Source: a virus. Taken from it: a DNA stretch of 64,000 nucleotides. Location: the IMG/VR virus record IMGVR_UViG_3300029690_000340; one strand, 5' to 3'. Under the pieces are notes generated by a model. The model did not search any database and was not told where the DNA came from. It saw only the letters and a list, made by a program, of their open reading frames with translations. The position numbers and the translations under genes were made by a program. Of this stretch, positions 1-64,000 are shown piece after piece. The stretch's first letter is position 1. Every line of letters starts with the position of its first letter.

Positions 1-1143
1 GAGAACGGTGAGGAAGAGGAAAGTGGGAAAAGGAGGTGGCTGCGCAGGAAGGCCAAATCCGATGTTGAGGATGAATCTGAGGACGGTAGGAGCAGGTTGG
101 ACGCCTTGAAGGAGTCCCTGAACCAGCCGCTATTTGAGAAAATTCCGCTGACCAGGAAGAAGCTGCTTGTCATCATCGGCGGGATGATGGTGTTGTCCAT
201 CATCGGCTCCATTGCGAGCAGTGTGCTTTTCGGCGGCAATGAGACACCGCCTAACCCTACGCCGATTGAAAATCAGGAACCCGTGGATGAACCGGACCCG
301 TCCTTGAACACGATACAGGTCATTCAGGTCAAGCAGGACCTGATTCCGGGAGATGTTATCACGGAAGATGTCATTCAGAGCGCCACCATCAGCGCAGAGA
401 GCTACAATCAAATTACTCTGGGCGGAACGAATATCTACCAGTATAACCGTGCTTCCAGCCTTATCGGCAAGTATGCTACCGCATATATCCCGACCGGCCA
501 GTATCTCGCATACAACAATGTAGCGAGTGCATACACGCCGCCGAAGAATCCGTGGGTGAATGAGCAACAGGGGAAGGTCTATGTGACTGCCCCTCTGGAC
601 GATGAAACCGCGACCAGCGTTCTCCTCAATTTTGGCGCGAAAGTTGATATGACGATTAAAAAGGAGACTGTCCGGCAGACGGAAGCCCCGGATGATTCTC
701 CGGACATTCCCGGAATGACGCATCAGACGACCATCTATCAAAGTGTTTCCATTGACACCTACGAAATGCAGAATGTCATTGTGTGCGATATCCTGAACGC
801 GGAGCAGGTCAGCATCTACGACGAATATACCAAGCTGATGGAGATTCCTGCTGGTGAACAGCTCAATTACCTCCGTGCGGCGCTTTTGGAAGATGAAACG
901 CTGGCAGATACCTTGACGCCCGCCTATATTCGTATCAAAATCGGCATCGACCAATCGGACGCAATCGGCGACTTGTCCGATAAGTCCATTTCCATCAAAT
1001 ATAAGCTCCACGACGATTCCGACATTGACACGACGACCGACGCAAAGCGCGAATACGCAGCGCAGGCAAGGGCGCTGGCGGAGACGATTCGGGATGCCAT
1101 CCACGCAAACGCTGAGACGGCTGCGGAAGGAGGCGGTGACTGA
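1..1143 (+). CDS. SAF/CpaB-like domain membrane protein, 5'-truncated by window edge
   Basis: Reading frame is open from nt 1 with no in-frame stop before the listed TTG at 97. One TM segment (LLVIIGGMMVLSIIGSIASSVLF) is followed by a SAF-like stretch (IQVIQVKQDLIPGDVITEDV...) resembling Flp-pilus CpaB/RcpC. Family assignment is by motif only. Confidence 0.35.
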   Translation, partial: ENGEEEESGKRRWLRRKAKSDVEDESEDGRSRLDALKESLNQPLFEKIPLTRKKLLVIIGGMMVLSIIGSIASSVLFGGNETPPNPTPIENQEPVDEPDPSLNTIQVIQVKQDLIPGDVITEDVIQSATISAESYNQITLGGTNIYQYNRASSLIGKYATAYIPTGQYLAYNNVASAYTPPKNPWVNEQQGKVYVTAPLDDETATSVLLNFGAKVDMTIKKETVRQTEAPDDSPDIPGMTHQTTIYQSVSIDTYEMQNVIVCDILNAEQVSIYDEYTKLMEIPAGEQLNYLRAALLEDETLADTLTPAYIRIKIGIDQSDAIGDLSDKSISIKYKLHDDSDIDTTTDAKREYAAQARALAETIRDAIHANAETAAEGGGD

Positions 1144-2249
1144 TGTTTCGAGGTCTGCGAAGGACAGCGCTGGCAATTCTTACTCTGGCGCTGATACTGA
1201 CTTTTCCCGTTACAGCGTCTGCCACTGACGCCGGCTTTTCCGATGTGCCAGAAACGGCACCGTATCATGATAGCGTTGTCTATCTCTCAGAACGGCAAAT
1301 CGTCACAGGGACTGGCGTCGGCCAGTTCTCCCCGGACGCCCCCATTACCGTTCGGCAATGGGCGGTCATGCTCTGCCGAGCCTATGGTGTCCAAATGAAA
1401 GGCAATGGATGGATGGAGCAGAGTCAGAGCGGCGTGGATGCTGCTTACGGCAACGGTTGGCTGAGTGAGACTGCTGTCGTCTCACCAGAAACACAACTCT
1501 GCCGGAGTGCGGTTCTGGAAAGTGCGTTCGATGCCGCACAGATACCGGTCTACGACAATGTTCTCTATGGAGGGAAGGCACTTAGCCGTGAGGAAAATGT
1601 CCTGCGTGTTGGACAAGAGCTGGGCTTATGTTCTGCGTCCTCGACCGTAGGTGAAAGAGTAACGAGGGGAGAGGCGGCTGTCTATCTATATGAGACATTG
1701 ACACATCAATTTGTGGTCGAAGCGCCTAAATCTCCGGTCGTGTGCGAAAATCGCTCTGACGCGAATCTCAACGATTATCTTATGGAACTGCGCTATCTTC
1801 CGGATACCGTCCTCAATGCGTTCAATGAGCACGGATGGAAGCTCGTTATCGACCATGCGTATACGGCGAAAATGGGCAAGCTGTATAATGTGTCCTGCAC
1901 CGGCGTCACCAGCTATCAGGAGCGAACCATTTATGTTTCGGAAGCGGGGGCAGTCCTGCATGAGTTCGGGCATTTTATAGAAGGGGAACTGCTCAGCTTT
2001 CCTGCCAGAAGTCAGGAACTCTTCAACGCAGAAGCAAAAGATGCACCCTTCCGCAGCTATGCCAAAACAAGCAGCAACGAATATTTTGCAGATTATTTCG
2101 CTTATCTGCTGACACATTCGGATGGCAGCAAGTCCATGCAGCTTCTGAAAAAAAGCACGCCCAAAACATACGAATATTTCCACTCACTCACGATAAACGG
2201 TGAACCGCTTTTGGGAGGTAGTCATGCCGAAGAAGTCAAAAATTATTGA
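1143..2249 (+). CDS. SLH-domain protein with C-terminal zinc-metallopeptidase-like domain (HEFGH motif)
   Basis: Signal peptide, then SLH-type repeat (FSDVPETAPYHDSVVYLSERQIVTGT). C-terminal AVLHEFGHFIEGE fits HExxH. ATG overlaps the upstream stop (ATGA); RBS GGAAGGAGG. Confidence 0.5.
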   Translation: MFRGLRRTALAILTLALILTFPVTASATDAGFSDVPETAPYHDSVVYLSERQIVTGTGVGQFSPDAPITVRQWAVMLCRAYGVQMKGNGWMEQSQSGVDAAYGNGWLSETAVVSPETQLCRSAVLESAFDAAQIPVYDNVLYGGKALSREENVLRVGQELGLCSASSTVGERVTRGEAAVYLYETLTHQFVVEAPKSPVVCENRSDANLNDYLMELRYLPDTVLNAFNEHGWKLVIDHAYTAKMGKLYNVSCTGVTSYQERTIYVSEAGAVLHEFGHFIEGELLSFPARSQELFNAEAKDAPFRSYAKTSSNEYFADYFAYLLTHSDGSKSMQLLKKSTPKTYEYFHSLTINGEPLLGGSHAEEVKNY

Positions 2250-2787
2250 ATTCCCGCATCTCCGTGCCCTGCTGGAGCAGGATGACGCCAATCGGGCCGA
2301 AAATGCCGCAGGGAAACAGGCTTCGGACTCGGCACCGGAACCGGAGGGGGAGAAGAAATCTATCTGGCAGGAGCTGCGGGACATCGAGCTGCCGACCGCC
2401 TTGCAGTCCAAGGAAGTCATGCTCTGTACGGTCGCGGTACTGATGACGCTGACAGTCATCGTGTTGTCCATCACGCTTCTATCCGTGCGGCTGCTCATGT
2501 TTCTTCTTTTCCCCGTCTATCTTCTATACTGTGCGGTTTCTCTGCGGTTGGATTTTAAGGACGGCACTATTAGGGAACTGCCGATGATTTGCTACAGCGT
2601 ACAGACAAACGCAATTTCCAACGGATTGAAAGGCTCCACGAAAGTGTGTTTCCGGACAGACGATGATGTTCCGTCTTATTTCACCTTTACACTTCCCCGC
2701 AAGGTGACGTTTTATCCGAATTGCTCATATCTCGTCTACATCAACGAAAAAACACCGCATCTGTTATATGCCTATTTGCAGATGTGA
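2224..2787 (+). CDS. hypothetical membrane protein
   Basis: ATG at 2224 preceded by GGGAGG. Hydrophobic helices (LMTLTVIVLSITLLSVRLLMFLLFPVYLLY). No recognisable family. Confidence 0.35.
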   Translation: MPKKSKIIEFPHLRALLEQDDANRAENAAGKQASDSAPEPEGEKKSIWQELRDIELPTALQSKEVMLCTVAVLMTLTVIVLSITLLSVRLLMFLLFPVYLLYCAVSLRLDFKDGTIRELPMICYSVQTNAISNGLKGSTKVCFRTDDDVPSYFTFTLPRKVTFYPNCSYLVYINEKTPHLLYAYLQM

Positions 2788-2867
2788 GTACATCTTCCAG
2801 CGGCATCTATCCATACCGGATGGGTGCTGCTGTTTTTTTGCCGAAACACTCAGGCACCTCGGAACTC

Positions 2868-3038
2868 AGGAACCTGTATTCCTGTTTATCACAATTCTGC
2901 AAATGGCAAAAAGGCCGGTATGCTGTGACCATACAAAAGAAGTATCGCAAACATAAAGAAAGTTCAGTCAGCATCCTTTACGGATACTGGCTTTTTATAT
3001 ATCCCAAATCACACAAAACAAAAAGGAGAAATGAAAAA
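2868..3038. repeat. repeated intergenic regulatory cassette, copy 1 of 6
   Basis: Shares the core CCGGTATGCTG(A/T)GACCATACAAAAGAAGTATC(A/G)CAAACA(C/T)AAAGAAAGTTCAGTCAGC + hairpin + GCTTTTTATATAT + AAAAAGGAGAAATGAAAAAATG with copies ending at 7440, 48841, 50885, 54072 and 58067. Confidence 0.6.
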
Positions 3039-3224
3039 ATGTTTACAAACGACTACTTTACGAAAGCAATGGGTTATGTCATCGACGGCGAATCCCGTGG
3101 CAGCAAGGAAAGTGCAATGAAGTACCTGACGGGTTCCGGTTTCATGGAGAGACAGGAAGCGGAGAGTTATCTCGCGCATCTGTTTCGCGTGTGGCGGAAT
3201 CTGTCTGCTGCAAACGCCCGTTAA
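3039..3224 (+). CDS. small hypothetical protein (61 aa)
   Basis: ATG 10 nt after the cassette RBS AAAAGGAG. In frame with listed ORF 2721..3224, whose upstream part runs through the repeat cassette and is unlikely to be coding. Confidence 0.3.
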   Translation: MFTNDYFTKAMGYVIDGESRGSKESAMKYLTGSGFMERQEAESYLAHLFRVWRNLSAANAR

Positions 3225-3246
3225 TGAGTGAAAGGAGAAAGAAACT

Positions 3247-4998
3247 ATGAATCACACTTTGAATACGCCGTCTGCCAGTTGGTCAGTTGCCAGATTCCCG
3301 AAAGAGGTTCAGAACTATGCTCCGACAGTAAAGGAGCCAGCTATGTTCTCGGCACTCCGAAACGGTGGCGGCAATGTCGCGTTGAACGCATACGCCGCAC
3401 AGGCGGTTGTGGCATGGATGAAGGGCGAACACGCTGATATGGCGCTGGTCGATGTCGGCGGCTCTACCTACGCAGCGGAGTTTCCGCAGGCGGATGGTAC
3501 GGTCCTGATTGCGACGGTGAACCGTCCGGACCCGAACGGCAAGACGGTCCGCCTTCGTGCGGCCATTGCGAAGCCGGTTGTGGGAACTGCGGACTATACC
3601 TTTACGTCGCTCCCCACGATTGACCGAAGCTGCGAGGTCAACCTCGCACCTATCTATCTGTGCCTGTTGCCTATTGCCGCTTCCATCTGGGGCGGTGTGG
3701 GTCAGGACCTCAACACTATCACGCAGCAGTATACCGCAAGAACGCCTTTTGACGAGGGTTGCTTCCGTCGCATCTGCGACACGTTGGTGGTGATGCTGAA
3801 TAACAACGAGGTCGATGTCAAGGTTCCCGGTGGGAACATTGATATCCTCACGGGAACCAGCGTCAAAAGCGGTTCTCTGTCCGGCACGGAGCTGTGCGGC
3901 AAGGCGTGCGTCCTGTGCGGCAGTATCCGCGTAACAGCAACAAAGGCGCACACATTCGCAAGCGCAAAGAAGCTGTTTTCCGCATTTGCGGCCAGCCATA
4001 CTTGGTCGGCAGCGGAGCGGGCACTCGTTCCTCAGTTCCCGGACGATTATCCCGTTGCACCGGAAGCAATCGACATTGCTAAGAAATTCGTTAATACCCG
4101 AAAGGATAAGCGTCCCATGAATAACTTCATGTGGCGCGGCATTACCTCCTATGGTAAGTCCACGGGCGTTGAACTGATGGCTGGGTTCCTGAATATCCCG
4201 CTGCTGCGTATGACGTGCAATTCCACGATGGAGACGCAGAACTTCCTCTCCGATATCATTCCCGATACGGATGGGGCACACACAGCGGAACTGCCTGACT
4301 TCGCGGAAATCGCGGCGGACCCCGCCAGTGCTTACTTCAAGCTCACAGGTGTGGAGGACGAAGACGCGACCTGCCAGATGGCCCTTGAGGCGTATGGCAA
4401 GGCGGCGGCGAGTAACGGCTCTGTGGCGCGCTACAAGTTCGTTGAGTCGAACTATGTCAAGGCGCTGGAACACGGCTACATCGTTGAGGTACAGGAGATT
4501 TCCCGTATCCGCGACGCTGGCGTGCTCGTCGGTCTGAACGAATACGACCGCGCAGGGGCGATGATTCCGCTGGTTGATGGGCGCTTCGTGCGCCGTCATC
4601 CGGATGCGATGGTTGTTTATACCGATAACGTCGGCTATGCTTCCTGTCGTCCGGTTGACCCGTCTGTAATCCGTCGCTGTGCTTTCGTCATTGACTCTTA
4701 TGAGCTGACGAAGGAGACGCTGTTGGCCCGTGTTCGGTATAACACCGGTTTCCCTGACAAGGATTTGCTGGAAAAGATGTATACGGTCTGGCTGGCAATT
4801 TCCAAGCACTGCAAGGAGAACGATATTACGGAAGGCTCTATCTCTGCGACGGAGCTTGAGATGTGGGCACAGTCGGTACAGGTCGATGGCATGAGTAATG
4901 TCCGTGAGAACTGCCGCTGTTGCGTCGTGTCGAAGGCAACTTCTGTCGTGGAGGAGCAGGAGGAGATTATGGGTTCCGTTGTGGACCTGTATCTCTGA
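3247..4998 (+). CDS. AAA+ ATPase, CbbQ/NorQ/MoxR (AAA_5) family
   Basis: Strong RBS AAAGGAGAAAG. P-loop-like SYGKSTGVELMAGFLNIPLLRMTC, then IVEVQEISRIRDAGVLVGLNEYDRAGAMIPLVDGRFVRRHPDAMVVYTDN, typical of CbbQ/NorQ-type ATPases. Confidence 0.7.
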   Translation: MNHTLNTPSASWSVARFPKEVQNYAPTVKEPAMFSALRNGGGNVALNAYAAQAVVAWMKGEHADMALVDVGGSTYAAEFPQADGTVLIATVNRPDPNGKTVRLRAAIAKPVVGTADYTFTSLPTIDRSCEVNLAPIYLCLLPIAASIWGGVGQDLNTITQQYTARTPFDEGCFRRICDTLVVMLNNNEVDVKVPGGNIDILTGTSVKSGSLSGTELCGKACVLCGSIRVTATKAHTFASAKKLFSAFAASHTWSAAERALVPQFPDDYPVAPEAIDIAKKFVNTRKDKRPMNNFMWRGITSYGKSTGVELMAGFLNIPLLRMTCNSTMETQNFLSDIIPDTDGAHTAELPDFAEIAADPASAYFKLTGVEDEDATCQMALEAYGKAAASNGSVARYKFVESNYVKALEHGYIVEVQEISRIRDAGVLVGLNEYDRAGAMIPLVDGRFVRRHPDAMVVYTDNVGYASCRPVDPSVIRRCAFVIDSYELTKETLLARVRYNTGFPDKDLLEKMYTVWLAISKHCKENDITEGSISATELEMWAQSVQVDGMSNVRENCRCCVVSKATSVVEEQEEIMGSVVDLYL

Positions 4999-5064
4999 TT
5001 TTCCACACAACACGCTGAGAATGGGGGCCGCATGGTCCCCATTCTCTGAAAAAGGAGAAAGAAT

Positions 5065-7206
5065 ATGAAATACGAACACCAGCTCAGGAAGCTGAGTTCT
5101 GAAGAGCGCAAGAACTTGAGTTCCGAAGAACTCTTCCACTCCGCTGAGTTTTCCAGCTATCTGCAAAAGATGGGGGAGACGCTGTTGCGGCATTGCGGCA
5201 TCACTAAGCGACTGTCCCTGACAATTCTGCCGACAGGCATTGCACCAGGTTGGACGGACGGAAAGAAGGAGTATCTCGTACCTGAAAATACCATCACGGA
5301 GGCGTACAATGACATCTATGCCAAGTTTACGGCTCTGCTGGGTATCCATTTCCACGAAATTGCACATATCATCTATTGCGATTTTGCGGAGGAGCAGAAG
5401 GCCATTGATAAAATCAAGGCCGGAGAGTTCTACGGAGAACTGCCGGTGCCGAAGACTCAGGCAGAGGTTGACGCATTGACTGAAATGAAGGACGCGCTTC
5501 AGAACAGTGCGTACCGGCCGCTGTTTCAGCAGATTTTCAACGATGTGACCAACACCATTGATGACCCGCACGATGAAGGCAAAATCATCGACGAGTTCGG
5601 CGGCATAGTGGAAAAGGGAATCGCAACATCGCGTGAGGCCCTGTTCCGCAGTTTCGATTATGCGGAAAATATCCTCGCAAATGATAAGGCAACCAAGCTG
5701 CAAAAGCTCTATGCCCTGATGCTTGAGTTTGCCCGATTCGAGGATGTCTTCGCAAGAGACCTTGAACAGTGCGTGCGTGACAACGACATCATGAAGATGG
5801 TCATTGACATGGCAAAGCCCTTGAGTCAGGCCAGATGGACAGATGACGTTGCATATCGTTTTACGCAAATCAACGCAATCTTTCTTATCATGTGGCCCAT
5901 CATCAAAGAGGCCCTGGATGAAGCGGAACAGCAACAGAATCAGACGGGAGCGGGAAATCCCCAGAGCAACAGCAACGGCGATTCCAGCGATGGGCAGACC
6001 GGCTCAAACGGAAATCCTGGAAGCGGGAATCCGAACAGCTCCGGCAACACTCAGTCGATGAATCATTCTGCCGCTGCTATTCAGGCTGTTGTAAACGGCC
6101 TTGTTCAGACCGCATCGAATACCGGTGCGAACGCCGCCCCGCAGAACCAGTCCACGTCCAAAGTTGCTTCCGCAAATCACAAGCAGGCCCAAAAGGGTCA
6201 GCAGGCGCAAGGCGGACAGAAAACTTCCTCCCAGACGAAGGCTTCGGCGAATACGAATGGGACGGACAAGCAAATCAAAGAGGCCTTGGAAGCTATCGCA
6301 CGGGGCATCAGCGACCAGAAGGCGGAGGAAAAGCTGGAGGCGGACATTACATCCGACCTGATGGCAGAAATCCCCCAGTTGGAGCTTGGCCCCACGCATC
6401 GAGGCCATATCAGGCCCCATCGCATCTTAGGCGTTACAGAGCAGGACAAAAAGCTGTATGAGCGGCAGATGGCTGACCTGAAGGGATATTCCCGCAGGCT
6501 TCAGAAACTCATTCGGGAAGCTCTGGCTGATATCCAGCAGGGTTCTATCCTTCATCACCGCATCATTGGCAACCGTCTTGAAATCAAGAATGCCTATCGT
6601 CCGGACCAGAAGTTCTATGCCAGCAAGAAGCTACCGCAGGACTATCCGTCTATGGCGGTCAGCGTTCTGGTTGATATGTCCGGCTCCATGCAGGGCGCAC
6701 GGATGAACTCCGCAATGCGGGCGGCCATGCTACTCTATGACTTTGCGACGGGACTGGGCATTCCAGTCATGGTTGCCGGCCACAATACCCAGACAAGGGG
6801 ATGTGCCGAATACTATGTGTTCTCCCGCTTTGATGCCATCGGGAAGCAGGATGCCTTCCGGCTTGCCAAACTGAGCACAGGGGGCTGTAACCGTGATGGC
6901 GCTGCCATCGCAGCCTCCGTTGGCCTTCTGGCAAAGAGACCGGAGGAGGTCAAGCTGATGTTTGTCATCAGCGACGGACAGCCTAATGACGGAAACTATT
7001 CTGGCAGTAGTGCCAGAGCAGATATCCAGAATATCGTGAAATCCGCACGACGGAACGGTATCGAGGTTTTTGCGGCAGCTATTGGCAACGACAAGGAGCA
7101 CATCCAGGCAATTTACGGTGACGGCTTTCTCGATATCACCGACCTGAGCAAATTTCCGAAGATGCTCACAGGGATGGTGAAGAAGAGGATTCTGCGCAAT
7201 ATTTGA
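5065..7206 (+). CDS. VWA-domain protein (CobT/NorD-like partner of the AAA+ ATPase) with Q/N/G/S-rich linker
   Basis: C-terminal VWA/MIDAS region (VLVDMSGSMQGARMNSAMRAAMLLYDFATGLGIPVMVAGHN ... FVISDGQPND). Central low-complexity segment 5935-6320. RBS AAAAGGAGAAAG. Confidence 0.7.
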   Translation: MKYEHQLRKLSSEERKNLSSEELFHSAEFSSYLQKMGETLLRHCGITKRLSLTILPTGIAPGWTDGKKEYLVPENTITEAYNDIYAKFTALLGIHFHEIAHIIYCDFAEEQKAIDKIKAGEFYGELPVPKTQAEVDALTEMKDALQNSAYRPLFQQIFNDVTNTIDDPHDEGKIIDEFGGIVEKGIATSREALFRSFDYAENILANDKATKLQKLYALMLEFARFEDVFARDLEQCVRDNDIMKMVIDMAKPLSQARWTDDVAYRFTQINAIFLIMWPIIKEALDEAEQQQNQTGAGNPQSNSNGDSSDGQTGSNGNPGSGNPNSSGNTQSMNHSAAAIQAVVNGLVQTASNTGANAAPQNQSTSKVASANHKQAQKGQQAQGGQKTSSQTKASANTNGTDKQIKEALEAIARGISDQKAEEKLEADITSDLMAEIPQLELGPTHRGHIRPHRILGVTEQDKKLYERQMADLKGYSRRLQKLIREALADIQQGSILHHRIIGNRLEIKNAYRPDQKFYASKKLPQDYPSMAVSVLVDMSGSMQGARMNSAMRAAMLLYDFATGLGIPVMVAGHNTQTRGCAEYYVFSRFDAIGKQDAFRLAKLSTGGCNRDGAAIAASVGLLAKRPEEVKLMFVISDGQPNDGNYSGSSARADIQNIVKSARRNGIEVFAAAIGNDKEHIQAIYGDGFLDITDLSKFPKMLTGMVKKRILRNI

Positions 7207-7210
7207 GATA

Positions 7211-7245
7211 ATCCGGGCCTTCTGGCCCGGATTTCTTTTTGCCCT
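7211..7245 (+). terminator. rho-independent terminator
   Basis: ATCCGGGCCTTCTGGCCCGGAT hairpin followed by TTCTTTTT. Confidence 0.6.
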
Positions 7246-7262
7246 TCTTTGGTTCTTGGGTA

Positions 7263-7440
7263 CTTCTATTCCTAAGAACCTATATTCCTGCACAGCGCAA
7301 TTCTGTAAGCGAGAAAAAAGTCGGTATGCTGAGACCATACAAAGGAAGTATCACAAACATAATGAAAGTTCAGTCTGCACCCAACGGGCGCAGGCTTTTA
7401 TATAAATCAAAAAAATAACAAGTAAGGAGAATCAGAAAAA
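7263..7440. repeat. repeated intergenic regulatory cassette, copy 2 of 6
   Basis: Same conserved core as 2868..3038. Hairpin arm sequence differs (CTGCACCCAACGGGCGCAG) but stays complementary. Preceded by inverted repeat GGTTCTTGGG...CCTAAGAACC. Confidence 0.6.
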
Positions 7441-8388
7441 ATGGTAACAAATGTGATTACCAAGTGTAACGGCAAGGATAAAGTCGTTGACTTTCGCGAC
7501 AAGCTGAGCCGGTCGCTGCCTGACGAGTATGCGATGATGCACCAGTCTGGCGGCAAGAAAAATGGAGGAAAGACCTTTCCCTCTGTCATCGAAATGGTCA
7601 TCTGTGATTTCACGAAGGGAACGGGCGATAAAAGTGTCACCTGTTCCGTGAATATTGACCCGACCATGTTCGACGAATGGCTCACCGTTTGCCGCTGCAA
7701 TGTCGGTACGATGGCTGTTCCGCTGATTGGACGTGTCGCGAAGGATGCGCAGAAACCCTGGGAGACTGTTTTGGCCCCCAATGCTGTCAATGGTCTGATG
7801 AAGTCGATTCATCGCACTGCCAGCGTTGCAAAGGCTTATGGCAGTCTTCTGAGCAAGAGCGTAAGCATTGTGGCCAAGGCCGTTAAGGGAGCAGAAAAGA
7901 AGGATATCCTCATGGCAGCCGGCACAGTTCTGAAAGAAGCCCGTACTGCTATCGCGGATGCGGACGTTGGGACTGCGCTCAAATTTCCGAACCGAATGGA
8001 CTACCAGTATGCCATGTCCAAGGTCAATACCTACAAGAAAGGCACGGACGGATTTGCGCCGGTGTCTATGCTGACAGTCACGCATGACAGCGTTCGTCAG
8101 GACGGAGACCTTGCAATGTATCCTTGGGTCCTGAAAATCACCAACGGCGAGGCCAAGGTGATTGAGCAGGCGACCGGGGCCACGACATTCGACGGAAAAT
8201 CCATGCGAAACAAGGTGGAGGTATTTATCCAGGTTTCTGACCGCGATATGTACCGCATGATGTATCGCGTAACACGCTTCATCGAAACGTGGGAGAATGC
8301 CATGTGCATCCCCGTCATCATCGAAGGAGAGAACAAAAAGGAGGCTGAACGTCAGGAGTATCTGGCGCGGCAGAAGGAAGGAGTTTAA
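7441..8388 (+). CDS. hypothetical protein
   Basis: RBS AAGTAAGGAGAA. No recognisable family. Lies immediately upstream of the ERF recombinase, possibly a recombination accessory protein. Confidence 0.4.
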   Translation: MVTNVITKCNGKDKVVDFRDKLSRSLPDEYAMMHQSGGKKNGGKTFPSVIEMVICDFTKGTGDKSVTCSVNIDPTMFDEWLTVCRCNVGTMAVPLIGRVAKDAQKPWETVLAPNAVNGLMKSIHRTASVAKAYGSLLSKSVSIVAKAVKGAEKKDILMAAGTVLKEARTAIADADVGTALKFPNRMDYQYAMSKVNTYKKGTDGFAPVSMLTVTHDSVRQDGDLAMYPWVLKITNGEAKVIEQATGATTFDGKSMRNKVEVFIQVSDRDMYRMMYRVTRFIETWENAMCIPVIIEGENKKEAERQEYLARQKEGV

Positions 8389-9183
8389 TTGAATATGAGC
8401 AATAAGAACATTTTTCAGCGTGTGGCGGCAATCACCGCAGAACTGGGCGCTATTGCCAAGGACCTGACCGTTGGTGAGGGGGATAAGGCGTACAGCGCAA
8501 CCTCCGAGGCTACGATTCTTGCGGCAGTCAAGCCGCTGGAAGAGAAGCACGGCGTCTTTTCTTACGCGGTCAGCCGTACCCTCGACCAGAAAATCGTCGA
8601 GAAGCCGTATATGTGGAACGGTGAGCAGCGTTTGGTCCGTTTGGTTATGGCGACGGTAACTGAGGTCTACCGTTTCGTCAACGTTGACGAGCCGACAGAC
8701 TGTCTGGAGACCGTCAGCTTCGGCACGGGTATGGATTCCGGAGATAAGGCTCCCGGTAAGGCTATGACCTACGCCGATAAGTACGCTTTGATGAAGACGT
8801 ACAAAATCAGCACCGGCATTGCCAATGACCCGGATTCCATTCCGTCTCCCGATGAAGGAGTTGCTTTCGTGGAGACGAATCCCCTGATTCCGTCCTCCAA
8901 GAATAACCCCATGATTCCGGCGACCAGTCCGGCGGCCAGCACCCCCGTCACCCAGCCCACACAGGCCCCGGCAAAGGCGGTTGCGAATACGCAGATGTCT
9001 CTTGACGCGGCGAGACAGGTCATCGTTCCGTTCGGCAACTACGCCAAGAAGACGCTTGGTGAGCTGATGACGATTGACCGCAGTCTGGTGGAGTTCTACG
9101 CAAGCGACCGCTTCTCCCGCAGGGATACTTACCCGCAGCTGCATGAGGCTGCACAGGTCATTACGCAGAGCAAAGCCGGTTGA
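8389..9183 (+). CDS. ERF-family single-strand annealing recombinase
   Basis: Motif GKAMTYADKYALMKTYKIST and overall layout typical of ERF superfamily proteins. TTG at 8389 or ATG at 8395 after GAAGGAG. Confidence 0.65.
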   Translation: MNMSNKNIFQRVAAITAELGAIAKDLTVGEGDKAYSATSEATILAAVKPLEEKHGVFSYAVSRTLDQKIVEKPYMWNGEQRLVRLVMATVTEVYRFVNVDEPTDCLETVSFGTGMDSGDKAPGKAMTYADKYALMKTYKISTGIANDPDSIPSPDEGVAFVETNPLIPSSKNNPMIPATSPAASTPVTQPTQAPAKAVANTQMSLDAARQVIVPFGNYAKKTLGELMTIDRSLVEFYASDRFSRRDTYPQLHEAAQVITQSKAG

Positions 9184-9253
9184 GCGTATCAAACACACAA
9201 CGGCGGGGGTTTCTACCCCCGCCGCGCAAAAATGAAGAAAGGAGCCTGCTCGG

Positions 9254-10738
9254 ATGGGCTACGATAAATTCAGCATTGACATCCGAGAGGTTGTCAAACT
9301 GCTTGGCTTAAAGGTGTCTCCGCAATCGGATTTTAATGGGACGTCTTTCAACGTTCGTTGTCCGTTTTGCAATGACACCAAATATCACATGAATATCAAT
9401 ACCGTGAAGAATGCGTATTCGTGTGTGAAGTGCTCCGGAGGTGAGAAGGGGCAAGGAGCGTTGGACCTGTATGCCCGCGTTGCACATGGCGTTCGCTGTG
9501 TTAAGGGACAGAACAGCAGGGAAATGTACCGAAAGCTCTGCGACGACCTGCACATCGAAGCCCCAGTTCGCAGCCGCGTACAGAAAGCACAACTCCCGGA
9601 GGTCGTGGAAATCCACCGCGCCAGCGACGAGGTGGTGGATAAGGCGTATCGGAAGCTCTTGGACATCAAGTTCTTTCAGCTTTCTGACCTGCACCGTGAG
9701 AATCTGCACAGGCGCGGCTTTTCCGATGAAGCGATTGAGCGAAACGGGTATCGAAGCATTTCGGCCGATTTTCCGTGGGTCAACCGTTACTGGAAAGCGA
9801 AGGAGCAGTATCAGAAGCTGATTCCGTCTATTCGCAAGGACAATATCCTCAAGCGCCGTACCCCAGAACGGCTTATCGCAGGTCTCATTGCGGCTTCCAT
9901 CCTTGCCAAATGCGGATGCGAGCTGCGAGGCGTACCCGGTTTTTTCCGGATAGACGGCGTGTGGTGCTTCAACCTTGAGCCGGGGATGCTGATTCCAACG
10001 CGAAATGCGGTAGGTCAAATCGTTGCCCTGCAAGTACGGCGGGATAAACCGTCCGACTGGAACGATTACTGCAAGCGTACCGGCCAGAACAAGGAGTTTC
10101 TTCGGTACATGACCATCTCCGCGAAAGGCCTGCCAGACGGCGTTACCACGGATATCAGTCAGGCGCATTTCCCACTTGGGAACGATAGCCTGGATGACCC
10201 GGAAACCGCTGTCTGCATTACGGAAGGCCCTCTCAAGGCGGATGCAGCAGTTGAATTGAAGGGCAATCGAAAGATGTTTTTCATTGCGCTGCACGGAACG
10301 TCCAATACCAAAACCTTGCCAGCAATTTTCGCATGGCTGAAAGGCAAAGGTGTTGAAACGGTATTCAATGTATTTGACATGGATAAGGTCACAAATGTCA
10401 ATGTCGCAAAGGCGGGAAAGCGTGTTCGAGCTATCGCCGCAGGATACGGCATCAAACTCGCAGAGAAATGCTGGGATGCGGAATATGCACAGCGGAAACT
10501 CAGCGAACTGAATGCCATCTGTTGTGAGCATGGCATTTTCGTTCCGACCACCTTCAACGTGTTCACAGACCTCGCAAATGTTTCTCAGGAGCTTGCAAAG
10601 CGAAATATCCGGCACAGCCGCGTCAAAAACGCAGATGGGCTGGAAGAGAAACACTACTGGTCTGATAAGACCAAGGGAATTGACGACTATCTGTTGTCTA
10701 TCAGGACCGCCACAGGCGGTGAAGGGGCCTCTGCTTAA
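9254..10738 (+). CDS. DNA primase-like protein (CHC2-type zinc finger + Toprim-like region)
   Basis: N-terminal CPFCNDTKYHMNINTVKNAYSCVKCSGGEKGQGALDLYA zinc-binding primase motif. Plasmid/ICE primase context. RBS GAAAGGAG. Confidence 0.5.
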   Translation: MGYDKFSIDIREVVKLLGLKVSPQSDFNGTSFNVRCPFCNDTKYHMNINTVKNAYSCVKCSGGEKGQGALDLYARVAHGVRCVKGQNSREMYRKLCDDLHIEAPVRSRVQKAQLPEVVEIHRASDEVVDKAYRKLLDIKFFQLSDLHRENLHRRGFSDEAIERNGYRSISADFPWVNRYWKAKEQYQKLIPSIRKDNILKRRTPERLIAGLIAASILAKCGCELRGVPGFFRIDGVWCFNLEPGMLIPTRNAVGQIVALQVRRDKPSDWNDYCKRTGQNKEFLRYMTISAKGLPDGVTTDISQAHFPLGNDSLDDPETAVCITEGPLKADAAVELKGNRKMFFIALHGTSNTKTLPAIFAWLKGKGVETVFNVFDMDKVTNVNVAKAGKRVRAIAAGYGIKLAEKCWDAEYAQRKLSELNAICCEHGIFVPTTFNVFTDLANVSQELAKRNIRHSRVKNADGLEEKHYWSDKTKGIDDYLLSIRTATGGEGASA

Positions 10739-10757
10739 CGCAGAGGCTCTTTTTTTG
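10727..10757 (+). terminator. rho-independent terminator
   Basis: GCCTCTGCTTAACGCAGAGGC hairpin (the stop codon sits in the loop) followed by TCTTTTTTT. Confidence 0.6.
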
Positions 10758-10959
10758 CGCTCACGACCTTCTTAAAGTGTTGCCCATGTGTGGTATAAGG
10801 AGGAGGCCTGAATTTTGACTTTTTGAGAAAGGGTGGGAAAGTTAGACTAAGAGGAGCGCCGCGTCAAGCACCTCTGGCCCGGAGCTGGATTCCCCATGTG
10901 GGTGAGGGATTTGACTTTGAGCGAAAAATATTCTGGGCGCGAGACAGGAGCGATTTTTC

Positions 10960-11374
10960 TATGATGAATAGCAATCTCGAACAAATTCAAGAGAGACAGC
11001 GCGTCCGCGCCCGCATCGTTTCTTTAGCAACGGTCGTGTGCCTGACGGCTGCTATGTTTACCGTCACCGCTTTTGCGGCGAATACTGAAACCGCGCAGGG
11101 CTTCCAGCAAATCACGTCGGCCGGCAAGACCATTCTGAAGGGCATCTGGGATATGCTGCAAGCGATTACCGCGCCTCTGGCTCTGGTCGGCATTGGCTTC
11201 AATGTTGTGAAGGCTCTGCTCGGTACGGAAAAGGGTATGGAAAAGTGCAAGGACAACATCATCAAGATTCTGTTTGTTGTTGGCGTCATCTTCCTTGCTC
11301 CGCTGTTCGTTACGACCGTTACCGGCGCGATTGGCAATATTGCTGACAACTCCACGAACCAAATCTTTGGTTGA
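10960..11374 (+). CDS. Maff2-family / VirB2(TrbC)-like small membrane protein of conjugative elements
   Basis: About 138 aa. Signal/TM segment, AAxTE motif region, C-terminal hydrophobic helix (ILFVVGVIFLAPLFVTTVTGAIG). Partial conserved promoter (TGTGTGGTATAAG) upstream at ~10787-10799. Confidence 0.5.
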
Positions 11375-11560
11375 TAGCTCAGGCTGTTGAGTAGGTCATC
11401 CACTGCGTTTGCTTTGTGGTTGTCAATATAGAGAGAGCTTGTCAGGAGTCCGGCCCACACCGGATTCCGCAAGCCCTCTTTTGTTTTCTATTTTCGGAAA
11501 GGAGGACGGGCAGTTCTTCCGCCGGCTTTGTAGGGCGGGGGTATCCTTGCCCTATTTTTT

Positions 11561-11971
11561 ATGGATGAACGAATTCATAGATTTTTGATTCCCATTTTAG
11601 TAGCTCTCTGCATCGTGTCGGTCAGCCTGACGCTTTCTGCGCCTGTGTTTGCGGCAGACCCGTGGTCCCCGGATGTAGAGTTTGGTACGAATGTATCTGG
11701 TTCGTCTATGCGGGAGTATCGGGACCGCATCAGCGCAACCTACAAATTTATTCTCAGCATGGCAGCCCCATTCGCACTTGTCACGATTACTGTCGGGGGC
11801 CTTATTGCTTTTTTTGGGTCTGAGAAAGATGCGGAAAGGGGCTTCTCCATGATAAAGATGTCCCTGATTGCGCTCATGGCGTTGTACTTATTGCCGCTGG
11901 TCATTTCAGCAGCATACAACTCGTTGAACGGGGTCAAATGGGACCCCGCACATCCAGATTTTACTTGGTGA
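11561..11971 (+). CDS. small secreted/membrane protein, possible pilin-like T4SS component
   Basis: Signal peptide (ILVALCIVSVSLTLSAPVFAADPW) and two C-terminal hydrophobic helices. Size and position fit a VirB2-like subunit. Weak RBS. Confidence 0.3.
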   Translation: MDERIHRFLIPILVALCIVSVSLTLSAPVFAADPWSPDVEFGTNVSGSSMREYRDRISATYKFILSMAAPFALVTITVGGLIAFFGSEKDAERGFSMIKMSLIALMALYLLPLVISAAYNSLNGVKWDPAHPDFTW

Positions 11972-12000
11972 CGGCAGCGGAAGTGGAGGTGAAATAGCTC

Positions 12001-14646
12001 ATGCTCGAAACTATATTTTCCTGGCTGCTCAGTGCGGTCGGAGAAGGATTGCAGTTGTTTGTCAATTTCTTTTTCGGCAATGGAAACGATGGGGGTCTCC
12101 TGAATTTTACCCTGGGAGACCTTTATCAGAATTTTCCATATTTCGGTACAGCCTATGCGGTTCTACAAGCCTGCGGGCTGGGATTGGTTCTTGCCATTGC
12201 GGCTGTCAATTTGTTCAAAGTATTCCTTGGCAGCCTGTCCAAAGCGCAGGATACTCCTACGCAAATCCTTGTTCGAGCCGCACTCGCCACGGTTCTCATT
12301 TATCTCGGCGGCTATCTTCTTTCCGCAGTTGTGGGAATCGCGAAAGTCCCATACGACATCTTTGTTGGGTCTGACGCTATCACCCATCATTTTGGCATAC
12401 CCGACAGTCTCTTAACAGACTTGTCAGTTGCCGTAGGTGTCGGAGCTGCTGGGCTGCTTGTCTCACTCGTTCTAATCATTGCGATTGCATGGAACCTTAT
12501 CAAGCTGTTGCTGGAGTGTGTTGAGCGATACCTGATGGTCGGCGTTCTTGTTTATACATCGCCTCTCATTTACCCGTTCCTGTCCTCTGCCGCGACGGCT
12601 ACTGTATTTCAACGATGGGTAGGAATGTTCTGCGGTGAATGCGCCCTGATGTCGCTCTCCGTACTCTTTACCAAACTGTCTATTTCCGCACTCAGTTCAA
12701 CGAGCGGAGGAAACTCCGTTATTGCAAAGCTGATTATGTGCCTGACCATGTGCAAAATCGCACAGCGGGTGGATTCCTATATGCAGCAACTCGGCATCGG
12801 TGTTCCGACGACCGGAGAAGGCATTCTTGGAAACGCTATGGCAGTCGGCTATGCACTCAAGCACGCATTTGGCGGTACAGCTCAGAAGGCATCCAAAGGA
12901 GACGCTCTTTCCGGCAACAACAGCACGTTCGGCAATCTCTTTCGTGGGAAGCGAGCGTACAATGACGCATTCGCTCAGGGGAATAGTCCGGCGGACAGCC
13001 GTGCCGCGAGAAAGGCGGCCAGGGATTACGCGAAAACTCCTGCTGGAGACTGGGGCATGAACCAGTTCACCCCCCGCAATGCAAACGCTGTGGCAACGGC
13101 AAAACGCTCTCAGGAAAGTGCCGCCGCATGGCAGGAGAAGGTCCAGCGGCAGAGCGGACCCGTCGGAGAGAACGGTGGAGGCCGTACAGGTCAACAGGAT
13201 TTCCAGGACAATGCCAAGAAGATGGGTATGTCTGCACAGCAGTTTGCCCGCATGAATTTGGAGACAAACGGTGCAGGTTGTGCCTTGATTGGACCCGACG
13301 GCGACAACAAAGCCAATTTCGAACTGTCTCCGGAAGCCAAAAATGCTGGCCTGATGACCTCGTTTCCGTTTGGGGATGACAAGGACGGAATGCTGGTTGG
13401 CCCGGACAGCGCTGTGGCCGCGCATATTCAGGATAACTTTGATAAGGCCGAATTGACTGATTTTGCTCCGGACACGGAGTTCCATGACGTCAATCCCGCC
13501 AGCCTATCTCCGGAAAATCTGGAAAATATGAAGGCGCAGCAGGAAGACTCGACCAATGCGTATCAGAGCACGCTTGCGAATACGCTCGCGCATGGCTCTC
13601 CTGTTGTCGCGCAGGAAGTCCTTTTCAACGACAGAAAGAATATTTCTGGCAACGATACGCTTGCGCAGGCAGCACTCTCCAATACTTTCGGAGAAAATCT
13701 CCGCGTAGGCGACCAGTCCGGCACGGCGGCGGCCAGTCGCCTCAGTAATATCCGTGCAGAGACACAGCCCCTATACACTGATGAAGCAGGGAATCAGTGG
13801 GGCGGCGGCCGAGTGGTCAGCGGTCTCTGCGCCGTTCCCGGCAGTTCCGGCCGCACCTATGAGGACGGAACGGAAGTCCCGAAGTTCAAGCGTCTGGAAA
13901 TCATGGACGAGACTGCCTATAAGCAGATGTCCTCTATCCAGCAGGCTCAGATGCAGCAGATTCCCTCGAAGAACGGGGAGATTTTCTATGCGAGAGCAAT
14001 GGATGTGGACCAGACTCAGGGCAGCGTCGAAGATTGGTCTCGCGCTGTTCAGGAGGGCGGCGGACTTCAGGATATCGAGAACCCCAGATTTGAGCAGGGC
14101 AGACCTGTCGCACAGAATATTGCCGCAAGTACGCGGTATGAGCCGCGTACGGACGATTCTCTGCCGAATGCCGGCAGAGGAACAGAAAGTTCCCGCACTC
14201 ACGAGACTCCTTCCGGCGGCGGAGAGACGCGCACTTATGAGCGTCGTTCCGAAGACGCAGGTGGTGCCGCAGGCGGTGAGCGTCGTACTTACGAGACTCC
14301 CTCCGGCGGTGGAGAAGCCCGCTCATACGAACCTCCCGCCAGAGATGCGGGTGGTGCTTCGGGCGGAAGTGACGGTGAACCTCGGACCGTCACACAAAAC
14401 ACCATCATCAATCAGCCTCCCAGCTATACGCCTGCACAGCGTATCGAAGTCATCAACAACCAGTCGTCCGGTACGCCGGCTTCCGGTACGCCGCAGACAC
14501 CTTCTTCTCCGGAATCTGCCCCGCGCAGCGAAGGCAGGCAGCGGGATGACGGCTCCCGCAATGGCGGAGGAGGCCCCAAGCCGGAGGAACAGGGCAAGGG
14601 CAAGAAGCCTCCTCGCGTAGGTCCCTTGCGCAACAAGCAAAAGTAA
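12001..14646 (+). CDS. VirB6/TrbL-like polytopic T4SS membrane protein with long low-complexity C-terminal tail
   Basis: N-terminal ~300 aa has multiple TM helices. C-terminal half is G/S/E/R/T/P-rich with an imperfect tandem repeat (TYETPSGGGE..R.YE...DAGGA.GG) around 14200-14340. Confidence 0.55.
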   Translation: MLETIFSWLLSAVGEGLQLFVNFFFGNGNDGGLLNFTLGDLYQNFPYFGTAYAVLQACGLGLVLAIAAVNLFKVFLGSLSKAQDTPTQILVRAALATVLIYLGGYLLSAVVGIAKVPYDIFVGSDAITHHFGIPDSLLTDLSVAVGVGAAGLLVSLVLIIAIAWNLIKLLLECVERYLMVGVLVYTSPLIYPFLSSAATATVFQRWVGMFCGECALMSLSVLFTKLSISALSSTSGGNSVIAKLIMCLTMCKIAQRVDSYMQQLGIGVPTTGEGILGNAMAVGYALKHAFGGTAQKASKGDALSGNNSTFGNLFRGKRAYNDAFAQGNSPADSRAARKAARDYAKTPAGDWGMNQFTPRNANAVATAKRSQESAAAWQEKVQRQSGPVGENGGGRTGQQDFQDNAKKMGMSAQQFARMNLETNGAGCALIGPDGDNKANFELSPEAKNAGLMTSFPFGDDKDGMLVGPDSAVAAHIQDNFDKAELTDFAPDTEFHDVNPASLSPENLENMKAQQEDSTNAYQSTLANTLAHGSPVVAQEVLFNDRKNISGNDTLAQAALSNTFGENLRVGDQSGTAAASRLSNIRAETQPLYTDEAGNQWGGGRVVSGLCAVPGSSGRTYEDGTEVPKFKRLEIMDETAYKQMSSIQQAQMQQIPSKNGEIFYARAMDVDQTQGSVEDWSRAVQEGGGLQDIENPRFEQGRPVAQNIAASTRYEPRTDDSLPNAGRGTESSRTHETPSGGGETRTYERRSEDAGGAAGGERRTYETPSGGGEARSYEPPARDAGGASGGSDGEPRTVTQNTIINQPPSYTPAQRIEVINNQSSGTPASGTPQTPSSPESAPRSEGRQRDDGSRNGGGGPKPEEQGKGKKPPRVGPLRNKQK

Positions 14647-14746
14647 CACCACAAATCCACCCGCCGTCCAGCATTTTCACCGGGCGGCGGGTGGCGGTAT
14701 AGGACACAATCATTAAGCTCATTACAACACGGAAAGGAGTGATTTT

Positions 14747-16072
14747 ATGGATGACAGAAACGAAAAAGTCTCCGATTCCGTAGAACGGGATATACAAGGA
14801 GCGGTAAAAATGGGTGCGGATGCCGCGAGAACCGCCAAAACATTAGGTAAAGCCGCTGCACACGCTGCGGCCGGCGATGTGGCAGGAGCGGCAGCAGAAG
14901 TAGTAAAGGACCCGGAAACGCTCAAAAAAATTCTCCTTATCTTGTTGATACCTGTCATATCTTTCGTGCTGATTACGACCATGTTCCTGTATGCGTTGCC
15001 TATCTCCATTTACGAGGGTGTATCGACTTATTTTGCGGATATTGAAGAGCAGTGGGAATCTGACGTCTACGGCTCTGACAAAAGCACCTTTGTGGCCGGA
15101 GTCGAGGCAACGCTAAAGGCAGGCGTAAGATTGTCTGGAGAAGGGCTGTCCCGTATCGGAGACGCTGTTTCCGGTTGGTTCCGCAGTATCTGGAATGGCT
15201 TACAATCTTGGTTCACAAAAGATGATGCCGTTGACGATGAATCAGACATTCTGACGGAAGACGGATATGAATTGTACGTCACAATGAACGAAGCAAACGA
15301 AAAAACAACTCTTGATGAAAAGGTTTCTGCTGCGCAGAAAAAGCTGGACAAACGGGCCGACCAAATTGAGACGGCGATACATAATGCAGAGCCAAGCATC
15401 AACACAAAGCTCGCTCAGATGTATGCCGGAAGCGGTGTTTGGGACGGGGCAACTGTCTGCGTAGTGAAATCGCCGACCACCAAGAGTGATGCCATTAAGC
15501 TGCTCTCCGCCTACACCGTGATGAAAGCCGGCTCTCTGGATAATCAGAAGTTGTCAGATTTCATGAAATGGCTTGGCTACTATAAGACCTTTGCCGGAAA
15601 CGGCGTTTCTTTCAATATTGGAGGCACAAGCGGTGTCAATGGCTACGCCAAGACCTGGTGCGGCACTTTTATGCCGCAGTATCTGGAAGAGCAGATGAAA
15701 CAGGATATTACGGAAAAGAGCATGGAGATTGCACAGGCGGGGACGTTGAGCAGCAATGAAGACTATGCAAGGGATATTCGTGAGGAATATGAGAACCACA
15801 TGGCTCCGGCAGCAGACCTGCTGTTTGTTGTAACGTCCCCTGATTTTTCTGACTCTTCCGCCATCAATTTAACATCGTATGTTGATGATGACGGTATCAC
15901 ACATTATTCTGCTTATTTTTCAGTAACTATCTCCATGCGTTCCATAGACGAATTGGCAACAGATATCATGGGCTTCTGGAGTGGAGATTTGAGTGGCATT
16001 GGAGTTTCACAGTCGGAAGACGATACTGCTCAGGAACCCGAAGATGAACTTGAAGAAGAACCCACAGCATAA
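14747..16072 (+). CDS. hypothetical membrane protein, probable T4SS component
   Basis: One TM segment (ILLILLIPVISFVLITTMFLYALPI). Sits between the VirB6-like and hydrolase genes. RBS GGAAAGGAG. Confidence 0.35.
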   Translation: MDDRNEKVSDSVERDIQGAVKMGADAARTAKTLGKAAAHAAAGDVAGAAAEVVKDPETLKKILLILLIPVISFVLITTMFLYALPISIYEGVSTYFADIEEQWESDVYGSDKSTFVAGVEATLKAGVRLSGEGLSRIGDAVSGWFRSIWNGLQSWFTKDDAVDDESDILTEDGYELYVTMNEANEKTTLDEKVSAAQKKLDKRADQIETAIHNAEPSINTKLAQMYAGSGVWDGATVCVVKSPTTKSDAIKLLSAYTVMKAGSLDNQKLSDFMKWLGYYKTFAGNGVSFNIGGTSGVNGYAKTWCGTFMPQYLEEQMKQDITEKSMEIAQAGTLSSNEDYARDIREEYENHMAPAADLLFVVTSPDFSDSSAINLTSYVDDDGITHYSAYFSVTISMRSIDELATDIMGFWSGDLSGIGVSQSEDDTAQEPEDELEEEPTA

Positions 16073-16093
16073 CGCGAGGAAAGGAGGCTCTGC

Positions 16094-17419
16094 ATGACTA
16101 CCCATATCTGGAAAAAGATGCTTTCCTCACTGCTGTGCGGTATTCTCTCGGTATCCTGCATGACAGCTACCGTATTTGCCATTGACGGCAAGAGCGTAAG
16201 CGGCGCATTTGGTGAGCACTGGGATGAAGTCCAGGAATCGTATGAAACCTCCTTCGGCTGGGACTATAATAAGCATCTTGAGAAGGACTGGACGGATGAC
16301 GACACCGGAAACGAATATGAGCGGCAAGCAGGGTATCAGGAAGAGTGGTATCGGAATAACATTCTGACCACAAAACAATACCTTGGTGTTTCGACTGGAG
16401 AAGGCGGAAATGGCAGCAATATCGTTGAAGTCGCGCTCAGTCAACTTGGCTTGGATGATTCCATTGAAATCCCGCCGAACTCGAATTTTGTCAAATACAA
16501 TGACTGGTACTATGGCAGCCACCGTTCCGGACAGTGGTGCGCGGCGTTCGTCTCTTGGTGCGCAAATGAATGTGACCTTTTGGAAAATACAATTCCAAAG
16601 GATGCCAGTTGTTCAAGTATGTTTAAGAAACTCACGGGCAGATACGGCTACGCATACTATCCTGTTCGAAGCACAACACCGTTCGGTGGTTCTTATACAC
16701 CTGTTCCGGGCGACCTTATGTTTTTTTCAGAGACTGGTAATCTAAGGTTGGCTAAGCCTTTTAATCACATCGGCATCATTGTTGAGGTGGATGAAACCGG
16801 ATGGTACACGGTCGAGGGCAACACAACTGGCGGCGGGCAAATCCCAGGCGGCGGCGTTGCAAAAAACCACTATACAGCATCGACCACATACAAAGCCGCG
16901 AAGAACGGCTATATCGTTCATGTAGAATATCCTGAAACAGCATTTTCGGAAATCCAGGGCGGCACCAACAAGGAGAAGGTGTTCTCCTTCCTGACAGAAG
17001 AACTTGGCCTGAACAATGCTGCCGCCTGCGGGGTTATGGCAAATATCCAAAATGAATCTGGTTTTAACCCGGCAAGACATGAGGATAAAAACGCATACGG
17101 AGATGGACTGGGAGAAGGTTATGGTTTATGCCAGTGGTCCTATAGCAGAAAGACATCACTACTGAGCTTTTTGCAGGAAAACGGTTTTGCTGAGGACTCT
17201 ATAGACGGACAACTCTGGTTTTTCAAGACCGAAATCGAATCTTCGGAGCGTACAGCGTGGAATGCCATCAAGGACCTGCCTAATACATCAGATGGCGCGT
17301 ATGAGGCCGGACGCCTGTGGTGCCTGAAATTTGAGCGTCCGCGTGATGGTGTCGGAGATTCTGTGGAGCGAGGCAATCTCGCGCAAAATACATACTGGCC
17401 CGCTTACGGCGGACGGTGA
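16094..17419 (+). CDS. cell-wall hydrolase: CHAP domain + lysozyme-like (VirB1-like) domain
   Basis: Signal peptide. CHAP catalytic Cys context SGQWCAAFVSWCANECD. C-terminal NAAACGVMANIQNESGFNP...GLCQWSY lysozyme-like/lytic transglycosylase region. Typical of Gram-positive conjugation loci. Confidence 0.7.
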   Translation: MTTHIWKKMLSSLLCGILSVSCMTATVFAIDGKSVSGAFGEHWDEVQESYETSFGWDYNKHLEKDWTDDDTGNEYERQAGYQEEWYRNNILTTKQYLGVSTGEGGNGSNIVEVALSQLGLDDSIEIPPNSNFVKYNDWYYGSHRSGQWCAAFVSWCANECDLLENTIPKDASCSSMFKKLTGRYGYAYYPVRSTTPFGGSYTPVPGDLMFFSETGNLRLAKPFNHIGIIVEVDETGWYTVEGNTTGGGQIPGGGVAKNHYTASTTYKAAKNGYIVHVEYPETAFSEIQGGTNKEKVFSFLTEELGLNNAAACGVMANIQNESGFNPARHEDKNAYGDGLGEGYGLCQWSYSRKTSLLSFLQENGFAEDSIDGQLWFFKTEIESSERTAWNAIKDLPNTSDGAYEAGRLWCLKFERPRDGVGDSVERGNLAQNTYWPAYGGR

Positions 17420-17433
17420 GGAGGTAAGTGACC

Positions 17434-19704
17434 ATGACTCAACAACAGCAGAATCTGATTCGCAGACTGAAAATCGCATTGTTGGTAGTCCTCATATTGT
17501 CTATTTACATGACGGGGATTGTTCTCAGCATTTCCGTAGTGAAGTCCACGCTCAACCCGTTCCGTTTGATTCGCCTCTTCGGTGAGTACGGCTTTCCGTG
17601 GAAAATGTTCCTTGGCTGTTTTCTTTTCATCGGTATTGCCATTTCCATCCTGATGGCATACTCCGTTTCCGAGGAAGCGGGTGTCGATAAGATGGGTCGC
17701 TTGTTTTCCATGGCGATTGGCCGCAAGACATACGGAGAAGCGCACTTTGAGGACCCGAAAGAATACGAGGATGTCGCTATCATCCAGCATGAGCCGCAGG
17801 CAGTTGGCACTATCCTCGGACAACTGGACGAGACAGGCCGCTACCCCATTGTATTCCGAGAGGATAAGATGAACCGTGCGAACCGGCACATTGCCGTCAT
17901 CGGCGCGTCAGGCTGCGGCAAGACCTATACCTTTACAAAGAACTACGCTTTCCAGGCGGTAAAGCGCCGGGAGTCCCTGATATTCACAGACCCGGACGGC
18001 GGCCTTTACGCAGATATGGCAAGGTACTTCATGGACAACGGATATGTCGTGCGACGCTTCGACCTGCACAATATCAGCAAAAGTGACGGCTGGAATTGCA
18101 TGGACTCGCTTTTGGCAGACCCAGAACGTATTGGCGAAAATGCAGAGATTTTTGCAAATGTTATCATTTCCAACGCCGGAGGGAGTGCCGGCATTTACGA
18201 GAGCGGACCGAAATCTCTTCTGAAGGCGCTCCTTCTGCGCGTTGCGCTTGGACATGACTACCCGCCTGAGAAGAAAAATATCAACTCTGTCCATCAGATG
18301 CTCAAGAACCCAGGGGGAGAGGCTTATCTGGATATGATGTTTGACCCGGACAGTCTTACGCCGGAGGAACAGCCCTGCGTCGGGCCGTACATGACCTTCA
18401 AGCAGTCCTCACCGAATCTTCGCGGCAACCTCATTGTGAACCTTGCGGCAGATATCGGGGTTATGGATGACGCAAAAGTGCGGACGCTGCTCTCCACCCC
18501 CTGCATTGATATGTCTCTTCCCGGAAAGCAGCCTTGCGCTTATTTCTGCATTTTCCCTGACAGCCATGACACCTACAAATTCATCGTGTCCCTGTTCTTC
18601 TCCATGCTGTTCATTACCCTTATCAACGACGCGGATAATAACGGCAAGGACCGTATGCTCGATGTCCCTGTTGATTTCCTGCTGGACGAGTTTCCGTCCA
18701 TCGGTACGATTCCGGATTTTGACCGAAAAATGGCGACGATTCGAAAGCGTGCCATGAATGTCTGCATGATATTTCAAGACATCACCCAGCTTCAGAACAA
18801 CTACCAGACAACCTGGGCAACCCTCCTGAGTAACTGCTCGACATTAGTGAGCCTTGGTATCAACGACGAATTTACCGCGAAAATGGTGTCCTCTCGTATC
18901 GGTGATACGACCGTAAACGTCCGGACCAACCAGCATAAGGCGATGGAAACGCTGCTGAAAAACAACGAGTTTCTTCACAACTGGTCATCTGGTGAAGGTA
19001 AGCGTGCGCTGGTGGGGCTGGATGAAGCATTTAAGATGGGGAAGAACGACAGCATCATTATCTTTCAGGGGCATAACCCTATACTTGCGAAAAAATACCC
19101 CCACACGCTCCATACGGACGCCAAGAAACTCAGCAATTTTGATTTCCGTGAAATCCCACCCATCACCGACAAAGAGGGGCGAGAGCTATTTTATCAGCGG
19201 CAGCAAAATATTCTGGACGCTTTCAATATCACGCATCCGCACATCAACGAGGTAGACCGTTCGTACACAGGGATGTGCAACTCGATACCAGTACAAAGCA
19301 TTTGGGAAGAGAGCAAGGATGCCGTTATTGCATACGTCAAGGAGATAAATAAGAAAGGCTCCGATGACGATGTGATAGAAGTCGAGGACTGCGGTGATGA
19401 ATACATCGAGGTAGACGAGACAGACGAGGAGCAGGCGGTCGAACCTTCAGTACCACCTGCGCAACAGGAGCCGGTACTGTCCGTTGACGCAAAGCCGAAC
19501 GCAGATATCGACTTGGAAAGCACCGAGGACGAAACAGAACCGCAGCAGGAAGTCACAAGCAAGCCGAAGGAAGCCCCCACGCCTGCCGAAGCGAAAGAGG
19601 TAGCGCAGGGTGGGAAGCGCCCAGCACTGCCGAAGCGCAGCTTCAGTTCTACGCCGACTACAGGGAAACCGAGAATGTCGGGGAAGCTGCCGGGGATGCG
19701 GTAA
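17434..19704 (+). CDS. type IV coupling protein (VirD4/TraG/TcpA-like ATPase)
   Basis: N-terminal TM helices. Walker A HIAVIGASGCGKTYTF. Walker B region VDFLLDEFPSIG. Acidic C-terminal tail. ATG at 17434 after GAGGAGG. Confidence 0.75.
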   Translation: MTQQQQNLIRRLKIALLVVLILSIYMTGIVLSISVVKSTLNPFRLIRLFGEYGFPWKMFLGCFLFIGIAISILMAYSVSEEAGVDKMGRLFSMAIGRKTYGEAHFEDPKEYEDVAIIQHEPQAVGTILGQLDETGRYPIVFREDKMNRANRHIAVIGASGCGKTYTFTKNYAFQAVKRRESLIFTDPDGGLYADMARYFMDNGYVVRRFDLHNISKSDGWNCMDSLLADPERIGENAEIFANVIISNAGGSAGIYESGPKSLLKALLLRVALGHDYPPEKKNINSVHQMLKNPGGEAYLDMMFDPDSLTPEEQPCVGPYMTFKQSSPNLRGNLIVNLAADIGVMDDAKVRTLLSTPCIDMSLPGKQPCAYFCIFPDSHDTYKFIVSLFFSMLFITLINDADNNGKDRMLDVPVDFLLDEFPSIGTIPDFDRKMATIRKRAMNVCMIFQDITQLQNNYQTTWATLLSNCSTLVSLGINDEFTAKMVSSRIGDTTVNVRTNQHKAMETLLKNNEFLHNWSSGEGKRALVGLDEAFKMGKNDSIIIFQGHNPILAKKYPHTLHTDAKKLSNFDFREIPPITDKEGRELFYQRQQNILDAFNITHPHINEVDRSYTGMCNSIPVQSIWEESKDAVIAYVKEINKKGSDDDVIEVEDCGDEYIEVDETDEEQAVEPSVPPAQQEPVLSVDAKPNADIDLESTEDETEPQQEVTSKPKEAPTPAEAKEVAQGGKRPALPKRSFSSTPTTGKPRMSGKLPGMR

Positions 19705-19721
19705 TATCAGCACAGGCCACA

Positions 19722-19754
19722 GGCACGCCAGCATTTCGTTGGCGTGCCTTTTTG
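19722..19754 (+). terminator. rho-independent terminator
   Basis: GGCACGCCAGCATTTCGTTGGCGTGCC hairpin + TTTTTGC. Confidence 0.6.
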
Positions 19755-19791
19755 CTTGCGCCGTTGTATGTAATGTCACTTCATTCGATAC

Positions 19792-19820
19792 TTTACAAAT
19801 AAGATAAAGTGTGGTATAAT
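19792..19820 (+). promoter_or_regulatory. conserved sigma-70-type promoter (TTTACA-N17-TGGTATAAT, extended -10)
   Basis: Member of the five-copy promoter family ...AAG(C/A)TAA(T/A)GTGTGGTATAAT. Drives the signal peptidase operon. Confidence 0.55.
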
Positions 19821-19846
19821 ATAAGCGTAAAGAAGAGGTGATTCCA

Positions 19847-20368
19847 ATGAAAGAACAAAATCTCACCAACCGCACTGTATGGAGCCGTGAAGTGCTCAAG
19901 GGTTCCCTGGAGGGGCTTATTATCGCTCTTCTTTTGTTCCGAATCCTGTTCAATGTTGTTGTGGTGTCCGGCCCTTCTATGGTGCCGACGCTTGCGGACA
20001 ATAGTGTGATTCTGACAAATCACATTAAGCCGAATCTGGAGTTTGAGAGCATTGTTGTTTGCAATTCGAGCGGTCTGGATGAAAATATCGTTAAGCGTAT
20101 TATTGGTTGCCCCGGTGATACCATCGACATTGATTTCGAACAGGGGGTGGTCTATCGCAACGGAATCGCGCTGAGTGAACCGTACACGAATACCCCGACC
20201 AACATCGAATATGACGATGGCATATCGTTTCCTCTCACCGTGGAGGAGGACTATTACTTTGTGCTGGGGGATAATCGAAACAACAGCCTTGACAGCCGCA
20301 GCTCCATTGTCGGATTGATTCCGAGAACGGACATCGAGTCGTCCTATGTACTCACTATCATCGGGTAA
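19847..20368 (+). CDS. signal peptidase I (S26 family)
   Basis: SGPSMVPTL (catalytic Ser box), NIVKRIIGCPGD, LGDNRNNSLDSRS boxes. RBS AGAGGTG. Confidence 0.75.
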   Translation: MKEQNLTNRTVWSREVLKGSLEGLIIALLLFRILFNVVVVSGPSMVPTLADNSVILTNHIKPNLEFESIVVCNSSGLDENIVKRIIGCPGDTIDIDFEQGVVYRNGIALSEPYTNTPTNIEYDDGISFPLTVEEDYYFVLGDNRNNSLDSRSSIVGLIPRTDIESSYVLTIIG

Positions 20369-20390
20369 TCATTGAAAAACAAGAAGAAGG

Positions 20391-20423
20391 CCTATGAGCG
20401 GGATTCCGTTCATAGGTCTTTTA
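20391..20423 (+). terminator. rho-independent terminator
   Basis: CCTATGAGCGGGATTCCGTTCATAGG hairpin + TCTTTTACTTTT. Confidence 0.55.
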
Positions 20424-20525
20424 CTTTTGAAAATCCGCGAAAAAATTGACTTTTGAATGAAAGGTTGTAATAATAAAAGCGTAGGGCATTAAGATGCCCA
20501 AAATAACGCAAAGGAGGCAATAGCA

Positions 20526-21779
20526 ATGGTCAAAAAAGATGGAGCAGCTGCTTCAATCGAGGAAAACGCTGAAGTGCAGGCTCCCGCTGAGGAACAGAGC
20601 AACGTCCAATCCTCCACCGCAGAGAGCGTTGAAACGCAGGCCCCCAATGAGGAGGACGCAGAGATGCAGGCACTCTTTGAAGGGCTTGATGGAAACGAAC
20701 CTGAGCAGTCCGGCGCGGAGGAAACCGCTCCCAAAGGGAAGCCTACCCGTGCTGATGTACTGAGGGAGGCAAGACGGCGGAGAGCGGAAAGAAGTGAGTC
20801 TGTCCGTGCTTATCAGGAGTTTCTTATCGGGCTTTCTTCGTTGACGGTCGCAGCCAAAAACCACAGCATCGTAAACGGTCTCGTCTCTCATATTGAGCAG
20901 CGAAACGATGTGGATTCGGAAGTTCCCTGTGTCATGATTATCGCGCTCGTAGAGGGCCGCTACAAGGTTTCCATTCCCTTTGACGAGTTCTATCAGAAGA
21001 ATCCCATTGATATGGCGACGGTAAATATGGAAACTAAGGCCGGTCGTGAAGAGTACGTCAACCGCTGCGCTACGATGGCGGCAAAGTTGTATTCCCTGAA
21101 TGTGCCGATGGTGATTACGACTATCCAGGTCGATGAAAGCACCGATGCTGAAGCCGGAGTTCCGGCTTATGTCATTGTCGCGTCCCGTAAGGCTGCGCTC
21201 GACATTATTGAGGAGGCAAATTACGGAGACCGACCTAACGGTGATGGCCCGCGCATTCAGGAAGGCGATTTTGTTCGTGCTCAGATTACCTCTGTGGCAC
21301 GCGACAGCATTGCCGTTGTGGTTGGCGGAGTCGATACGCGGGTGTCGCTCCACGCCCTGACTTTCGAGTACCTTGTTGACGCGAGAACCAAATACAAGGT
21401 GGGGCAGGAAATTATGGTTCAGGTAGAGCAAATCATCAAAGAGAAAGATGGCCACCACATCGTCGAGGTGAACTGTAAGCAGCCTGAGTTGGAGCGTGCG
21501 AAGCAAATGCGCAGTGCTCTTCCAATCGGCTCCATCGTGTTTGGCATCGTATCTTCCGTGGCAGCGAGTAAGAAGCAGCCTGGGAATATCAATGTGTTGG
21601 CGTATATCAAGATGTACGATTTACCCGTACTCGTGAACAATATGCCTGCGAAATTCCTTGGGAGCGAGCCTCCGCGTGGTTCGACCGTCCGGCTGAAGGT
21701 TCTTAATTATTTGGACAACGGGATGATTCTGTGCCGGTGCATCGGCACCCAAGGCCCCATGAATTTCCCCAACGCCTGA
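20526..21779 (+). CDS. hypothetical protein with acidic N-terminus
   Basis: RBS AAGGAGG. N-terminal ~80 aa is E/A/Q-rich. Remainder has no recognisable family. Confidence 0.4.
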   Translation: MVKKDGAAASIEENAEVQAPAEEQSNVQSSTAESVETQAPNEEDAEMQALFEGLDGNEPEQSGAEETAPKGKPTRADVLREARRRRAERSESVRAYQEFLIGLSSLTVAAKNHSIVNGLVSHIEQRNDVDSEVPCVMIIALVEGRYKVSIPFDEFYQKNPIDMATVNMETKAGREEYVNRCATMAAKLYSLNVPMVITTIQVDESTDAEAGVPAYVIVASRKAALDIIEEANYGDRPNGDGPRIQEGDFVRAQITSVARDSIAVVVGGVDTRVSLHALTFEYLVDARTKYKVGQEIMVQVEQIIKEKDGHHIVEVNCKQPELERAKQMRSALPIGSIVFGIVSSVAASKKQPGNINVLAYIKMYDLPVLVNNMPAKFLGSEPPRGSTVRLKVLNYLDNGMILCRCIGTQGPMNFPNA

Positions 21780-21792
21780 TGACCGTTTCGGT

Positions 21793-21830
21793 GCGGCTCC
21801 CCTCCACTCGGAGTCGGAGCCGCGCTTTTC
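21793..21830 (+). terminator. rho-independent terminator
   Basis: GCGGCTCCCCTCCACTCGGAGTCGGAGCCGC hairpin + TTTTCTTT. Confidence 0.55.
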
Positions 21831-21866
21831 TTTGAAACGTTTTTTTGAAAGGAGGCTTGCATTCTC

Positions 21867-22739
21867 GTGAGCGATAAGCGTAACGAGGACTTGAAACAGT
21901 TCATTATTCCAGAAAATTTTATGGGAGAATCCAGACTATTTCAAGGGCAGTTAAAGACACGCAATGTAGTGGAAGGAGGATTGATTTCGGGGGTATTGGC
22001 AATTTTCTTTTGGAATGTCATTTCAGTTCCTATCACCACAAAAATATCCCTGGTCATATTTTTTTCCGCACCACTTGGTCTGCTTGGCCTGTTTGGCGTG
22101 AACGGCGACCCGCTGTCCACCTTTATCAAGATTTTCTTTTCATGGCGAAGAAAACGGGGGCTGATGTTGTTCAACAACGAAGCACGAGCGTTGAAGGAAG
22201 CCCCCATTAAGCTCATGATGTCGGAAGATGGCATGGGCGACAAACTCAGGGATTTTCTGGATGCCAGAAAGGAAAAGAAGGCCGCTGAACGGGCGAGTCA
22301 GGAGATGGTCGAAGGCAAAACGTTCGAGTTTGCACCTGACAGTTCACTTGAGGGCAACTACATTGATGAAGATGACGATGGCGATGAAACGCCGAGCGGC
22401 AGCGCCGGCAATCTCCATAAAACAAAGCGCAACCAATCCTTCGTTGAAGTGGAAGTCCTGGAAGAGGATGACGATACCTCGTTGGAACTGGACGGATTTA
22501 CGGAGGATATCGACAGCAGCACCGTTGAGGAATCTGGCCTGCCGTTGCCGGATTTGGGCGGGGCCGACGATGTGGAATTGAGTAACGATGACACTAACGA
22601 GATGCCTGACGCCGAGGAACCTGACGATAATCCCCCTGCGTGTGAAACGCAGCTGGAGTCTGCGGCAGAGGATAATTCTGACGCCGAAGGCGACGCGGAT
22701 GGGGAAGATGAAGAACTTGACGAGGAGGATTTGTTTTAA
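21867..22739 (+). CDS. PrgI-family (VirB3-like) T4SS membrane protein with highly acidic C-terminal tail
   Basis: GTG start after GAAAGGAGG. Two TM helices (LISGVLAIFFWNVISVPI / LVIFFSAPLGLLGLFGV) as in PrgI-family proteins. Its stop overlaps the VirB4 start, as is typical. Confidence 0.5.
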   Translation: MSDKRNEDLKQFIIPENFMGESRLFQGQLKTRNVVEGGLISGVLAIFFWNVISVPITTKISLVIFFSAPLGLLGLFGVNGDPLSTFIKIFFSWRRKRGLMLFNNEARALKEAPIKLMMSEDGMGDKLRDFLDARKEKKAAERASQEMVEGKTFEFAPDSSLEGNYIDEDDDGDETPSGSAGNLHKTKRNQSFVEVEVLEEDDDTSLELDGFTEDIDSSTVEESGLPLPDLGGADDVELSNDDTNEMPDAEEPDDNPPACETQLESAAEDNSDAEGDADGEDEELDEEDLF

Positions 22740-25231
22740 TGTCCAGAAAACTGAAACAGGTGATAAGCTGCCAATCTTTCTCGCCCATAAGCGATGTTCG
22801 TGACGGCATCATCGTCACGAAAGACGGGAAATTTGTGAAGTTGATGGAGTTCTCTCCCATTAACTACGGCTTACGGTCGAACGAGGATAAGAACATGATT
22901 ACGGCACAATATGCGGCCGCAATCCGCTCGTTTCCAAGCGTTGTCCAAATCAAAGTTCTGTCCAATCGCGCAAATGTCGAACACTATATTTCCGGCATGG
23001 TGGAAAGTGTGCGCCATGAAAAGAATGAAGGAACCCGTGAACTGATGCGGGAGCAAATCGACATGATGTCAGAATTTGGCACATCGCAAGGCGTATCCCG
23101 TCGCTTCTTTCTCGCATTCCAGTACGAGGAAGAAGAGGGATTCGCACATCGTTCACCATCATGGAATGAAATCAGAAGCACCATTACGAGACAGGAGGAC
23201 GCCATCAGAAGCAACCTTCGGGCCTGCGGCAACATTATGATTTCAAGGCCTCACGATGACGTCTATGTGCTTTCCACGCTTTACGATATCATGTCCAGAG
23301 CACAGAGCGCGAACCACCCGTTTGACGAGAGAATGGCGGATGTTGTTGCCCGATATACGGCGGCAAACATCGACTTCACGCGAGATAGTGCGGCGCATCT
23401 TCCTGTCAATGATGTGCTTGCTCCGTACTGCATTGATACGGAGTCAAGTCCCCGATATATCATCGTGGATGGCATCTACTATATGTGCTGCTATCTTCCG
23501 AGCAATGCCTATCCTGTGCGCGTTCTTGGCGGCTGGATGCAGCTGCTGGCAGGACTGGGGGAGGGGATTGATGTGGATGTTTGGCTTCAGAAGATTTCAC
23601 CGGAGAAGATTCAAACTGCACTGCATCATGGCCTGCGGTTCAATGCAATGCGCTTCCGCAACACAGAAACCACCAGTAGCGACTACGATGATGTGAAGGC
23701 TGCGGTGGACGCAGGATACTATCTGAAAAGCTCTCTCGCGGCCGGCGACGAATTTGCCTATATGTCTACAATGCTCACTATTACAGGTGAAAGCGAGCGA
23801 GAAATTGACTACAAATTCAAGGAAATCCGGCGCATTTTCATTGAGAGAGAATTGACTCTTAAACCTTGTACTTTCCAGCAAGCAGAAGCGTTTCGCTCCA
23901 CCATTCCCGTATGTGAGTATGACAAAAACCTATTCCGTAAGAGCCGCAGAAATATTCTGTGTTCCGATTTTGCGTCCACCTATATGTTCACATCTTCCGA
24001 GCTGTGCGATAAGGACGGCGTGATGCTGGGCGTGGATGATGTGTTCAAATCACCGGTTCTGGTCAACTTCTTCGACCGCCAGCAATATATCAATGCCAAC
24101 ATCAATATTGTCGGCTCCTCTGGCTCCGGTAAGACCTTCACCACGCAGGTTCTGGCATTGAGAATGCGGGAGAAGGGGGTTCAAACCTTCATTATCGCGC
24201 CGCTGAAAGGCAAGGAGTTCCTGCCGCTTTGTGAGAAGGTTGGGGGCAGTTTCATTGAAATCAAACCCGGTTCCGGACAGAATATCAATATCATGGAGAT
24301 ACGCAAGAAGGAAGAGGGCAACGTCTACGATGACGATGGTGCGTTGGTCACTTCCGGCTCGATTTTGGCACAGAAAATCCAGCAGCTTCTCATTTTCTTT
24401 AAGCTGATTATCCCGGACATGACGCCAGAAGAGGTGCAGTATGTGGATGACGCGCTGCTGAAAACTTACGGCAATTTCGGAATTACCCATAAGAACAAGA
24501 GCCTGTTGGACCCCAACGACAAGAAGAAATACCGCAAAATGCCTATCCTTTCGGACGTATATTCCGAGCTGGAAAAGATGGGCGCACCAGCAAATCGTTT
24601 GTGCCGTTTGCTGACGCGATACACCACAGGTTCTGCATCTTCGTTCAACGCGCAAACCAATGTGAACCTTAACAACAAGTTCGTAGTGCTGGATGTTTCC
24701 GATGCGCAGAAAGACTTCCTTCCTGTGGCTATGTTCCTTGCATTGGATTATGTTTGGGATAAATGCAAGGAAAATCGGAACGTCAACAAGTGTGTTTTCA
24801 TTGACGAGACTTGGCGCTTGGTCTGCTCCGATGCACCTATCGAAGCCGCCAATTTCGTGGTCGAAATCTTCCGTACTATCCGAGGCTTCGGCGGAAGCGC
24901 CGTCGCTGCCACGCAGAATATCGCAGACTTCTTCTCTGCGGGAATTGGCACCGCCATCATCGGAAACGCCAAAATCAAAATGATTTTGCGCAGCGAAAAA
25001 GAGGAAGCAAACGCGATTGCGGATGCGATTGGTCTGACCGACGAGGAACTCAAGCGTGTAAAAACCATGGACCGTGGAACCTGTCTCCTGACCGCAAATG
25101 AGAACCACATTTTCATCAATGTTAAGGCGACGGATACTGAAGAATACCTGATAACGACTGACCCCAAAGCAAGAGCCGCTGCGAAGCGCCGAATTGAGCA
25201 GAAGCGTACTTGCGCTGCCTTCAGGCGCTGA
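22739..25231 (+). CDS. VirB4-family conjugation ATPase
   Basis: 830 aa. Walker A NINIVGSSGSGKTFTTQ. Walker B VFIDETWRL. Conserved C-terminal ATPase region. Translationally coupled to the PrgI-like gene (TAATG). Confidence 0.8.
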   Translation: MSRKLKQVISCQSFSPISDVRDGIIVTKDGKFVKLMEFSPINYGLRSNEDKNMITAQYAAAIRSFPSVVQIKVLSNRANVEHYISGMVESVRHEKNEGTRELMREQIDMMSEFGTSQGVSRRFFLAFQYEEEEGFAHRSPSWNEIRSTITRQEDAIRSNLRACGNIMISRPHDDVYVLSTLYDIMSRAQSANHPFDERMADVVARYTAANIDFTRDSAAHLPVNDVLAPYCIDTESSPRYIIVDGIYYMCCYLPSNAYPVRVLGGWMQLLAGLGEGIDVDVWLQKISPEKIQTALHHGLRFNAMRFRNTETTSSDYDDVKAAVDAGYYLKSSLAAGDEFAYMSTMLTITGESEREIDYKFKEIRRIFIERELTLKPCTFQQAEAFRSTIPVCEYDKNLFRKSRRNILCSDFASTYMFTSSELCDKDGVMLGVDDVFKSPVLVNFFDRQQYINANINIVGSSGSGKTFTTQVLALRMREKGVQTFIIAPLKGKEFLPLCEKVGGSFIEIKPGSGQNINIMEIRKKEEGNVYDDDGALVTSGSILAQKIQQLLIFFKLIIPDMTPEEVQYVDDALLKTYGNFGITHKNKSLLDPNDKKKYRKMPILSDVYSELEKMGAPANRLCRLLTRYTTGSASSFNAQTNVNLNNKFVVLDVSDAQKDFLPVAMFLALDYVWDKCKENRNVNKCVFIDETWRLVCSDAPIEAANFVVEIFRTIRGFGGSAVAATQNIADFFSAGIGTAIIGNAKIKMILRSEKEEANAIADAIGLTDEELKRVKTMDRGTCLLTANENHIFINVKATDTEEYLITTDPKARAAAKRRIEQKRTCAAFRR

Positions 25232-25270
25232 TTTCAGGGGAAAAAACTATTTACAAGAGAGGTGCTGACT

Positions 25271-25882
25271 ATGTTATATGAAGCTCCTGTTGACAATTTG
25301 AAATGTCTCATGAGGTCATGTACTGTGCTGAGTCGAAGCGGGTTGTATCGCTTTTTCTCTTCGCAGCTTACGCAAGCGCAGGTTGATTTTCTTATCAATG
25401 CGCTGGCAAGCCAACGAGTCCTTGACATCGACGAACAGGACTACGAACTGATTTGGTTTCACCGGATGGGCCTGAAAACTTCGAGGCTGAGACCGGAATA
25501 TGTGAAGGCGAAAATCCGTGCGTTTTGGGTGATTGCCCGTGTCGGATGCGACGCTATTCTGGATGTAACCTCGCTGGACCATCCGATGCAGTTCTCCTTC
25601 ATCGCGAGCACGTTGGACGAGAACGGTGAGGAGCGGTATATTCCGTATGATATTGCCGTCTGCAACACCGTTGACATCGCAAAGACTGTTGTTTACAAGC
25701 GAAGCAAATGCGAACGGAGCGCCATTGAGGAGGAGGCTACGCACATCGCACTGGTGAATAATAAGGAAACCGGCGAGGCAATTATGAAAGAATGCCTGGA
25801 CGAAAATAGCCGCCTTTACCGTGGATTTGACTGTTTCTGTACGCTGGATAATAACAATATTCCGAGGTATGTCTCATGGTGA
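25271..25882 (+). CDS. hypothetical protein
   Basis: ATG after AGAGAGGTG. No recognisable family. Confidence 0.35.
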   Translation: MLYEAPVDNLKCLMRSCTVLSRSGLYRFFSSQLTQAQVDFLINALASQRVLDIDEQDYELIWFHRMGLKTSRLRPEYVKAKIRAFWVIARVGCDAILDVTSLDHPMQFSFIASTLDENGEERYIPYDIAVCNTVDIAKTVVYKRSKCERSAIEEEATHIALVNNKETGEAIMKECLDENSRLYRGFDCFCTLDNNNIPRYVSW

Positions 25883-26694
25883 ATTCAACTTTGCCGGATG
25901 AAGAATTCGTGTTGACGCTCATGCAAATCGACGAGGCAAAGTCCGTGGCAGAGGAAGTTGCAGAGGAAGCAAATGCGCTGAATAACCTTGCAGGAAGTGT
26001 GTTGAAACTGTCTGAAAAAGTGGAGCACGACCATGGCTTTCTTGAACGCGAAGCAAATCAAATTGACGCGCAGAAAATTGTGAAGTCCTTCTACGTTTCA
26101 GGACTCGTCCACACGCACTCGCTGTATCAGGCAATCATCGCGCCGAATACCGCAGGCGGACTTCTTTCGCAAGCAGCTGTTCAGAGGGAAAACTATCTTG
26201 CATTTGGCGCTGAAATCGAGGGAATCCGCACTTTCCTCTCGGAGGGAAAGCTGCTAATAAAGTTGCCGATGTTGCCTGTCATTTGGAGCCGAAGTTACGC
26301 ACTTACACATATCGAAAAGGCCTCTGCTTTGAAGCGGTTCTTCTCCTTTTTTACGCAGTCTTTGCACGAGAGCCTGATGCTTCTTGACAACGAAATTCCC
26401 CCGTTCCCAAGTCAAAGCATCAACTATATTTTTGTGTTTCCTTGCTCGGAAAATATCGTTGTTGACTGCGATAATTTCGACACAAAAGCAATCACAGACA
26501 CCATTTGCCTGCATACTTTTTGCGATGACTCCGCAGAAAAAACCAGCTTTCACATGACGGGTTTTCGCTCCAATGATGTCCCACGAGGAACCTACATTTG
26601 CGTCTGTCCGGACAAATTTTCGGCCGCAAATCCGCACGAAATCATTCAAATTTTCCATCAGAATTTTGCTGATTTACCGGCAAAAAATGGCTGA
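25876..26694 (+). CDS. hypothetical protein
   Basis: Overlaps previous gene by 7 nt. No recognisable family. Confidence 0.35.
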   Translation: MVNSTLPDEEFVLTLMQIDEAKSVAEEVAEEANALNNLAGSVLKLSEKVEHDHGFLEREANQIDAQKIVKSFYVSGLVHTHSLYQAIIAPNTAGGLLSQAAVQRENYLAFGAEIEGIRTFLSEGKLLIKLPMLPVIWSRSYALTHIEKASALKRFFSFFTQSLHESLMLLDNEIPPFPSQSINYIFVFPCSENIVVDCDNFDTKAITDTICLHTFCDDSAEKTSFHMTGFRSNDVPRGTYICVCPDKFSAANPHEIIQIFHQNFADLPAKNG

Positions 26695-26985
26695 AAAAGT
26701 ATACAAAAAAATCGACATTCGCAAAAACGGTTTATTTGTATACAAAAAAGCTGTAAAAACCGTGATTTTGCAAAGGCTCCGAAGCACGGTCAGCGGAATT
26801 TTCCGTCATGCTCAGGAGTCAGCGGAGAAAGCAATCATTTTTTGGACTTTTAAGCCATCTGCTGCCATCTTGGTAACTGTCAGAGAAATCAGGCGCTTAT
26901 TTCCGCATAGGCAGAGGTCGATAACAGCCGCTGAGCGGCTCGGTAAAAGAGCCTGTAAAAGAATGAAAGAGAGGAGGTCTCAAAG

Positions 26986-28374
26986 ATGGAGCGATTGACC
27001 TGCTATGAAAGCATCCTATACCAACTGCTTGTGTTCAATTATGCGACCAAGAAATCCCTTCTCTTGCTCAACTTTTCAAAAGATGCCATCTATCGTGCTG
27101 TTGAACGCGGGGTGGAAGAACGAACCATCAGTGATGGGCGAATGACATACAACATCAAAGGCGTATCTCGCAAACATCAACTGACGTATCTCACTATAAC
27201 ACCAATCGGCATTGAATACCTCAAGCAGAAATGCTCACATAAAATCCAATGGCTTTCCAATCTCAGCGTCGAGGACTCCGAAAGAGTGCAAATCAAAGGC
27301 ACGCGCTTTTCAACGAATTACGCGGAACGGTTCCTTCGGTCAACAGTATCAATGCAGATGGCGGTGGAAGCTGGCATCAGCGGAAAGATGATGTTTATAG
27401 TCAGGAGCGAGGAGGAAATGGAGAAGAGTGTTTTAGCCTCCAAACAGAAGATGAACACCGACGAGCAATCCGACCGCTGGTGGCTCGACGACATTGAGAG
27501 CATTCTTGGGGAAGATGGTGCGGACAACGACGAGGACGATTACGAGGAGGAGGAATGCGAAGCCGAGTACGAAGTTGTGACCTGCGCAGCAGATGACGGA
27601 ACGCCATTGATGAAGATGATAATGGAAGCAACTAACGGAAATATAACGATTCGGAACAGAGGGGAAAAGAAAGATGGCCCCATATTCTATTCGTCCGATG
27701 AAGTTAAACGGGTCGAGCTGTCAACGCTGTCCGAGGAGCGGAAGAAGCAGGCAGCACGCGGGCTTATGATGTGCAGGCTCAGCGGTCTTTTAATCGGCTG
27801 TTTTCATAGCTACATTGTCTATCTCGCAAACGCGAACGGCATGGATTGGCACGAGCACATTGTATCCAAGGAAATCACACTGAAAAACGGCTTTTCCAGA
27901 AACGCGAACAGAGCCGGAACCATCTCTCAGCAAAACAACGGAATACTCATTGTAAAGAACGCAAAAGACCTGGCCGACATTTACAGCGATAAGTTGAAAA
28001 GGCGAAAGCGGAAAGAGTATCTCGGAAAGGGCTTAGACCACCTTTATGTGCTGACGCTGGATAGAAAGGGCGTTGCACAGATGCGGACGCTGGCAGAGAC
28101 TGACGTCGATGCGGAGGAAATGGACATTATAGAGGCGGCGGTCGAGAGCGGCATCTATACGAAGAACACCGATGTGAGTGCGAAGCTATTTCCGCTCAAG
28201 ACCAAAGACGGCTTGTTGATATCCGTGGGAACCATTATGGATATCCGGCGAGTCGATACATTGAAAGCAGTCTCGGAAAAGACGCAGGTAGAGTATGGAA
28301 TTCTGTGCGAAGAATGGCAGATACCGTACTATGAAGCAATGGAGCAGGATGTCAAATACATGACAGTCTCTTAA
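26986..28374 (+). CDS. hypothetical protein (possible N-terminal winged-helix, internal acidic stretch)
   Basis: Strong RBS AGAGAGGAGG. Preceded by a 290-bp intergenic region with direct repeats GTATACAAAAAA (x2) and palindrome CCGCTGAGCGG. Confidence 0.4.
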   Translation: MERLTCYESILYQLLVFNYATKKSLLLLNFSKDAIYRAVERGVEERTISDGRMTYNIKGVSRKHQLTYLTITPIGIEYLKQKCSHKIQWLSNLSVEDSERVQIKGTRFSTNYAERFLRSTVSMQMAVEAGISGKMMFIVRSEEEMEKSVLASKQKMNTDEQSDRWWLDDIESILGEDGADNDEDDYEEEECEAEYEVVTCAADDGTPLMKMIMEATNGNITIRNRGEKKDGPIFYSSDEVKRVELSTLSEERKKQAARGLMMCRLSGLLIGCFHSYIVYLANANGMDWHEHIVSKEITLKNGFSRNANRAGTISQQNNGILIVKNAKDLADIYSDKLKRRKRKEYLGKGLDHLYVLTLDRKGVAQMRTLAETDVDAEEMDIIEAAVESGIYTKNTDVSAKLFPLKTKDGLLISVGTIMDIRRVDTLKAVSEKTQVEYGILCEEWQIPYYEAMEQDVKYMTVS

Positions 28375-28394
28375 CTGCATGAGGAGGATACAGC

Positions 28395-28880
28395 ATGGAA
28401 CAGAAATATTTAGTACGAATCAAAAGCGATGTCAGGGAAGCCGAGTTCGATGTGACCGGCGAGAACGGAGTGTGTACGAGCGTAAGACTGAAATCACTCC
28501 GCTACCTGAAGGCAAACCCGAACAGTGGACATGGGGAAGTAATGGATGCACACATCTATGAGAACGATGACAGCCCTATGAACTCCAATATGCTCTATAA
28601 GTGGATTGTTCTGTGGGGCAGTATCCCGGAGGTCATCAAAGAAGTCGAAACGAACCTGCCCGTTGTTATGCTGGAAACGAATGTGGTGTGGGACGGTTTT
28701 GAGGAAGACGAAGGAAAATCTGAAATCTGCTATACCTATCCGTTCTCCCACGCATGGGGTGGCAAATACGCAAAGTACGCAATTTCCAAGGTACTGTTCA
28801 GCGGCCAAGGTGAAATGGTCGCAAAAATGTTCAATAAAAATCTGGAAGATGTCCGTGTCCTCGTTCCCGAATTCTGCTGA
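28395..28880 (+). CDS. hypothetical protein
   Basis: RBS TGAGGAGGA. No recognisable family. Confidence 0.4.
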   Translation: MEQKYLVRIKSDVREAEFDVTGENGVCTSVRLKSLRYLKANPNSGHGEVMDAHIYENDDSPMNSNMLYKWIVLWGSIPEVIKEVETNLPVVMLETNVVWDGFEEDEGKSEICYTYPFSHAWGGKYAKYAISKVLFSGQGEMVAKMFNKNLEDVRVLVPEFC

Positions 28881-28973
28881 GCGAATGCGAAGCTGCGAAG
28901 CCAAAAAGTCAGCTTGTCAGAAACCGAGATATACGGTAGAATGAAGACATAGCTTTTTGGGGGGTGATTGCTT

Positions 28974-30707
28974 ATGTTGGATTCCATCAAAGATTGGTTT
29001 GTTGACCGGCTTCATAAGTACATGGATGCCGCACGGGAAATTGTGGAGAACAACGAGGGGATAAGGTCTGCGGAAACATACTACAGTACAGTCAAGGCAA
29101 CACTGAAAAAGGAAACCGCACTGCTCACTAAGACCTTCTGCATCGGCATGGGCGGAATTCTGGCGACCCAGCTGTGCGGATGGCTCGCCGAACTGCTCGG
29201 TCACGGTATCCTCAAAGTGATTAGCGCTGTGCTCGTACTCCTCTGTATCTGCATTGTGGCCTTCATTCTGCCGGCGGTTATCGGCTTGTTGTTAATGCTC
29301 CGAACCTTCTTCTTTGCAAACCGCAGCATGGCGGACGAGTGGCAGAAAGTCGTATCGGACGAACAGTATGCGGATTATGTGGAGCAGAGCAAATTCTTGA
29401 CCATGACTCGCGACAAAAATCAGAGGACAAAATGCCTTATCTATCTGGCCGCCTACGTTGCGGCCTTCGTCCTGGTCGTCTCGTTGTGGAAGGCTCTCGG
29501 CGTCGTCTCCTATGTGTTCTGCTACCTTGGCATTGTCCTGCTGATTCCGTACAGCGCCTATTATGTCTCCGTCCTGCTGAAAGCCCTGTTTGCGACCGGC
29601 AAGATGTACGAGTTCAAACCTGGCGTAAGCGGGAAGACCGCGCAGCATATCCGTGAGGAGCGGCAACGCAGGCAGGAAGAGGCCAGACGCCGGGAAGCGG
29701 AGGCGAAGCAGGCCGAGGAAGCAGCGATTGCTGCGGAGCAAAGCGGCATCATCGCCCATGCGCGACAGTACATCGACACGCTGGAGCGGACGCATCCGGA
29801 GTATTGCTGTGTCAGAGCACAGAAGAGAGCGGAAGTAAAAAGCTGGATAACGGAGAAGTGCAGGCTCAATATCCCAGATGCCTTCTGCGACGCTTACTCC
29901 GACCTCACGCTCGGTGAGTGTGTGCTTCTCGAAAAATCGAAAAACATCTTGCACTTGCGCAGCGAAATAGAAGCCAAACATTTTCAACTCAATAGTCAGC
30001 TTAATCTGATACTGGAAGGCGTGACTGGTCTCGCGGAAAGCGTGTGCTCGAACTACCGCAATCAAATCGCCAGCGCGGCGGCGGAAGCCGCTCGTGTGGA
30101 GCAGGAGCAGGAGGAGAGGGAGCGCAAAGCACGAGAACTGGGCGAAGCCGGTGAGAAGGAAGTGAATTACAAACTCAAGTGGTGGCTTGCAGAGCACAGC
30201 GCATACCGCAGCATCGCGGCAGACTGCGTGAGCAAGTACAGCGGAGGATGTATCCGTATTGCCGCGTGGGACTATATGAAAGAGCCGCAGGAAATCGACC
30301 ACCTTCTCGTAGGACCTGCCGGCGTCATTCATATTGAGACCAAAAACTACGTTGGAACCATCCGCGTCGATGACACGAACTATTGGGACCGGGATATGCG
30401 AAATGCAGGGCATTTCACCACAACGGAAAGCCCAGCTTTCCAAGTTAAGCGTCACGCTGCCTTACTGTCGAAAATCGTTGGTGAGGATGTTCCGGTATGC
30501 GGCATCATCTGCCTTGCCAACCCAAATGTAAAATTGCAGGATGCGGACAACAGCGAAATCCCGGTCGTAAAACTCGGCGAGCTGCCGGAACTGCTGGACG
30601 CACTGGATAAATCCACCGCCAGCCCTCTGACTGCACAGAAGGTAACAGAAGTGATTGGAAAAATCGAAAAGGCCAAAGTGAGAGGGGTCCCTCAAAATGA
30701 CAAATAA
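28974..30707 (+). CDS. membrane-anchored NERD (nuclease-related domain) protein with coiled-coil linker
   Basis: N-terminal TM helices. Long charged coiled coil (EERQRRQEEARRREAEAKQAEE...). C-terminal NERD-like block EIDHLLVGPAGVIHIETKNYVGTI. Confidence 0.6.
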   Translation: MLDSIKDWFVDRLHKYMDAAREIVENNEGIRSAETYYSTVKATLKKETALLTKTFCIGMGGILATQLCGWLAELLGHGILKVISAVLVLLCICIVAFILPAVIGLLLMLRTFFFANRSMADEWQKVVSDEQYADYVEQSKFLTMTRDKNQRTKCLIYLAAYVAAFVLVVSLWKALGVVSYVFCYLGIVLLIPYSAYYVSVLLKALFATGKMYEFKPGVSGKTAQHIREERQRRQEEARRREAEAKQAEEAAIAAEQSGIIAHARQYIDTLERTHPEYCCVRAQKRAEVKSWITEKCRLNIPDAFCDAYSDLTLGECVLLEKSKNILHLRSEIEAKHFQLNSQLNLILEGVTGLAESVCSNYRNQIASAAAEAARVEQEQEERERKARELGEAGEKEVNYKLKWWLAEHSAYRSIAADCVSKYSGGCIRIAAWDYMKEPQEIDHLLVGPAGVIHIETKNYVGTIRVDDTNYWDRDMRNAGHFTTTESPAFQVKRHAALLSKIVGEDVPVCGIICLANPNVKLQDADNSEIPVVKLGELPELLDALDKSTASPLTAQKVTEVIGKIEKAKVRGVPQNDK

Positions 30708-31101
30708 AATCCCTGAACCAACCTGTACCAAACGGGCGTCCATTCACCCAGGTATGCCAGTAGATATCGTACTCAAAGCAGACCAGCCGACAGGTAAACT
30801 CACACGCGGCGTCGTGAAGCGGATTCTCACCAACAGTCCAACACATCCACGCGGTATTAAGGTCATGCTGGAGGATGGGCAAGTCGGACGGGTCCAGCGC
30901 TTTGCCGGTCCGCAGGAATGCCGCAAGTGTAAAAACCGCATCGTTCTCCACGCTTTCTCAGACGGCTTTTGTCAGGTCTGCGGCAGGCATATCACCTGCG
31001 CTGATACTCCGGCTGATGTCCTCTGTGGATACTGCGCTACCATGTCGAACCGTTGTGTGCATTGCGGAGCAGCCTTAGAGCCGGAAGACTCTATTGAGTG
31101 A
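30697..31101 (+). CDS. YwbE-family (DUF2196) protein fused to C-terminal Cys-rich zinc-ribbon-like tail
   Basis: GVVKRILTNSPTHPRGIKVMLEDGQVGRVQRF matches the YwbE family core. Tail has CxxC x3 (CRKCKN...CQVCG...CGYC...CVHCG). Overlaps the NERD gene end by 11 nt. Confidence 0.6.
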   Translation: MTNKIPEPTCTKRASIHPGMPVDIVLKADQPTGKLTRGVVKRILTNSPTHPRGIKVMLEDGQVGRVQRFAGPQECRKCKNRIVLHAFSDGFCQVCGRHITCADTPADVLCGYCATMSNRCVHCGAALEPEDSIE

Positions 31102-31193
31102 GACGTGCAAAAGGCCGCACATGATTGAAGTTATATGGTTTGGGCAGACAGGTGGGACGTGTTCAGCGTCTCACCTGTCTGCCTCTACGCTAA

Positions 31194-31222
31194 ATTGACT
31201 CGTGAGGTGTTATGTGGTATAA
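31194..31222 (+). promoter_or_regulatory. conserved promoter (TTGACT-N17-TGGTATAAT)
   Basis: Same family as 19792, 33496, 38073, 47394. Drives flotillin. Confidence 0.55.
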
Positions 31223-31256
31223 TATATTTACAAAATAAAACTGGAGGTAATAAATA

Positions 31257-32750
31257 ATGGAAAATCTCGTGAAGCTGCTGCCTGTAATTGCAGTAGTGGC
31301 CCTTGTGGTGATTATCTTTCTTCTTGGCTATGTAAAGGCTCCGCCCGATGTGGCCTACATCATTTCCGGTATACGAAAAAGGCCCCGCGTTCTGATTGGG
31401 CGAGCGGGTATCCGAATTCCGTTTCTGGAGCGTGTAGATAAGCTCATTGTCCGGCAAATCTCCATCGACATCAAGTCGGAAGGCTATATCCCGACCAACG
31501 ACTTCATCGGCGTCGATGTGGACGCGGTTGCCAAGGTCAGAGTCAAGACGGACCCGGAAGGCATCCAGCTCGCCATGAAGAACTTTCTGAATATGCGAGA
31601 AGCGGATTTCAGCTGCGCCATCGCGGATTCTCTCCAGGGCAATATGCGCGAAATCATCGGCACCATCTCTCTCAAGGAAATCTGCAATGACCGAAAGAAA
31701 TTCGGTGACGAGGTACAGTCAAAAGCACAAACAGATATGAGTGCGCTCGGTATCGAAATCATCTCCTGCAATATTCAGCGTGTCACGGACGAAAACAGCT
31801 TAATCAACTCCCTCGGTCAGGACAATATGAGCAAAATCCAGAAGGATGCTGCCATCGCCAAAGCTGAGGCGGAGCGTGACGTGGCTATCGCTCAGGCGCA
31901 GGCGGCCAAGGCGTCTAACGATGCCAAAGTCGAGTCCGAAATGCAAATCGCTCAGAAGCTGAATGACCTCTCCATCCGCAAAGCTGAACTCAAGGTTCAG
32001 GAGGATACGAAGAAGGCCGAAGCCGATGCCGCGTATACCATCCAGCAGCAGGAACAGCAGCGCTCCATTGAGACGGCTACCGTCAATGCGCAAATCGCCA
32101 AGGCGGAACGCGAAGCGGAGCTGAAAAACAAAGAGGTCGAAGTTAAGAAGCAGTCTCTGGATGCGGAGGTCCGCGCACAGGCGGATGCCGACCTCTACCG
32201 ACGTCAGAAGGACGCGGAGGCGCAGCTTTTCGAGCGCCAACGTGAGGCGGATGCAAAGAGAGCGGAAGCCGACGCCGTAAAGTACGCCCGCGAGCAGGAA
32301 GCTGCTGGTATTGCCGCCGTCGGTGAGGCGGAAGCCAATGTCATTCGTGCCAAGGCCGTTGCTGAAGCAGAAGGTATCGACAAGAAGGCAGAAGCTATGA
32401 AGAAATACGGCGACGCGGCCATCGTTGAGATGATTATGAACGCTTTGCCGGAAATCGCCAAGAATGTCGCTGAACCTCTCAGCAAGGTGGATAAAATCAC
32501 GATGTACGGCGAAGGCAACAGCGCGAAGCTGCTGGGTGACATCATCAACGGCACCACACAGGTCACAGAGGGCCTTTCTTCCGGAATGGGGTTGGATATT
32601 AAGTCTCTTATTGCCGGAGCCATCGGCGGCAAGCTCACGGCCCAGCAGACCTCTCCTGTCATCGTCATGGACAAGCCGGACAATACGGCAGCTCCCACAC
32701 AGCCGCAGGAACCGCCTGCCAAGAATGACGCGGACGGCAAGGCTGAATAA
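31257..32750 (+). CDS. flotillin-family (SPFH/Band-7, YuaG/FloT-like) protein
   Basis: N-terminal TM helix. SPFH domain (GIRKRPRVLIGRAGIRIPFLERVDKLIVRQISIDIKSE...). Long Ala/Glu/Lys coiled-coil flotillin repeats. Confidence 0.8.
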   Translation: MENLVKLLPVIAVVALVVIIFLLGYVKAPPDVAYIISGIRKRPRVLIGRAGIRIPFLERVDKLIVRQISIDIKSEGYIPTNDFIGVDVDAVAKVRVKTDPEGIQLAMKNFLNMREADFSCAIADSLQGNMREIIGTISLKEICNDRKKFGDEVQSKAQTDMSALGIEIISCNIQRVTDENSLINSLGQDNMSKIQKDAAIAKAEAERDVAIAQAQAAKASNDAKVESEMQIAQKLNDLSIRKAELKVQEDTKKAEADAAYTIQQQEQQRSIETATVNAQIAKAEREAELKNKEVEVKKQSLDAEVRAQADADLYRRQKDAEAQLFERQREADAKRAEADAVKYAREQEAAGIAAVGEAEANVIRAKAVAEAEGIDKKAEAMKKYGDAAIVEMIMNALPEIAKNVAEPLSKVDKITMYGEGNSAKLLGDIINGTTQVTEGLSSGMGLDIKSLIAGAIGGKLTAQQTSPVIVMDKPDNTAAPTQPQEPPAKNDADGKAE

Positions 32751-32789
32751 TACATAGCTGACTGCGGCAGACCCTTCCAAACAGAACAC

Positions 32790-32822
32790 ATCACTCCCTC
32801 GACAACGGGGGAGTGATTTTTT
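32790..32822 (+). terminator. rho-independent terminator
   Basis: ATCACTCCCTCGACAACGGGGGAGTGAT hairpin + TTTTTT. Confidence 0.6.
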
Positions 32823-32923
32823 ACACATTTTGGATATTGCGCTTGACAAGCCAGAATGCCGGTGCTATATTGAAAAATACTTAGATTGCGCACTACGAAT
32901 TATTAAGGGTGGTTGAAATAAGT

Positions 32924-33463
32924 ATGATTGAACACGAGCAGAACCGCATCCGAAAGCAGCGTCAGGATTTTAAGCTGTCCCAGCGTGAATTTGCACTTAC
33001 CACCGGAATTCCTCTGGGAACAGTCCGAAACTGGGAGCAGGAGAAATGCAGCCCGCCGGAGTATCTCTATGGGATGCTGTACGAATTACTGAGGAGGAAC
33101 TCTATGTTGAATGTAAAAACGCTGAAGGTCGTAGCTTTGCTTAACGAACTTGCGGAGAAAGAAAAGAACGGTATTAGGGAATTCAAAAACGCCGACGAAG
33201 ACAACAGAGAGACTTTCCTTTTCTACGATGCCGCGTGCTGTACGCGGCGGAAGGATGGAGCGTTGCTCTACAAGGTGCCGCGCGATATGTGCATCATCGA
33301 CGAGAAAGCGAATAAGCATCACGATATCATCTCCTACTATGGAGACGACGACTACGATGTGGTGGTCGTAGATAATGGCGAAGGAGAGCTTTTTTTGGAG
33401 GTGCATTTCGCCGCCGAGGAAGAGTTCGTTGAATTCAGCAATGGGGAGTGGTACTTCGCGTGA
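32924..33463 (+). CDS. HTH (XRE-family) transcriptional regulator with C-terminal domain of unknown function
   Basis: N-terminal LSQREFALTTGIPLGTVRNWEQEK helix-turn-helix. ATG at 32924 after AAGGGTGG. Confidence 0.55.
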   Translation: MIEHEQNRIRKQRQDFKLSQREFALTTGIPLGTVRNWEQEKCSPPEYLYGMLYELLRRNSMLNVKTLKVVALLNELAEKEKNGIREFKNADEDNRETFLFYDAACCTRRKDGALLYKVPRDMCIIDEKANKHHDIISYYGDDDYDVVVVDNGEGELFLEVHFAAEEEFVEFSNGEWYFA

Positions 33464-33495
33464 ATCACGCGAAGGCCGTTTCCATACGCATTAAA

Positions 33496-33524
33496 TTGAC
33501 TTTTAAGCTAATGTGTGGTATAAT
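33496..33524 (+). promoter_or_regulatory. conserved promoter (TTGACT-N17-TGGTATAAT)
   Basis: TTGACTTTTAAGCTAATGTGTGGTATAAT. Confidence 0.55.
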
Positions 33525-33559
33525 ATAAGCATAAAGTAAACGGAGGATGTGATTTTCCA

Positions 33560-34240
33560 GTGATATGGAGCGATGTAATCCCACAGGATGTACAGGCGCT
33601 TGGAGCTGAGCTTGCCAAGCGGGCTGCCTGTGAGCGCGAAGCGGGTCGCACAATATACCCGCCGCAGGAGCAGATATTCCGTGCGTTGGAGCTTACCACG
33701 CCGGAGAAGGTGAAGGTATGCCTTGTCGGGCAAGACCCATATCACGAGGCGGGGCAGGCGAACGGGCTGTGCTTTTCAGTAAACCGTGGTGTGCTTTTCC
33801 CACCGTCGCTCAAAAACGTCTTCAAGGAACTGGTCAGTGACATTGGTTGTCCGTATCCGAAAAGTGGAGACCTGACTCACTGGGCGGAACAAGGCGTGCT
33901 CATGCTCAATACCGTACTTACAGTACAGGATGGGACCGCAAACAGCCATAGAAACTGGGGGTGGCAGAATTTCACGCAGGCGGTATTCGCGGCGTGTGCG
34001 AAGCTGCCGCAGCCGATTGTGTTCATCACATGGGGCGGACAGGCAAGAGCCTTTCTTGCCGGAATTCCAATTTCACAACTGCCTGATAAGGGTGTGGTAT
34101 TTTCAAGTCATCCAAGTCCCCTTGGGGCGCGAAAAGGAAACGATGTAGTAAAAGCATTCATCGGCAGCAGACCTTTTTCTCAAACTAACAGATTGTTGGA
34201 ACAGATGGGAAGCACACCAATTCACTGGGAGCTTCCATAG
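33560..34240 (+). CDS. ung: uracil-DNA glycosylase, family 1
   Basis: Catalytic water-activating loop GQDPYH (LVGQDPYHEAGQANGLCFSV). C-terminal HPSPLGA motif. Confidence 0.85.
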   Translation: MIWSDVIPQDVQALGAELAKRAACEREAGRTIYPPQEQIFRALELTTPEKVKVCLVGQDPYHEAGQANGLCFSVNRGVLFPPSLKNVFKELVSDIGCPYPKSGDLTHWAEQGVLMLNTVLTVQDGTANSHRNWGWQNFTQAVFAACAKLPQPIVFITWGGQARAFLAGIPISQLPDKGVVFSSHPSPLGARKGNDVVKAFIGSRPFSQTNRLLEQMGSTPIHWELP

Positions 34241-34260
34241 CCGGACAGGAGGATATCATT

Positions 34261-34791
34261 TTGAACTTTCCGATTATCATGTCCCTTTGGCTTATGCGGC
34301 AGAGGCTTGATGACGATACAGATACGGACATGACAAACGCCAGCGCACTCGAATCAGCTGCATTTGCGCTTTGCTGTATTGTCGCGGCCGCGATTTTGTG
34401 CGTTGCATCGGCCTGCGCGTGGGATTTACTTTCAGACTTTTACTTTTTTCTGAATGATTCTATGGCACTTCTTGCGGCGTATATTATCTTTCTCTTTGTT
34501 TCCGTTATTGGAAGCATTGTCTTCGGCGTTTGCGCGGTTTGTGAACTCGTGCATCTCTACCGAGTGCAAACCCCTGAGAGGAAGGTAATTGTGCAGAGGG
34601 CTTTATTTCTGCTTTCGGCTACAGCTGCACTCGTTTGCATTACAGCTTCTAACAGCAAAGAATCAAACAAAACGGAACCAGACACTCTCACGTTTCAGGC
34701 AGGAGCGCCAATTATTATTTCGAGTGAGGGAGCCTATTCCGTCATTGAGTGCTCAGACGGAGAAATCATCATAAGAAAAGTGGCTGATTAA
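34261..34791 (+). CDS. hypothetical membrane protein
   Basis: TTG start after ACAGGAGGA. Three to four TM helices. Confidence 0.35.
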   Translation: MNFPIIMSLWLMRQRLDDDTDTDMTNASALESAAFALCCIVAAAILCVASACAWDLLSDFYFFLNDSMALLAAYIIFLFVSVIGSIVFGVCAVCELVHLYRVQTPERKVIVQRALFLLSATAALVCITASNSKESNKTEPDTLTFQAGAPIIISSEGAYSVIECSDGEIIIRKVAD

Positions 34792-34817
34792 CTTTCCGCG
34801 AAGAGGAGGACGATACT

Positions 34818-35261
34818 ATGCAGGACAAACTCTGGCTCTCTACCATTAGTGTCGGGCGCGAACTCGTGCTCATGCCGTATGGCAATTTTGCAAGGACCGC
34901 TGGCGGCAGAACGCCAATCACAAGAACCGTTACAAAAGTCGGCAAGAAGTATTTCTACATCGGCAACGACGCCTTCAGCCGCAAGACTGGTGAATACATC
35001 GACCGGAATGAATGCAATGGCGGCTATGTGCTCTATCCGGATATTGCAGCCTATGAGGAAGCGGTTCGCACCGCAGACGAGCGCTCTGCCATCAGGAAAA
35101 TCGTCGATGCGGATTTTTACGGATATGACCCGTTCAGTTGCTGGCGAACATACACTGTCTCGGATGCGGCTGTCCATGAGATATACCGCATTCTGGTTGA
35201 GTGCGGTGCTATCAAAACCAGTACGGAGGAGGAAAAGCCTGATGGCAAAAGCGCAGAATAG
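34818..35261 (+). CDS. hypothetical protein
   Basis: Strong RBS AGAGGAGGA. Confidence 0.35.
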   Translation: MQDKLWLSTISVGRELVLMPYGNFARTAGGRTPITRTVTKVGKKYFYIGNDAFSRKTGEYIDRNECNGGYVLYPDIAAYEEAVRTADERSAIRKIVDADFYGYDPFSCWRTYTVSDAAVHEIYRILVECGAIKTSTEEEKPDGKSAE

Positions 35262-35454
35262 TCTTCCTCCGGAGGAGACACGATACCCTGGTGTGTCCAT
35301 CACCGCACGGGACGGAGCACACTACGCCATCACACAGAGGCGTGACGATGGCCATACACCAACCTTCACGCTCTGGAGCGTTAGCGAGGACGGCGGCTAC
35401 GCCAAACTCAAAAGCAGCACAGACTACGACGCCTTGGGTAGTCTGATTTTCTGA
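35242..35454 (+). CDS. small hypothetical protein (70 aa)
   Basis: ATG after GAGGAGGAAAAG inside the end of the previous gene. In frame with listed ORF 34849..35454. Confidence 0.3.
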   Translation: MAKAQNSLPPEETRYPGVSITARDGAHYAITQRRDDGHTPTFTLWSVSEDGGYAKLKSSTDYDALGSLIF

Positions 35455-35474
35455 AGCACAGGGAGGGACCGACA

Positions 35475-37706
35475 ATGCAGGAACCTATTTACAACAACGG
35501 CACCGTAAAGGTGGCGAAGGAGGGCGTGAGCGCCTATTTGGCGTGGTATCGCACCCTCTCCATGGCTGACGCAAAAGAGATTTCCGACGTCTGTTCAAGA
35601 CTGACGAAAGAGGCGGCAAAGAACGCGGGCGTTGACCTCTACGATATTGGCCGCAACACCTTCAGCTTTTTCGGCCATCAGACGGAAGAGAATTGGGAGA
35701 AGCAGAGAGCATCGGTTTCCGAAAAAATGCTTCAGTTCTTCCACTTCGCGGAGGAGTTTGAACAGCCTATCCGCGCAGCTCTCTGGTCGAAGGAAGCAGC
35801 GTTTTTATACATCGGCAATCCGCAGAAGGGCATCATTGTCATGGAGCCTGAGAAGTACATGACCTATACGCCGGACAGAGACTACTCCGACCTGACGCCT
35901 GCACAGGCGATGGCGGAGCTTGGCTCGGCGGCCGTCTGCGATATGAGCATCATTCCGGTGGGTGCGGGAACCGCGCTGTCTCAGAAAACGGTCAAGGAAC
36001 AGCTTAGCACTCACCAGACCGAAATCGAGAAGCTGAAAAGTGAGATGAAGGATGTCGAAGGCGCAAAGACCGGCGAACTTGCAGAACTGACAGCGCAAAT
36101 TGAGGCCCTCAAGCAGGAGCTTTGGCAGAAGAAAGATAAGCTCATGGCGGAACTGAACCGCAAAATGGAGGAGATGGAAGAGAAAAAGGAACAGCTGGAG
36201 GGACAAATCTACCTGCTGGACTCCCAAATCTATGCCATCCGCTGTTATGCCGGAGAAGTCGTCAATTTCACCCGCATCCGCTCCGGCAAGAACGCGCCGG
36301 ACACGGAGCCTATCGTCGTGCATCAGAAACTTCGCTTCCTCGACGAGGATTTAGGGAGGCTCGCGTCCCTGTATGAAATTCAGTGGAATGAGCTGGATAT
36401 GTTTGAGAGCTTCCTCAAGCACTCTCCATACGCGCTGGACACCTTCGCACCGAACGAACGCTGCATCATGCTCGTGCGCCTCAGCCGCACCGGAAAATCC
36501 ATCGGACGCGCAATGGACAATGAGGGCAGACCGTACCACAATATGCTCGACCGCTACGACTACTACCACGGCAAGACCGTTGGCATTATCATCCGAAACG
36601 GTGAAAATCTCTACCTTGGCTGGACGGATGAAAACCGCGTCCATATCAGTGACGACCTGATTCTCACCAGAGCGCAGGTCGTTACAGAGACCGTGCCGGA
36701 GGAGCCGAAGGAATTCATCTTTGAGTCAGAGCGTAAACGGTATGTGAAAGAGCAGAGAGAACAGCGCAAGCGAATTCTGGACGGCCTTGTATCCCGCACC
36801 TTCGTCTACAACATCCTGCAAGGCGTCGTGGACCACTCCGCGCTGCTCCCGCTGCCGAAGGGCGTTACGCTTGCCAAACAGTCGGAGTATGTCATCTTCT
36901 CCGTTGCGGATAAGTGGATTTCAGACAATAAGTACGGCTCCTTTACGGATATCATCGCACGCTGCAATCAGAAGGTTCAGCAGGGCGACGTACTGCTCAC
37001 GACCCAGCATCTTGTCCCTGAAACGGACAGACCCGCTTTCTATCCACGGGCATGGGAGAATGTGCGTGGACGCGGCGAGCGCAATCGCACGCATGACTGC
37101 TCTGTGGATGATTGTACGCTATATAAAGCGAATCTGGTCGAATATGACCCGCCGATTGAGATGGTGGAATTCCAGCGCCGTTCCTGCCAGGGCTGGATGG
37201 ATGGTCCCTTCAAGGCGAAAGCGAAGTATTTCGACGAAAAAGAAGGGGACGTCATTCTCCGGCACTATCAGACAGAGCCTGAGCGCCATGTGTTTGTGTC
37301 CGCTGAAAAGAGCGGCGAATGGAATTGGAACCGTACAAGCGCCGCAAATGCCCGTGCGAACTTCGAGCTATACGATGGCGAGTATATCAACCTGACTTAC
37401 CTCAATTCGGTCTGGCTGGAATATGTGGTCACAAACAAGTCTCTCGGCGACTGGCGCATCGGCGGCATTGCCGTGGACTATGCCTACGCCATCCGCTATC
37501 TCAAGACAGCATTGGATTTCATCCGAAAAAGGGAAGCGAAGGAAAAAATGCTTCTGGACGCCGTGGACACCAGTATCTGCCAGGACGCGGAATGGCCGGT
37601 AAAGCTGTCCGAGTGGAAGTTACGCGCCGGTGTCCGAACCATTACGGAATACCAGGCCAAACGCTTCGCGGCGGCGCTTGGAAAGGAGGCGCAGGCCCAT
37701 GGTTAA
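35475..37706 (+). CDS. large hypothetical protein with central coiled coil
   Basis: 743 aa. RBS GGGAGGGA. Coiled-coil segment EIEKLKSEMKDVEGAKTGELAELTAQIEALKQELWQKKDKLMAELNRKMEEMEEKKEQLEGQ. Confidence 0.4.
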   Translation: MQEPIYNNGTVKVAKEGVSAYLAWYRTLSMADAKEISDVCSRLTKEAAKNAGVDLYDIGRNTFSFFGHQTEENWEKQRASVSEKMLQFFHFAEEFEQPIRAALWSKEAAFLYIGNPQKGIIVMEPEKYMTYTPDRDYSDLTPAQAMAELGSAAVCDMSIIPVGAGTALSQKTVKEQLSTHQTEIEKLKSEMKDVEGAKTGELAELTAQIEALKQELWQKKDKLMAELNRKMEEMEEKKEQLEGQIYLLDSQIYAIRCYAGEVVNFTRIRSGKNAPDTEPIVVHQKLRFLDEDLGRLASLYEIQWNELDMFESFLKHSPYALDTFAPNERCIMLVRLSRTGKSIGRAMDNEGRPYHNMLDRYDYYHGKTVGIIIRNGENLYLGWTDENRVHISDDLILTRAQVVTETVPEEPKEFIFESERKRYVKEQREQRKRILDGLVSRTFVYNILQGVVDHSALLPLPKGVTLAKQSEYVIFSVADKWISDNKYGSFTDIIARCNQKVQQGDVLLTTQHLVPETDRPAFYPRAWENVRGRGERNRTHDCSVDDCTLYKANLVEYDPPIEMVEFQRRSCQGWMDGPFKAKAKYFDEKEGDVILRHYQTEPERHVFVSAEKSGEWNWNRTSAANARANFELYDGEYINLTYLNSVWLEYVVTNKSLGDWRIGGIAVDYAYAIRYLKTALDFIRKREAKEKMLLDAVDTSICQDAEWPVKLSEWKLRAGVRTITEYQAKRFAAALGKEAQAHG

Positions 37707-37896
37707 TTCTCCTTGTCTCGACTGCCCAGACCGCACTCCCGGATGCCATAAGCCGGAGGCTTGTTCTGCATGGGCGGAGTTTCAGAAGGCGCTGACGGCG
37801 GAAAAGAATATGATTGACGAGGCTCAGAAACCGCTTAAAGCATTCGACGAATACCAAATTGCACGACGCAAGCGGCATCATCATTCGCAGCGGTAA
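37699..37896 (+). CDS. small Cys-rich (zinc-ribbon-like) protein, 65 aa
   Basis: ATG 9 nt after GAAAGGAGG. CLDCP...C...C motif. Overlaps the stop of the previous gene. Confidence 0.3.
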   Translation: MVNSPCLDCPDRTPGCHKPEACSAWAEFQKALTAEKNMIDEAQKPLKAFDEYQIARRKRHHHSQR

Positions 37897-38072
37897 CTAT
37901 TTGCACACAAAATTCTATGTGATATACTGTGTTTGAAAACCCAAAGCTACCAGCCTGTCACAGACGACAATATGTACGCAGAGCCTGTCAGCGGCTATAT
38001 TGAGAAGCAGTAGACGTCAGCCAGCAAGCCAAGCGCTCCTTGTCTTGGGGCGCTTAGCTTTTCTGAAACGAA

Positions 38073-38101
38073 TTGACAATCAAGCTAATGTGTGGTATAA
38101 T
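38073..38101 (+). promoter_or_regulatory. conserved promoter (TTGACA-N17-TGGTATAAT)
   Basis: TTGACAATCAAGCTAATGTGTGGTATAAT. Shows that the listed ORF start at 38000 is upstream of the real transcription start. Confidence 0.55.
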
Positions 38102-38131
38102 GTAAATATAAAAGTTCGGGGGTGCGCTGCA

Positions 38132-40000
38132 TTGGATTACCACACTTTTTGCCAAAAATTCAATATTTGCGGACTCAACGAACAGCAGGAAGCCGCTGTC
38201 CGGCGCGTGAATGGAGCAACGCTGCTCCTTGCTGTGCCGGGAAGCGGAAAAACTACGGTCATCGTAGCGAGAACCGGCTATCTCATGTATGTCGCAGGCG
38301 TAAAGCCGGAGAATATCCTGACCATCACTTATACCCGCGCTGCGGCAAAGGAAATGAAGGAGCGTTTCATAAAGAAGTTTGCCCCGGAACGGATACCGGC
38401 ATTCTCCACTATCAACAGCTTCTGCCTGTCCGTCATCAATACCTGTGCGAAAGAGAAGTACATTCATGTACCAAAGCTGGTGCCGAACAACGAGAGCATC
38501 GTCCGTGCTATTGCGGCTAAGATGCTTCCGGAGTATCCCAGTGATTCACAGGTGCGGTCTCTCGCGCAGAAGGTGTGCAAAGTAAAAAACAAGCTCATGA
38601 CCTTTCAGGAAATTGAGGCCATCGAAGAAAACAGCCTTGATTTTTCTGCTTTTTACCAGGCGTACAAGCTCTACATGAGCGAGCATGATTTGATGGATTT
38701 TGATGACCAGCTTCTCATGGCAAATGATTTGCTGGATGAATACCCGGACATCTTACAGCGGGCGCATGAGAAGTTCCGCTATGTGAGTGTGGACGAGGCG
38801 CAGGACACCTCGTATGTCCAGCACCTTATCGTCCAGAAGCTGGTTGGGCGGAATGGCAATATCTTCATGGTCGGAGACGAAGACCAGAGCATCTACGGCT
38901 TCCGAGGCGCGTATCCTGCCGCACTGCTGGACTTCCAGAGCAACTATAACGAACCCTGTATCCTGCGTATGGAGACCAATTACCGCAGCGACAGGAACAT
39001 CGTCTCAGCGGCCAATCAGTTCATCAAACTGAATACGAGACGACTCGACAAGAATATGCGTGCCCAGTCCCAAAAGGACGGAGCCATCGTCGTGACCTGC
39101 ATCGACCGCATGGAACAGCAGGCGGAGCTTCTGCTGGAGCGCATCCGGAATCAGAAGCCGGATGAATCCCTGGCAATTCTGTATCGGAATAACGACTCTG
39201 CCATCCCTCTTATCAATCTGCTCCAGATGAACGGCATTCAGGTTCAAACCAGAGATGCGACGGGGACCTTCATGACGAACTACGTCATTCGGGACCTGCT
39301 CGACTTTATGCTTCTGGCCCTGAACCCTGCTGACACCACCGCTTTTGGGCATCTGTACTACAAAATGGGCCTTTACATGAAGGGCGTCACCGCCAAGCGC
39401 ATTATCGAGGCGGTTGAAGAAGGGGAGTGCCGGAACGTATTCAGCGCCGCGATGAAATTTGCAGGCGGCAAGGGATACGCATGGAAAATAGAATGCCTGC
39501 CGAGGGACTTTTCCGACCTTGCGAAGAAGAAGCCTGCTGAGGCTATCGACTACATTCTGTTCATGCTCGACTATTGGAGCAACTGGCTGACGAAGAAAAT
39601 TGACGCCGGTGCTTCCGAGCAGTTTATCAGTCTGCGTATCAGCATTTTGAAAATGGTAGCGGAGAAGTATTCGACCATTCCGGACTTCCTCGCCGCACTC
39701 AAAAACATCACGGAATATAAGGGCTGCGAGGATTCCAATGTGACCGTTACCACCATCCATTCCAGTAAAGGTCTGGAGTTCGATAAGGTCATCTTAATCG
39801 ACATGGTATCTGGCATCATTCCCGGTGACAGCGATGACCGCGACGCGGAGGATGACGAAGAGGATGCGCGAGCGTTCTACGTCGGAGCGACGCGGGCACG
39901 GCATGAGCTGGAAATCATCACCTGCCGGAAGATGTACCAAGAAAAGCTGGAAGTATCTGAATTTGTGCCGCGCCTGCTGGCGGCGGGGAAAGGAGACTGA
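38132..40000 (+). CDS. UvrD/PcrA/Rep-family superfamily-1 DNA helicase
   Basis: Likely TTG start at 38132 downstream of the promoter. Walker A AVPGSGKTTVIVARTGYLM. Motif II FRYVSVDEAQDTSYVQ. Motif VI-like VGATRARHELEI near the C-terminus. Confidence 0.75.
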   Translation: MDYHTFCQKFNICGLNEQQEAAVRRVNGATLLLAVPGSGKTTVIVARTGYLMYVAGVKPENILTITYTRAAAKEMKERFIKKFAPERIPAFSTINSFCLSVINTCAKEKYIHVPKLVPNNESIVRAIAAKMLPEYPSDSQVRSLAQKVCKVKNKLMTFQEIEAIEENSLDFSAFYQAYKLYMSEHDLMDFDDQLLMANDLLDEYPDILQRAHEKFRYVSVDEAQDTSYVQHLIVQKLVGRNGNIFMVGDEDQSIYGFRGAYPAALLDFQSNYNEPCILRMETNYRSDRNIVSAANQFIKLNTRRLDKNMRAQSQKDGAIVVTCIDRMEQQAELLLERIRNQKPDESLAILYRNNDSAIPLINLLQMNGIQVQTRDATGTFMTNYVIRDLLDFMLLALNPADTTAFGHLYYKMGLYMKGVTAKRIIEAVEEGECRNVFSAAMKFAGGKGYAWKIECLPRDFSDLAKKKPAEAIDYILFMLDYWSNWLTKKIDAGASEQFISLRISILKMVAEKYSTIPDFLAALKNITEYKGCEDSNVTVTTIHSSKGLEFDKVILIDMVSGIIPGDSDDRDAEDDEEDARAFYVGATRARHELEIITCRKMYQEKLEVSEFVPRLLAAGKGD

Positions 40001-40002
40001 AA

Positions 40003-40374
40003 ATGCCGGATGCAAAGAGCAGCACGGTCGTAGTGCAGCGCGGCGTCTACACGGTGGCCAGAAAAACTGTGGACACGGAGGGCAACACCATCCGGGAAAC
40101 ACCGCCGCAATGGCGGGAAGACATCACCGGCGGCTCTGTTATCGTCTGTCCCATCAATTCGGAGACAGACGAACCGCTGTGCGACGCGGAATTGTTTTCC
40201 GCCCTATCACAGGATGTGCTTCTCGACAGTCTCGGAAAGGCGCTGGGCTTCCACTGGCCGAACTTCGCCGCCATCTTTGAGAAGATGCGGGAAAGCGAGG
40301 TGGATTTCTGCCAGTTCTGCGGCGAGGACCTGCAAAAGTGTATGCTTTGCCCCTTCAATTCCTACAACAATTAG
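40003..40374 (+). CDS. hypothetical protein
   Basis: ATG 2 nt after the helicase stop. C-terminal CQFCGEDLQKCMLCP cysteine cluster. Confidence 0.35.
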   Translation: MPDAKSSTVVVQRGVYTVARKTVDTEGNTIRETPPQWREDITGGSVIVCPINSETDEPLCDAELFSALSQDVLLDSLGKALGFHWPNFAAIFEKMRESEVDFCQFCGEDLQKCMLCPFNSYNN

Positions 40375-40382
40375 TCTGCACT

Positions 40383-40714
40383 CCCGCCGAATGGCGGGCG
40401 GGTGAGCCGGAAACTCCGACCCAGCCTCCTGTCATTTGGTGTGGCTTATGACCCGCAAGGGAAGTAAGCCTCGTCAATAAGCCTCAGCCGCAAGGCTACG
40501 ATATGCCGGAATCCATAGGCACCGGCGGATGCTCCACAAGTCCGCCGCTCTGCGGGTGCGTATTAAACATCTCTGAGGGGAAGGAGAAGTGTGCGCACCA
40601 TTAAACCCGGTATATCCTTGGCGATGTGGACCACAGTAACGCCGCGTGAGCGGTAAGTGCTGATTTACCAAATCTTTGGTTTTCTCAAGTAGGGGAATTC
40701 TCGTCTTTTTAATC
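40383..40714 (+). ncRNA. tracrRNA/omegaRNA-like structured element, orphan copy (about 90% identical to 41745..42076)
   Basis: No ORF. GC-rich hairpins (CCCGCCGAATGGCGGG, CGGCGGATGCTCCACAAGTCCGCCG). Anti-repeat CCTCCTGTCATTTGGTGTGGC at 40425-40445 is complementary to downstream repeats. Ends with CCAAATCTTTGG hairpin + TTTTCT. Confidence 0.4.
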
Positions 40715-40797
40715 GTTGATGTGCCACAGCAAATGACAGGGAGTATCATCTGGCCCGCAGGATTGACGTCCCACACCAAATGACAGGAATCGGTAAA
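40715..40797 (+). repeat. two degenerate 36-nt array-type repeats separated by an 11-nt spacer
   Basis: GTTGATGTGCCACAGCAAATGACAGGGAGTATCATC / ATTGACGTCCCACACCAAATGACAGGAATCGGTAAA. Share the (G/A)TTGA(C/T)GT...CAAATGACAGG core with the array at 42097. Confidence 0.4.
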
Positions 40798-40817
40798 TTT
40801 TTCAGGAGGAATGAACA

Positions 40818-41420
40818 ATGACTTTTTTCAGTTTTGCTCTGGAATTAGGGCGGCTCATGGTGCCGCAGCTCGCGGTACTCATTGTGCTATGTGCATTGTG
40901 CGATTTCGCCGTGGGCAAGCTCAATGCGCCGAGACCGCCGGTGCTTGCGGTTCTGTGGCTATTCCTACTCATTGAAACACTTAACGTCGGCAGCCGCGTG
41001 ACGCTGTTCTTCCAGAACTGGGAGTTCCAGATTCCCAAAGTCTCTCTTGGCATCCAGCTTGTGCTGCTGGCAGTCCTGGTGGGCTTGCCGGCTGCGAAGT
41101 ATTTCGCGGGGAAGAAGTTCGCCAACTGCGGTGCTGTGAGTAAGGCGCTCGCTTTATTCTTTCATACCGTTCTTTCCCTCGCAGCGGCGATTGTACTGCT
41201 GGCAAGCCTGTATTCTATAGTTATGGCACGAGCGGATTTCCCTGCGGATACTGCCAATGCAGTCTGCTTCGTTGTGGTTGTATTTGCGCTGTACCAGCCC
41301 TTACTTATGCACTTTGGTGGGAACAGGCTGGACGACATCCTGTCGCTCATTCGGCAGGCCAATCGCAACGCGGTGTCTGTCCATCAGAATGATACGAACC
41401 ATGTCGGCGCAGGTAAGTAA
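40818..41420 (+). CDS. hypothetical polytopic membrane protein
   Basis: RBS AGGAGGAATG. Five to six TM helices. Confidence 0.4.
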   Translation: MTFFSFALELGRLMVPQLAVLIVLCALCDFAVGKLNAPRPPVLAVLWLFLLIETLNVGSRVTLFFQNWEFQIPKVSLGIQLVLLAVLVGLPAAKYFAGKKFANCGAVSKALALFFHTVLSLAAAIVLLASLYSIVMARADFPADTANAVCFVVVVFALYQPLLMHFGGNRLDDILSLIRQANRNAVSVHQNDTNHVGAGK

Positions 41421-41739
41421 ACACGCGAGGAAGCGTACAAAACAGCGTGCTGGCCTCGGCAAAAGAGCAGCCGTGCGCAATGCACAGAAAGCCTTTGACC
41501 TTGGCGTGAAGCACTCGGAGACCAATGGACGCTTAAACAAGTATCTCACCGCCATCTACTTCACTAACAAAACCATCAACAACCTGCGCATCTATCACCG
41601 GCACGTCTACCTGTTTGCCGGAGATGTCCTTGTCACCGTGCTCAACCTGCCGAACAATTTGTGGCCGCAGGCTGATGCCTGCGAGAAGCGCAAGCGGGCA
41701 AGTTTGGAACGCCCTGTCTGTCAGGATAGTATTTCTTAG
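41401..41739 (+). CDS. possible small basic protein (112 aa), weakly supported
   Basis: In-frame ATG within listed ORF 41257..41739. K/R-rich N-terminus (KHARKRTKQRAGLGKRAAVR). No RBS. Confidence 0.2.
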   Translation: MSAQVSKHARKRTKQRAGLGKRAAVRNAQKAFDLGVKHSETNGRLNKYLTAIYFTNKTINNLRIYHRHVYLFAGDVLVTVLNLPNNLWPQADACEKRKRASLERPVCQDSIS

Positions 41740-41744
41740 TTTTT

Positions 41745-42076
41745 CCCGCCGAATGGCGGGTGGGTGCGCCGGAAGCTCCGGCTCAGCCTCCTGTCATTTG
41801 GTGTGGCTTATGACCCGCAAGGAGAGTAAGCCTCGTCAATAAGCCTCAGCCGCAAGGCTACGATATGCCGGAATACATAGGCACCGGCGGATACTCCACA
41901 AGTCCGCCGCTCTGCGGGTGCGTATTAAACATCTCTGAGGGGAAGGAGAAGTGTGCGTACCATCAAACCCGGTATATCCTTGGCGATGTGGACCACAGTA
42001 ACGCCGCGTGAGCGGTAAGTGCTGATTTACCAATTTTTTGGTTTGCCTAAGTAGGAGAATCTTCGTATTTTTAAGC
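41745..42076 (+). ncRNA. tracrRNA/omegaRNA-like structured element upstream of the array and iscB
   Basis: Anti-repeat CCTCCTGTCATTTGGTGTGGC at 41787-41807 has 12-18 contiguous nt complementary to the ...CCACCAAATGACAGG... portion of each array repeat. Many hairpins. About 90% identical to 40383..40714, with several paired substitutions. Confidence 0.45.
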
Positions 42077-42096
42077 GTTGAAATGCCAACTACCTG

Positions 42097-42330
42097 GTTG
42101 ACGTACCCCGCCAAATGACAGGTAGCTATACCCAAAGCGACCAGCCGATGCGCCCATTGTAGTTGACGTATCCCACCAAATGACAGGTAGCTATACCAGT
42201 TGAGCATGGCAATGATGGGGATTTGCGAGTTGATGTCCCTAACCAAATGACAGGTAACTATACCCAAATGGCTTGGTTCTCACAAGTTCTTGTGGTTGAC
42301 GTCCCCCACCAAATGACAAGAAGCTGCACC
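42097..42330 (+). CRISPR. CRISPR-like mini-array: four 36-nt repeats, three spacers (29, 31, 30 nt)
   Basis: R1 42097-42132 GTTGACGTACCCCGCCAAATGACAGGTAGCTATACC. R2 42162-42197. R3 42229-42264. R4 42295-42330 (degenerate terminal repeat). Spacers CAAAGCGACCAGCCGATGCGCCCATTGTA / AGTTGAGCATGGCAATGATGGGGATTTGCGA / CAAATGGCTTGGTTCTCACAAGTTCTTGTG. Repeats are 83-94% identical, not perfect. Confidence 0.55.
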
Positions 42331-42352
42331 CCGTAGTGAAAGGAAAAATAAG

Positions 42353-43747
42353 ATGCCAGTATGTGTTTTAAGTGCAAACGGTGAACGGCTGATGCCGACC
42401 GAAAATTACGGCAAAGTGCGCCATCTGCTGAAGGATGGCCGCGCTGTAATTGCGAAGCGGAACCCGTTCACCATCCAGCTGACCTACGAGACCAGTACCT
42501 ATACCCAGCCCATCGAATTGTGCGTCGGCACCGGATATGAGCATATCGGCGTCAGCATTAAGGCAAAGGCAAAAGAGGTCGTATCGCAGCAATATGATTT
42601 GCTCACGAACGAGCGCTCCCGCCATGACGACTGCCGAGCGTACCGCCGGACGCGCAGAAACCGCCTGCGGTATCGGGCTGCACGGTTCAATAACCGTGTA
42701 TCCAGCAAAATGCCCGGTTGGATTGCTCCGTCCCTGGATAACAAGGTGGAGCGGCACCTGGATATTATCTCCCGCTATCTATCTGTCATGCCTGTCAAGG
42801 ATGTCTTTATCAAGGCCGCAACATACGATACACAGCTCCTTGCGGCGCTGGAGGCAGGGGAGCCTGTCCCGCAGGGTAAGGACTATCAGCATGGGCCACA
42901 GTACGGATACGATACACTGCGGGAAGCGGTCTTTGAACGGGACCACTATACCTGTGTGTATTGCAAGAGAGGTCTGAAAGACGGCGCTATCCTTCATGTC
43001 CATCACGCCTACTACTGGAAGGGTCTGCATGGGAACAGCATGAGGGAGCTTGCGACCTGCTGCGAGAAGTGCAACACACCTGCCAATCACAAGGAGGGCG
43101 GGAAGCTGTGGGGCTTCGATAAGCCTCTGCGGAAATATACCGGCGAAGCGTTTATGAATAGCGTGCGCTGGATTCTCTACCAGCGTGCGATGGCTCGCTT
43201 CCAGGGTGCTGCGGAAGTACACATGACCTATGGCGTCATCTCCAAGCGCGTCCGCACCAACCTCGGCCTCCCGTATTCCTGCGCTACGGATGCCTACTGC
43301 ATGGGCGAGCTGCGTCCGGAAGCCAGATGCGAAACAGAGGTCTTCCAGAAATACAGGCGAAACAACAGAGTCCTATCCAAATTCTATGACGCCAAATATT
43401 ACGACACACGGGAAAAGGGAGTTATCCGTTCTGGCAACGAGTTGTCCTCCGGCAGGACGAACCGCAATCATAACCTTGACGGCGAAAATCTGCGCCGGTT
43501 CCGTGGCTGTAAGAAGTCAAAGGGCCGAACCTCGACCAGAAAGCAGAGATATGCCATGCAGCCGGGAGATATCGTGGTCTACGGCAATCGCAAATACGTT
43601 TCCAAGGGCTGCTCCAGCTACGGCAAGGCATTAAGCCTACTCACGGATGGAAAGCCGCTTATGGTCAGCATGAAGAAAATCCAGCTTGTTCGTCATAAGG
43701 GCGGCTGGGTGCGGCTTCCCCATGCAGCAGCCGAGGCAAAAAAATAA
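42353..43747 (+). CDS. iscB: IscB-family RNA-guided nuclease homologue (PLMP domain, split RuvC, arginine-rich bridge helix, HNH, C-terminal TI domain); RuvC catalytic residues apparently substituted
   Basis: N-terminus MPVCVLSANGERLMPTENYGKVRHLLKDGRAVIAKRNPFTIQLTYE matches the PLMP domain. RRTRRNRLRYRAARFNNR bridge helix. HNH CVYCKRG...HVHHAYYWKGLHGNSMRELATCCEKCNTPANHK. Expected RuvC-I D is G59 (LCVGTG vs LGIDPG). RuvC-II E is K154 (VFIKAATYD). RuvC-III motif reads ATDAYC where H.DAY is expected, so the His is Thr and the Asp is retained. Confidence 0.75.
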   Translation: MPVCVLSANGERLMPTENYGKVRHLLKDGRAVIAKRNPFTIQLTYETSTYTQPIELCVGTGYEHIGVSIKAKAKEVVSQQYDLLTNERSRHDDCRAYRRTRRNRLRYRAARFNNRVSSKMPGWIAPSLDNKVERHLDIISRYLSVMPVKDVFIKAATYDTQLLAALEAGEPVPQGKDYQHGPQYGYDTLREAVFERDHYTCVYCKRGLKDGAILHVHHAYYWKGLHGNSMRELATCCEKCNTPANHKEGGKLWGFDKPLRKYTGEAFMNSVRWILYQRAMARFQGAAEVHMTYGVISKRVRTNLGLPYSCATDAYCMGELRPEARCETEVFQKYRRNNRVLSKFYDAKYYDTREKGVIRSGNELSSGRTNRNHNLDGENLRRFRGCKKSKGRTSTRKQRYAMQPGDIVVYGNRKYVSKGCSSYGKALSLLTDGKPLMVSMKKIQLVRHKGGWVRLPHAAAEAKK

Positions 43748-44133
43748 CCACCTGCGGATAAACCGTGGGCGGCGGAAATTGACAAAGCGGGGCCTTTTTG
43801 GTAAGATTACAATGCTCCAAAAGGAGCCAGAAAGGCGTTACCATATACGGTAGGCGGTCGGCACTTCCCTGTGGAGGGAGGTGATGCCAATGGTTACTTA
43901 CGAATCGCTTTTTGCGTATTCTCTTGTTATCATCGGCCTCGTGGGTCTGATAGTTCAGATTTGCAAACGAAAATGACCGCCCCTCGCCAAAGGAAGACGG
44001 TCATTTCGTTTGACTCTATTCTCTTAGGCTGACCGCTTATCGGTATTGCCTTTCTGCTTTTTATTATACACCAGCAAGCCGCTTTGTCAAGCAAGACAAG
44101 GCGGCTTTTTGCCGCCGGAAAGGAGTTTTTCCC

Positions 44134-44631
44134 ATGAAAAGCATCATGCTCAGCATCCGACCGGAGTGGCTCCAGAAAATCCTGTCGGGTCAGAAGACCG
44201 TGGAGCTGCGCCTGTCCAGACCGAACCTTACGCCGCCCTTCATGGTATTTCTCTACTGCTCCTGCAAGGGTACAAAGAAGCCCGGTGAAATTCTTGAAAT
44301 CCATAGCGGCGGCAAAATCTACAAGGCAAACGGTCTTGTGGTAGGGGAGTTTACCTGTACCGAAATTGACCGTGTGGTGCGCGTGGGCTATATGGGCAGC
44401 AACGCGCCGCTTCAATACTGTGTCAACGCACAACCTGGAAACTACACCCCAGCGGGGAAACTGTATGAGGACGCCTGCCTCACCGTGAAGCAAGCAGAGG
44501 ACTACCTCTGTGGCCGCGTGGGATACGGATGGCACATCTCTGATGTGCAGACCTATGACCGGCCCAAGAGCCTCGACTGCTTCGCACTTGCGAGAGCACC
44601 GCAGAGTTGGCAGTACGTCCACGATTTTTAA
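44134..44631 (+). CDS. ASCH-domain protein
   Basis: MLSIRPEWLQKILSGQKTVELR N-terminus is typical of ASCH (PUA-like) fold proteins. RBS GGAAAGGAG. Confidence 0.65.
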   Translation: MKSIMLSIRPEWLQKILSGQKTVELRLSRPNLTPPFMVFLYCSCKGTKKPGEILEIHSGGKIYKANGLVVGEFTCTEIDRVVRVGYMGSNAPLQYCVNAQPGNYTPAGKLYEDACLTVKQAEDYLCGRVGYGWHISDVQTYDRPKSLDCFALARAPQSWQYVHDF

Positions 44632-44646
44632 GGAGGGATTCAAAAA

Positions 44647-44862
44647 ATGGCAAATTACAGAGTTTGTTTTCGGCTGCCCACATTTGTGGTACAGCTGAGC
44701 TTTGAGGCGGCAGAGAGGGATATCTCATACGAGGAAATTGCTGCATCCATCAACAAAGAGAAGGTCGCGGAACTTCTGTGTCTTGACGCACTGGGCTACA
44801 GTGCGGAAGACATAGAAATCATCACCCCGGAAGAGTATGACGAGGAGGTTGGAGCGGAATGA
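44647..44862 (+). CDS. small hypothetical protein (71 aa)
   Basis: RBS AAGGAGGGA. Translationally coupled to the next gene. Confidence 0.3.
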   Translation: MANYRVCFRLPTFVVQLSFEAAERDISYEEIAASINKEKVAELLCLDALGYSAEDIEIITPEEYDEEVGAE

Positions 44863-46352
44863 ACACTGAGGAGCGTTTCCTGCTTCGCTCGTCAGTAGAA
44901 TGGCGAAAGAATTTGATGCAGGATTGCTTGTGTATGCCGTGTGCTGAGTTCTCTGACTCTTTCGACGCAGCTGTAGACGCTGCCATCGCCACATTCCCTG
45001 AGTTGGAGCGGGAAGCTATCTTAAAACGCTACCGCGACGGTCTTACACCAACACAATGCGCAAACGCACTGGAAATTGACATCGGCAAGTTCTACTCTTG
45101 CTTCGACCTCGCCATAAGGAGGCTGCGTCACCCCAAATATGCGGGGGGTATCCTGAAAGAAATGCGCCGGTTTGCAGGCAGCCCTCTCGCCTCTGCTTTG
45201 AAGGAGGCCATTGAGAATGGCAACTGGAAAAAAATCGAGGAGTTGTGCGATTCTGTTCCGTTTCAGTGCCTCAATTTCTCGACTCGCACCAAGAACTGCC
45301 TTATGTTCAGTGGTGCCCAAAGTATCGGCGATGTTGTTCGACTGATAGAGAGCGGCAAACTGAAGAATCTGCGCCAATGCGGGCAGGGGACCCTTCAGAA
45401 TATTATCGACGTACTGGAAAAGGCTCTGCCGTTCCATTTCATCCTTGGAAAGCCAGCTCAATTCTGTCCGGAAACGAGTGATGCCTTCACCCGGAAGGAA
45501 CACACTCGCCAGCTCTCTGCCATGCTGGAGCGATACATCGACCCGCGCAACGACCCACGCATCTACTGGGCGAGAGAGGTCACATTCGACTACTCTACGA
45601 ACCACAAAATCCGCGTGGACTATATGCGCTTTCAGCCGCTCAACAATTCGACCTCCGGCATTGAGAAGGGGGACTTCTACGCCTACGAGGTCAAGTCCTC
45701 TGTGGAGGATTTCAAATCTCCTAACGGGCACAACTTCATCGCGGACTACAACTACTACGTTATGCCCGCAGACGTCTTCGAAGCGGTGAAGGATACTGTG
45801 CCATACGGCGTCGGTGTGCTTTGCCCGGACGGCGGGCATCTGCGATGCGTGAGGAAAGCCGTGAGGAAGGACCGAACCAGACCGGTCAGCGAGATGCTGC
45901 TCATGCTGTGGCGCAGCTCACGAAGAGAGAGATTGTTGGAAGGAGAAACAAAAATGACAAAGAAACAAACGACAGACAAGATTAACAAGCCTGAGTTCGC
46001 CCCGGAGGAGTGGCGGAAGGCGGCCATTATGTACGATACATCCTTTGCCTGGTGTAAAAATCAAATTTCAGCCTGGGGTAAGAATCAAATTTCATTTACA
46101 CCGGGCTTTAACGAGATGTTCGATGAAGCGCTGGACACACTTCCTGAGCGAAACCGCGATATCGTCCAAAAGTATTTTCGTGACAGAATGACGTTTTCGC
46201 AAATCGCCGACCTGCACGGCACCAGCAGAAGCATAGTTCGCCATCTGTGTATCTGGACGGTATGGAGGGTCATGAATTTGATTCTGCTGCGAGAAGGAAG
46301 CAACCAAAATGCTGCGCCACAAACAGGCGGAGGAACTGAAGGTGGGTATTGA
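44859..46352 (+). CDS. multidomain protein: sigma-70 region-4-like HTH / RpoA-CTD-like HhH / PD-(D/E)xK (VRR-NUC-like) / second sigma-70 region-4-like HTH
   Basis: ELEREAILKRYRDGLTPTQCANALEIDIGKF (sigma region 4-like). STRTKNCLMFSGAQSIGDVVRLIESGKLKNLRQCGQGTLQNI (alpha-CTD-like). VDYMRF...DFYAYEVKSS (nuclease-like D...EVK). C-terminal ERNRDIVQKYFRDRMTFSQIADLHGTSRSIVRH. Confidence 0.45.
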   Translation: MNTEERFLLRSSVEWRKNLMQDCLCMPCAEFSDSFDAAVDAAIATFPELEREAILKRYRDGLTPTQCANALEIDIGKFYSCFDLAIRRLRHPKYAGGILKEMRRFAGSPLASALKEAIENGNWKKIEELCDSVPFQCLNFSTRTKNCLMFSGAQSIGDVVRLIESGKLKNLRQCGQGTLQNIIDVLEKALPFHFILGKPAQFCPETSDAFTRKEHTRQLSAMLERYIDPRNDPRIYWAREVTFDYSTNHKIRVDYMRFQPLNNSTSGIEKGDFYAYEVKSSVEDFKSPNGHNFIADYNYYVMPADVFEAVKDTVPYGVGVLCPDGGHLRCVRKAVRKDRTRPVSEMLLMLWRSSRRERLLEGETKMTKKQTTDKINKPEFAPEEWRKAAIMYDTSFAWCKNQISAWGKNQISFTPGFNEMFDEALDTLPERNRDIVQKYFRDRMTFSQIADLHGTSRSIVRHLCIWTVWRVMNLILLREGSNQNAAPQTGGGTEGGY

Positions 46353-46836
46353 CATCAATAGCCTGCCGCTTTCCGCACAGATTCAGGTGCGTGCAAAGCT
46401 CGACGAGCAGAAGCGCGAACAGAAACAGCAGCGAGCAAAAAAACAGCCGGAAGCACAGAAAAGGCAAAAACAGCCGAAAGAAGCGGACTCTGCTGAGCCA
46501 TCCAAATATCGCAACATAAAGGTCATTCGTGTGGTGGATGGAGAAACCGTGAAATTCCCCAGCAAGCGGGAGGCACGGCGCTTCGATGAACTGTATTTGC
46601 AGTACAAGGGCGGTGCAATCCAGGACCTGCGGCTCCAGCAGGACTTCACGCTGGTCGAGGGCTATACACGGCCAAATGGCAAGCGGGTTCGCCCAATGGT
46701 CTATAAGGCAGATTTCGTATACCTTCGCAACGGTAAACGCATCGTGGAAGACGCGAAGGGAAAACGAACCGAAAAGTATCTCATGAAACGCAAACTCATG
46801 TTGGAAAAGTACGGAATCGAAATTTCGGAGGTGTAA
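46309..46836 (+). CDS. DUF1064-family phage protein with K/Q/E-rich N-terminal extension
   Basis: C-terminal block KFPSKREARRFDELYLQYKGGAIQDLRLQQDFTLVEG...YKADFVYLRNGKRIVEDAKGKRTEKYLMKRKLMLEKYG matches DUF1064 conservation. Confidence 0.55.
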   Translation: MLRHKQAEELKVGIDINSLPLSAQIQVRAKLDEQKREQKQQRAKKQPEAQKRQKQPKEADSAEPSKYRNIKVIRVVDGETVKFPSKREARRFDELYLQYKGGAIQDLRLQQDFTLVEGYTRPNGKRVRPMVYKADFVYLRNGKRIVEDAKGKRTEKYLMKRKLMLEKYGIEISEV

Positions 46837-46841
46837 TATCA

Positions 46842-47345
46842 ATGTTTGAAAACGGTAAGTTCCCAACGATTGAAGAGCTTTTGGAACGGGGAGAACACCT
46901 CATTCAGAAGGCAGTTGACGGAAAAAGATTAAGCGGCGAGGAAACGCATTTTCTCGAATTGCAAAATATATGGCTTGCGCAAAGGAGGGATGAACAGGAA
47001 AAAAACTGCGCGCGTCCTCTTGTGGAGCAGCTCAAGAAAACAACCCCCTTTGTGCAGGATGTATTCCGCAGCACCGAATATTCCGAGTTCGCCCTCTGGT
47101 GCATTGAGATTCCCACTACCGCCAGCCGGCACAACGATGACGGCTCAAACGACATCTGCGGTTGTTGGATTACGGCAGACAACAGCACGACCTACGAGGA
47201 GATGTGTCGCCGTCTGGAAGGAGTGAAGACGAAAGCCGATATTCTGGCTCTCTCCACCACGCCAAGTACCGTTGAGGCAATCAGTTCGGCCACACCGCGC
47301 TGGAGGGCGGAGGTGGAGCAACTCCGCGCACAACAGCAAAAATAG
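46842..47345 (+). CDS. hypothetical protein
   Basis: RBS GGAGGTG. No recognisable family. Confidence 0.35.
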   Translation: MFENGKFPTIEELLERGEHLIQKAVDGKRLSGEETHFLELQNIWLAQRRDEQEKNCARPLVEQLKKTTPFVQDVFRSTEYSEFALWCIEIPTTASRHNDDGSNDICGCWITADNSTTYEEMCRRLEGVKTKADILALSTTPSTVEAISSATPRWRAEVEQLRAQQQK

Positions 47346-47362
47346 TCTCTCCCATCCTGGAA

Positions 47363-47392
47363 GGCCGTCAGCACATCGCTGGCGGCCTTTTG
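47363..47392 (+). terminator. rho-independent terminator
   Basis: GGCCGTCAGCACATCGCTGGCGGCC + TTTTG. Confidence 0.5.
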
Positions 47393-47393
47393 A

Positions 47394-47422
47394 TTGACAA
47401 ATAAGCTATTGTGTGGTATAAT
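47394..47422 (+). promoter_or_regulatory. conserved promoter (TTGACA-N17-TGGTATAAT)
   Basis: TTGACAAATAAGCTATTGTGTGGTATAAT. Overlaps the listed ORF start at 47394, which is therefore not the real start. Confidence 0.55.
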
Positions 47423-47444
47423 TGCTGCATTCAGTGAAGGGGGG

Positions 47445-48566
47445 GTGGTTGACATCACGAATACCAGTAATTTAGCCGCTGACCGTGCGCTTGCCTATGA
47501 AGCCATTGAAAGGCAGCCTGAAACAGAAGAAATCGCAGCTTCGAATGAACAGGAGGCCGAAGCGAAGCAACCGGGAAATATCGGCGACCATGTGGCGATG
47601 TATCTCAGCCAAATTGGCAGCATCCCCATTATGCCGCAGGTGGAAGCGAATCGCTGCATTGAAAAAGTGCAGAAGGGGAATGCCGCTGCCGAACAGCTCG
47701 AAACGCTGCGGGTGATTGCCGAGGAGAGCGGGAATGCAGTTGACCCCGAAATCAAGAAAGACCTGATGAAGGCCATAGAAGCAGGAAGATGGGCGAAAGA
47801 TAAGGTTGTTGAGGGCAATCTTCGGCTTGTTGTGTCCATCGCAAAGAAATATATAAACTCAGCCGATTCTATGGTGTTCATGGACCTCATTCAGGAGGGC
47901 AACATTGGCCTCATGCGTTCCATCGACTCTTTTGACATTTCGAGGAATGTGAAGTTTTCCACCTACGCAACCTTCTGGATAAGGCAAAACATCACAAGAG
48001 CGCTTGCCACGACGGACCCAGCCATTCGCAAGCCCATCTATGTTGCGGAGGGCAGGCGGAGCGTCAATAATGCAAAAGAACAAATGCAACAAAAAGGCTT
48101 ACCTTGTGATGACCCTTTAGAAATCGCAAAATACATGGAGGGGGATGCGTGGGATTCCCTTTCAAAAAGGGAGCAGCAGAAAAAACTGCGCATCATCCAA
48201 CACTCGCTCCAGTACCGGAAGCCGGACTCGTTGGATGCGCCCGTCAATTCGGACGCCGCAAGCGATTCCAACACACCGCTTTCGGAATTCATCCCAAGCC
48301 ATAACGAGTGGGATAACCCGGAAATTTCAACGTCAGGGAAGGCACTATGGGAAACGATGGACAAAATCCTGCACGATATGCCCGCACGAGACGCCTGTGT
48401 GCTTCGCTTACGATTCGGATTGGAGGATGGTTGTGCTTATACCCTCAAAGAAATCGGGGACGAAATGGACTTAACGCGAGAGCGTGTCCGTCAGGTTACA
48501 GATAAAACACTCGATAAGCTACGCAACGGAAAGGCAGGGAAGATGCTTCAGGACTTTCTTGAATAA
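47445..48566 (+). CDS. sigma-70-family RNA polymerase sigma factor (RpoD/SigA-like group)
   Basis: Region 1.2 DHVAMYLSQIG. Region 2 GNLRLVVSIAKKYINSADSMVFMDLIQEGNIGLMRSIDSFDISRNVKFSTYATFWIRQNITRAL. Region 4 YTLKEIGDEMDLTRERVRQV. Start uncertain (GTG 47445 or nearby). Confidence 0.75.
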   Translation: MVDITNTSNLAADRALAYEAIERQPETEEIAASNEQEAEAKQPGNIGDHVAMYLSQIGSIPIMPQVEANRCIEKVQKGNAAAEQLETLRVIAEESGNAVDPEIKKDLMKAIEAGRWAKDKVVEGNLRLVVSIAKKYINSADSMVFMDLIQEGNIGLMRSIDSFDISRNVKFSTYATFWIRQNITRALATTDPAIRKPIYVAEGRRSVNNAKEQMQQKGLPCDDPLEIAKYMEGDAWDSLSKREQQKKLRIIQHSLQYRKPDSLDAPVNSDAASDSNTPLSEFIPSHNEWDNPEISTSGKALWETMDKILHDMPARDACVLRLRFGLEDGCAYTLKEIGDEMDLTRERVRQVTDKTLDKLRNGKAGKMLQDFLE

Positions 48567-48568
48567 GA

Positions 48569-48597
48569 AACGCCGCCCAGATGGGCGGCGTTTTTTT
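48569..48597 (+). terminator. rho-independent terminator
   Basis: ACGCCGCCCAGATGGGCGGCGT + TTTTTTT. Confidence 0.7.
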
Positions 48598-48674
48598 GCT
48601 ATTCTCCGTTTCTTAAATCCAATCGAGCAGTTCCGCCAGCGTGAAGCGGACATTGCGCGTGACGATATGTATTC

Positions 48675-48841
48675 TTCGGTTCTCAGGTTCCCAACATTAA
48701 AATAGGCGTGTTTCCATATTTGCCGGTATGCTCAGAGCATACAAAGGAAGTATCTCAAACACAAAGAAAGTTCAGTCAGCGTCCGTTGCGGATGCTGGCT
48801 TTTATATATAAAAAATTCATAAACAAAAAGGAGAAATGAAC
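48675..48841. repeat. repeated intergenic regulatory cassette, copy 3 of 6
   Basis: Core identical to the other copies. Hairpin CAGCGTCCGTTGCGGATGCTG (48777-48797) + GCTTTTATATAT. Confidence 0.6.
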
Positions 48842-49207
48842 ATGAAAGCAATGATGTTTAAGAGGGGTTTCGGTGACGAAACAAAGTGGAAAGAGGTCTG
48901 CGCGGAGCTTGGGCTGCCGGAAGATACGGAGCAGGTTGAGTTGTCCGTATCCGCAACAAAGGTCCGTACCAGCCAAAACCGCAGTTGGGAAGCGACCGAC
49001 GAGGAGATGTCCCGAATTTGGGAACGCCTCGGCTCGTATTTCTTGCGCTGCGAGAGCATCTCCAGAACGAACATTCGCGTTTTCTGTGGCGGCGGAGATT
49101 CCTTTTCCGTTGTTCGCGGCACAACGCAGCCTGGATTCGTCGAGGTGGATGGACGGCTGATGGACTATGAAGCCTTTGAAGCATGGCTGTACCAGATGGC
49201 AGCTTGA
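48842..49207 (+). CDS. hypothetical protein
   Basis: ATG 9 nt after the cassette RBS AAAAGGAG. Confidence 0.4.
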   Translation: MKAMMFKRGFGDETKWKEVCAELGLPEDTEQVELSVSATKVRTSQNRSWEATDEEMSRIWERLGSYFLRCESISRTNIRVFCGGGDSFSVVRGTTQPGFVEVDGRLMDYEAFEAWLYQMAA

Positions 49208-49220
49208 GAAAGGAGAAAAC

Positions 49221-49634
49221 ATGAACGCACAGGAAAAAATCGACCAGCTTATGCAAGCCGAGATGGAGCATATCCGTTCCGTCGGCGGCATTTTGAATCT
49301 GCCGGAGGCCGACAGTGTTCTGAACGACCTGAACCGAGAAAAGCTGAAGGCTCTGAAGGAACTGCACGGACATCTCTACCTCGGACGCATCAACATCCAC
49401 GATACAGCCAAGCGGATTCGTATTGTGGAAGGAACCGAAGATGTGTACGAGGAAATGCTGGACCAGCCCCTATACAACTTCTGCTGTGATTTTGCCGTGC
49501 CCGTCAAGGATAAAACCTTGTCGGATTTGATTCGTGCTTGGAACGCAAGATTCGCGATTCCCGGTATGAAGGACGCGCAGAAAATCACAGAGCGTGTGGA
49601 GCAGGTTGGCGGCATAAATTTGATGTGGACTTAA
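49221..49634 (+). CDS. hypothetical protein
   Basis: RBS GAAAGGAGAAAAC + ATG. In frame with listed ORF 49167..49634. Confidence 0.4.
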   Translation: MNAQEKIDQLMQAEMEHIRSVGGILNLPEADSVLNDLNREKLKALKELHGHLYLGRINIHDTAKRIRIVEGTEDVYEEMLDQPLYNFCCDFAVPVKDKTLSDLIRAWNARFAIPGMKDAQKITERVEQVGGINLMWT

Positions 49635-49651
49635 AAAAGGAGAAATGAAAC

Positions 49652-50647
49652 ATGAATAATAGAATCATGCCGAAGTGGAGCGAAGTAAAGGATGTCAATG
49701 GCATCAACCTTCACCTGTTCGACGCCGTACAGGTCATCACCTCCGGCAACAAGCGCCATAACCAGACGGGCAGAATCATGGCCCTTCTGAAGACCAAGCC
49801 TTACCTCCAGATGGTAGAGGTGCTGTTTCAGGACGAGAAGCGGTCAAATTTCCTTACGTCATCTCTTCGTCTCGTTGAAAGCTCAGAGGAAGAGAAGGGA
49901 AAGTCACTGGCAAAAATCGACTCCCTGAAGCTCATGGGAGCAGAAATCACCGACTCTGATTTCTGCGTTGACCGTTATAATAACGATGCTTTCCTATTTG
50001 ACGATGAAACGCAGACGTGGAACGTCATGCTGGAAGGCATTTCCGATGTGGACCGACTATTCGGAACCTTTTTTGAAACGGAGCAGAACGATTCCTACTG
50101 TAACATCTATGCGGATGTAGACGAATACTGCACCAAGCTCGCAAAGCCATACCTCACGGTATCTCTGTGGCTCGGTGATGTCTGTGTAGAGGCAGTGCGC
50201 CCCTTATCAAAGGACGAGCAGGAAGCAGTGCTTCGCATCATCCGTCCTACCTACGAGAAGATGGACTACAAGAAGCTCCTGAAGGAGTGGGATGCGGAAG
50301 AGCAGAAATATGTGAACAGCATCATGCTGGAAGACGGCGATGGCTGCTACGAGTACAAATTCGCTGCCGATACCATTGAGGCCGCTAAGGCTGGCTTCAA
50401 TGAGGTCATCTGGATGGCGATTGAGCTGAAGCAGTACCGTTCCGGTCAGGATTTCAGCGTCAACTCCTTTATCGAGGACGGTGACGGCAAGTATGTCGAG
50501 TCCGACAGGGAAGGCCACATCGTCATCAATCGCGTCGTCACAACGCAGGAACCCAGCAAGTATATCAACTGGGAGATGGCTGGCACGCTGCCATTCATCT
50601 ATACGGTGGACCGCGAGAAGAGCGAGTGGAAGCTCCACGCGACTTAA
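49652..50647 (+). CDS. hypothetical protein
   Basis: RBS AAAAGGAGAAATG. Confidence 0.4.
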   Translation: MNNRIMPKWSEVKDVNGINLHLFDAVQVITSGNKRHNQTGRIMALLKTKPYLQMVEVLFQDEKRSNFLTSSLRLVESSEEEKGKSLAKIDSLKLMGAEITDSDFCVDRYNNDAFLFDDETQTWNVMLEGISDVDRLFGTFFETEQNDSYCNIYADVDEYCTKLAKPYLTVSLWLGDVCVEAVRPLSKDEQEAVLRIIRPTYEKMDYKKLLKEWDAEEQKYVNSIMLEDGDGCYEYKFAADTIEAAKAGFNEVIWMAIELKQYRSGQDFSVNSFIEDGDGKYVESDREGHIVINRVVTTQEPSKYINWEMAGTLPFIYTVDREKSEWKLHAT

Positions 50648-50653
50648 CAACTG

Positions 50654-50690
50654 AAGCGCCGGTGGATGAAAATATCCGCCGGCGCTTTTT
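50654..50690 (+). terminator. rho-independent terminator
   Basis: AAGCGCCGGTGGATGAAAATATCCGCCGGCGCTT + TTTCC. Confidence 0.65.
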
Positions 50691-50699
50691 CCATGTTTT

Positions 50700-50885
50700 G
50701 CCACAATCGAGTTCTCATATTCTTAGGTTCTCCATCAGGAAATAGGTGATTTTTTCTCTTCTGCCGGTATGCTGAAATCATACAAAAGAAGTATCTCAAA
50801 CACAAAGAAAGTTCAGTCAGCGTCCGTTGCGGATGCTGGCTTTTATATATAAAAATTTCATAAACAAAAAGGAGAAACGAAAAAA
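50700..50885. repeat. repeated intergenic regulatory cassette, copy 4 of 6
   Basis: Same core and hairpin as copy 3. Upstream GTTCTCATATTCTTAGGTTCTCC motif. Confidence 0.6.
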
Positions 50886-51584
50886 ATGAAGAACAAGGCA
50901 TATCTCTTACCAGCGTGCAAGACTGCTGACGGCGTTCCCATCGGCATTGGCTCCGAGGTGTACGCAATCACCTTTAAGCAGAAAGTCAACAAATACGGTC
51001 GGCTGTATCGTCCGTCCACGAGAGAGTTGGCGGTCGTAAAAGTAACGGTGTCTACTGTGACCTTCTCCGAATTTGTGGAACCCGGTTGGTTTGGCTGGAC
51101 GGGCGTTGCCTATTCGGGAATGACCGAAGTCGAATGCTCTGATGGTAAAACGAAGACGTTTTCCTACTTGCCCGGTATCGAGGTCAGCCAGTACACCATC
51201 TTCGCATCCGAGGACGCCGCAAAGGCCGCCTTGGAGAAGGCGGAGGCGGGCGGCGGTCTCTATACGAGAGCCGGATTCCCGTTGATGCCTTCTTGGCAGA
51301 TTGGCGAGGTACGGGCAGCTCTGGAGAAAGCTGAGCAGAGCACTGAGGAAGAGCCTTCCATCGTTCGCAACATCCCTTATGTCTCCGTTTGGGACGGCGG
51401 AAATTGCATTGCGGCGACAAAGGCAGACGTCTGTCTGGACACAAAGCAGGTATTCAACATTCAGACCATTGACGTTGGAGATTCTGTCAATGTTCTGAAC
51501 CATGAGTACATCGTGCTGCACGGAACAGAGTATACCGTTTTCCCGAAGGGCGAAGCGAAAGACGGCGCATACTGGCGTGACTGA
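50886..51584 (+). CDS. hypothetical protein
   Basis: RBS AAAAAGGAGAAACG. Confidence 0.4.
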   Translation: MKNKAYLLPACKTADGVPIGIGSEVYAITFKQKVNKYGRLYRPSTRELAVVKVTVSTVTFSEFVEPGWFGWTGVAYSGMTEVECSDGKTKTFSYLPGIEVSQYTIFASEDAAKAALEKAEAGGGLYTRAGFPLMPSWQIGEVRAALEKAEQSTEEEPSIVRNIPYVSVWDGGNCIAATKADVCLDTKQVFNIQTIDVGDSVNVLNHEYIVLHGTEYTVFPKGEAKDGAYWRD

Positions 51585-51608
51585 CAAAAAAGAAGGAGAA
51601 TGAGAATT

Positions 51609-52274
51609 ATGACTAATATTAGTGAGAAAACCACCGGTTCCTGCAAAGACCGCGAGTATATCGTGACAGAGGTCTGCCCGCATTGCGAAGCAGAGGTCGA
51701 GATGCGATGGAATGTGGCCGCAGACGGCTACAAGGCGTTCTGCCCTCATTGCGGCAATCGGCTGATGCTCTGCGACGCCTGCCAGCATCCGGAGGGCAAG
51801 TGCGTGGAGAACTGCGATTACAACTCCGAGACCGATACCTGCCGTCATAATCAGCCTGCACAGGAGCTGAAGGTCGGCGATGTTTGTGCCTATGGCTTTG
51901 GGACGGAGAACGCTTCCCGTGCCACGGTCAAAATCGTCAAAATGCTTCCGGATTCCAACGGTGCCGCTGTGATGTTCTTGAGCGTTGAGAAGGACGATAC
52001 CGGAAACGGTATGTTCAACTACCTGCTCAAAACCGGAAATACCATGAACGCCAGCTTGAAATACCTGACGAAGATTGAGTGCAGTTCCGACCAGGAGCGG
52101 GATAACTACGCCGAACTGGAGAAGCTGTGTACGGAATGCGACGCGGAGTTCTGCGTCTTCAATCCGCATGGCATCTGCAAGCTGCCCTTCGTCACCGGAA
52201 AGGCTCCGAGACTGGGCGATGACGGCTGCCAGGACTACGCTATGAAGGATTTCATGATGAAGGAGGATTGCTGA
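51609..52274 (+). CDS. Cys-rich hypothetical protein
   Basis: RBS GAAGGAGAATG. Multiple CxxC pairs (CPHCEAEV, CPHCGNRL, CDACQHPEGKC, CTECDAEFC). Confidence 0.4.
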   Translation: MTNISEKTTGSCKDREYIVTEVCPHCEAEVEMRWNVAADGYKAFCPHCGNRLMLCDACQHPEGKCVENCDYNSETDTCRHNQPAQELKVGDVCAYGFGTENASRATVKIVKMLPDSNGAAVMFLSVEKDDTGNGMFNYLLKTGNTMNASLKYLTKIECSSDQERDNYAELEKLCTECDAEFCVFNPHGICKLPFVTGKAPRLGDDGCQDYAMKDFMMKEDC

Positions 52275-52275
52275 T

Positions 52276-52680
52276 ATGCAGAAGACTTGTCTCAACTGCA
52301 CTCATGTGGGCGTGTGCTCCAAGCGGATGCAGTTCATCGTGAACAACTATCTCGTCAAAAGACACTACGACGAGATTGAGAATGTCAGCAAAACGCTCGA
52401 TATCTCCGTGAACTGCGACAGCTATGCAGAAAAGGATTTCTTTTCGTTCATCTGTGCGCGGGTTCGCGACTATTCCGATGGCGAAGTCTGGAGCGATGGG
52501 GACCAGATTCTGTGCAAGACAGAATCTGCCGCGAACGCGCTGTGCGACCTCCTGTGGCAGCTTTACAACGAACGAGGGGAGGCCTTTGACCTCCACACCG
52601 GCTACTACGACCACAAGGAGGACGAAAGAAATCACGAAGAAGACAGATACACCGGCTGGTGGTATGTGTCCGCCGACTGA
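52276..52680 (+). CDS. hypothetical protein
   Basis: Start 2 nt after the previous stop. Confidence 0.35.
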   Translation: MQKTCLNCTHVGVCSKRMQFIVNNYLVKRHYDEIENVSKTLDISVNCDSYAEKDFFSFICARVRDYSDGEVWSDGDQILCKTESAANALCDLLWQLYNERGEAFDLHTGYYDHKEDERNHEEDRYTGWWYVSAD

Positions 52681-52691
52681 AAGGAGAAGTA

Positions 52692-52895
52692 ATGAAAATC
52701 CGCAATATCCTTTGGGATACCGATGGCGGCAGGGAGGCTCTTGCCTCCCTGCCGAAGGAAGTCGAGCTGCCGAGTAGATTCGACCAGTCCCATTTTGCAA
52801 GTAGGGAAGAATGGCTCGACACGATTTCCAACTGGCTGTCCGACGAGTTTGGATTCTGTCATTTGGGGTTCGATGTCGGTGATGACGACATCTGA
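52692..52895 (+). CDS. small hypothetical protein (68 aa)
   Basis: RBS GAAAGGAGAAG + ATG. Confidence 0.3.
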   Translation: MKIRNILWDTDGGREALASLPKEVELPSRFDQSHFASREEWLDTISNWLSDEFGFCHLGFDVGDDDI

Positions 52896-52933
52896 GAATC
52901 TACGATTTTTTAACAATAAGGAGAAATGAAAAA

Positions 52934-53851
52934 ATGGGAAAAGGTAATGTTTGTGTGAGCGGTCCGTATGAGGGCCTGTTCTATATCGACAACGACTATA
53001 CCACAGTGCTTCGCCGCGAGGATGACTGTGAGGATACCATCCTCCGGAAAGACCTCAGCGCCAAGGATTTGTCCGGCAGCGACTGGCTCTTCGATGACGA
53101 AGGCAGTGCGAACGAGCTGGAGGATGTGCTGGAGTGCTTTGTGGAGAACTTCACGCACAGGTATCCCAGCTTTGCGCGTGTCAAGCAGGACAAGTGGCTT
53201 GGCCGCAATGTGCGCGTCATCCTCGAAAGCAGCCTGTTTTACATCGGCATTGAGGACAGCGACTGGGCCTATGCCGTGGAACTGCTTCAGAAGGATAACC
53301 CCTGTTCGGAGGGTTTCCAGAGGAAGCACTACAAGGCGTACCTTGACGGCATGAAAGCAGCCCTGCTGGAGCGCCTGCCAAGCATCGGCACCTACACGGG
53401 GCCGTGGACGCATGGCACCATCCGCAGGGAGCCTGTCAAGGACAACGACCTCCTCGCCGAGGCCGGCGACCGCATCGACAACGCAGTGTTCGACTTCATC
53501 TGCGCGGTTGTCACAGGCCACAGCGTAAACGGGGAAGCGCCGAAAGAGGCTCTTCTTGCAGCTGTGAATGAGCTTTCCGTGGAACACGTCAACGCGCTTC
53601 CGGAGGGCCTCCTGTCTGACGCTACGGACGAGGCGAAGGAAGCCGCCGGCGAACACTCCTTACAGGAGGATGCCGACGACGGGCTTCCGCTTCGCTGGGA
53701 TATGGCCGCCATTGGTCCTGTGGCCGACTATCTGGAAACCGCGCTTTCCGCACGGTTCCGCATCAATACCTGCCACCCCTGGCAGGATGATACCGAGTGC
53801 ATCTGCTACGCGACAGACGAGCGCTGCCCGTACTGCACCCACAAAATTTGA
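52934..53851 (+). CDS. hypothetical protein
   Basis: RBS AAGGAGAAATG. Confidence 0.4.
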   Translation: MGKGNVCVSGPYEGLFYIDNDYTTVLRREDDCEDTILRKDLSAKDLSGSDWLFDDEGSANELEDVLECFVENFTHRYPSFARVKQDKWLGRNVRVILESSLFYIGIEDSDWAYAVELLQKDNPCSEGFQRKHYKAYLDGMKAALLERLPSIGTYTGPWTHGTIRREPVKDNDLLAEAGDRIDNAVFDFICAVVTGHSVNGEAPKEALLAAVNELSVEHVNALPEGLLSDATDEAKEAAGEHSLQEDADDGLPLRWDMAAIGPVADYLETALSARFRINTCHPWQDDTECICYATDERCPYCTHKI

Positions 53852-53856
53852 TAAAA

Positions 53857-53888
53857 AAGCGCCGCCCGTAATGGACGGCGCTTTTTCT
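53857..53888 (+). terminator. rho-independent terminator
   Basis: AAAGCGCCGCCCGTAATGGACGGCGCTTT + TTCTTT. Confidence 0.7.
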
Positions 53889-53894
53889 TTGCAG

Positions 53895-54072
53895 TTCTCC
53901 GGTTCTTCAGTTCTCAGGTTCCTGGAAGGTGAATGCGGCAATTTCCACTTCCGCCGGTATGCTGAGACCATACCAAAGAAGTATCACAAACAAAAAAGAA
54001 AGTTCAGTCAGCGCCCGCGTGGGTGCTGGCTTTTATATATCACATAACCATCACAAAAAAGGAGAAATGAAA
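53895..54072. repeat. repeated intergenic regulatory cassette, copy 5 of 6
   Basis: Core conserved. Hairpin arms changed in a compensatory way (CAGCGCCCGCGTGGGTGCTG). Confidence 0.6.
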
Positions 54073-54819
54073 ATGGAGATTTATGTAAATTACCTCGCCA
54101 TTGAGGTCACTCGTCGCTGCAACATGAAATGCGAACACTGCCTGCGCGGAGATGCGCAAAATCTTGACATCTCAACCGCAGTTCTGTCGGGCATCGCTAA
54201 GCATATCCACCCTGCTTCCGTCATTTTCACGGGCGGCGAGCCGTCTTTGAATGTTCCGGCCATCAAGCGGTACTTTGAGCTTGCGGAGCGTTATGACACG
54301 ATGCCGGCTGCTTTCTATGTCGCCACCAACGGAGCGACGTCGAAGGAGCAGATGCGCGACCTCGCGCTGACGCTGCTGGAATCGTATGCTAAGATGGAAG
54401 AGCAGGATATGTGCGAGGTCGATGTCTCTGTGGATATGTTCCACGAGGCGTTCCGCGACAATGACAACGCGAAAATTCTGAGCGGCTTGTCCTTCTTCGG
54501 CCAGGGTAAACAGCATTCGGTCAAGGATGACGATTTGAATTGGCTGTTAAATACCGGACGTGCCAACAAGAACGGCATCGGCGTAAGAGCACCGGAGGTG
54601 CTCAGGACCGACATGGACGAGCTGGTAACGGATTACTCCACAGAGTACAACAGCATTGCCTTCGATACGCTCTACATTGCCGCAAACGGTAATGTGGTAG
54701 ACGGCTGTGACAGCAGTTACGAGGATATCGACGACGAGGAGAACGTGATTTGCAAGGTCAACCAGCTTCAGAAGAAAGTGAAAGACTATGTGAAGAACGC
54801 CGATTCTCAAATCTCATAA
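54073..54819 (+). CDS. radical SAM domain protein (QueE/activase-like small radical SAM)
   Basis: CxxxCxxC cluster motif TRRCNMKCEHC near the N-terminus. Glycine-rich SAM motif VIFTGGEPSLN. 248 aa. Confidence 0.55.
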   Translation: MEIYVNYLAIEVTRRCNMKCEHCLRGDAQNLDISTAVLSGIAKHIHPASVIFTGGEPSLNVPAIKRYFELAERYDTMPAAFYVATNGATSKEQMRDLALTLLESYAKMEEQDMCEVDVSVDMFHEAFRDNDNAKILSGLSFFGQGKQHSVKDDDLNWLLNTGRANKNGIGVRAPEVLRTDMDELVTDYSTEYNSIAFDTLYIAANGNVVDGCDSSYEDIDDEENVICKVNQLQKKVKDYVKNADSQIS

Positions 54820-54831
54820 GGAGGGCTGAAG

Positions 54832-56262
54832 ATGTTTGGTTTAGACAATCTGTTTGCTCAGACATCCGCACAGAAATTCTACATTAGCAGAGACCGAATC
54901 GCGGAAATCCTGCGCGTCAGTCCTGATGCACTGGATGCCTTCGAGAAGGCTTATTCCAAAGCTGCGTTGCAGACTGAGCCAGAAAGCATTTTCGAGGTCA
55001 ATTCCAGGCAGGCAGCGGCGAAAAACGAGCGGCTCGGCGACGACAGCCCGGAAGAGCTGAAAGCTCTTACGGAACGCATCGTGAAGGAGCTTATCTGGCA
55101 GACGCTGACCTACACTTATGATGGGAAAACAGGCAAAATTGAAAAATCGCTTTCCAACGCACCGGAGAAAAATGCTCCTGTCACCAATCAGGACCTGCTG
55201 CGAATTCCCGCTTCGCTGCGACCGCAGCTGAGTGGGGAACTGATGAAGCGAGACCTTGACATCACCGCCTCAGCTGTGTTCCTGTTCTACTACGACAAGA
55301 TGCAGAACGGGAAGACGCCGAAGGACCGTCGGGATGCGTATAACCGCTTTCGGCAGGGACTGGACATCCTTGACCTTGATGCGCTGGCCTACCGCATCAT
55401 CGGGCAGAATCGCAACTCCACCGGACATTGGTTCCCGGAGCTTGTGAGTGCCTACCGGGATTCTGGATTCTTCCGGATTCCGGCAACGACGATAGCCAAG
55501 GTCCCCCTGACGCTCTTACAGCTGACTCGTCTGGACTATCACAGCCTAACACCTTCGACCATCCAAATCGTCGATAACTGGGCGCACGCTGTATTTCGCC
55601 TGAATGACGAGCGGGATTACTTCGTGAAAACCGGCACCTATTCATCGAAGTTCGACTTCCGGAATTGTCTGGTACACGGAGAAAAAGAGGTTCGAGAGCT
55701 TGGCGAGTATTTGCTCTACATCCACCATCAGGCGTTACAGATGGCCGGTCCCCTTAGTTTTCCCTGCATTTATGGGGTCTCAACGACAAATGAGTGGGTC
55801 GTGCGGGAATTCATTCCAGATAAAGAGGGAAATCCCTGTATCTATCATGGTTTGCCGCTTCATACGGAATATCGCGTATTTGTTGACTGTGACAGCGATG
55901 CTGTCATCGGTGTCTCTCCCTATTGGGAGCCGAAGACTATGCTCAATCGCTTTGGTTCATGCTCGGACGCAAACAGTCCGCATCAGATGCACGATTATGT
56001 GATTTTCAAAAGTCACGAAGCGACCTTGATGCGGCGCTACCATGAGAATGTCGATTCCGTGGTGGAACACATTCGGGAATTCCTGCCGGCGCTTGACCTG
56101 CAAGGCCAGTGGAGCATCGACGTGATGCAGAATGGTGACGATTTCTGGATTATCGACATGGCTGTGGCGGAAAATTCAGCGTTCTATGATTGCGTGCCGG
56201 AGAGTCTCCGCAGGCCATCTGCTGAAAACTGGATACCCGATATTCTGAAGCCCAACAACTGA
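54832..56262 (+). CDS. hypothetical protein, possible ATP-grasp-like fold
   Basis: RBS AAGGAGGG. C-terminal region (YRVFVDCDSDAVIGVSPYW ... FWIIDMAVAENSAFYD) resembles ATP-grasp C-domain patterns. Assignment tentative. Confidence 0.3.
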   Translation: MFGLDNLFAQTSAQKFYISRDRIAEILRVSPDALDAFEKAYSKAALQTEPESIFEVNSRQAAAKNERLGDDSPEELKALTERIVKELIWQTLTYTYDGKTGKIEKSLSNAPEKNAPVTNQDLLRIPASLRPQLSGELMKRDLDITASAVFLFYYDKMQNGKTPKDRRDAYNRFRQGLDILDLDALAYRIIGQNRNSTGHWFPELVSAYRDSGFFRIPATTIAKVPLTLLQLTRLDYHSLTPSTIQIVDNWAHAVFRLNDERDYFVKTGTYSSKFDFRNCLVHGEKEVRELGEYLLYIHHQALQMAGPLSFPCIYGVSTTNEWVVREFIPDKEGNPCIYHGLPLHTEYRVFVDCDSDAVIGVSPYWEPKTMLNRFGSCSDANSPHQMHDYVIFKSHEATLMRRYHENVDSVVEHIREFLPALDLQGQWSIDVMQNGDDFWIIDMAVAENSAFYDCVPESLRRPSAENWIPDILKPNN

Positions 56263-56290
56263 TTTTCTTGACTCGAAAGGAGACAGAAGC

Positions 56291-56836
56291 ATGAAATTGC
56301 TGAAAGACTACGAATCCTCCTCTCTCACCCTTAAACGGGTTCGGGAGGTCATCGACAGGGCACTGGACGAGCTGGAGTATGACTCCAGGTTCGACGTCAA
56401 TGTGGCTGCCGAGAACGCCTATTATTACTTGGCACACACCGCCTGTTGGGACGAGGACTTGGCCGCATTCCAGGCCCAGCTGGACAACGGCTGCGGTCCT
56501 GACGACGGTGCCGGGGAGCTGACCGCTTATGAGCGCGTCGAAATCCTGGCCGCACAGGTCGAACGACTCCTGAACGACAAGGAGACCTATGCGTACAGCA
56601 AGACCATCGACGAAGATGCCCTGCTGGACATTGTTGCCAAGACCCATCCAAGGCTGCTGGCTAAGCGGCCAGCCGATATGTCCGTTGAGGATTTCAAACA
56701 CCTCTGGACTATGGTAGTTTCTGCCTACATCGTGGGCGGACGCGACTATGCCGAGGACGAGTTCATCAACTATACGGATGCCATCGGCGCGACGCCAGAG
56801 GCCGTCGCTGCGGTTATCCGGGCGGGCAATGAATAA
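56291..56836 (+). CDS. hypothetical protein
   Basis: RBS GAAAGGAGACAG. Confidence 0.4.
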   Translation: MKLLKDYESSSLTLKRVREVIDRALDELEYDSRFDVNVAAENAYYYLAHTACWDEDLAAFQAQLDNGCGPDDGAGELTAYERVEILAAQVERLLNDKETYAYSKTIDEDALLDIVAKTHPRLLAKRPADMSVEDFKHLWTMVVSAYIVGGRDYAEDEFINYTDAIGATPEAVAAVIRAGNE

Positions 56837-56866
56837 GAAAAATACGGAACAAAGGAGAAATGAAAA

Positions 56867-57628
56867 ATGATTAAAAGTTTGAACAAAGCATATCAGACCG
56901 ATTCCATGTATTACTGGTGTAACGCCGAGGGCGAGGTAAACTATCCCGGTTCTGGGTTTTCGACAGGTGACTCTGAGCGGCTTCCCGCTGCGGTGAAGGA
57001 ACTGTACGAACACTATCAGTTCAGCCCCGGCTGCGACGCAAATCTCTATACGGTCACTTACAGCGGCGAGGATGGGATGCTCCTCACGACGATGTTCAAC
57101 AGTAACTGGATGGATGTCCCTGCTGTCAAGGACGCCAAACAGAAGGCGAGGAAAGCGCTCCGCAGCATTGCAACGGAACTGACCAGACAGTGCAAGCCGT
57201 GGGGGACCGTTCTGTTCGGCGAGGATACCGACCCGGAGGGTGACGAAATTGCCCTGTTTGTCCCTGCGCAGGAGTGTGCGAGTCACTTTGAGGAAGCGGT
57301 AAAGCTCTTCGATGCCAGCGCCTTCTTTGAGCGAGTCAGGGACAAGGTTGCGGAATGCCGCTATCTTGTGTTCCTTAATAGCTCGTATGTGCGCGACGCG
57401 CAGGGCTACTTCCCCCAGCAGCTGTCCGAGGATGCTGACCCGATGGATGAATCCCAGGAGGGCAACTGGGCGGACTGCGGTGGTCCCATGCTCATCATGG
57501 ACGTATACGCAGCCTCCAAGGCCGAGGTCGCCCAGAAGATTGCCGAGGCATATCCCAATGTGGATATGGCAGTCTTCAAGATTCTCCGCTGCGACGGGGA
57601 AATGACAGAGGTGACGGCCCTTGTATAA
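56867..57628 (+). CDS. hypothetical protein
   Basis: RBS AAAGGAGAAATG. Confidence 0.4.
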   Translation: MIKSLNKAYQTDSMYYWCNAEGEVNYPGSGFSTGDSERLPAAVKELYEHYQFSPGCDANLYTVTYSGEDGMLLTTMFNSNWMDVPAVKDAKQKARKALRSIATELTRQCKPWGTVLFGEDTDPEGDEIALFVPAQECASHFEEAVKLFDASAFFERVRDKVAECRYLVFLNSSYVRDAQGYFPQQLSEDADPMDESQEGNWADCGGPMLIMDVYAASKAEVAQKIAEAYPNVDMAVFKILRCDGEMTEVTALV

Positions 57629-57833
57629 AATCAAGAACCTGACGTCTCTGCTGCATACCGTGGAAGCCGGCAGATACGGCAGCCTACCCGTCTATACACT
57701 GCACGGGGAGAAGGTCTGGAACAGAATCGGCGACCGCGTGGAACTGCACCTTGGCAACGGAAATAATGTTCTCTGCTCTGAGAAAGTGTTCCGGAAGGTC
57801 GAACCCTTTCTGGAGGCCATTCCCAAGTCTTAA
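57621..57833 (+). CDS. small hypothetical protein (70 aa), TTG start
   Basis: TTG 7 nt after AGAGGTGA. Overlaps the previous stop. Confidence 0.25.
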   Translation: MYKIKNLTSLLHTVEAGRYGSLPVYTLHGEKVWNRIGDRVELHLGNGNNVLCSEKVFRKVEPFLEAIPKS

Positions 57834-57837
57834 ACCT

Positions 57838-57869
57838 GAGCGCCGCCCCTTTGTGGGCGGCGCTTTTTC
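57838..57869 (+). terminator. rho-independent terminator
   Basis: GAGCGCCGCCCCTTTGTGGGCGGCGCT + TTTTC. Confidence 0.7.
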
Positions 57870-57874
57870 TTTTT

Positions 57875-58067
57875 GCCTTTTCACACTCCAAATTCGAGGT
57901 TCCTCGGTTCTTAGGTTCCAATTTGCAAAATGCGGAGTTTTCCGTGCCTGCCGGTATGCTGAGACCATACAAAAGAAGTATCACAAACACAAAGAAAATT
58001 CAGTCAGCGTCCATACGGATGCTGGCTTTTATATATCAAAAAAATTTCAAAAAAGGAGAATTAAAAA
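57875..58067. repeat. repeated intergenic regulatory cassette, copy 6 of 6
   Basis: Core conserved. Hairpin CAGCGTCCATACGGATGCTG. Upstream GGTTCCTCGGTTCTTAGGTTCC motif. Confidence 0.6.
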
Positions 58068-58613
58068 ATGGAAAAAATGATTCAAATTGCAGAAAGCTAC
58101 GGATGGGCAGTCGATATGGACAGCGATAGCATCGAATTTAACCAGTGCAGTCCGGCGGGGGAAGATTTCTCCTTCACGGTTCTGACGAAAGACGCATCTG
58201 ACGCCGAGAGTCTTGCAGCCGAAGTCCGTTCTTACGCGGACAGCTTCGATACCGAGGAACACGTCAAGATGTTGGTCGATGCGCAGGGCAGCGTGAGTGG
58301 TGTGCCAGACATCAAGACGTTGGTGGAAGACGCTGACGCCATCCAAGAGATGCTCAACGACCTTGCTGACGCTCTTGAAAATGGCGACGCCAACACAGAT
58401 GACGAGGAGACTGAAGCCTGCGGCCTCGAAGGCACTTACGAGTGGCTTCTGAACAACTTCGACATCGACGGCACGGCGGGTCGCATTATCCACAATGTTT
58501 TGGAGTATGCCGACCGCATGACTGGCGACGAGCAGTATGAGTTCTTGACGGAGATGCTGGATGGAACGATTGGTCTGTCTGACCGCGAAATCAGGAATCT
58601 CTGCTGGAACTGA
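58068..58613 (+). CDS. acidic hypothetical protein
   Basis: RBS AAAAGGAGAATT. D/E-rich. Confidence 0.4.
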   Translation: MEKMIQIAESYGWAVDMDSDSIEFNQCSPAGEDFSFTVLTKDASDAESLAAEVRSYADSFDTEEHVKMLVDAQGSVSGVPDIKTLVEDADAIQEMLNDLADALENGDANTDDEETEACGLEGTYEWLLNNFDIDGTAGRIIHNVLEYADRMTGDEQYEFLTEMLDGTIGLSDREIRNLCWN

Positions 58614-58628
58614 GTGGGGGATAACCCT

Positions 58629-58859
58629 ATGAAGAAACTGACTGTTTTCGACTTTTGCAGCCAAATCGGTGCCGCCAGCGATGAAATCCCTGTCGTAGTT
58701 CGCGTCGGCTTGCAGGAGATTGGGCATTTTCGCAGCCTATACCAGATTCCGGCAGTCGCTATGCCGGGTATCCTGGAAGCAAAAGTGACATTCGTGACTG
58801 TCAAATGTACGCAAATTATCATCCAAGTGAAGACGAAGGATTACAACACAACCATTTGA
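58629..58859 (+). CDS. small hypothetical protein (76 aa)
   Basis: ATG after GAGTGGGGGATAACCCT. Confidence 0.3.
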   Translation: MKKLTVFDFCSQIGAASDEIPVVVRVGLQEIGHFRSLYQIPAVAMPGILEAKVTFVTVKCTQIIIQVKTKDYNTTI

Positions 58860-58881
58860 AAACCGAAAGGAGAAGATTTCT

Positions 58882-59073
58882 ATGTTTTATGTTTTGGATT
58901 TCCATTCTCACCGGTTCACTACCTGTGAGACCGTAGAGGAAGTGAACGAGAAGCTCAAGCAGCTTCAGGATTCCGGTGTTGCCGAGGACGAAATCTCCGT
59001 CATCAATCGACTGGTCGATGACTGTGAAATGAGTATCAACGCTTACCGGGATTTTGCACGCAGCTACTGCTGA
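58882..59073 (+). CDS. small hypothetical protein (63 aa)
   Basis: RBS AAAGGAGAAG. Confidence 0.3.
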   Translation: MFYVLDFHSHRFTTCETVEEVNEKLKQLQDSGVAEDEISVINRLVDDCEMSINAYRDFARSYC

Positions 59074-59095
59074 ACGCGGAAAGGAGAAGTAAAAA

Positions 59096-60010
59096 ATGAA
59101 TCAGGAAATGGTAAAAGCTGAAAAGCGATTCGCAAACCACAAGGCACGCCTCGACATTCTGGACGAAAACGTGCGCGTTCTGAACTGGAGACAGCCAGGG
59201 ACGCAGGCGTACGCGATTCGTGCGGTGATGGACGGCTATCATGTGTATATCACCGGAGACCTTGGCTCTGCGGTCATTTGCCTGACGGAGACTGCCACTT
59301 TGAAGGCTCTTTCCGGCTACTGGAAGAAACCCGGCTATTTCATGGAGAAGTTTGTCTGCACAACGGACGACTACTTCTTTGATTACGAAACGGCCAAGGG
59401 TGAGCTTCGTGAGCGCAAGACCATGTTGCTGGAAGCGTATAGGGACAATCATCCCGATATGCTCGCAAACGGAGAAACAGAGTATCAGGACGACCTCGAC
59501 GAGAGAGAAACGGACCTGCTGGGCAGCTTCAACTCTAAGAAGGGCTTCGCAGCAAATCCCGATGCCTTCTCCGCATGGCTGGAGATGGACGAGGACGGCG
59601 TGGAGACCGTCCCGTATATGGGACGAACCATCGCACACCGCATTTGGCTGTGGCTGGCCGCGTTCAAGATGGCCTATGAGGCGCTTCAAGACACCTCCAC
59701 CGAGCGTTACACGCAGGAGTACCTGGACGCCATTGAGCGGAATACTCCACCCCGCAACGGCGCACCCATCGGCCGAGACTCCTTCGAGTGGGCCGGATGC
59801 GCAGAAGAGTTGAGTGTCTGCAACGTAGCACATCTGCTGGCTGCCGCCAAGCGGACGCCGGGATATTTTCAGGTTCGTTCCGCGCTCTGCGGTATGCCTG
59901 TCATCAGAGAACGTTATGCGGACACAATGGCACTGCTCAACAAGGTAAAGGGTACAGACGCCTACGATATCCTTGCCCAGCTGATGCAGCAGGCGGAAAG
60001 GGAGGCGTAA
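59096..60010 (+). CDS. hypothetical protein
   Basis: RBS GAAAGGAGAAG. Confidence 0.4.
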   Translation: MNQEMVKAEKRFANHKARLDILDENVRVLNWRQPGTQAYAIRAVMDGYHVYITGDLGSAVICLTETATLKALSGYWKKPGYFMEKFVCTTDDYFFDYETAKGELRERKTMLLEAYRDNHPDMLANGETEYQDDLDERETDLLGSFNSKKGFAANPDAFSAWLEMDEDGVETVPYMGRTIAHRIWLWLAAFKMAYEALQDTSTERYTQEYLDAIERNTPPRNGAPIGRDSFEWAGCAEELSVCNVAHLLAAAKRTPGYFQVRSALCGMPVIRERYADTMALLNKVKGTDAYDILAQLMQQAEREA

Positions 60011-60011
60011 A

Positions 60012-60794
60012 ATGAGCATGACAATCTTCGATGCGTGGCACATCGGAAAGCCGCAGAGTATCTACGACCTCACGATTATGGCGCGTTGCGTACAGGGTAT
60101 TCAGGAAGAAACACGAGCGGCGGATATCGCCGAAGATGTAGTTTCTTCTGCCTTGCTGCCGTGGCTCAGAAGCGCTCTTGAGTTCTTCGGAGATGACGCG
60201 GCGGATGAATTCGCCATTCTCGTCGGCGGCGCGGTCTACCCCGTCTTACTGCGGAATTCGTGGCGAGCCACATGGTTATTCCCGTCTGAGGAGCGCAAAG
60301 GCTTGGAGGAGTTCCTGACCAAACATCTGGAAGGGAAAGATGTCCCCAATCGTAAAGAAAGCATGGAAAATTTGCAGGCTGTCTGCGAGGCGGTCTACGA
60401 ATTCTCCGCGCAGTCCAATCCAAGCCTCTGCTTCCTGAGCGATTCTGCCGGGAAAGACGTCTATGTAAGGGGTTTTGGCTTAACAAAAAAAGCCACCCAG
60501 TACCTTGATTCGCTCTATGAGCGTTTCGAGTATACGAACGCCTGCGAAATGGACGAACGCGATTTCCCCGCGTTGAAGAAGCAGCTCGCCGCGTCTTCGG
60601 ATAAGGCGGCGCTGCTCAGCAAGGCACAGGAGGAACGCGGTGCGCTCTGGGATGACGCTCTGAATGGCTGTACGCGGTTCAAGGATGCTGCCCTTACTTT
60701 CGACCTGGATGACACGGGAAATAAAGCAAAAAAGGTCGCGGAGCTTCGCAAGGCAGCCAAAATCATTTTTGAAGAAGGGAAAGGAGAGAAATGA
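60012..60794 (+). CDS. hypothetical protein
   Basis: RBS GGAGGGAGG. Start 1 nt after the previous stop. Confidence 0.4.
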   Translation: MSMTIFDAWHIGKPQSIYDLTIMARCVQGIQEETRAADIAEDVVSSALLPWLRSALEFFGDDAADEFAILVGGAVYPVLLRNSWRATWLFPSEERKGLEEFLTKHLEGKDVPNRKESMENLQAVCEAVYEFSAQSNPSLCFLSDSAGKDVYVRGFGLTKKATQYLDSLYERFEYTNACEMDERDFPALKKQLAASSDKAALLSKAQEERGALWDDALNGCTRFKDAALTFDLDDTGNKAKKVAELRKAAKIIFEEGKGEK

Positions 60795-61207
60795 CAATGA
60801 GAACATTGGTGCGTTTTGAATATGACATTGAGAACGTGAAGCTGTTCGATATCGTGGATGGCGGCGCTGTGCATGGTGCGTTCAATGGCAACCTAACCAT
60901 TTACTTCGACATGAGCGAGGATGGGAAGCTGCTGGATGAATCCAAGCAGGCGCTCCGTCTGGAGGCGCGGCGCATCTGCCGTGCGCTCAAGAACCGGGGG
61001 ATGAATGCTACCGTGTCCATCCTGAACGCCGATACGAAGGCCGTATATGGCCGCGTGTTTGCTGAGCACCCTGAAATCTTCACGCTTCTCCTGTGGAACC
61101 ACGGGAGAGGGAATGACCTGTCGAAGGAACAGCACGCGCTTACGCCGTCCGGCGTATACAAGGCGCTGGAGCGTATCCTCACGGACATTCGTTCCAACGC
61201 GGCGTGA
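60791..61207 (+). CDS. hypothetical protein
   Basis: RBS GAAAGGAGAG. Overlaps the previous stop (ATGA). Confidence 0.4.
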   Translation: MTMRTLVRFEYDIENVKLFDIVDGGAVHGAFNGNLTIYFDMSEDGKLLDESKQALRLEARRICRALKNRGMNATVSILNADTKAVYGRVFAEHPEIFTLLLWNHGRGNDLSKEQHALTPSGVYKALERILTDIRSNAA

Positions 61208-61223
61208 GAGGGGAGGCGGAGAC

Positions 61224-61769
61224 ATGGGATGCTTTTCCTGGCTTTTTGCCGATACTGACAACACACAGAACCTGCGTACTGACCGGGCAGGCTATATTGC
61301 CTGCCCGGACGGGACCTTTATCCACGAGCCATGCTATGAAGGCTACGGCGAGTTCAACGGGCAGGATGTGTACGAACTGGTCGTTCGGTGGAACCGCGCA
61401 TTCATCGCGGAGAATCCGGACTTCCTGCTTCCGCATATCCACCGCTTCTACAACGGGAGCGTAAAGCAGTACCGTCTGAAGGATTTCAGATGGTATCCGG
61501 TCATTGCAGACCTGTCCATCCCGTTTGAGCAGCTGCGTGACGCGCTCGACAAGCATCTGAGGGAACCCGTCAGCTTATACCGGCCCTATAGTGCCGAGCT
61601 TCGCGGCGTCGGCATCGACATTGCCTGCTACAACGAGGACAATGCAGCTCTTCCGTATCCCATCAAGATTACCCGGAAGATGCGGGGCGTCCACTATGAA
61701 GACCTTCCAGCAAGCAAAAATGACCCGGAACAGGGAGCGGGAATCTACCATGCCGTGAGATGGCAATAA
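61224..61769 (+). CDS. hypothetical protein
   Basis: RBS GAGGGGAGG + ATG. In frame with listed ORF 61047..61769. Confidence 0.4.
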   Translation: MGCFSWLFADTDNTQNLRTDRAGYIACPDGTFIHEPCYEGYGEFNGQDVYELVVRWNRAFIAENPDFLLPHIHRFYNGSVKQYRLKDFRWYPVIADLSIPFEQLRDALDKHLREPVSLYRPYSAELRGVGIDIACYNEDNAALPYPIKITRKMRGVHYEDLPASKNDPEQGAGIYHAVRWQ

Positions 61770-61844
61770 TTTTATCGGAAAGGAGAATGCCGTTTCTCCC
61801 CCACGCGCCGAAAGGCGTGGGGGGAGGAGCGGCCAATACTTTTT

Positions 61845-63599
61845 ATGAACGTGAAAAGAAAATTTACCGCATTTGCTGCGGCTTTTTTGCTGCTGCTTTT
61901 CGCGACGCCAAGCTCCGCAGCATTAGAATTTGAGACCGATACGGAGGTGCGAGACGCAACGTATAACACTGAGCCGACTCAGAGTCTTGAAGCCGGCGTG
62001 CCGGACGGTATCCCGGAAGAAATGCTTGAGACAGAAGGTGAGACCACACGGGCGCAGTTCCTGACCATGCTGGTGAACCTCGCAAACCCGGAGCTTGATA
62101 CGGTTCAGAGCACATCGTTCCCCGATGTTCCGGAGAACGCATACTACGCGCTTCAGGTGAGCTGGGCAAAGGCAAACGGAATCATAAATGGCACGGCGGC
62201 CGGCGTACTGGAGCCGGACACACCGCTGACACGGAATGAGGCCGCTGTGATGGCTGCCCGTCTGGCAAAGGCGATGGGCTGTGACGCCGCTCCGCTTTCA
62301 TCCCGCACGCTGCTTGCGTGCGCTGACGCCGCGCAGGTCCCGCTTTACGCGAGAAGAGCTGTGAAATGGTGCATGGAGAACGGCATCCTGACCGCTTCAG
62401 AAAAAGGATTCGAGCCGAAAGGCACGATGAATCATAAAGAAGCTGTCGATATGATTCTCGCACTCGGCTGCTGGCTCCAGAATAACGGACCTGTTGTCCG
62501 GACAATCCCGGCGTCAGCCGTGGTGCAGGCCACAGAACAGCACGCAGCGTTGCAAAACAGAATCAATGCGATTGCAAAAAAGTACGGTGCGGTCGGTCTG
62601 TCGATTGCGTACATTAAGGACGGCCATGTATCAGATACCTTTGCGTATGGAGAGGCGGTTCGCGGAGTATCAGCCATGACAGCAGATACGAAAGTTCGGG
62701 CTGCGTCCATCTCAAAAGTGCTTGTTGGTATGGCAGCGAGCCTTTCCGCAGAAGAAGGAACGATGACTCTCGATACAGAGCTGGACACCTACCTCGGTTT
62801 TCCCATCCACAAAGCACAGGAAGGAGACCACATTACAGTCCGTTCCGTTCTCACACATACATCTTCTCTCAGGGCACCGGAGGATGTATCAAGAAGCTAT
62901 GAGGGGATGAAGACGCGACTCATGTCTTCGTCTGCGACACGCGAGGTCTGTTCCGGCAACTTGGAAAACTGGCTGTATAACAACTACGCCTTCTCTGCAC
63001 TGGGGCTTGCGGTCGAGCGAGCAAACAGCTGCACGATGGACGAGCTGCTTGGACATTACCTCTACCGTCCACTGTCCATCGACGCGGCATTCCGAACAGG
63101 GAGTGTATCCGATACGAAAAAACTGGCGGTGCTCTACCGTGCCGATGGCAGCACGGGCCTGTCCTACCAGGAAATGCTCAAGGCTATTGATGACGAACTG
63201 CCCGGTACGGACGGCAGTGGATTCGCAGGCGGACTCACCATCAGCGCCTACGACCTTGGAAAAATTGTGGCGTTGCTTGCCGGTGATGGCAAATACGAGG
63301 GCGCACAGTACCTTTCTCCGTCCATCGTCTCCACATTGGAGTCACACGGCGATAAGGCTGTGTCCGGCGGATTCTACCAGTGCCAGCCTCTGCGTCTGCG
63401 AGCCAATACCTATGGGCAGAGCAGATTGTTCTATCACACCGGCAGCGCATACGGTGCGTACAACCTCATGTGCTACAATCCTGACACGGGCTGCGGCGTG
63501 GTCGTACTTACCTCCGGAGCCAGCGGAAAGAAAGATACCGCCGGCATCTACGCTGTGTGCGGAGAAATCAGTAACCTGCTTTTTGCCGCAAACCCCTGA
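61845..63599 (+). CDS. SLH-domain protein fused to a serine beta-lactamase/transpeptidase-family (PBP-like) domain
   Basis: Signal peptide. SLH-type repeats (FPDVPENAYYALQVSWAKANGIINGT...). SxxK active-site motif AASISKV within a beta-lactamase-fold region. Confidence 0.55.
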   Translation: MNVKRKFTAFAAAFLLLLFATPSSAALEFETDTEVRDATYNTEPTQSLEAGVPDGIPEEMLETEGETTRAQFLTMLVNLANPELDTVQSTSFPDVPENAYYALQVSWAKANGIINGTAAGVLEPDTPLTRNEAAVMAARLAKAMGCDAAPLSSRTLLACADAAQVPLYARRAVKWCMENGILTASEKGFEPKGTMNHKEAVDMILALGCWLQNNGPVVRTIPASAVVQATEQHAALQNRINAIAKKYGAVGLSIAYIKDGHVSDTFAYGEAVRGVSAMTADTKVRAASISKVLVGMAASLSAEEGTMTLDTELDTYLGFPIHKAQEGDHITVRSVLTHTSSLRAPEDVSRSYEGMKTRLMSSSATREVCSGNLENWLYNNYAFSALGLAVERANSCTMDELLGHYLYRPLSIDAAFRTGSVSDTKKLAVLYRADGSTGLSYQEMLKAIDDELPGTDGSGFAGGLTISAYDLGKIVALLAGDGKYEGAQYLSPSIVSTLESHGDKAVSGGFYQCQPLRLRANTYGQSRLFYHTGSAYGAYNLMCYNPDTGCGVVVLTSGASGKKDTAGIYAVCGEISNLLFAANP

Positions 63600-63643
63600 A
63601 TTATCTTTCCGGAACAGAAATAAAACACAAAAGGAGAAGCAAA

Positions 63644-63943
63644 ATGGGACTCTTAAACTACACGGTTATGGAACAGCCTTACACCGCCGCAGAAATTCTG
63701 AAAAATCTCGATGATGACGGCCAAATTTCCGGTGTCGTTGGCATCTCGCTGGATGACATCATTGAAAATGACATGGAAGGATTCGATGATATTCTTACCG
63801 AGCGTCTCGTCGGGCTGAATTGCTGCCTATCGGAAATCAGCTACGATGTCGTTGGTGTAGAGCCTGACGAAAACTTTCTGCATATCCGCGTATCCGGATA
63901 TGTGGATGATGTGGATTATCTTGAGAGCCAATGCGATAAATAG
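63644..63943 (+). CDS. acidic hypothetical protein (99 aa)
   Basis: RBS AAAAGGAGAAG. Confidence 0.35.
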   Translation: MGLLNYTVMEQPYTAAEILKNLDDDGQISGVVGISLDDIIENDMEGFDDILTERLVGLNCCLSEISYDVVGVEPDENFLHIRVSGYVDDVDYLESQCDK

Positions 63944-64000
63944 TTTTTGCCACCCTTCGGGGCTAAAACTGAATCCGCATTCAGCGAACCGCAAACCGCG

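What the first reader, a model, noticed from the sequence alone, without database searches (positions are those of the whole stretch)
48675..58067. About 180-bp intergenic cassette repeated six times, each fused to an identical RBS, with a hairpin whose arms co-vary
Copies lie at 2868-3038, 7263-7440, 48675-48841, 50700-50885, 53895-54072 and 57875-58067. All share CCGGTATGCTGAGACCATACAAAAGAAGTATCACAAACACAAAGAAAGTTCAGTCAGC, then a 9-bp stem-loop, then GCTTTTATATAT and AAAAAGGAGAAATGAAAAAATG leading into a different gene each time. The stem sequence differs between copies but stays paired, with G-U wobble tolerated: CAGCGTCCG/CGGATGCTG, CAGCATCC/GGATACTG, CTGCACCC/GGGCGCAG, CAGCGCCC/GGGTGCTG, CAGCGTCC/GGATGCTG. 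That pattern points to a functional RNA hairpin, such as an attenuator, antitermination, processing or stability element. Several copies also have a GGTTCT(T/C)AGGTTCC-type motif upstream, and copy 2 has it as an inverted repeat (GGTTCTTGGG...CCTAAGAACC). Most copies follow a clean rho-independent terminator, so each gene unit is built as terminator, cassette, then gene. The sigma-70 factor gene at 47445 sits immediately before the first of the clustered copies, which suggests element-encoded control of this cargo block.
Basis: seen in the sequence. Interest (0 to 1): 0.62.

Follow-up and report, generated by a model that had tools for sequence, protein, structure and literature searches.

The report
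Repeated promoter-leader cassette on a conjugative element
A ~180-bp control module (regulator-binding repeats, a promoter-like box, a leader RNA hairpin and a ribosome-binding site) is copied in front of at least a dozen otherwise unrelated gene units of a large conjugative element from human-gut Oscillospiraceae. It most likely puts them under one common switch, a layout already known in principle from other conjugative plasmids.

Summary
Six copies lie at the stated coordinates, with none expected by chance. About 190 more copies (about 90 unique) occur in human-gut metagenomes and in one Oscillospiraceae genome.

The window is a type IV secretion conjugative element, not a phage.

Each copy has the same order of parts:
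- a strong terminator;
- an array of 8-nt-phased TTCY motifs, whose orientation flips in two copies, so it acts as DNA;
- an invariant TATRCT box that resembles a -10 element, with no good -35;
- an invariant stretch of about 35 nt;
- a GC hairpin followed by UUUUAUAUA;
- an AU-rich linker;
- AAGGAGAA and ATG.

The hairpin is under real structural selection. There are 37 different stem sequences and 97% of positions stay paired. Five of nine outer pairs carry double changes. G·U pairs favour the sense strand 61 to 11.

I read the cassette as a co-regulated promoter-operator-leader module. The hairpin is probably a weak leader terminator, or else an mRNA stabiliser.

The sigma-factor link is not supported. 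That sigma is RpoD-like with canonical DNA-contact residues, and the cassettes are spread over about 140 kb.

The closest known analogues are the CUP elements of pKM101 and the Reg576 regulon of p576. There is no sequence or Rfam match. I rate it a new variant of a known kind, of moderate interest.

The parts
2861..3041 (+). Cassette copy 1. Inverted GGAACT/GGAACC motifs at 2861 and 2869. TATGCT box at 2919-2924, inside the palindrome GTATG-N7-CATAC at 2918-2934. Invariant leader box at 2930-2946. RBS AAGGAGAA at 3023-3030. ATG at 3039 of a 61-aa orphan gene.
7251..7443 (+). Cassette copy 2. GGTTCTTGGG / CCTAAGAACC inverted motif pair at 7251-7280. TATGCT at 7325-7330. RBS at 7424-7431. ATG at 7441 of a 315-aa gene, followed by an ERF recombinase and a primase-like gene.
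48678..48844 (+). Cassette copy 3. TTCY octamers at 48678 and 48686, with an in-phase copy at 48710. TATGCT at 48727-48732, inside the perfect palindrome GTATGCTCAGAGCATAC at 48726-48742. RBS at 48828-48835. ATG at 48842.
50710..50888 (+). Cassette copy 4. Octamers at 50710 and 50726. TATGCT at 50768-50773. RBS at 50869-50876. ATG at 50886.
53893..54075 (+). Cassette copy 5. Four tandem octamers at 53893, 53901, 53909 and 53917, with an in-phase copy at 53941. TATGCT at 53958-53963. RBS at 54059-54066. ATG at 54073 of a radical-SAM gene.
57898..58070 (+). Cassette copy 6. Octamers at 57898, 57906 and 57914, with an in-phase copy at 57938. TATGCT at 57955-57960. RBS at 58053-58060. ATG at 58068 of a very acidic 181-aa protein.
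2966..2992 (+). Leader hairpin of copy 1 (AGTCAGCATCC TTTAC GGATACTGGCT), followed by the tail TTTTATATAT. It has one C·A mismatch and is the weakest of the six.
7372..7396 (+). Leader hairpin of copy 2 (AGTCTGCACCC AAC GGGCGCAGGCT), followed by the tail TTTATATAAA.
48774..48800 (+). Leader hairpin of copy 3: 12 pairs with a 3-nt loop, followed by the tail TTTATATATA.
50815..50841 (+). Leader hairpin of copy 4, identical in sequence to that of copy 3.
54006..54031 (+). Leader hairpin of copy 5 (inner stem GCGCCC / GGGTGC), followed by the tail TTTATATATC.
58002..58027 (+). Leader hairpin of copy 6, followed by the tail TTTATATATC.
2798..2839 (+). Unit-end terminator before copy 1: a 15-bp stem followed by T7.
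7210..7241 (+). Unit-end terminator before copy 2.
48569..48597 (+). Terminator of the sigma gene, lying before copy 3.
50655..50690 (+). Unit-end terminator before copy 4.
53857..53886 (+). Unit-end terminator before copy 5.
57838..57875 (+). Unit-end terminator before copy 6.
47394..48566 (+). Context, probably not part of the mechanism. A canonical promoter (TTGACA-N17-TATAAT with a TG extension, 47394-47422) drives the RpoD-like sigma gene (GTG 47445 to 48566).

Best explanation
The cassette is a portable transcription and translation start module. It places many unrelated accessory gene units of a large (about 150 kb) Oscillospiraceae conjugative element under one common control.

DNA part (inferred):
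- An array of 8-nt-phased nRKTTCYn sites: 2-4 tandem copies, one inverted copy (RGAAT) and one further in-phase copy 24 nt downstream. This array binds an element-encoded regulator.
- It flanks and overlaps a weak promoter that lacks a good -35. Its -10 element is the invariant TATRCT inside the 17-bp palindrome GTATG-N7-CATAC.
- Transcription would start about 7 nt downstream of TATRCT.

RNA part:
- The leader is about 100 nt. Its first ~35 nt are invariant and unstructured.
- A 10-12-bp GC hairpin follows directly, then UUUUAUAUA. It acts as a weak (leaky) intrinsic terminator close to the promoter.
- RNA polymerases that pass it transcribe an unstructured AU-rich linker, a strong Shine-Dalgarno sequence (AAGGAGAA) and the gene.
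- A strong terminator closes each unit and insulates the next cassette.

What is shown: the repeat, its anatomy, structural selection on the hairpin in the sense strand, the DNA-level nature of the upstream motifs, and the modular shuffling of gene units at the cassette.

What is inferred: the transcription start site, the identity and sign (repressor or activator) of the regulator, and that the hairpin actually terminates transcription.
For: - The repeat is real and specific to this lineage.
- The window encodes a type IV secretion system: coupling protein, VirB4, pilins and a CHAP/lysozyme protein.
- Tandem TTCY octamers occur 8 times against 0.27 expected, and 7 of the 8 lie in cassettes. 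Their phase and the +24-nt copy are constant. Their orientation flips in copies 1 and 2, which argues for protein-DNA recognition.
- TATRCT is 100% conserved in 97 unique copies, although the metagenome search pattern did not require it. The only variant (G to A) moves towards TATAAT. The 5-6 nt after it are variable, as expected for a discriminator region. It resembles the GGTATAAT of the element's canonical promoters.
- No canonical sigma-70 promoter is found anywhere in the cassette.
- Hairpin covariation is strong. G·U pairs number 61 on the sense strand against 11 on the antisense strand. The bona fide unit-end terminators show the same bias, 18 against 2.
- The terminator scan flags the hairpin in four of the six copies (copies 3-6; copies 1 and 2 are not flagged). 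The d'Aubenton-type score is -9 to +14, against 15-39 for most unit-end terminators.
- In all six leaders only this hairpin is stable and the ribosome-binding site is free.
- 26 upstream contexts combine with 20 downstream gene families, and several combinations are mixed.
- Precedents exist for co-regulated repeated upstream regions on conjugative plasmids: p576/Reg576, pKM101 CUP and pLS20 (PMC6294495, PMC6289460).
- Precedents also exist for leader terminators in Gram-positive conjugative elements (PMC11658703, PMC13401043).
Against: - No transcript data exist, so the start site is inferred from a single hexamer with two non-consensus positions and no -35.
- An RNA helix between GGUAUGCU and AGUAUCAC is equally compatible with the G-to-A variant. 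If it forms, the start site would lie upstream of the TATRCT box.
- The U-tract is short (4 U, then AUAUAU) and two of the six hairpins score below the terminator threshold.
- No alternative antiterminator fold is present, and no antiterminator or regulator gene was identified.
- The invariance of the ~35-nt leader and of AUAUA after the stem is not explained by this model.
- The cargo genes are orphans, so an 'establishment gene' role is only suggested by ERF, a primase-like gene and several very acidic small proteins.
Confidence: 0.5

Rival explanations
1. The promoter-operator reading is the same, but the hairpin is not a terminator. It is a 5'-UTR stabiliser or processing roadblock. After cleavage in the unstructured A-rich 5' part, 5'-to-3' exonuclease (RNase J type) stops at the hairpin. 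This leaves a stable mRNA that begins with a stem-loop just upstream of an AU-rich ribosome standby region.
For: - The hairpin is constitutive, with no competing fold.
- Its terminator scores are borderline or negative in copies 1 and 2.
- The linker to the ribosome-binding site is unstructured and AU-rich.
- There is a direct precedent. Inverted repeats in the leader of ardC576 on plasmid p576 raise expression, probably through transcript stability (PMC6294495).
- 5' stem-loops protect mRNAs in Bacillus and other Firmicutes (established knowledge).
Against: - A pure stabiliser does not need the invariant U-run placed directly after the stem in nearly every one of the 37 stem variants.
- The stem base (A-U, G-C, C-G) never varies. 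This suggests more than generic stability.
- The hairpin lies about 35 nt from the inferred 5' end, not at it.
Confidence: 0.25
2. The cassette is a trans-controlled antitermination switch, similar to lambda PR'-qut-tR'. The promoter fires constitutively and makes a short RNA of about 65 nt that ends at the hairpin. An element-encoded factor loads at the invariant DNA or RNA just after the start site. AAGTAT, 21 nt after TATRCT, could act as a -10-like pause signal. The loaded factor lets RNA polymerase read through into the gene.
For: - The order is promoter-like box, invariant initial transcribed region, then terminator-like hairpin.
- The spacing between TATRCT and AAGTATC is fixed in all copies.
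- No cis antiterminator fold exists, so any regulation of the hairpin would have to act in trans.
- Processive antitermination is common in Gram-positive conjugative elements: conAn and canT (PMC8191782 title and abstract, PMC11658703).
Against: - No Q-, N-, NusG- or ConAn-like gene was recognised in the window.
- The invariance of AAGTATC was imposed by my search patterns, so it is not independent evidence.
- A processive factor would make a dozen separate promoters and strong unit-end terminators partly redundant.
- The hairpin is only a weak terminator.
Confidence: 0.12
3. The cassette is a promoter class read specifically by the element's own sigma factor (47445-48566), giving a phage-like early-to-late cascade. 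The canonical promoter drives sigma, and sigma drives the cassettes.
For: - The sigma gene has a perfect host-type promoter and sits directly before copy 3.
- The cassettes lack a host-type -35.
- TATRCT keeps the T-12, A-11 and T-7 positions that any sigma-70-type factor needs.
Against: - The sigma is RpoD-like over regions 1.2 to 4. It has the same -10 and -35 contact residues as primary sigma factors, so no altered specificity is predicted.
- Cassettes occur on both sides of the transfer-gene block and over about 140 kb, so adjacency means little.
- The six canonical promoters are better candidate targets.
Confidence: 0.12
4. The hairpin works in single-stranded DNA during conjugative transfer. 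It would be either an Frpo/ssi-type single-strand promoter or a single-strand origin or priming signal repeated along the transferred strand.
For: - The element is conjugative.
- All cassettes share one orientation.
- G·T pairs are also tolerated in DNA hairpins, so the strand bias alone cannot separate RNA from plus-strand DNA.
- Repeated Frpo elements precede leading-region genes in other plasmids (PMC11541004).
Against: - An Frpo must fold in the template strand. That strand shows no significant structure (z = +0.35), and the hairpin is less stable there in 30 of 37 variants.
- No -35/-10 mimic is present.
- The hairpin has 10-12 bp, not the long imperfect stem of Frpo or ssoA.
- Copies are spread over about 140 kb rather than confined to one leading region.
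Confidence: 0.05
5. The repeat is a mobile or recombination element, such as a MITE, a transposon end or an attC-like site. In that case it is not a regulatory module.
For: - The cassette marks junctions where gene units are shuffled between related elements.
- Hairpins with covarying arms and strand bias also typify attC sites and REP elements (established knowledge).
Against: - There are no terminal inverted repeats and no target duplications.
- Orientation is fixed and the position is always between a terminator and a start codon, with the ribosome-binding site inside the repeat.
- There is no match in the phage or plasmid collections.
- Sequence outside the hairpin is highly conserved, unlike attC sites.
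- The shuffling is explained by homologous recombination between the repeats.
Confidence: 0.03

Closest known systems
CUP (conserved upstream) elements of the IncN plasmid pKM101/R46 (Delver & Belogurov 1997, as cited in PMC6294495 and PMC6289460)
   Same: A long conserved sequence is repeated directly upstream of several separate transcription units of a conjugative plasmid. It is thought to carry the promoter and the binding sites for plasmid-encoded regulators (ArdK, ArdR), giving coordinated expression.
   Different: CUP elements come from a Gram-negative plasmid and are more than 400 bp long. They show no sequence similarity to the cassette: there is no match anywhere in PLSDB. No covarying leader hairpin with a U-tail and no shared ribosome-binding site are described for CUP. 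A leading-region location is not established here.
Reg576 regulon of Bacillus pumilus plasmid p576 (PMC6294495)
   Same: This is a Firmicutes conjugative plasmid. Short motifs in direct and inverted orientation lie just upstream of, and inside, several promoters of putative establishment genes. They are bound cooperatively by one plasmid repressor. One leader also carries stem-loops that raise expression.
   Different: The p576 promoters are canonical sigma-A promoters, and only the 7-bp operator is shared between them, not a 180-bp block. Here the motif is a different 8-nt-phased TTCY unit, the promoter lacks a -35, and no ribbon-helix-helix or other regulator was identified.
Leader terminators and attenuators of Gram-positive conjugation operons (Tn916 T1/canT, PMC11658703; pLS20 cATT 'zipper' attenuator and conAn, PMC13401043 and PMC8191782)
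   Same: An intrinsic terminator sits between the promoter and the first gene of a conjugative-element operon. It acts as an insulator or attenuator and is overcome by a dedicated mechanism.
   Different: Those systems have a single copy per element, with long leaders (about 450 nt) and a defined antiterminator RNA or protein. Here there are a dozen short copies, no alternative fold and no recognisable antiterminator.
Frpo/ssi single-strand promoters of F-like and ColIb plasmids (PMC11541004)
   Same: These are repeated structured elements that precede co-oriented genes of a conjugative element.
   Different: Frpo is a long hairpin in the transferred template strand that mimics -35 and -10 elements. 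Here the template strand is unstructured and the hairpin is favoured on the sense strand.
Lambdoid late-gene module PR'-qut-tR' (textbook knowledge, not tested here)
   Same: The order is the same: promoter, conserved initial transcribed region containing a -10-like element, then an early terminator.
   Different: That module is a single copy in a proteobacterial phage and depends on the Q protein. No Q-like gene was found here. The resemblance is in form only.

Membership tests
Intrinsic (Rho-independent) terminator used as a leader attenuator | GC-rich stem-loop with a stem of about 5-14 bp and a loop of 3-8 nt | tested here: met
   Stems have 8-12 bp and loops 3-8 nt. The free energy is -7 to -20 kcal/mol across 37 variants. 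The terminator scan flags copies 3-6.
Intrinsic (Rho-independent) terminator used as a leader attenuator | U-rich tract directly 3' of the stem | tested here: inconclusive
   The tail is UUUUAUAUAU, with 7 U in 10 but only 4 consecutive. The d'Aubenton-type score runs from -9 to +14, against 15-39 for most unit-end terminators.
Intrinsic (Rho-independent) terminator used as a leader attenuator | Structure selected on the transcribed (sense) strand | tested here: met
   G·U pairs number 61 on the sense strand and 11 on the antisense strand. The sense strand is more stable in 30 of 37 variants. True terminators of the element show the same bias, 18 against 2.
Intrinsic (Rho-independent) terminator used as a leader attenuator | Mutually exclusive antiterminator structure (the classic cis attenuator) | tested here: not met
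   RNAalifold and six single folds show no competing helix that overlaps the stem.
Intrinsic (Rho-independent) terminator used as a leader attenuator | Transcripts actually end at the U-tract | not testable with these tools
   This needs term-seq or in vitro transcription.
CUP-type conserved upstream elements (IncN) | Multiple copies of one conserved block directly upstream of separate transcription units of a conjugative element | tested here: met
   There are six copies in the window and 12-14 in the host genome, each lying between a terminator and a start codon.
CUP-type conserved upstream elements (IncN) | Sequence homology to CUP, or presence on IncN-type plasmids | tested here: not met
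   There is no blastn match in 72,556 PLSDB plasmids.
CUP-type conserved upstream elements (IncN) | Location in the leading region and control by ArdK/ArdR-type regulators | not tested
   No relaxase or oriT was found in the window. No regulator was identified.
Reg576-type operator regulon (p576) | Short motif in direct and inverted copies upstream of and within several promoters | tested here: met
   8-nt-phased TTCY octamers occur 8 times against 0.27 expected. Phase, the inverted copy and the +24-nt copy are constant.
Reg576-type operator regulon (p576) | Canonical sigma-A promoter (-35, 17-bp spacer, -10) | tested here: not met
   Only a -10-like TATRCT is present. The position where a -35 would lie reads about gaGgCg.
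Reg576-type operator regulon (p576) | Ribbon-helix-helix repressor encoded within the regulon | tested here: inconclusive
   No ribbon-helix-helix or HTH hit was found among the cassette-driven proteins tested. Many of them are orphans, so a regulator could be hidden among them.
Frpo/ssi single-strand DNA promoter | Long imperfect hairpin in the template (transferred) strand that recreates -35 and -10 elements | tested here: not met
   The template strand folds no better than shuffled sequence (z = +0.35). No TTGACA or TATAAT is present. The hairpin is weaker on that strand.
Any curated RNA family (Rfam 15) | Match to a covariance model | tested here: not met
   Only HEARO is found elsewhere in the window at gathering score. 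The best cassette hit has E = 0.059 and lies far below its gathering score.
Promoter class of an element-specific sigma factor | Sigma factor with diverged DNA-recognition regions | tested here: not met
   The best family matches are RpoD/SigA. The region 2.4 and 4.2 contact residues are conserved (read against textbook sigma-70 residues).
Transposon end / MITE | Terminal inverted repeats, target duplications, either orientation, similarity to known elements | tested here: not met
   There are no terminal inverted repeats. All copies share one orientation. There are no database matches.

The most novel reading that the evidence does not exclude
The invariant ~35-nt leader together with the terminator-like hairpin may be a multi-copy, trans-controlled antitermination switch. 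In this reading every cassette fires constitutively and makes a short abortive RNA. A still unidentified element-encoded factor (a protein or an RNA) recognises the invariant initial transcribed region and lets RNA polymerase through. A dozen operons of a conjugative element would then be switched on together at the level of elongation rather than initiation. The short RNAs, which share one conserved 5' sequence, could themselves act in trans.
Probability: 0.12. Interest if true: 0.7.

Novelty: new variant of a known kind. Interest (0 to 1): 0.45.

Why it matters
Large conjugative elements of gut Firmicutes are almost unstudied, and how they time expression of their accessory genes is unknown.

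This cassette defines a ready-made regulon. About 20 orphan gene families sit behind one control module. They include ERF, a primase-like protein, a radical-SAM enzyme and several very acidic small proteins that could be DNA mimics. That makes them a natural candidate list for establishment or anti-defence functions.

The cassette is also a compact natural part for genetic work in Oscillospiraceae, which currently lack tools. It combines regulator sites, a promoter, a leader hairpin and a strong ribosome-binding site.

It also appears to act as portable homology, through which gene units are swapped between related elements.

Tried and rejected
- **Phage origin.** Relatives sit in IMG/VR, but the window encodes a full type IV secretion set. 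There is no megablast match to 50,697 phage records. The short blastn hits to Staphylococcus phages cover only the A-rich ribosome-binding-site part and are chance matches.
- **Leader peptide.** An ORF runs from the ATG in GGTATGCTG to the TAA in TATATAA. I rejected it because the ATG becomes ATA in the TATACT variants, there are frame-changing length differences, and no Shine-Dalgarno sequence precedes it.
- **TATATA as a -10, or TTCAGY/TATATA as a -35/-10 pair.** No hexamer in this stretch has T at position 6. The TTCAG-to-TATATA distance varies from 24 to 30 nt with hairpin length.
- **RGAAT as a -10.** Position 2 of the hexamer is A in only 54% of copies. RGAAT is better read as an inverted TTCY site.
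- **GTATG/CATAC as an RNA stem.** The G-to-A change in the left arm is not compensated in the right arm.
- **Antisense partner for the invariant leader elsewhere in the window.** None was found.
- **A second class of metagenome hits with the boxes permuted.** These come from low-GC repeats that look eukaryotic, in unrelated samples. They are coincidental. One genome hit (L041) lies in a coding region and is also chance.
- **Function of cassette-driven genes.** Pfam and PHROGs gave almost nothing.
- **Homologues of the 497-aa sigma-4/alpha-CTD-like protein.** None carries a name.
- **Distant relatives through the sigma protein in IMG/VR.** Only 99% identical copies were found.
- **Literature search with cassette sequence strings.** No paper was found.

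Full report
**Observation**

The repeat is real. A repeat search finds one family of six 120-nt copies at 2913-3032, 7319-7438, 48721-48840, 50762-50881, 53952-54071 and 57949-58068. They are 66-95% identical to the reference copy.

A 30-nt degenerate core (GGTATGCT-N5-CATACNAANGAAGTATC) hits exactly these six places, against 0.00 expected in shuffles. A profile built from relatives finds the same six and no degenerate extras. The alignment confirms the shared string, the hairpin, the GCTTTTATATAT tail and the AAGGAGAA ribosome-binding site running into six different genes.

Each copy is preceded by a strong stem-loop with a T-run. Copies 1 and 2 each contain one C·A or A·C mismatch, so they are not fully paired.

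**Context**

The window is a conjugative element, not a phage. It encodes the following:
- a VirD4-type coupling protein (17428-19704);
- a VirB4-type ATPase (22739-25231);
- two type IV secretion pilins;
- a CHAP/lysozyme protein;
- a PrgI-like protein and a signal peptidase;
- ERF, UvrD, UDG, a DUF1064 protein, an RpoD-like sigma factor and an IscB.

Exact-pattern scans found the cassette in about ten IMG/VR contigs and in many human-gut metagenome contigs. Among 185,579 species genomes it occurs only in Oscillospiraceae bacterium CM18GR_63. That genome has 12 strict matches, plus two more with a relaxed pattern. All lie on one strand between 232 and 376 kb of a 570-kb contig.

The element is therefore about 150 kb long, and the cassettes lie on both sides of the 40-kb transfer-gene block. 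In total I collected about 190 genuine copies, of which about 90 are unique.

There is no match in 50,697 phage records or 72,556 plasmids. No Rfam family matches, and no paper contains the sequence.

**Anatomy, 5' to 3'**

*1. Unit-end terminator of the preceding gene.*

*2. An array of 8-nt-phased motifs, nRKTTCYn (GGTTCT, GGTTCC, AGTTCT, TATTCC).*
- There are 2-4 tandem copies.
- Exactly 8 nt after the last one comes an inverted copy (RGAAT, with AA 100% and 96% conserved).
- Another direct copy lies 24 nt (three periods) after the last tandem copy.
- Tandem pairs occur 8 times in the window against 0.27 expected, and 7 of the 8 are in cassettes.
- In copies 1 and 2 the motifs are inverted (GGAACT, GGAACC, AGAACC). 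The signal therefore works in either orientation, which points to protein-DNA recognition rather than RNA.
- Tandem short repeats with sub-helical spacing are typical of ribbon-helix-helix and similar cooperative binders, for example MetJ boxes and omega heptads (my knowledge) and the Reg576 heptamers (PMC6294495).

*3. The box CGGTATGCT.*
- In 97 unique copies T-A-T-R-C-T is 100% conserved, although the metagenome search did not require it.
- The only variant, G to A, gives TATACT, which is closer to TATAAT.
- The next 5-6 nt are variable, as in a discriminator region.
- The box resembles the GGTATAAT of the element's six canonical promoters, TTGACA-N17-TGTGGTATAAT. Some copies even have TGG before it.
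- The left half of the palindrome GTATG-N7-CATAC is conserved two bases further than the right half. That asymmetry fits a -10 hexamer laid over a palindromic operator.
- No acceptable -35 is present: the corresponding position reads about gaGgCg.

*4. CATACnAArGAAGTATC, an A-rich spacer of 15-17 nt, then TTCAGYC.*

*5. The hairpin and its tail TTTTATATA.*

*6. 20-35 nt of variable AU-rich sequence, then AAGGAGAA and ATG.*

**The hairpin**

Thirty-seven different hairpin sequences fall into at least six inner-stem types. Examples are CAGCGTCC/GGATGCTG, CAGCGGTT/GACCGCTG, CCGACGGTT/AACCGTTGG, CCGGTGCCCC/GGGAGCGCTGG, CCGGAGGTCC/GGACCGCCGG and CTGCACCC/GGGCGCAG. All fold into stems of 8-12 bp.

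On an alignment of 34 non-redundant copies:
- The nine outer pairs are paired in 97.1% of cells.
- Five of the nine pairs show changes on both sides, and one pair occurs as GC, UA, CG and UG.
- None of 500 shuffles reaches the observed values on four of the five measures; for the count of pairs with double changes, 7 of 500 do.
- Sliding the partner by 1-3 columns drops pairing to 21-47%.
- RNAalifold recovers the same helix.

The structure is strand-specific. There are 61 G·U pairs on the sense strand against 11 on the antisense strand, and the sense strand is more stable in 30 of 37 variants. As a control, the bona fide unit-end terminators of the same loci show the same bias, 18 against 2.

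The stem is followed at once by UUUUAUAUA in almost every variant. The terminator scan flags copies 3-6. A d'Aubenton-type score places the hairpin near the threshold, at -9 to +14, whereas most unit-end terminators score 15-39.

In all six leaders, folded from the inferred start site, only this hairpin is stable. The 5' 35 nt, the linker and the ribosome-binding site are open. There is no alternative antiterminator helix.

**Interpretation**

I read the cassette as a portable promoter-operator-leader-RBS module that defines a regulon of accessory units.

Modularity is shown directly. Across the collected loci, 26 upstream contexts combine with 20 downstream gene families. Several combinations are mixed: one upstream context is joined to two different genes, and one gene is found behind three different contexts. 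The repeats therefore also act as joints for exchanging units.

The downstream genes are almost all orphans. The exceptions are an ERF recombinase with a primase-like gene, a VWA protein and a radical-SAM enzyme. Several first genes are extremely acidic, with net charges of -35, -26 and -21. This is reminiscent of DNA-mimic anti-restriction proteins, but it was not tested.

For the hairpin I commit to a leaky promoter-proximal terminator. The close second reading is an mRNA stabiliser, as proposed for the stem-loops in the ardC576 leader of p576 (PMC6294495).

Neither reading explains two things: why the ~35-nt leader and the AUAUA after the stem are invariant, and why the three base pairs at the foot of the stem never vary. 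A trans-acting factor that reads this region remains possible.

**The sigma factor**

The protein is RpoD-like over its whole length. It keeps the residues that read -10 and -35 in primary sigma factors: FWIRQNITR in region 2.4 and TRERVRQ in region 4.2 (interpreted with textbook sigma-70 knowledge).

Its own gene is driven by a perfect canonical promoter. Five further copies of that promoter stand before the genes for a signal peptidase, an S1-domain protein, a flotillin, UDG and UvrD.

The sigma is therefore more likely to serve those promoters than the cassette. Its position next to copy 3 is weak evidence, given how widely the cassettes are spread.

**Rivals that were tested**

- A single-strand promoter of the Frpo type is not supported. 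The template strand folds no better than shuffled sequence (z = +0.35), no -35/-10 mimic exists, and the hairpin is weaker on that strand.
- A transposon end or MITE is not supported. There are no terminal inverted repeats, orientation and position are fixed, and no database match exists.
- A leader peptide, an antisense partner and alternative -10 assignments were examined and rejected.

**Comparison with known systems**

The closest analogues by function are:
- the CUP elements of pKM101, which are conserved blocks of more than 400 bp before seven leading-region transcription units and are thought to bind ArdK and ArdR (PMC6294495, PMC6289460);
- the Reg576 regulon of p576, with heptamer operators in direct and inverted orientation around four promoters (PMC6294495);
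- the unstudied repeated upstream sequences of pLS20, mentioned in the same paper.

Leader terminators with dedicated antitermination are known in Tn916 (PMC11658703) and pLS20 (PMC13401043), but each as a single copy.

The cassette shares no sequence with any of these. It also differs from all of them by combining an operator array, a promoter without a -35, an invariant leader, a covarying terminator-like hairpin and a ribosome-binding site in one 180-bp unit copied a dozen times.

I therefore rate it a new variant of a known kind. It is solid as an observation and moderate in surprise. It is mainly useful as an entry point to the regulation and cargo of an unstudied class of gut Firmicutes conjugative elements.

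Noticed in passing
window 40382-43747: An IscB locus. The RRXRR/IscB ORF lies at 42353-43747. Two Rfam HEARO (omega-RNA) hits lie at 40417-40636 and 41835-41998, inside a 300-nt duplication that is 96% identical. Between the second HEARO and the IscB start codon there are four degenerate direct repeats of about 37 nt (GTTGAYGTNCCCNRCCAAATGACAGG...), with a period of 65-67 nt, at 42092-42330. Two more follow the first HEARO (40710, 40757). The spacing resembles a small CRISPR-like array or a repetitive 3' part of the omega-RNA. The repeats are only 78-85% identical.
   Followed up: partly
window 19791, 20445, 31194, 33495, 38072, 47393 (each about 55 nt): A second repeated promoter family. It consists of six near-consensus sigma-A promoters, TTGACA-N17-TGTGGTATAAT. 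They stand before the genes for a signal peptidase, an S1-domain protein, a flotillin, UDG, UvrD and the sigma factor, and have short unstructured leaders. The element therefore uses two distinct standard promoter parts.
   Followed up: partly
window 47445-48566: A conjugative element that carries its own full-length RpoD-like (group 1/2) sigma factor with canonical promoter-contact residues. Its purpose is unknown. One possibility is that it boosts the element's consensus promoters in new hosts.
   Followed up: partly
window 44859-46836: A 497-aa ORF with two sigma region-4-like HTH domains and an RNA polymerase alpha-CTD-like domain. It overlaps a DUF1064 ORF. In related contigs the genes are called differently: a 374/420-aa alpha-CTD-like protein, followed by a 293-aa protein that fuses sigma-4 with DUF1064. 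This suggests a frameshift or a different gene boundary here.
   Followed up: partly
L001-L165 and the window; for example L024 compared with window 48600-48730: Cassettes are junctions of modular shuffling. The same upstream terminator or gene is joined to different downstream genes in different contigs, and the reverse also occurs. There are 26 upstream contexts and 20 downstream families.
   Followed up: partly
window 58068-58613; also L003, L039 and others: Several first genes behind cassettes encode very acidic orphan proteins: 181 aa with net charge -35, 183 aa with -26 and 172 aa with -21. This composition is typical of DNA-mimic anti-restriction proteins. No family match was found.
   Followed up: partly
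window 53888-53900 versus 54061-54073; 57864-57881 versus 58051-58068: The pyrimidine-rich stretch right after each upstream terminator (for example UUUGCAGUUCUCC) is complementary to the cassette's ribosome-binding site and start region (GGAGAAAUGAAAA). In read-through transcripts it could mask the ribosome-binding site. It may equally be a low-complexity coincidence.
   Followed up: no
A2 columns 5-11 with 28-35 (for example window 53956-53962 with 53979-53986): RNAalifold proposes a second helix, GGUAUGCU with AGUAUC-AC. The natural G-to-A variant turns a G·U pair into A-U. If this helix is real, the TATRCT box would be transcribed and the start site would lie further upstream. The right arm was fixed by my search pattern, so this is not informative.
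   Followed up: no
window 1143-2249 and 61845-63599: Two proteins carry S-layer-homology domains. One also has an anthrax-lethal-factor-like metalloprotease domain and the other a beta-lactamase/transpeptidase-like domain. Both are cell-surface cargo of the element.
   Followed up: no
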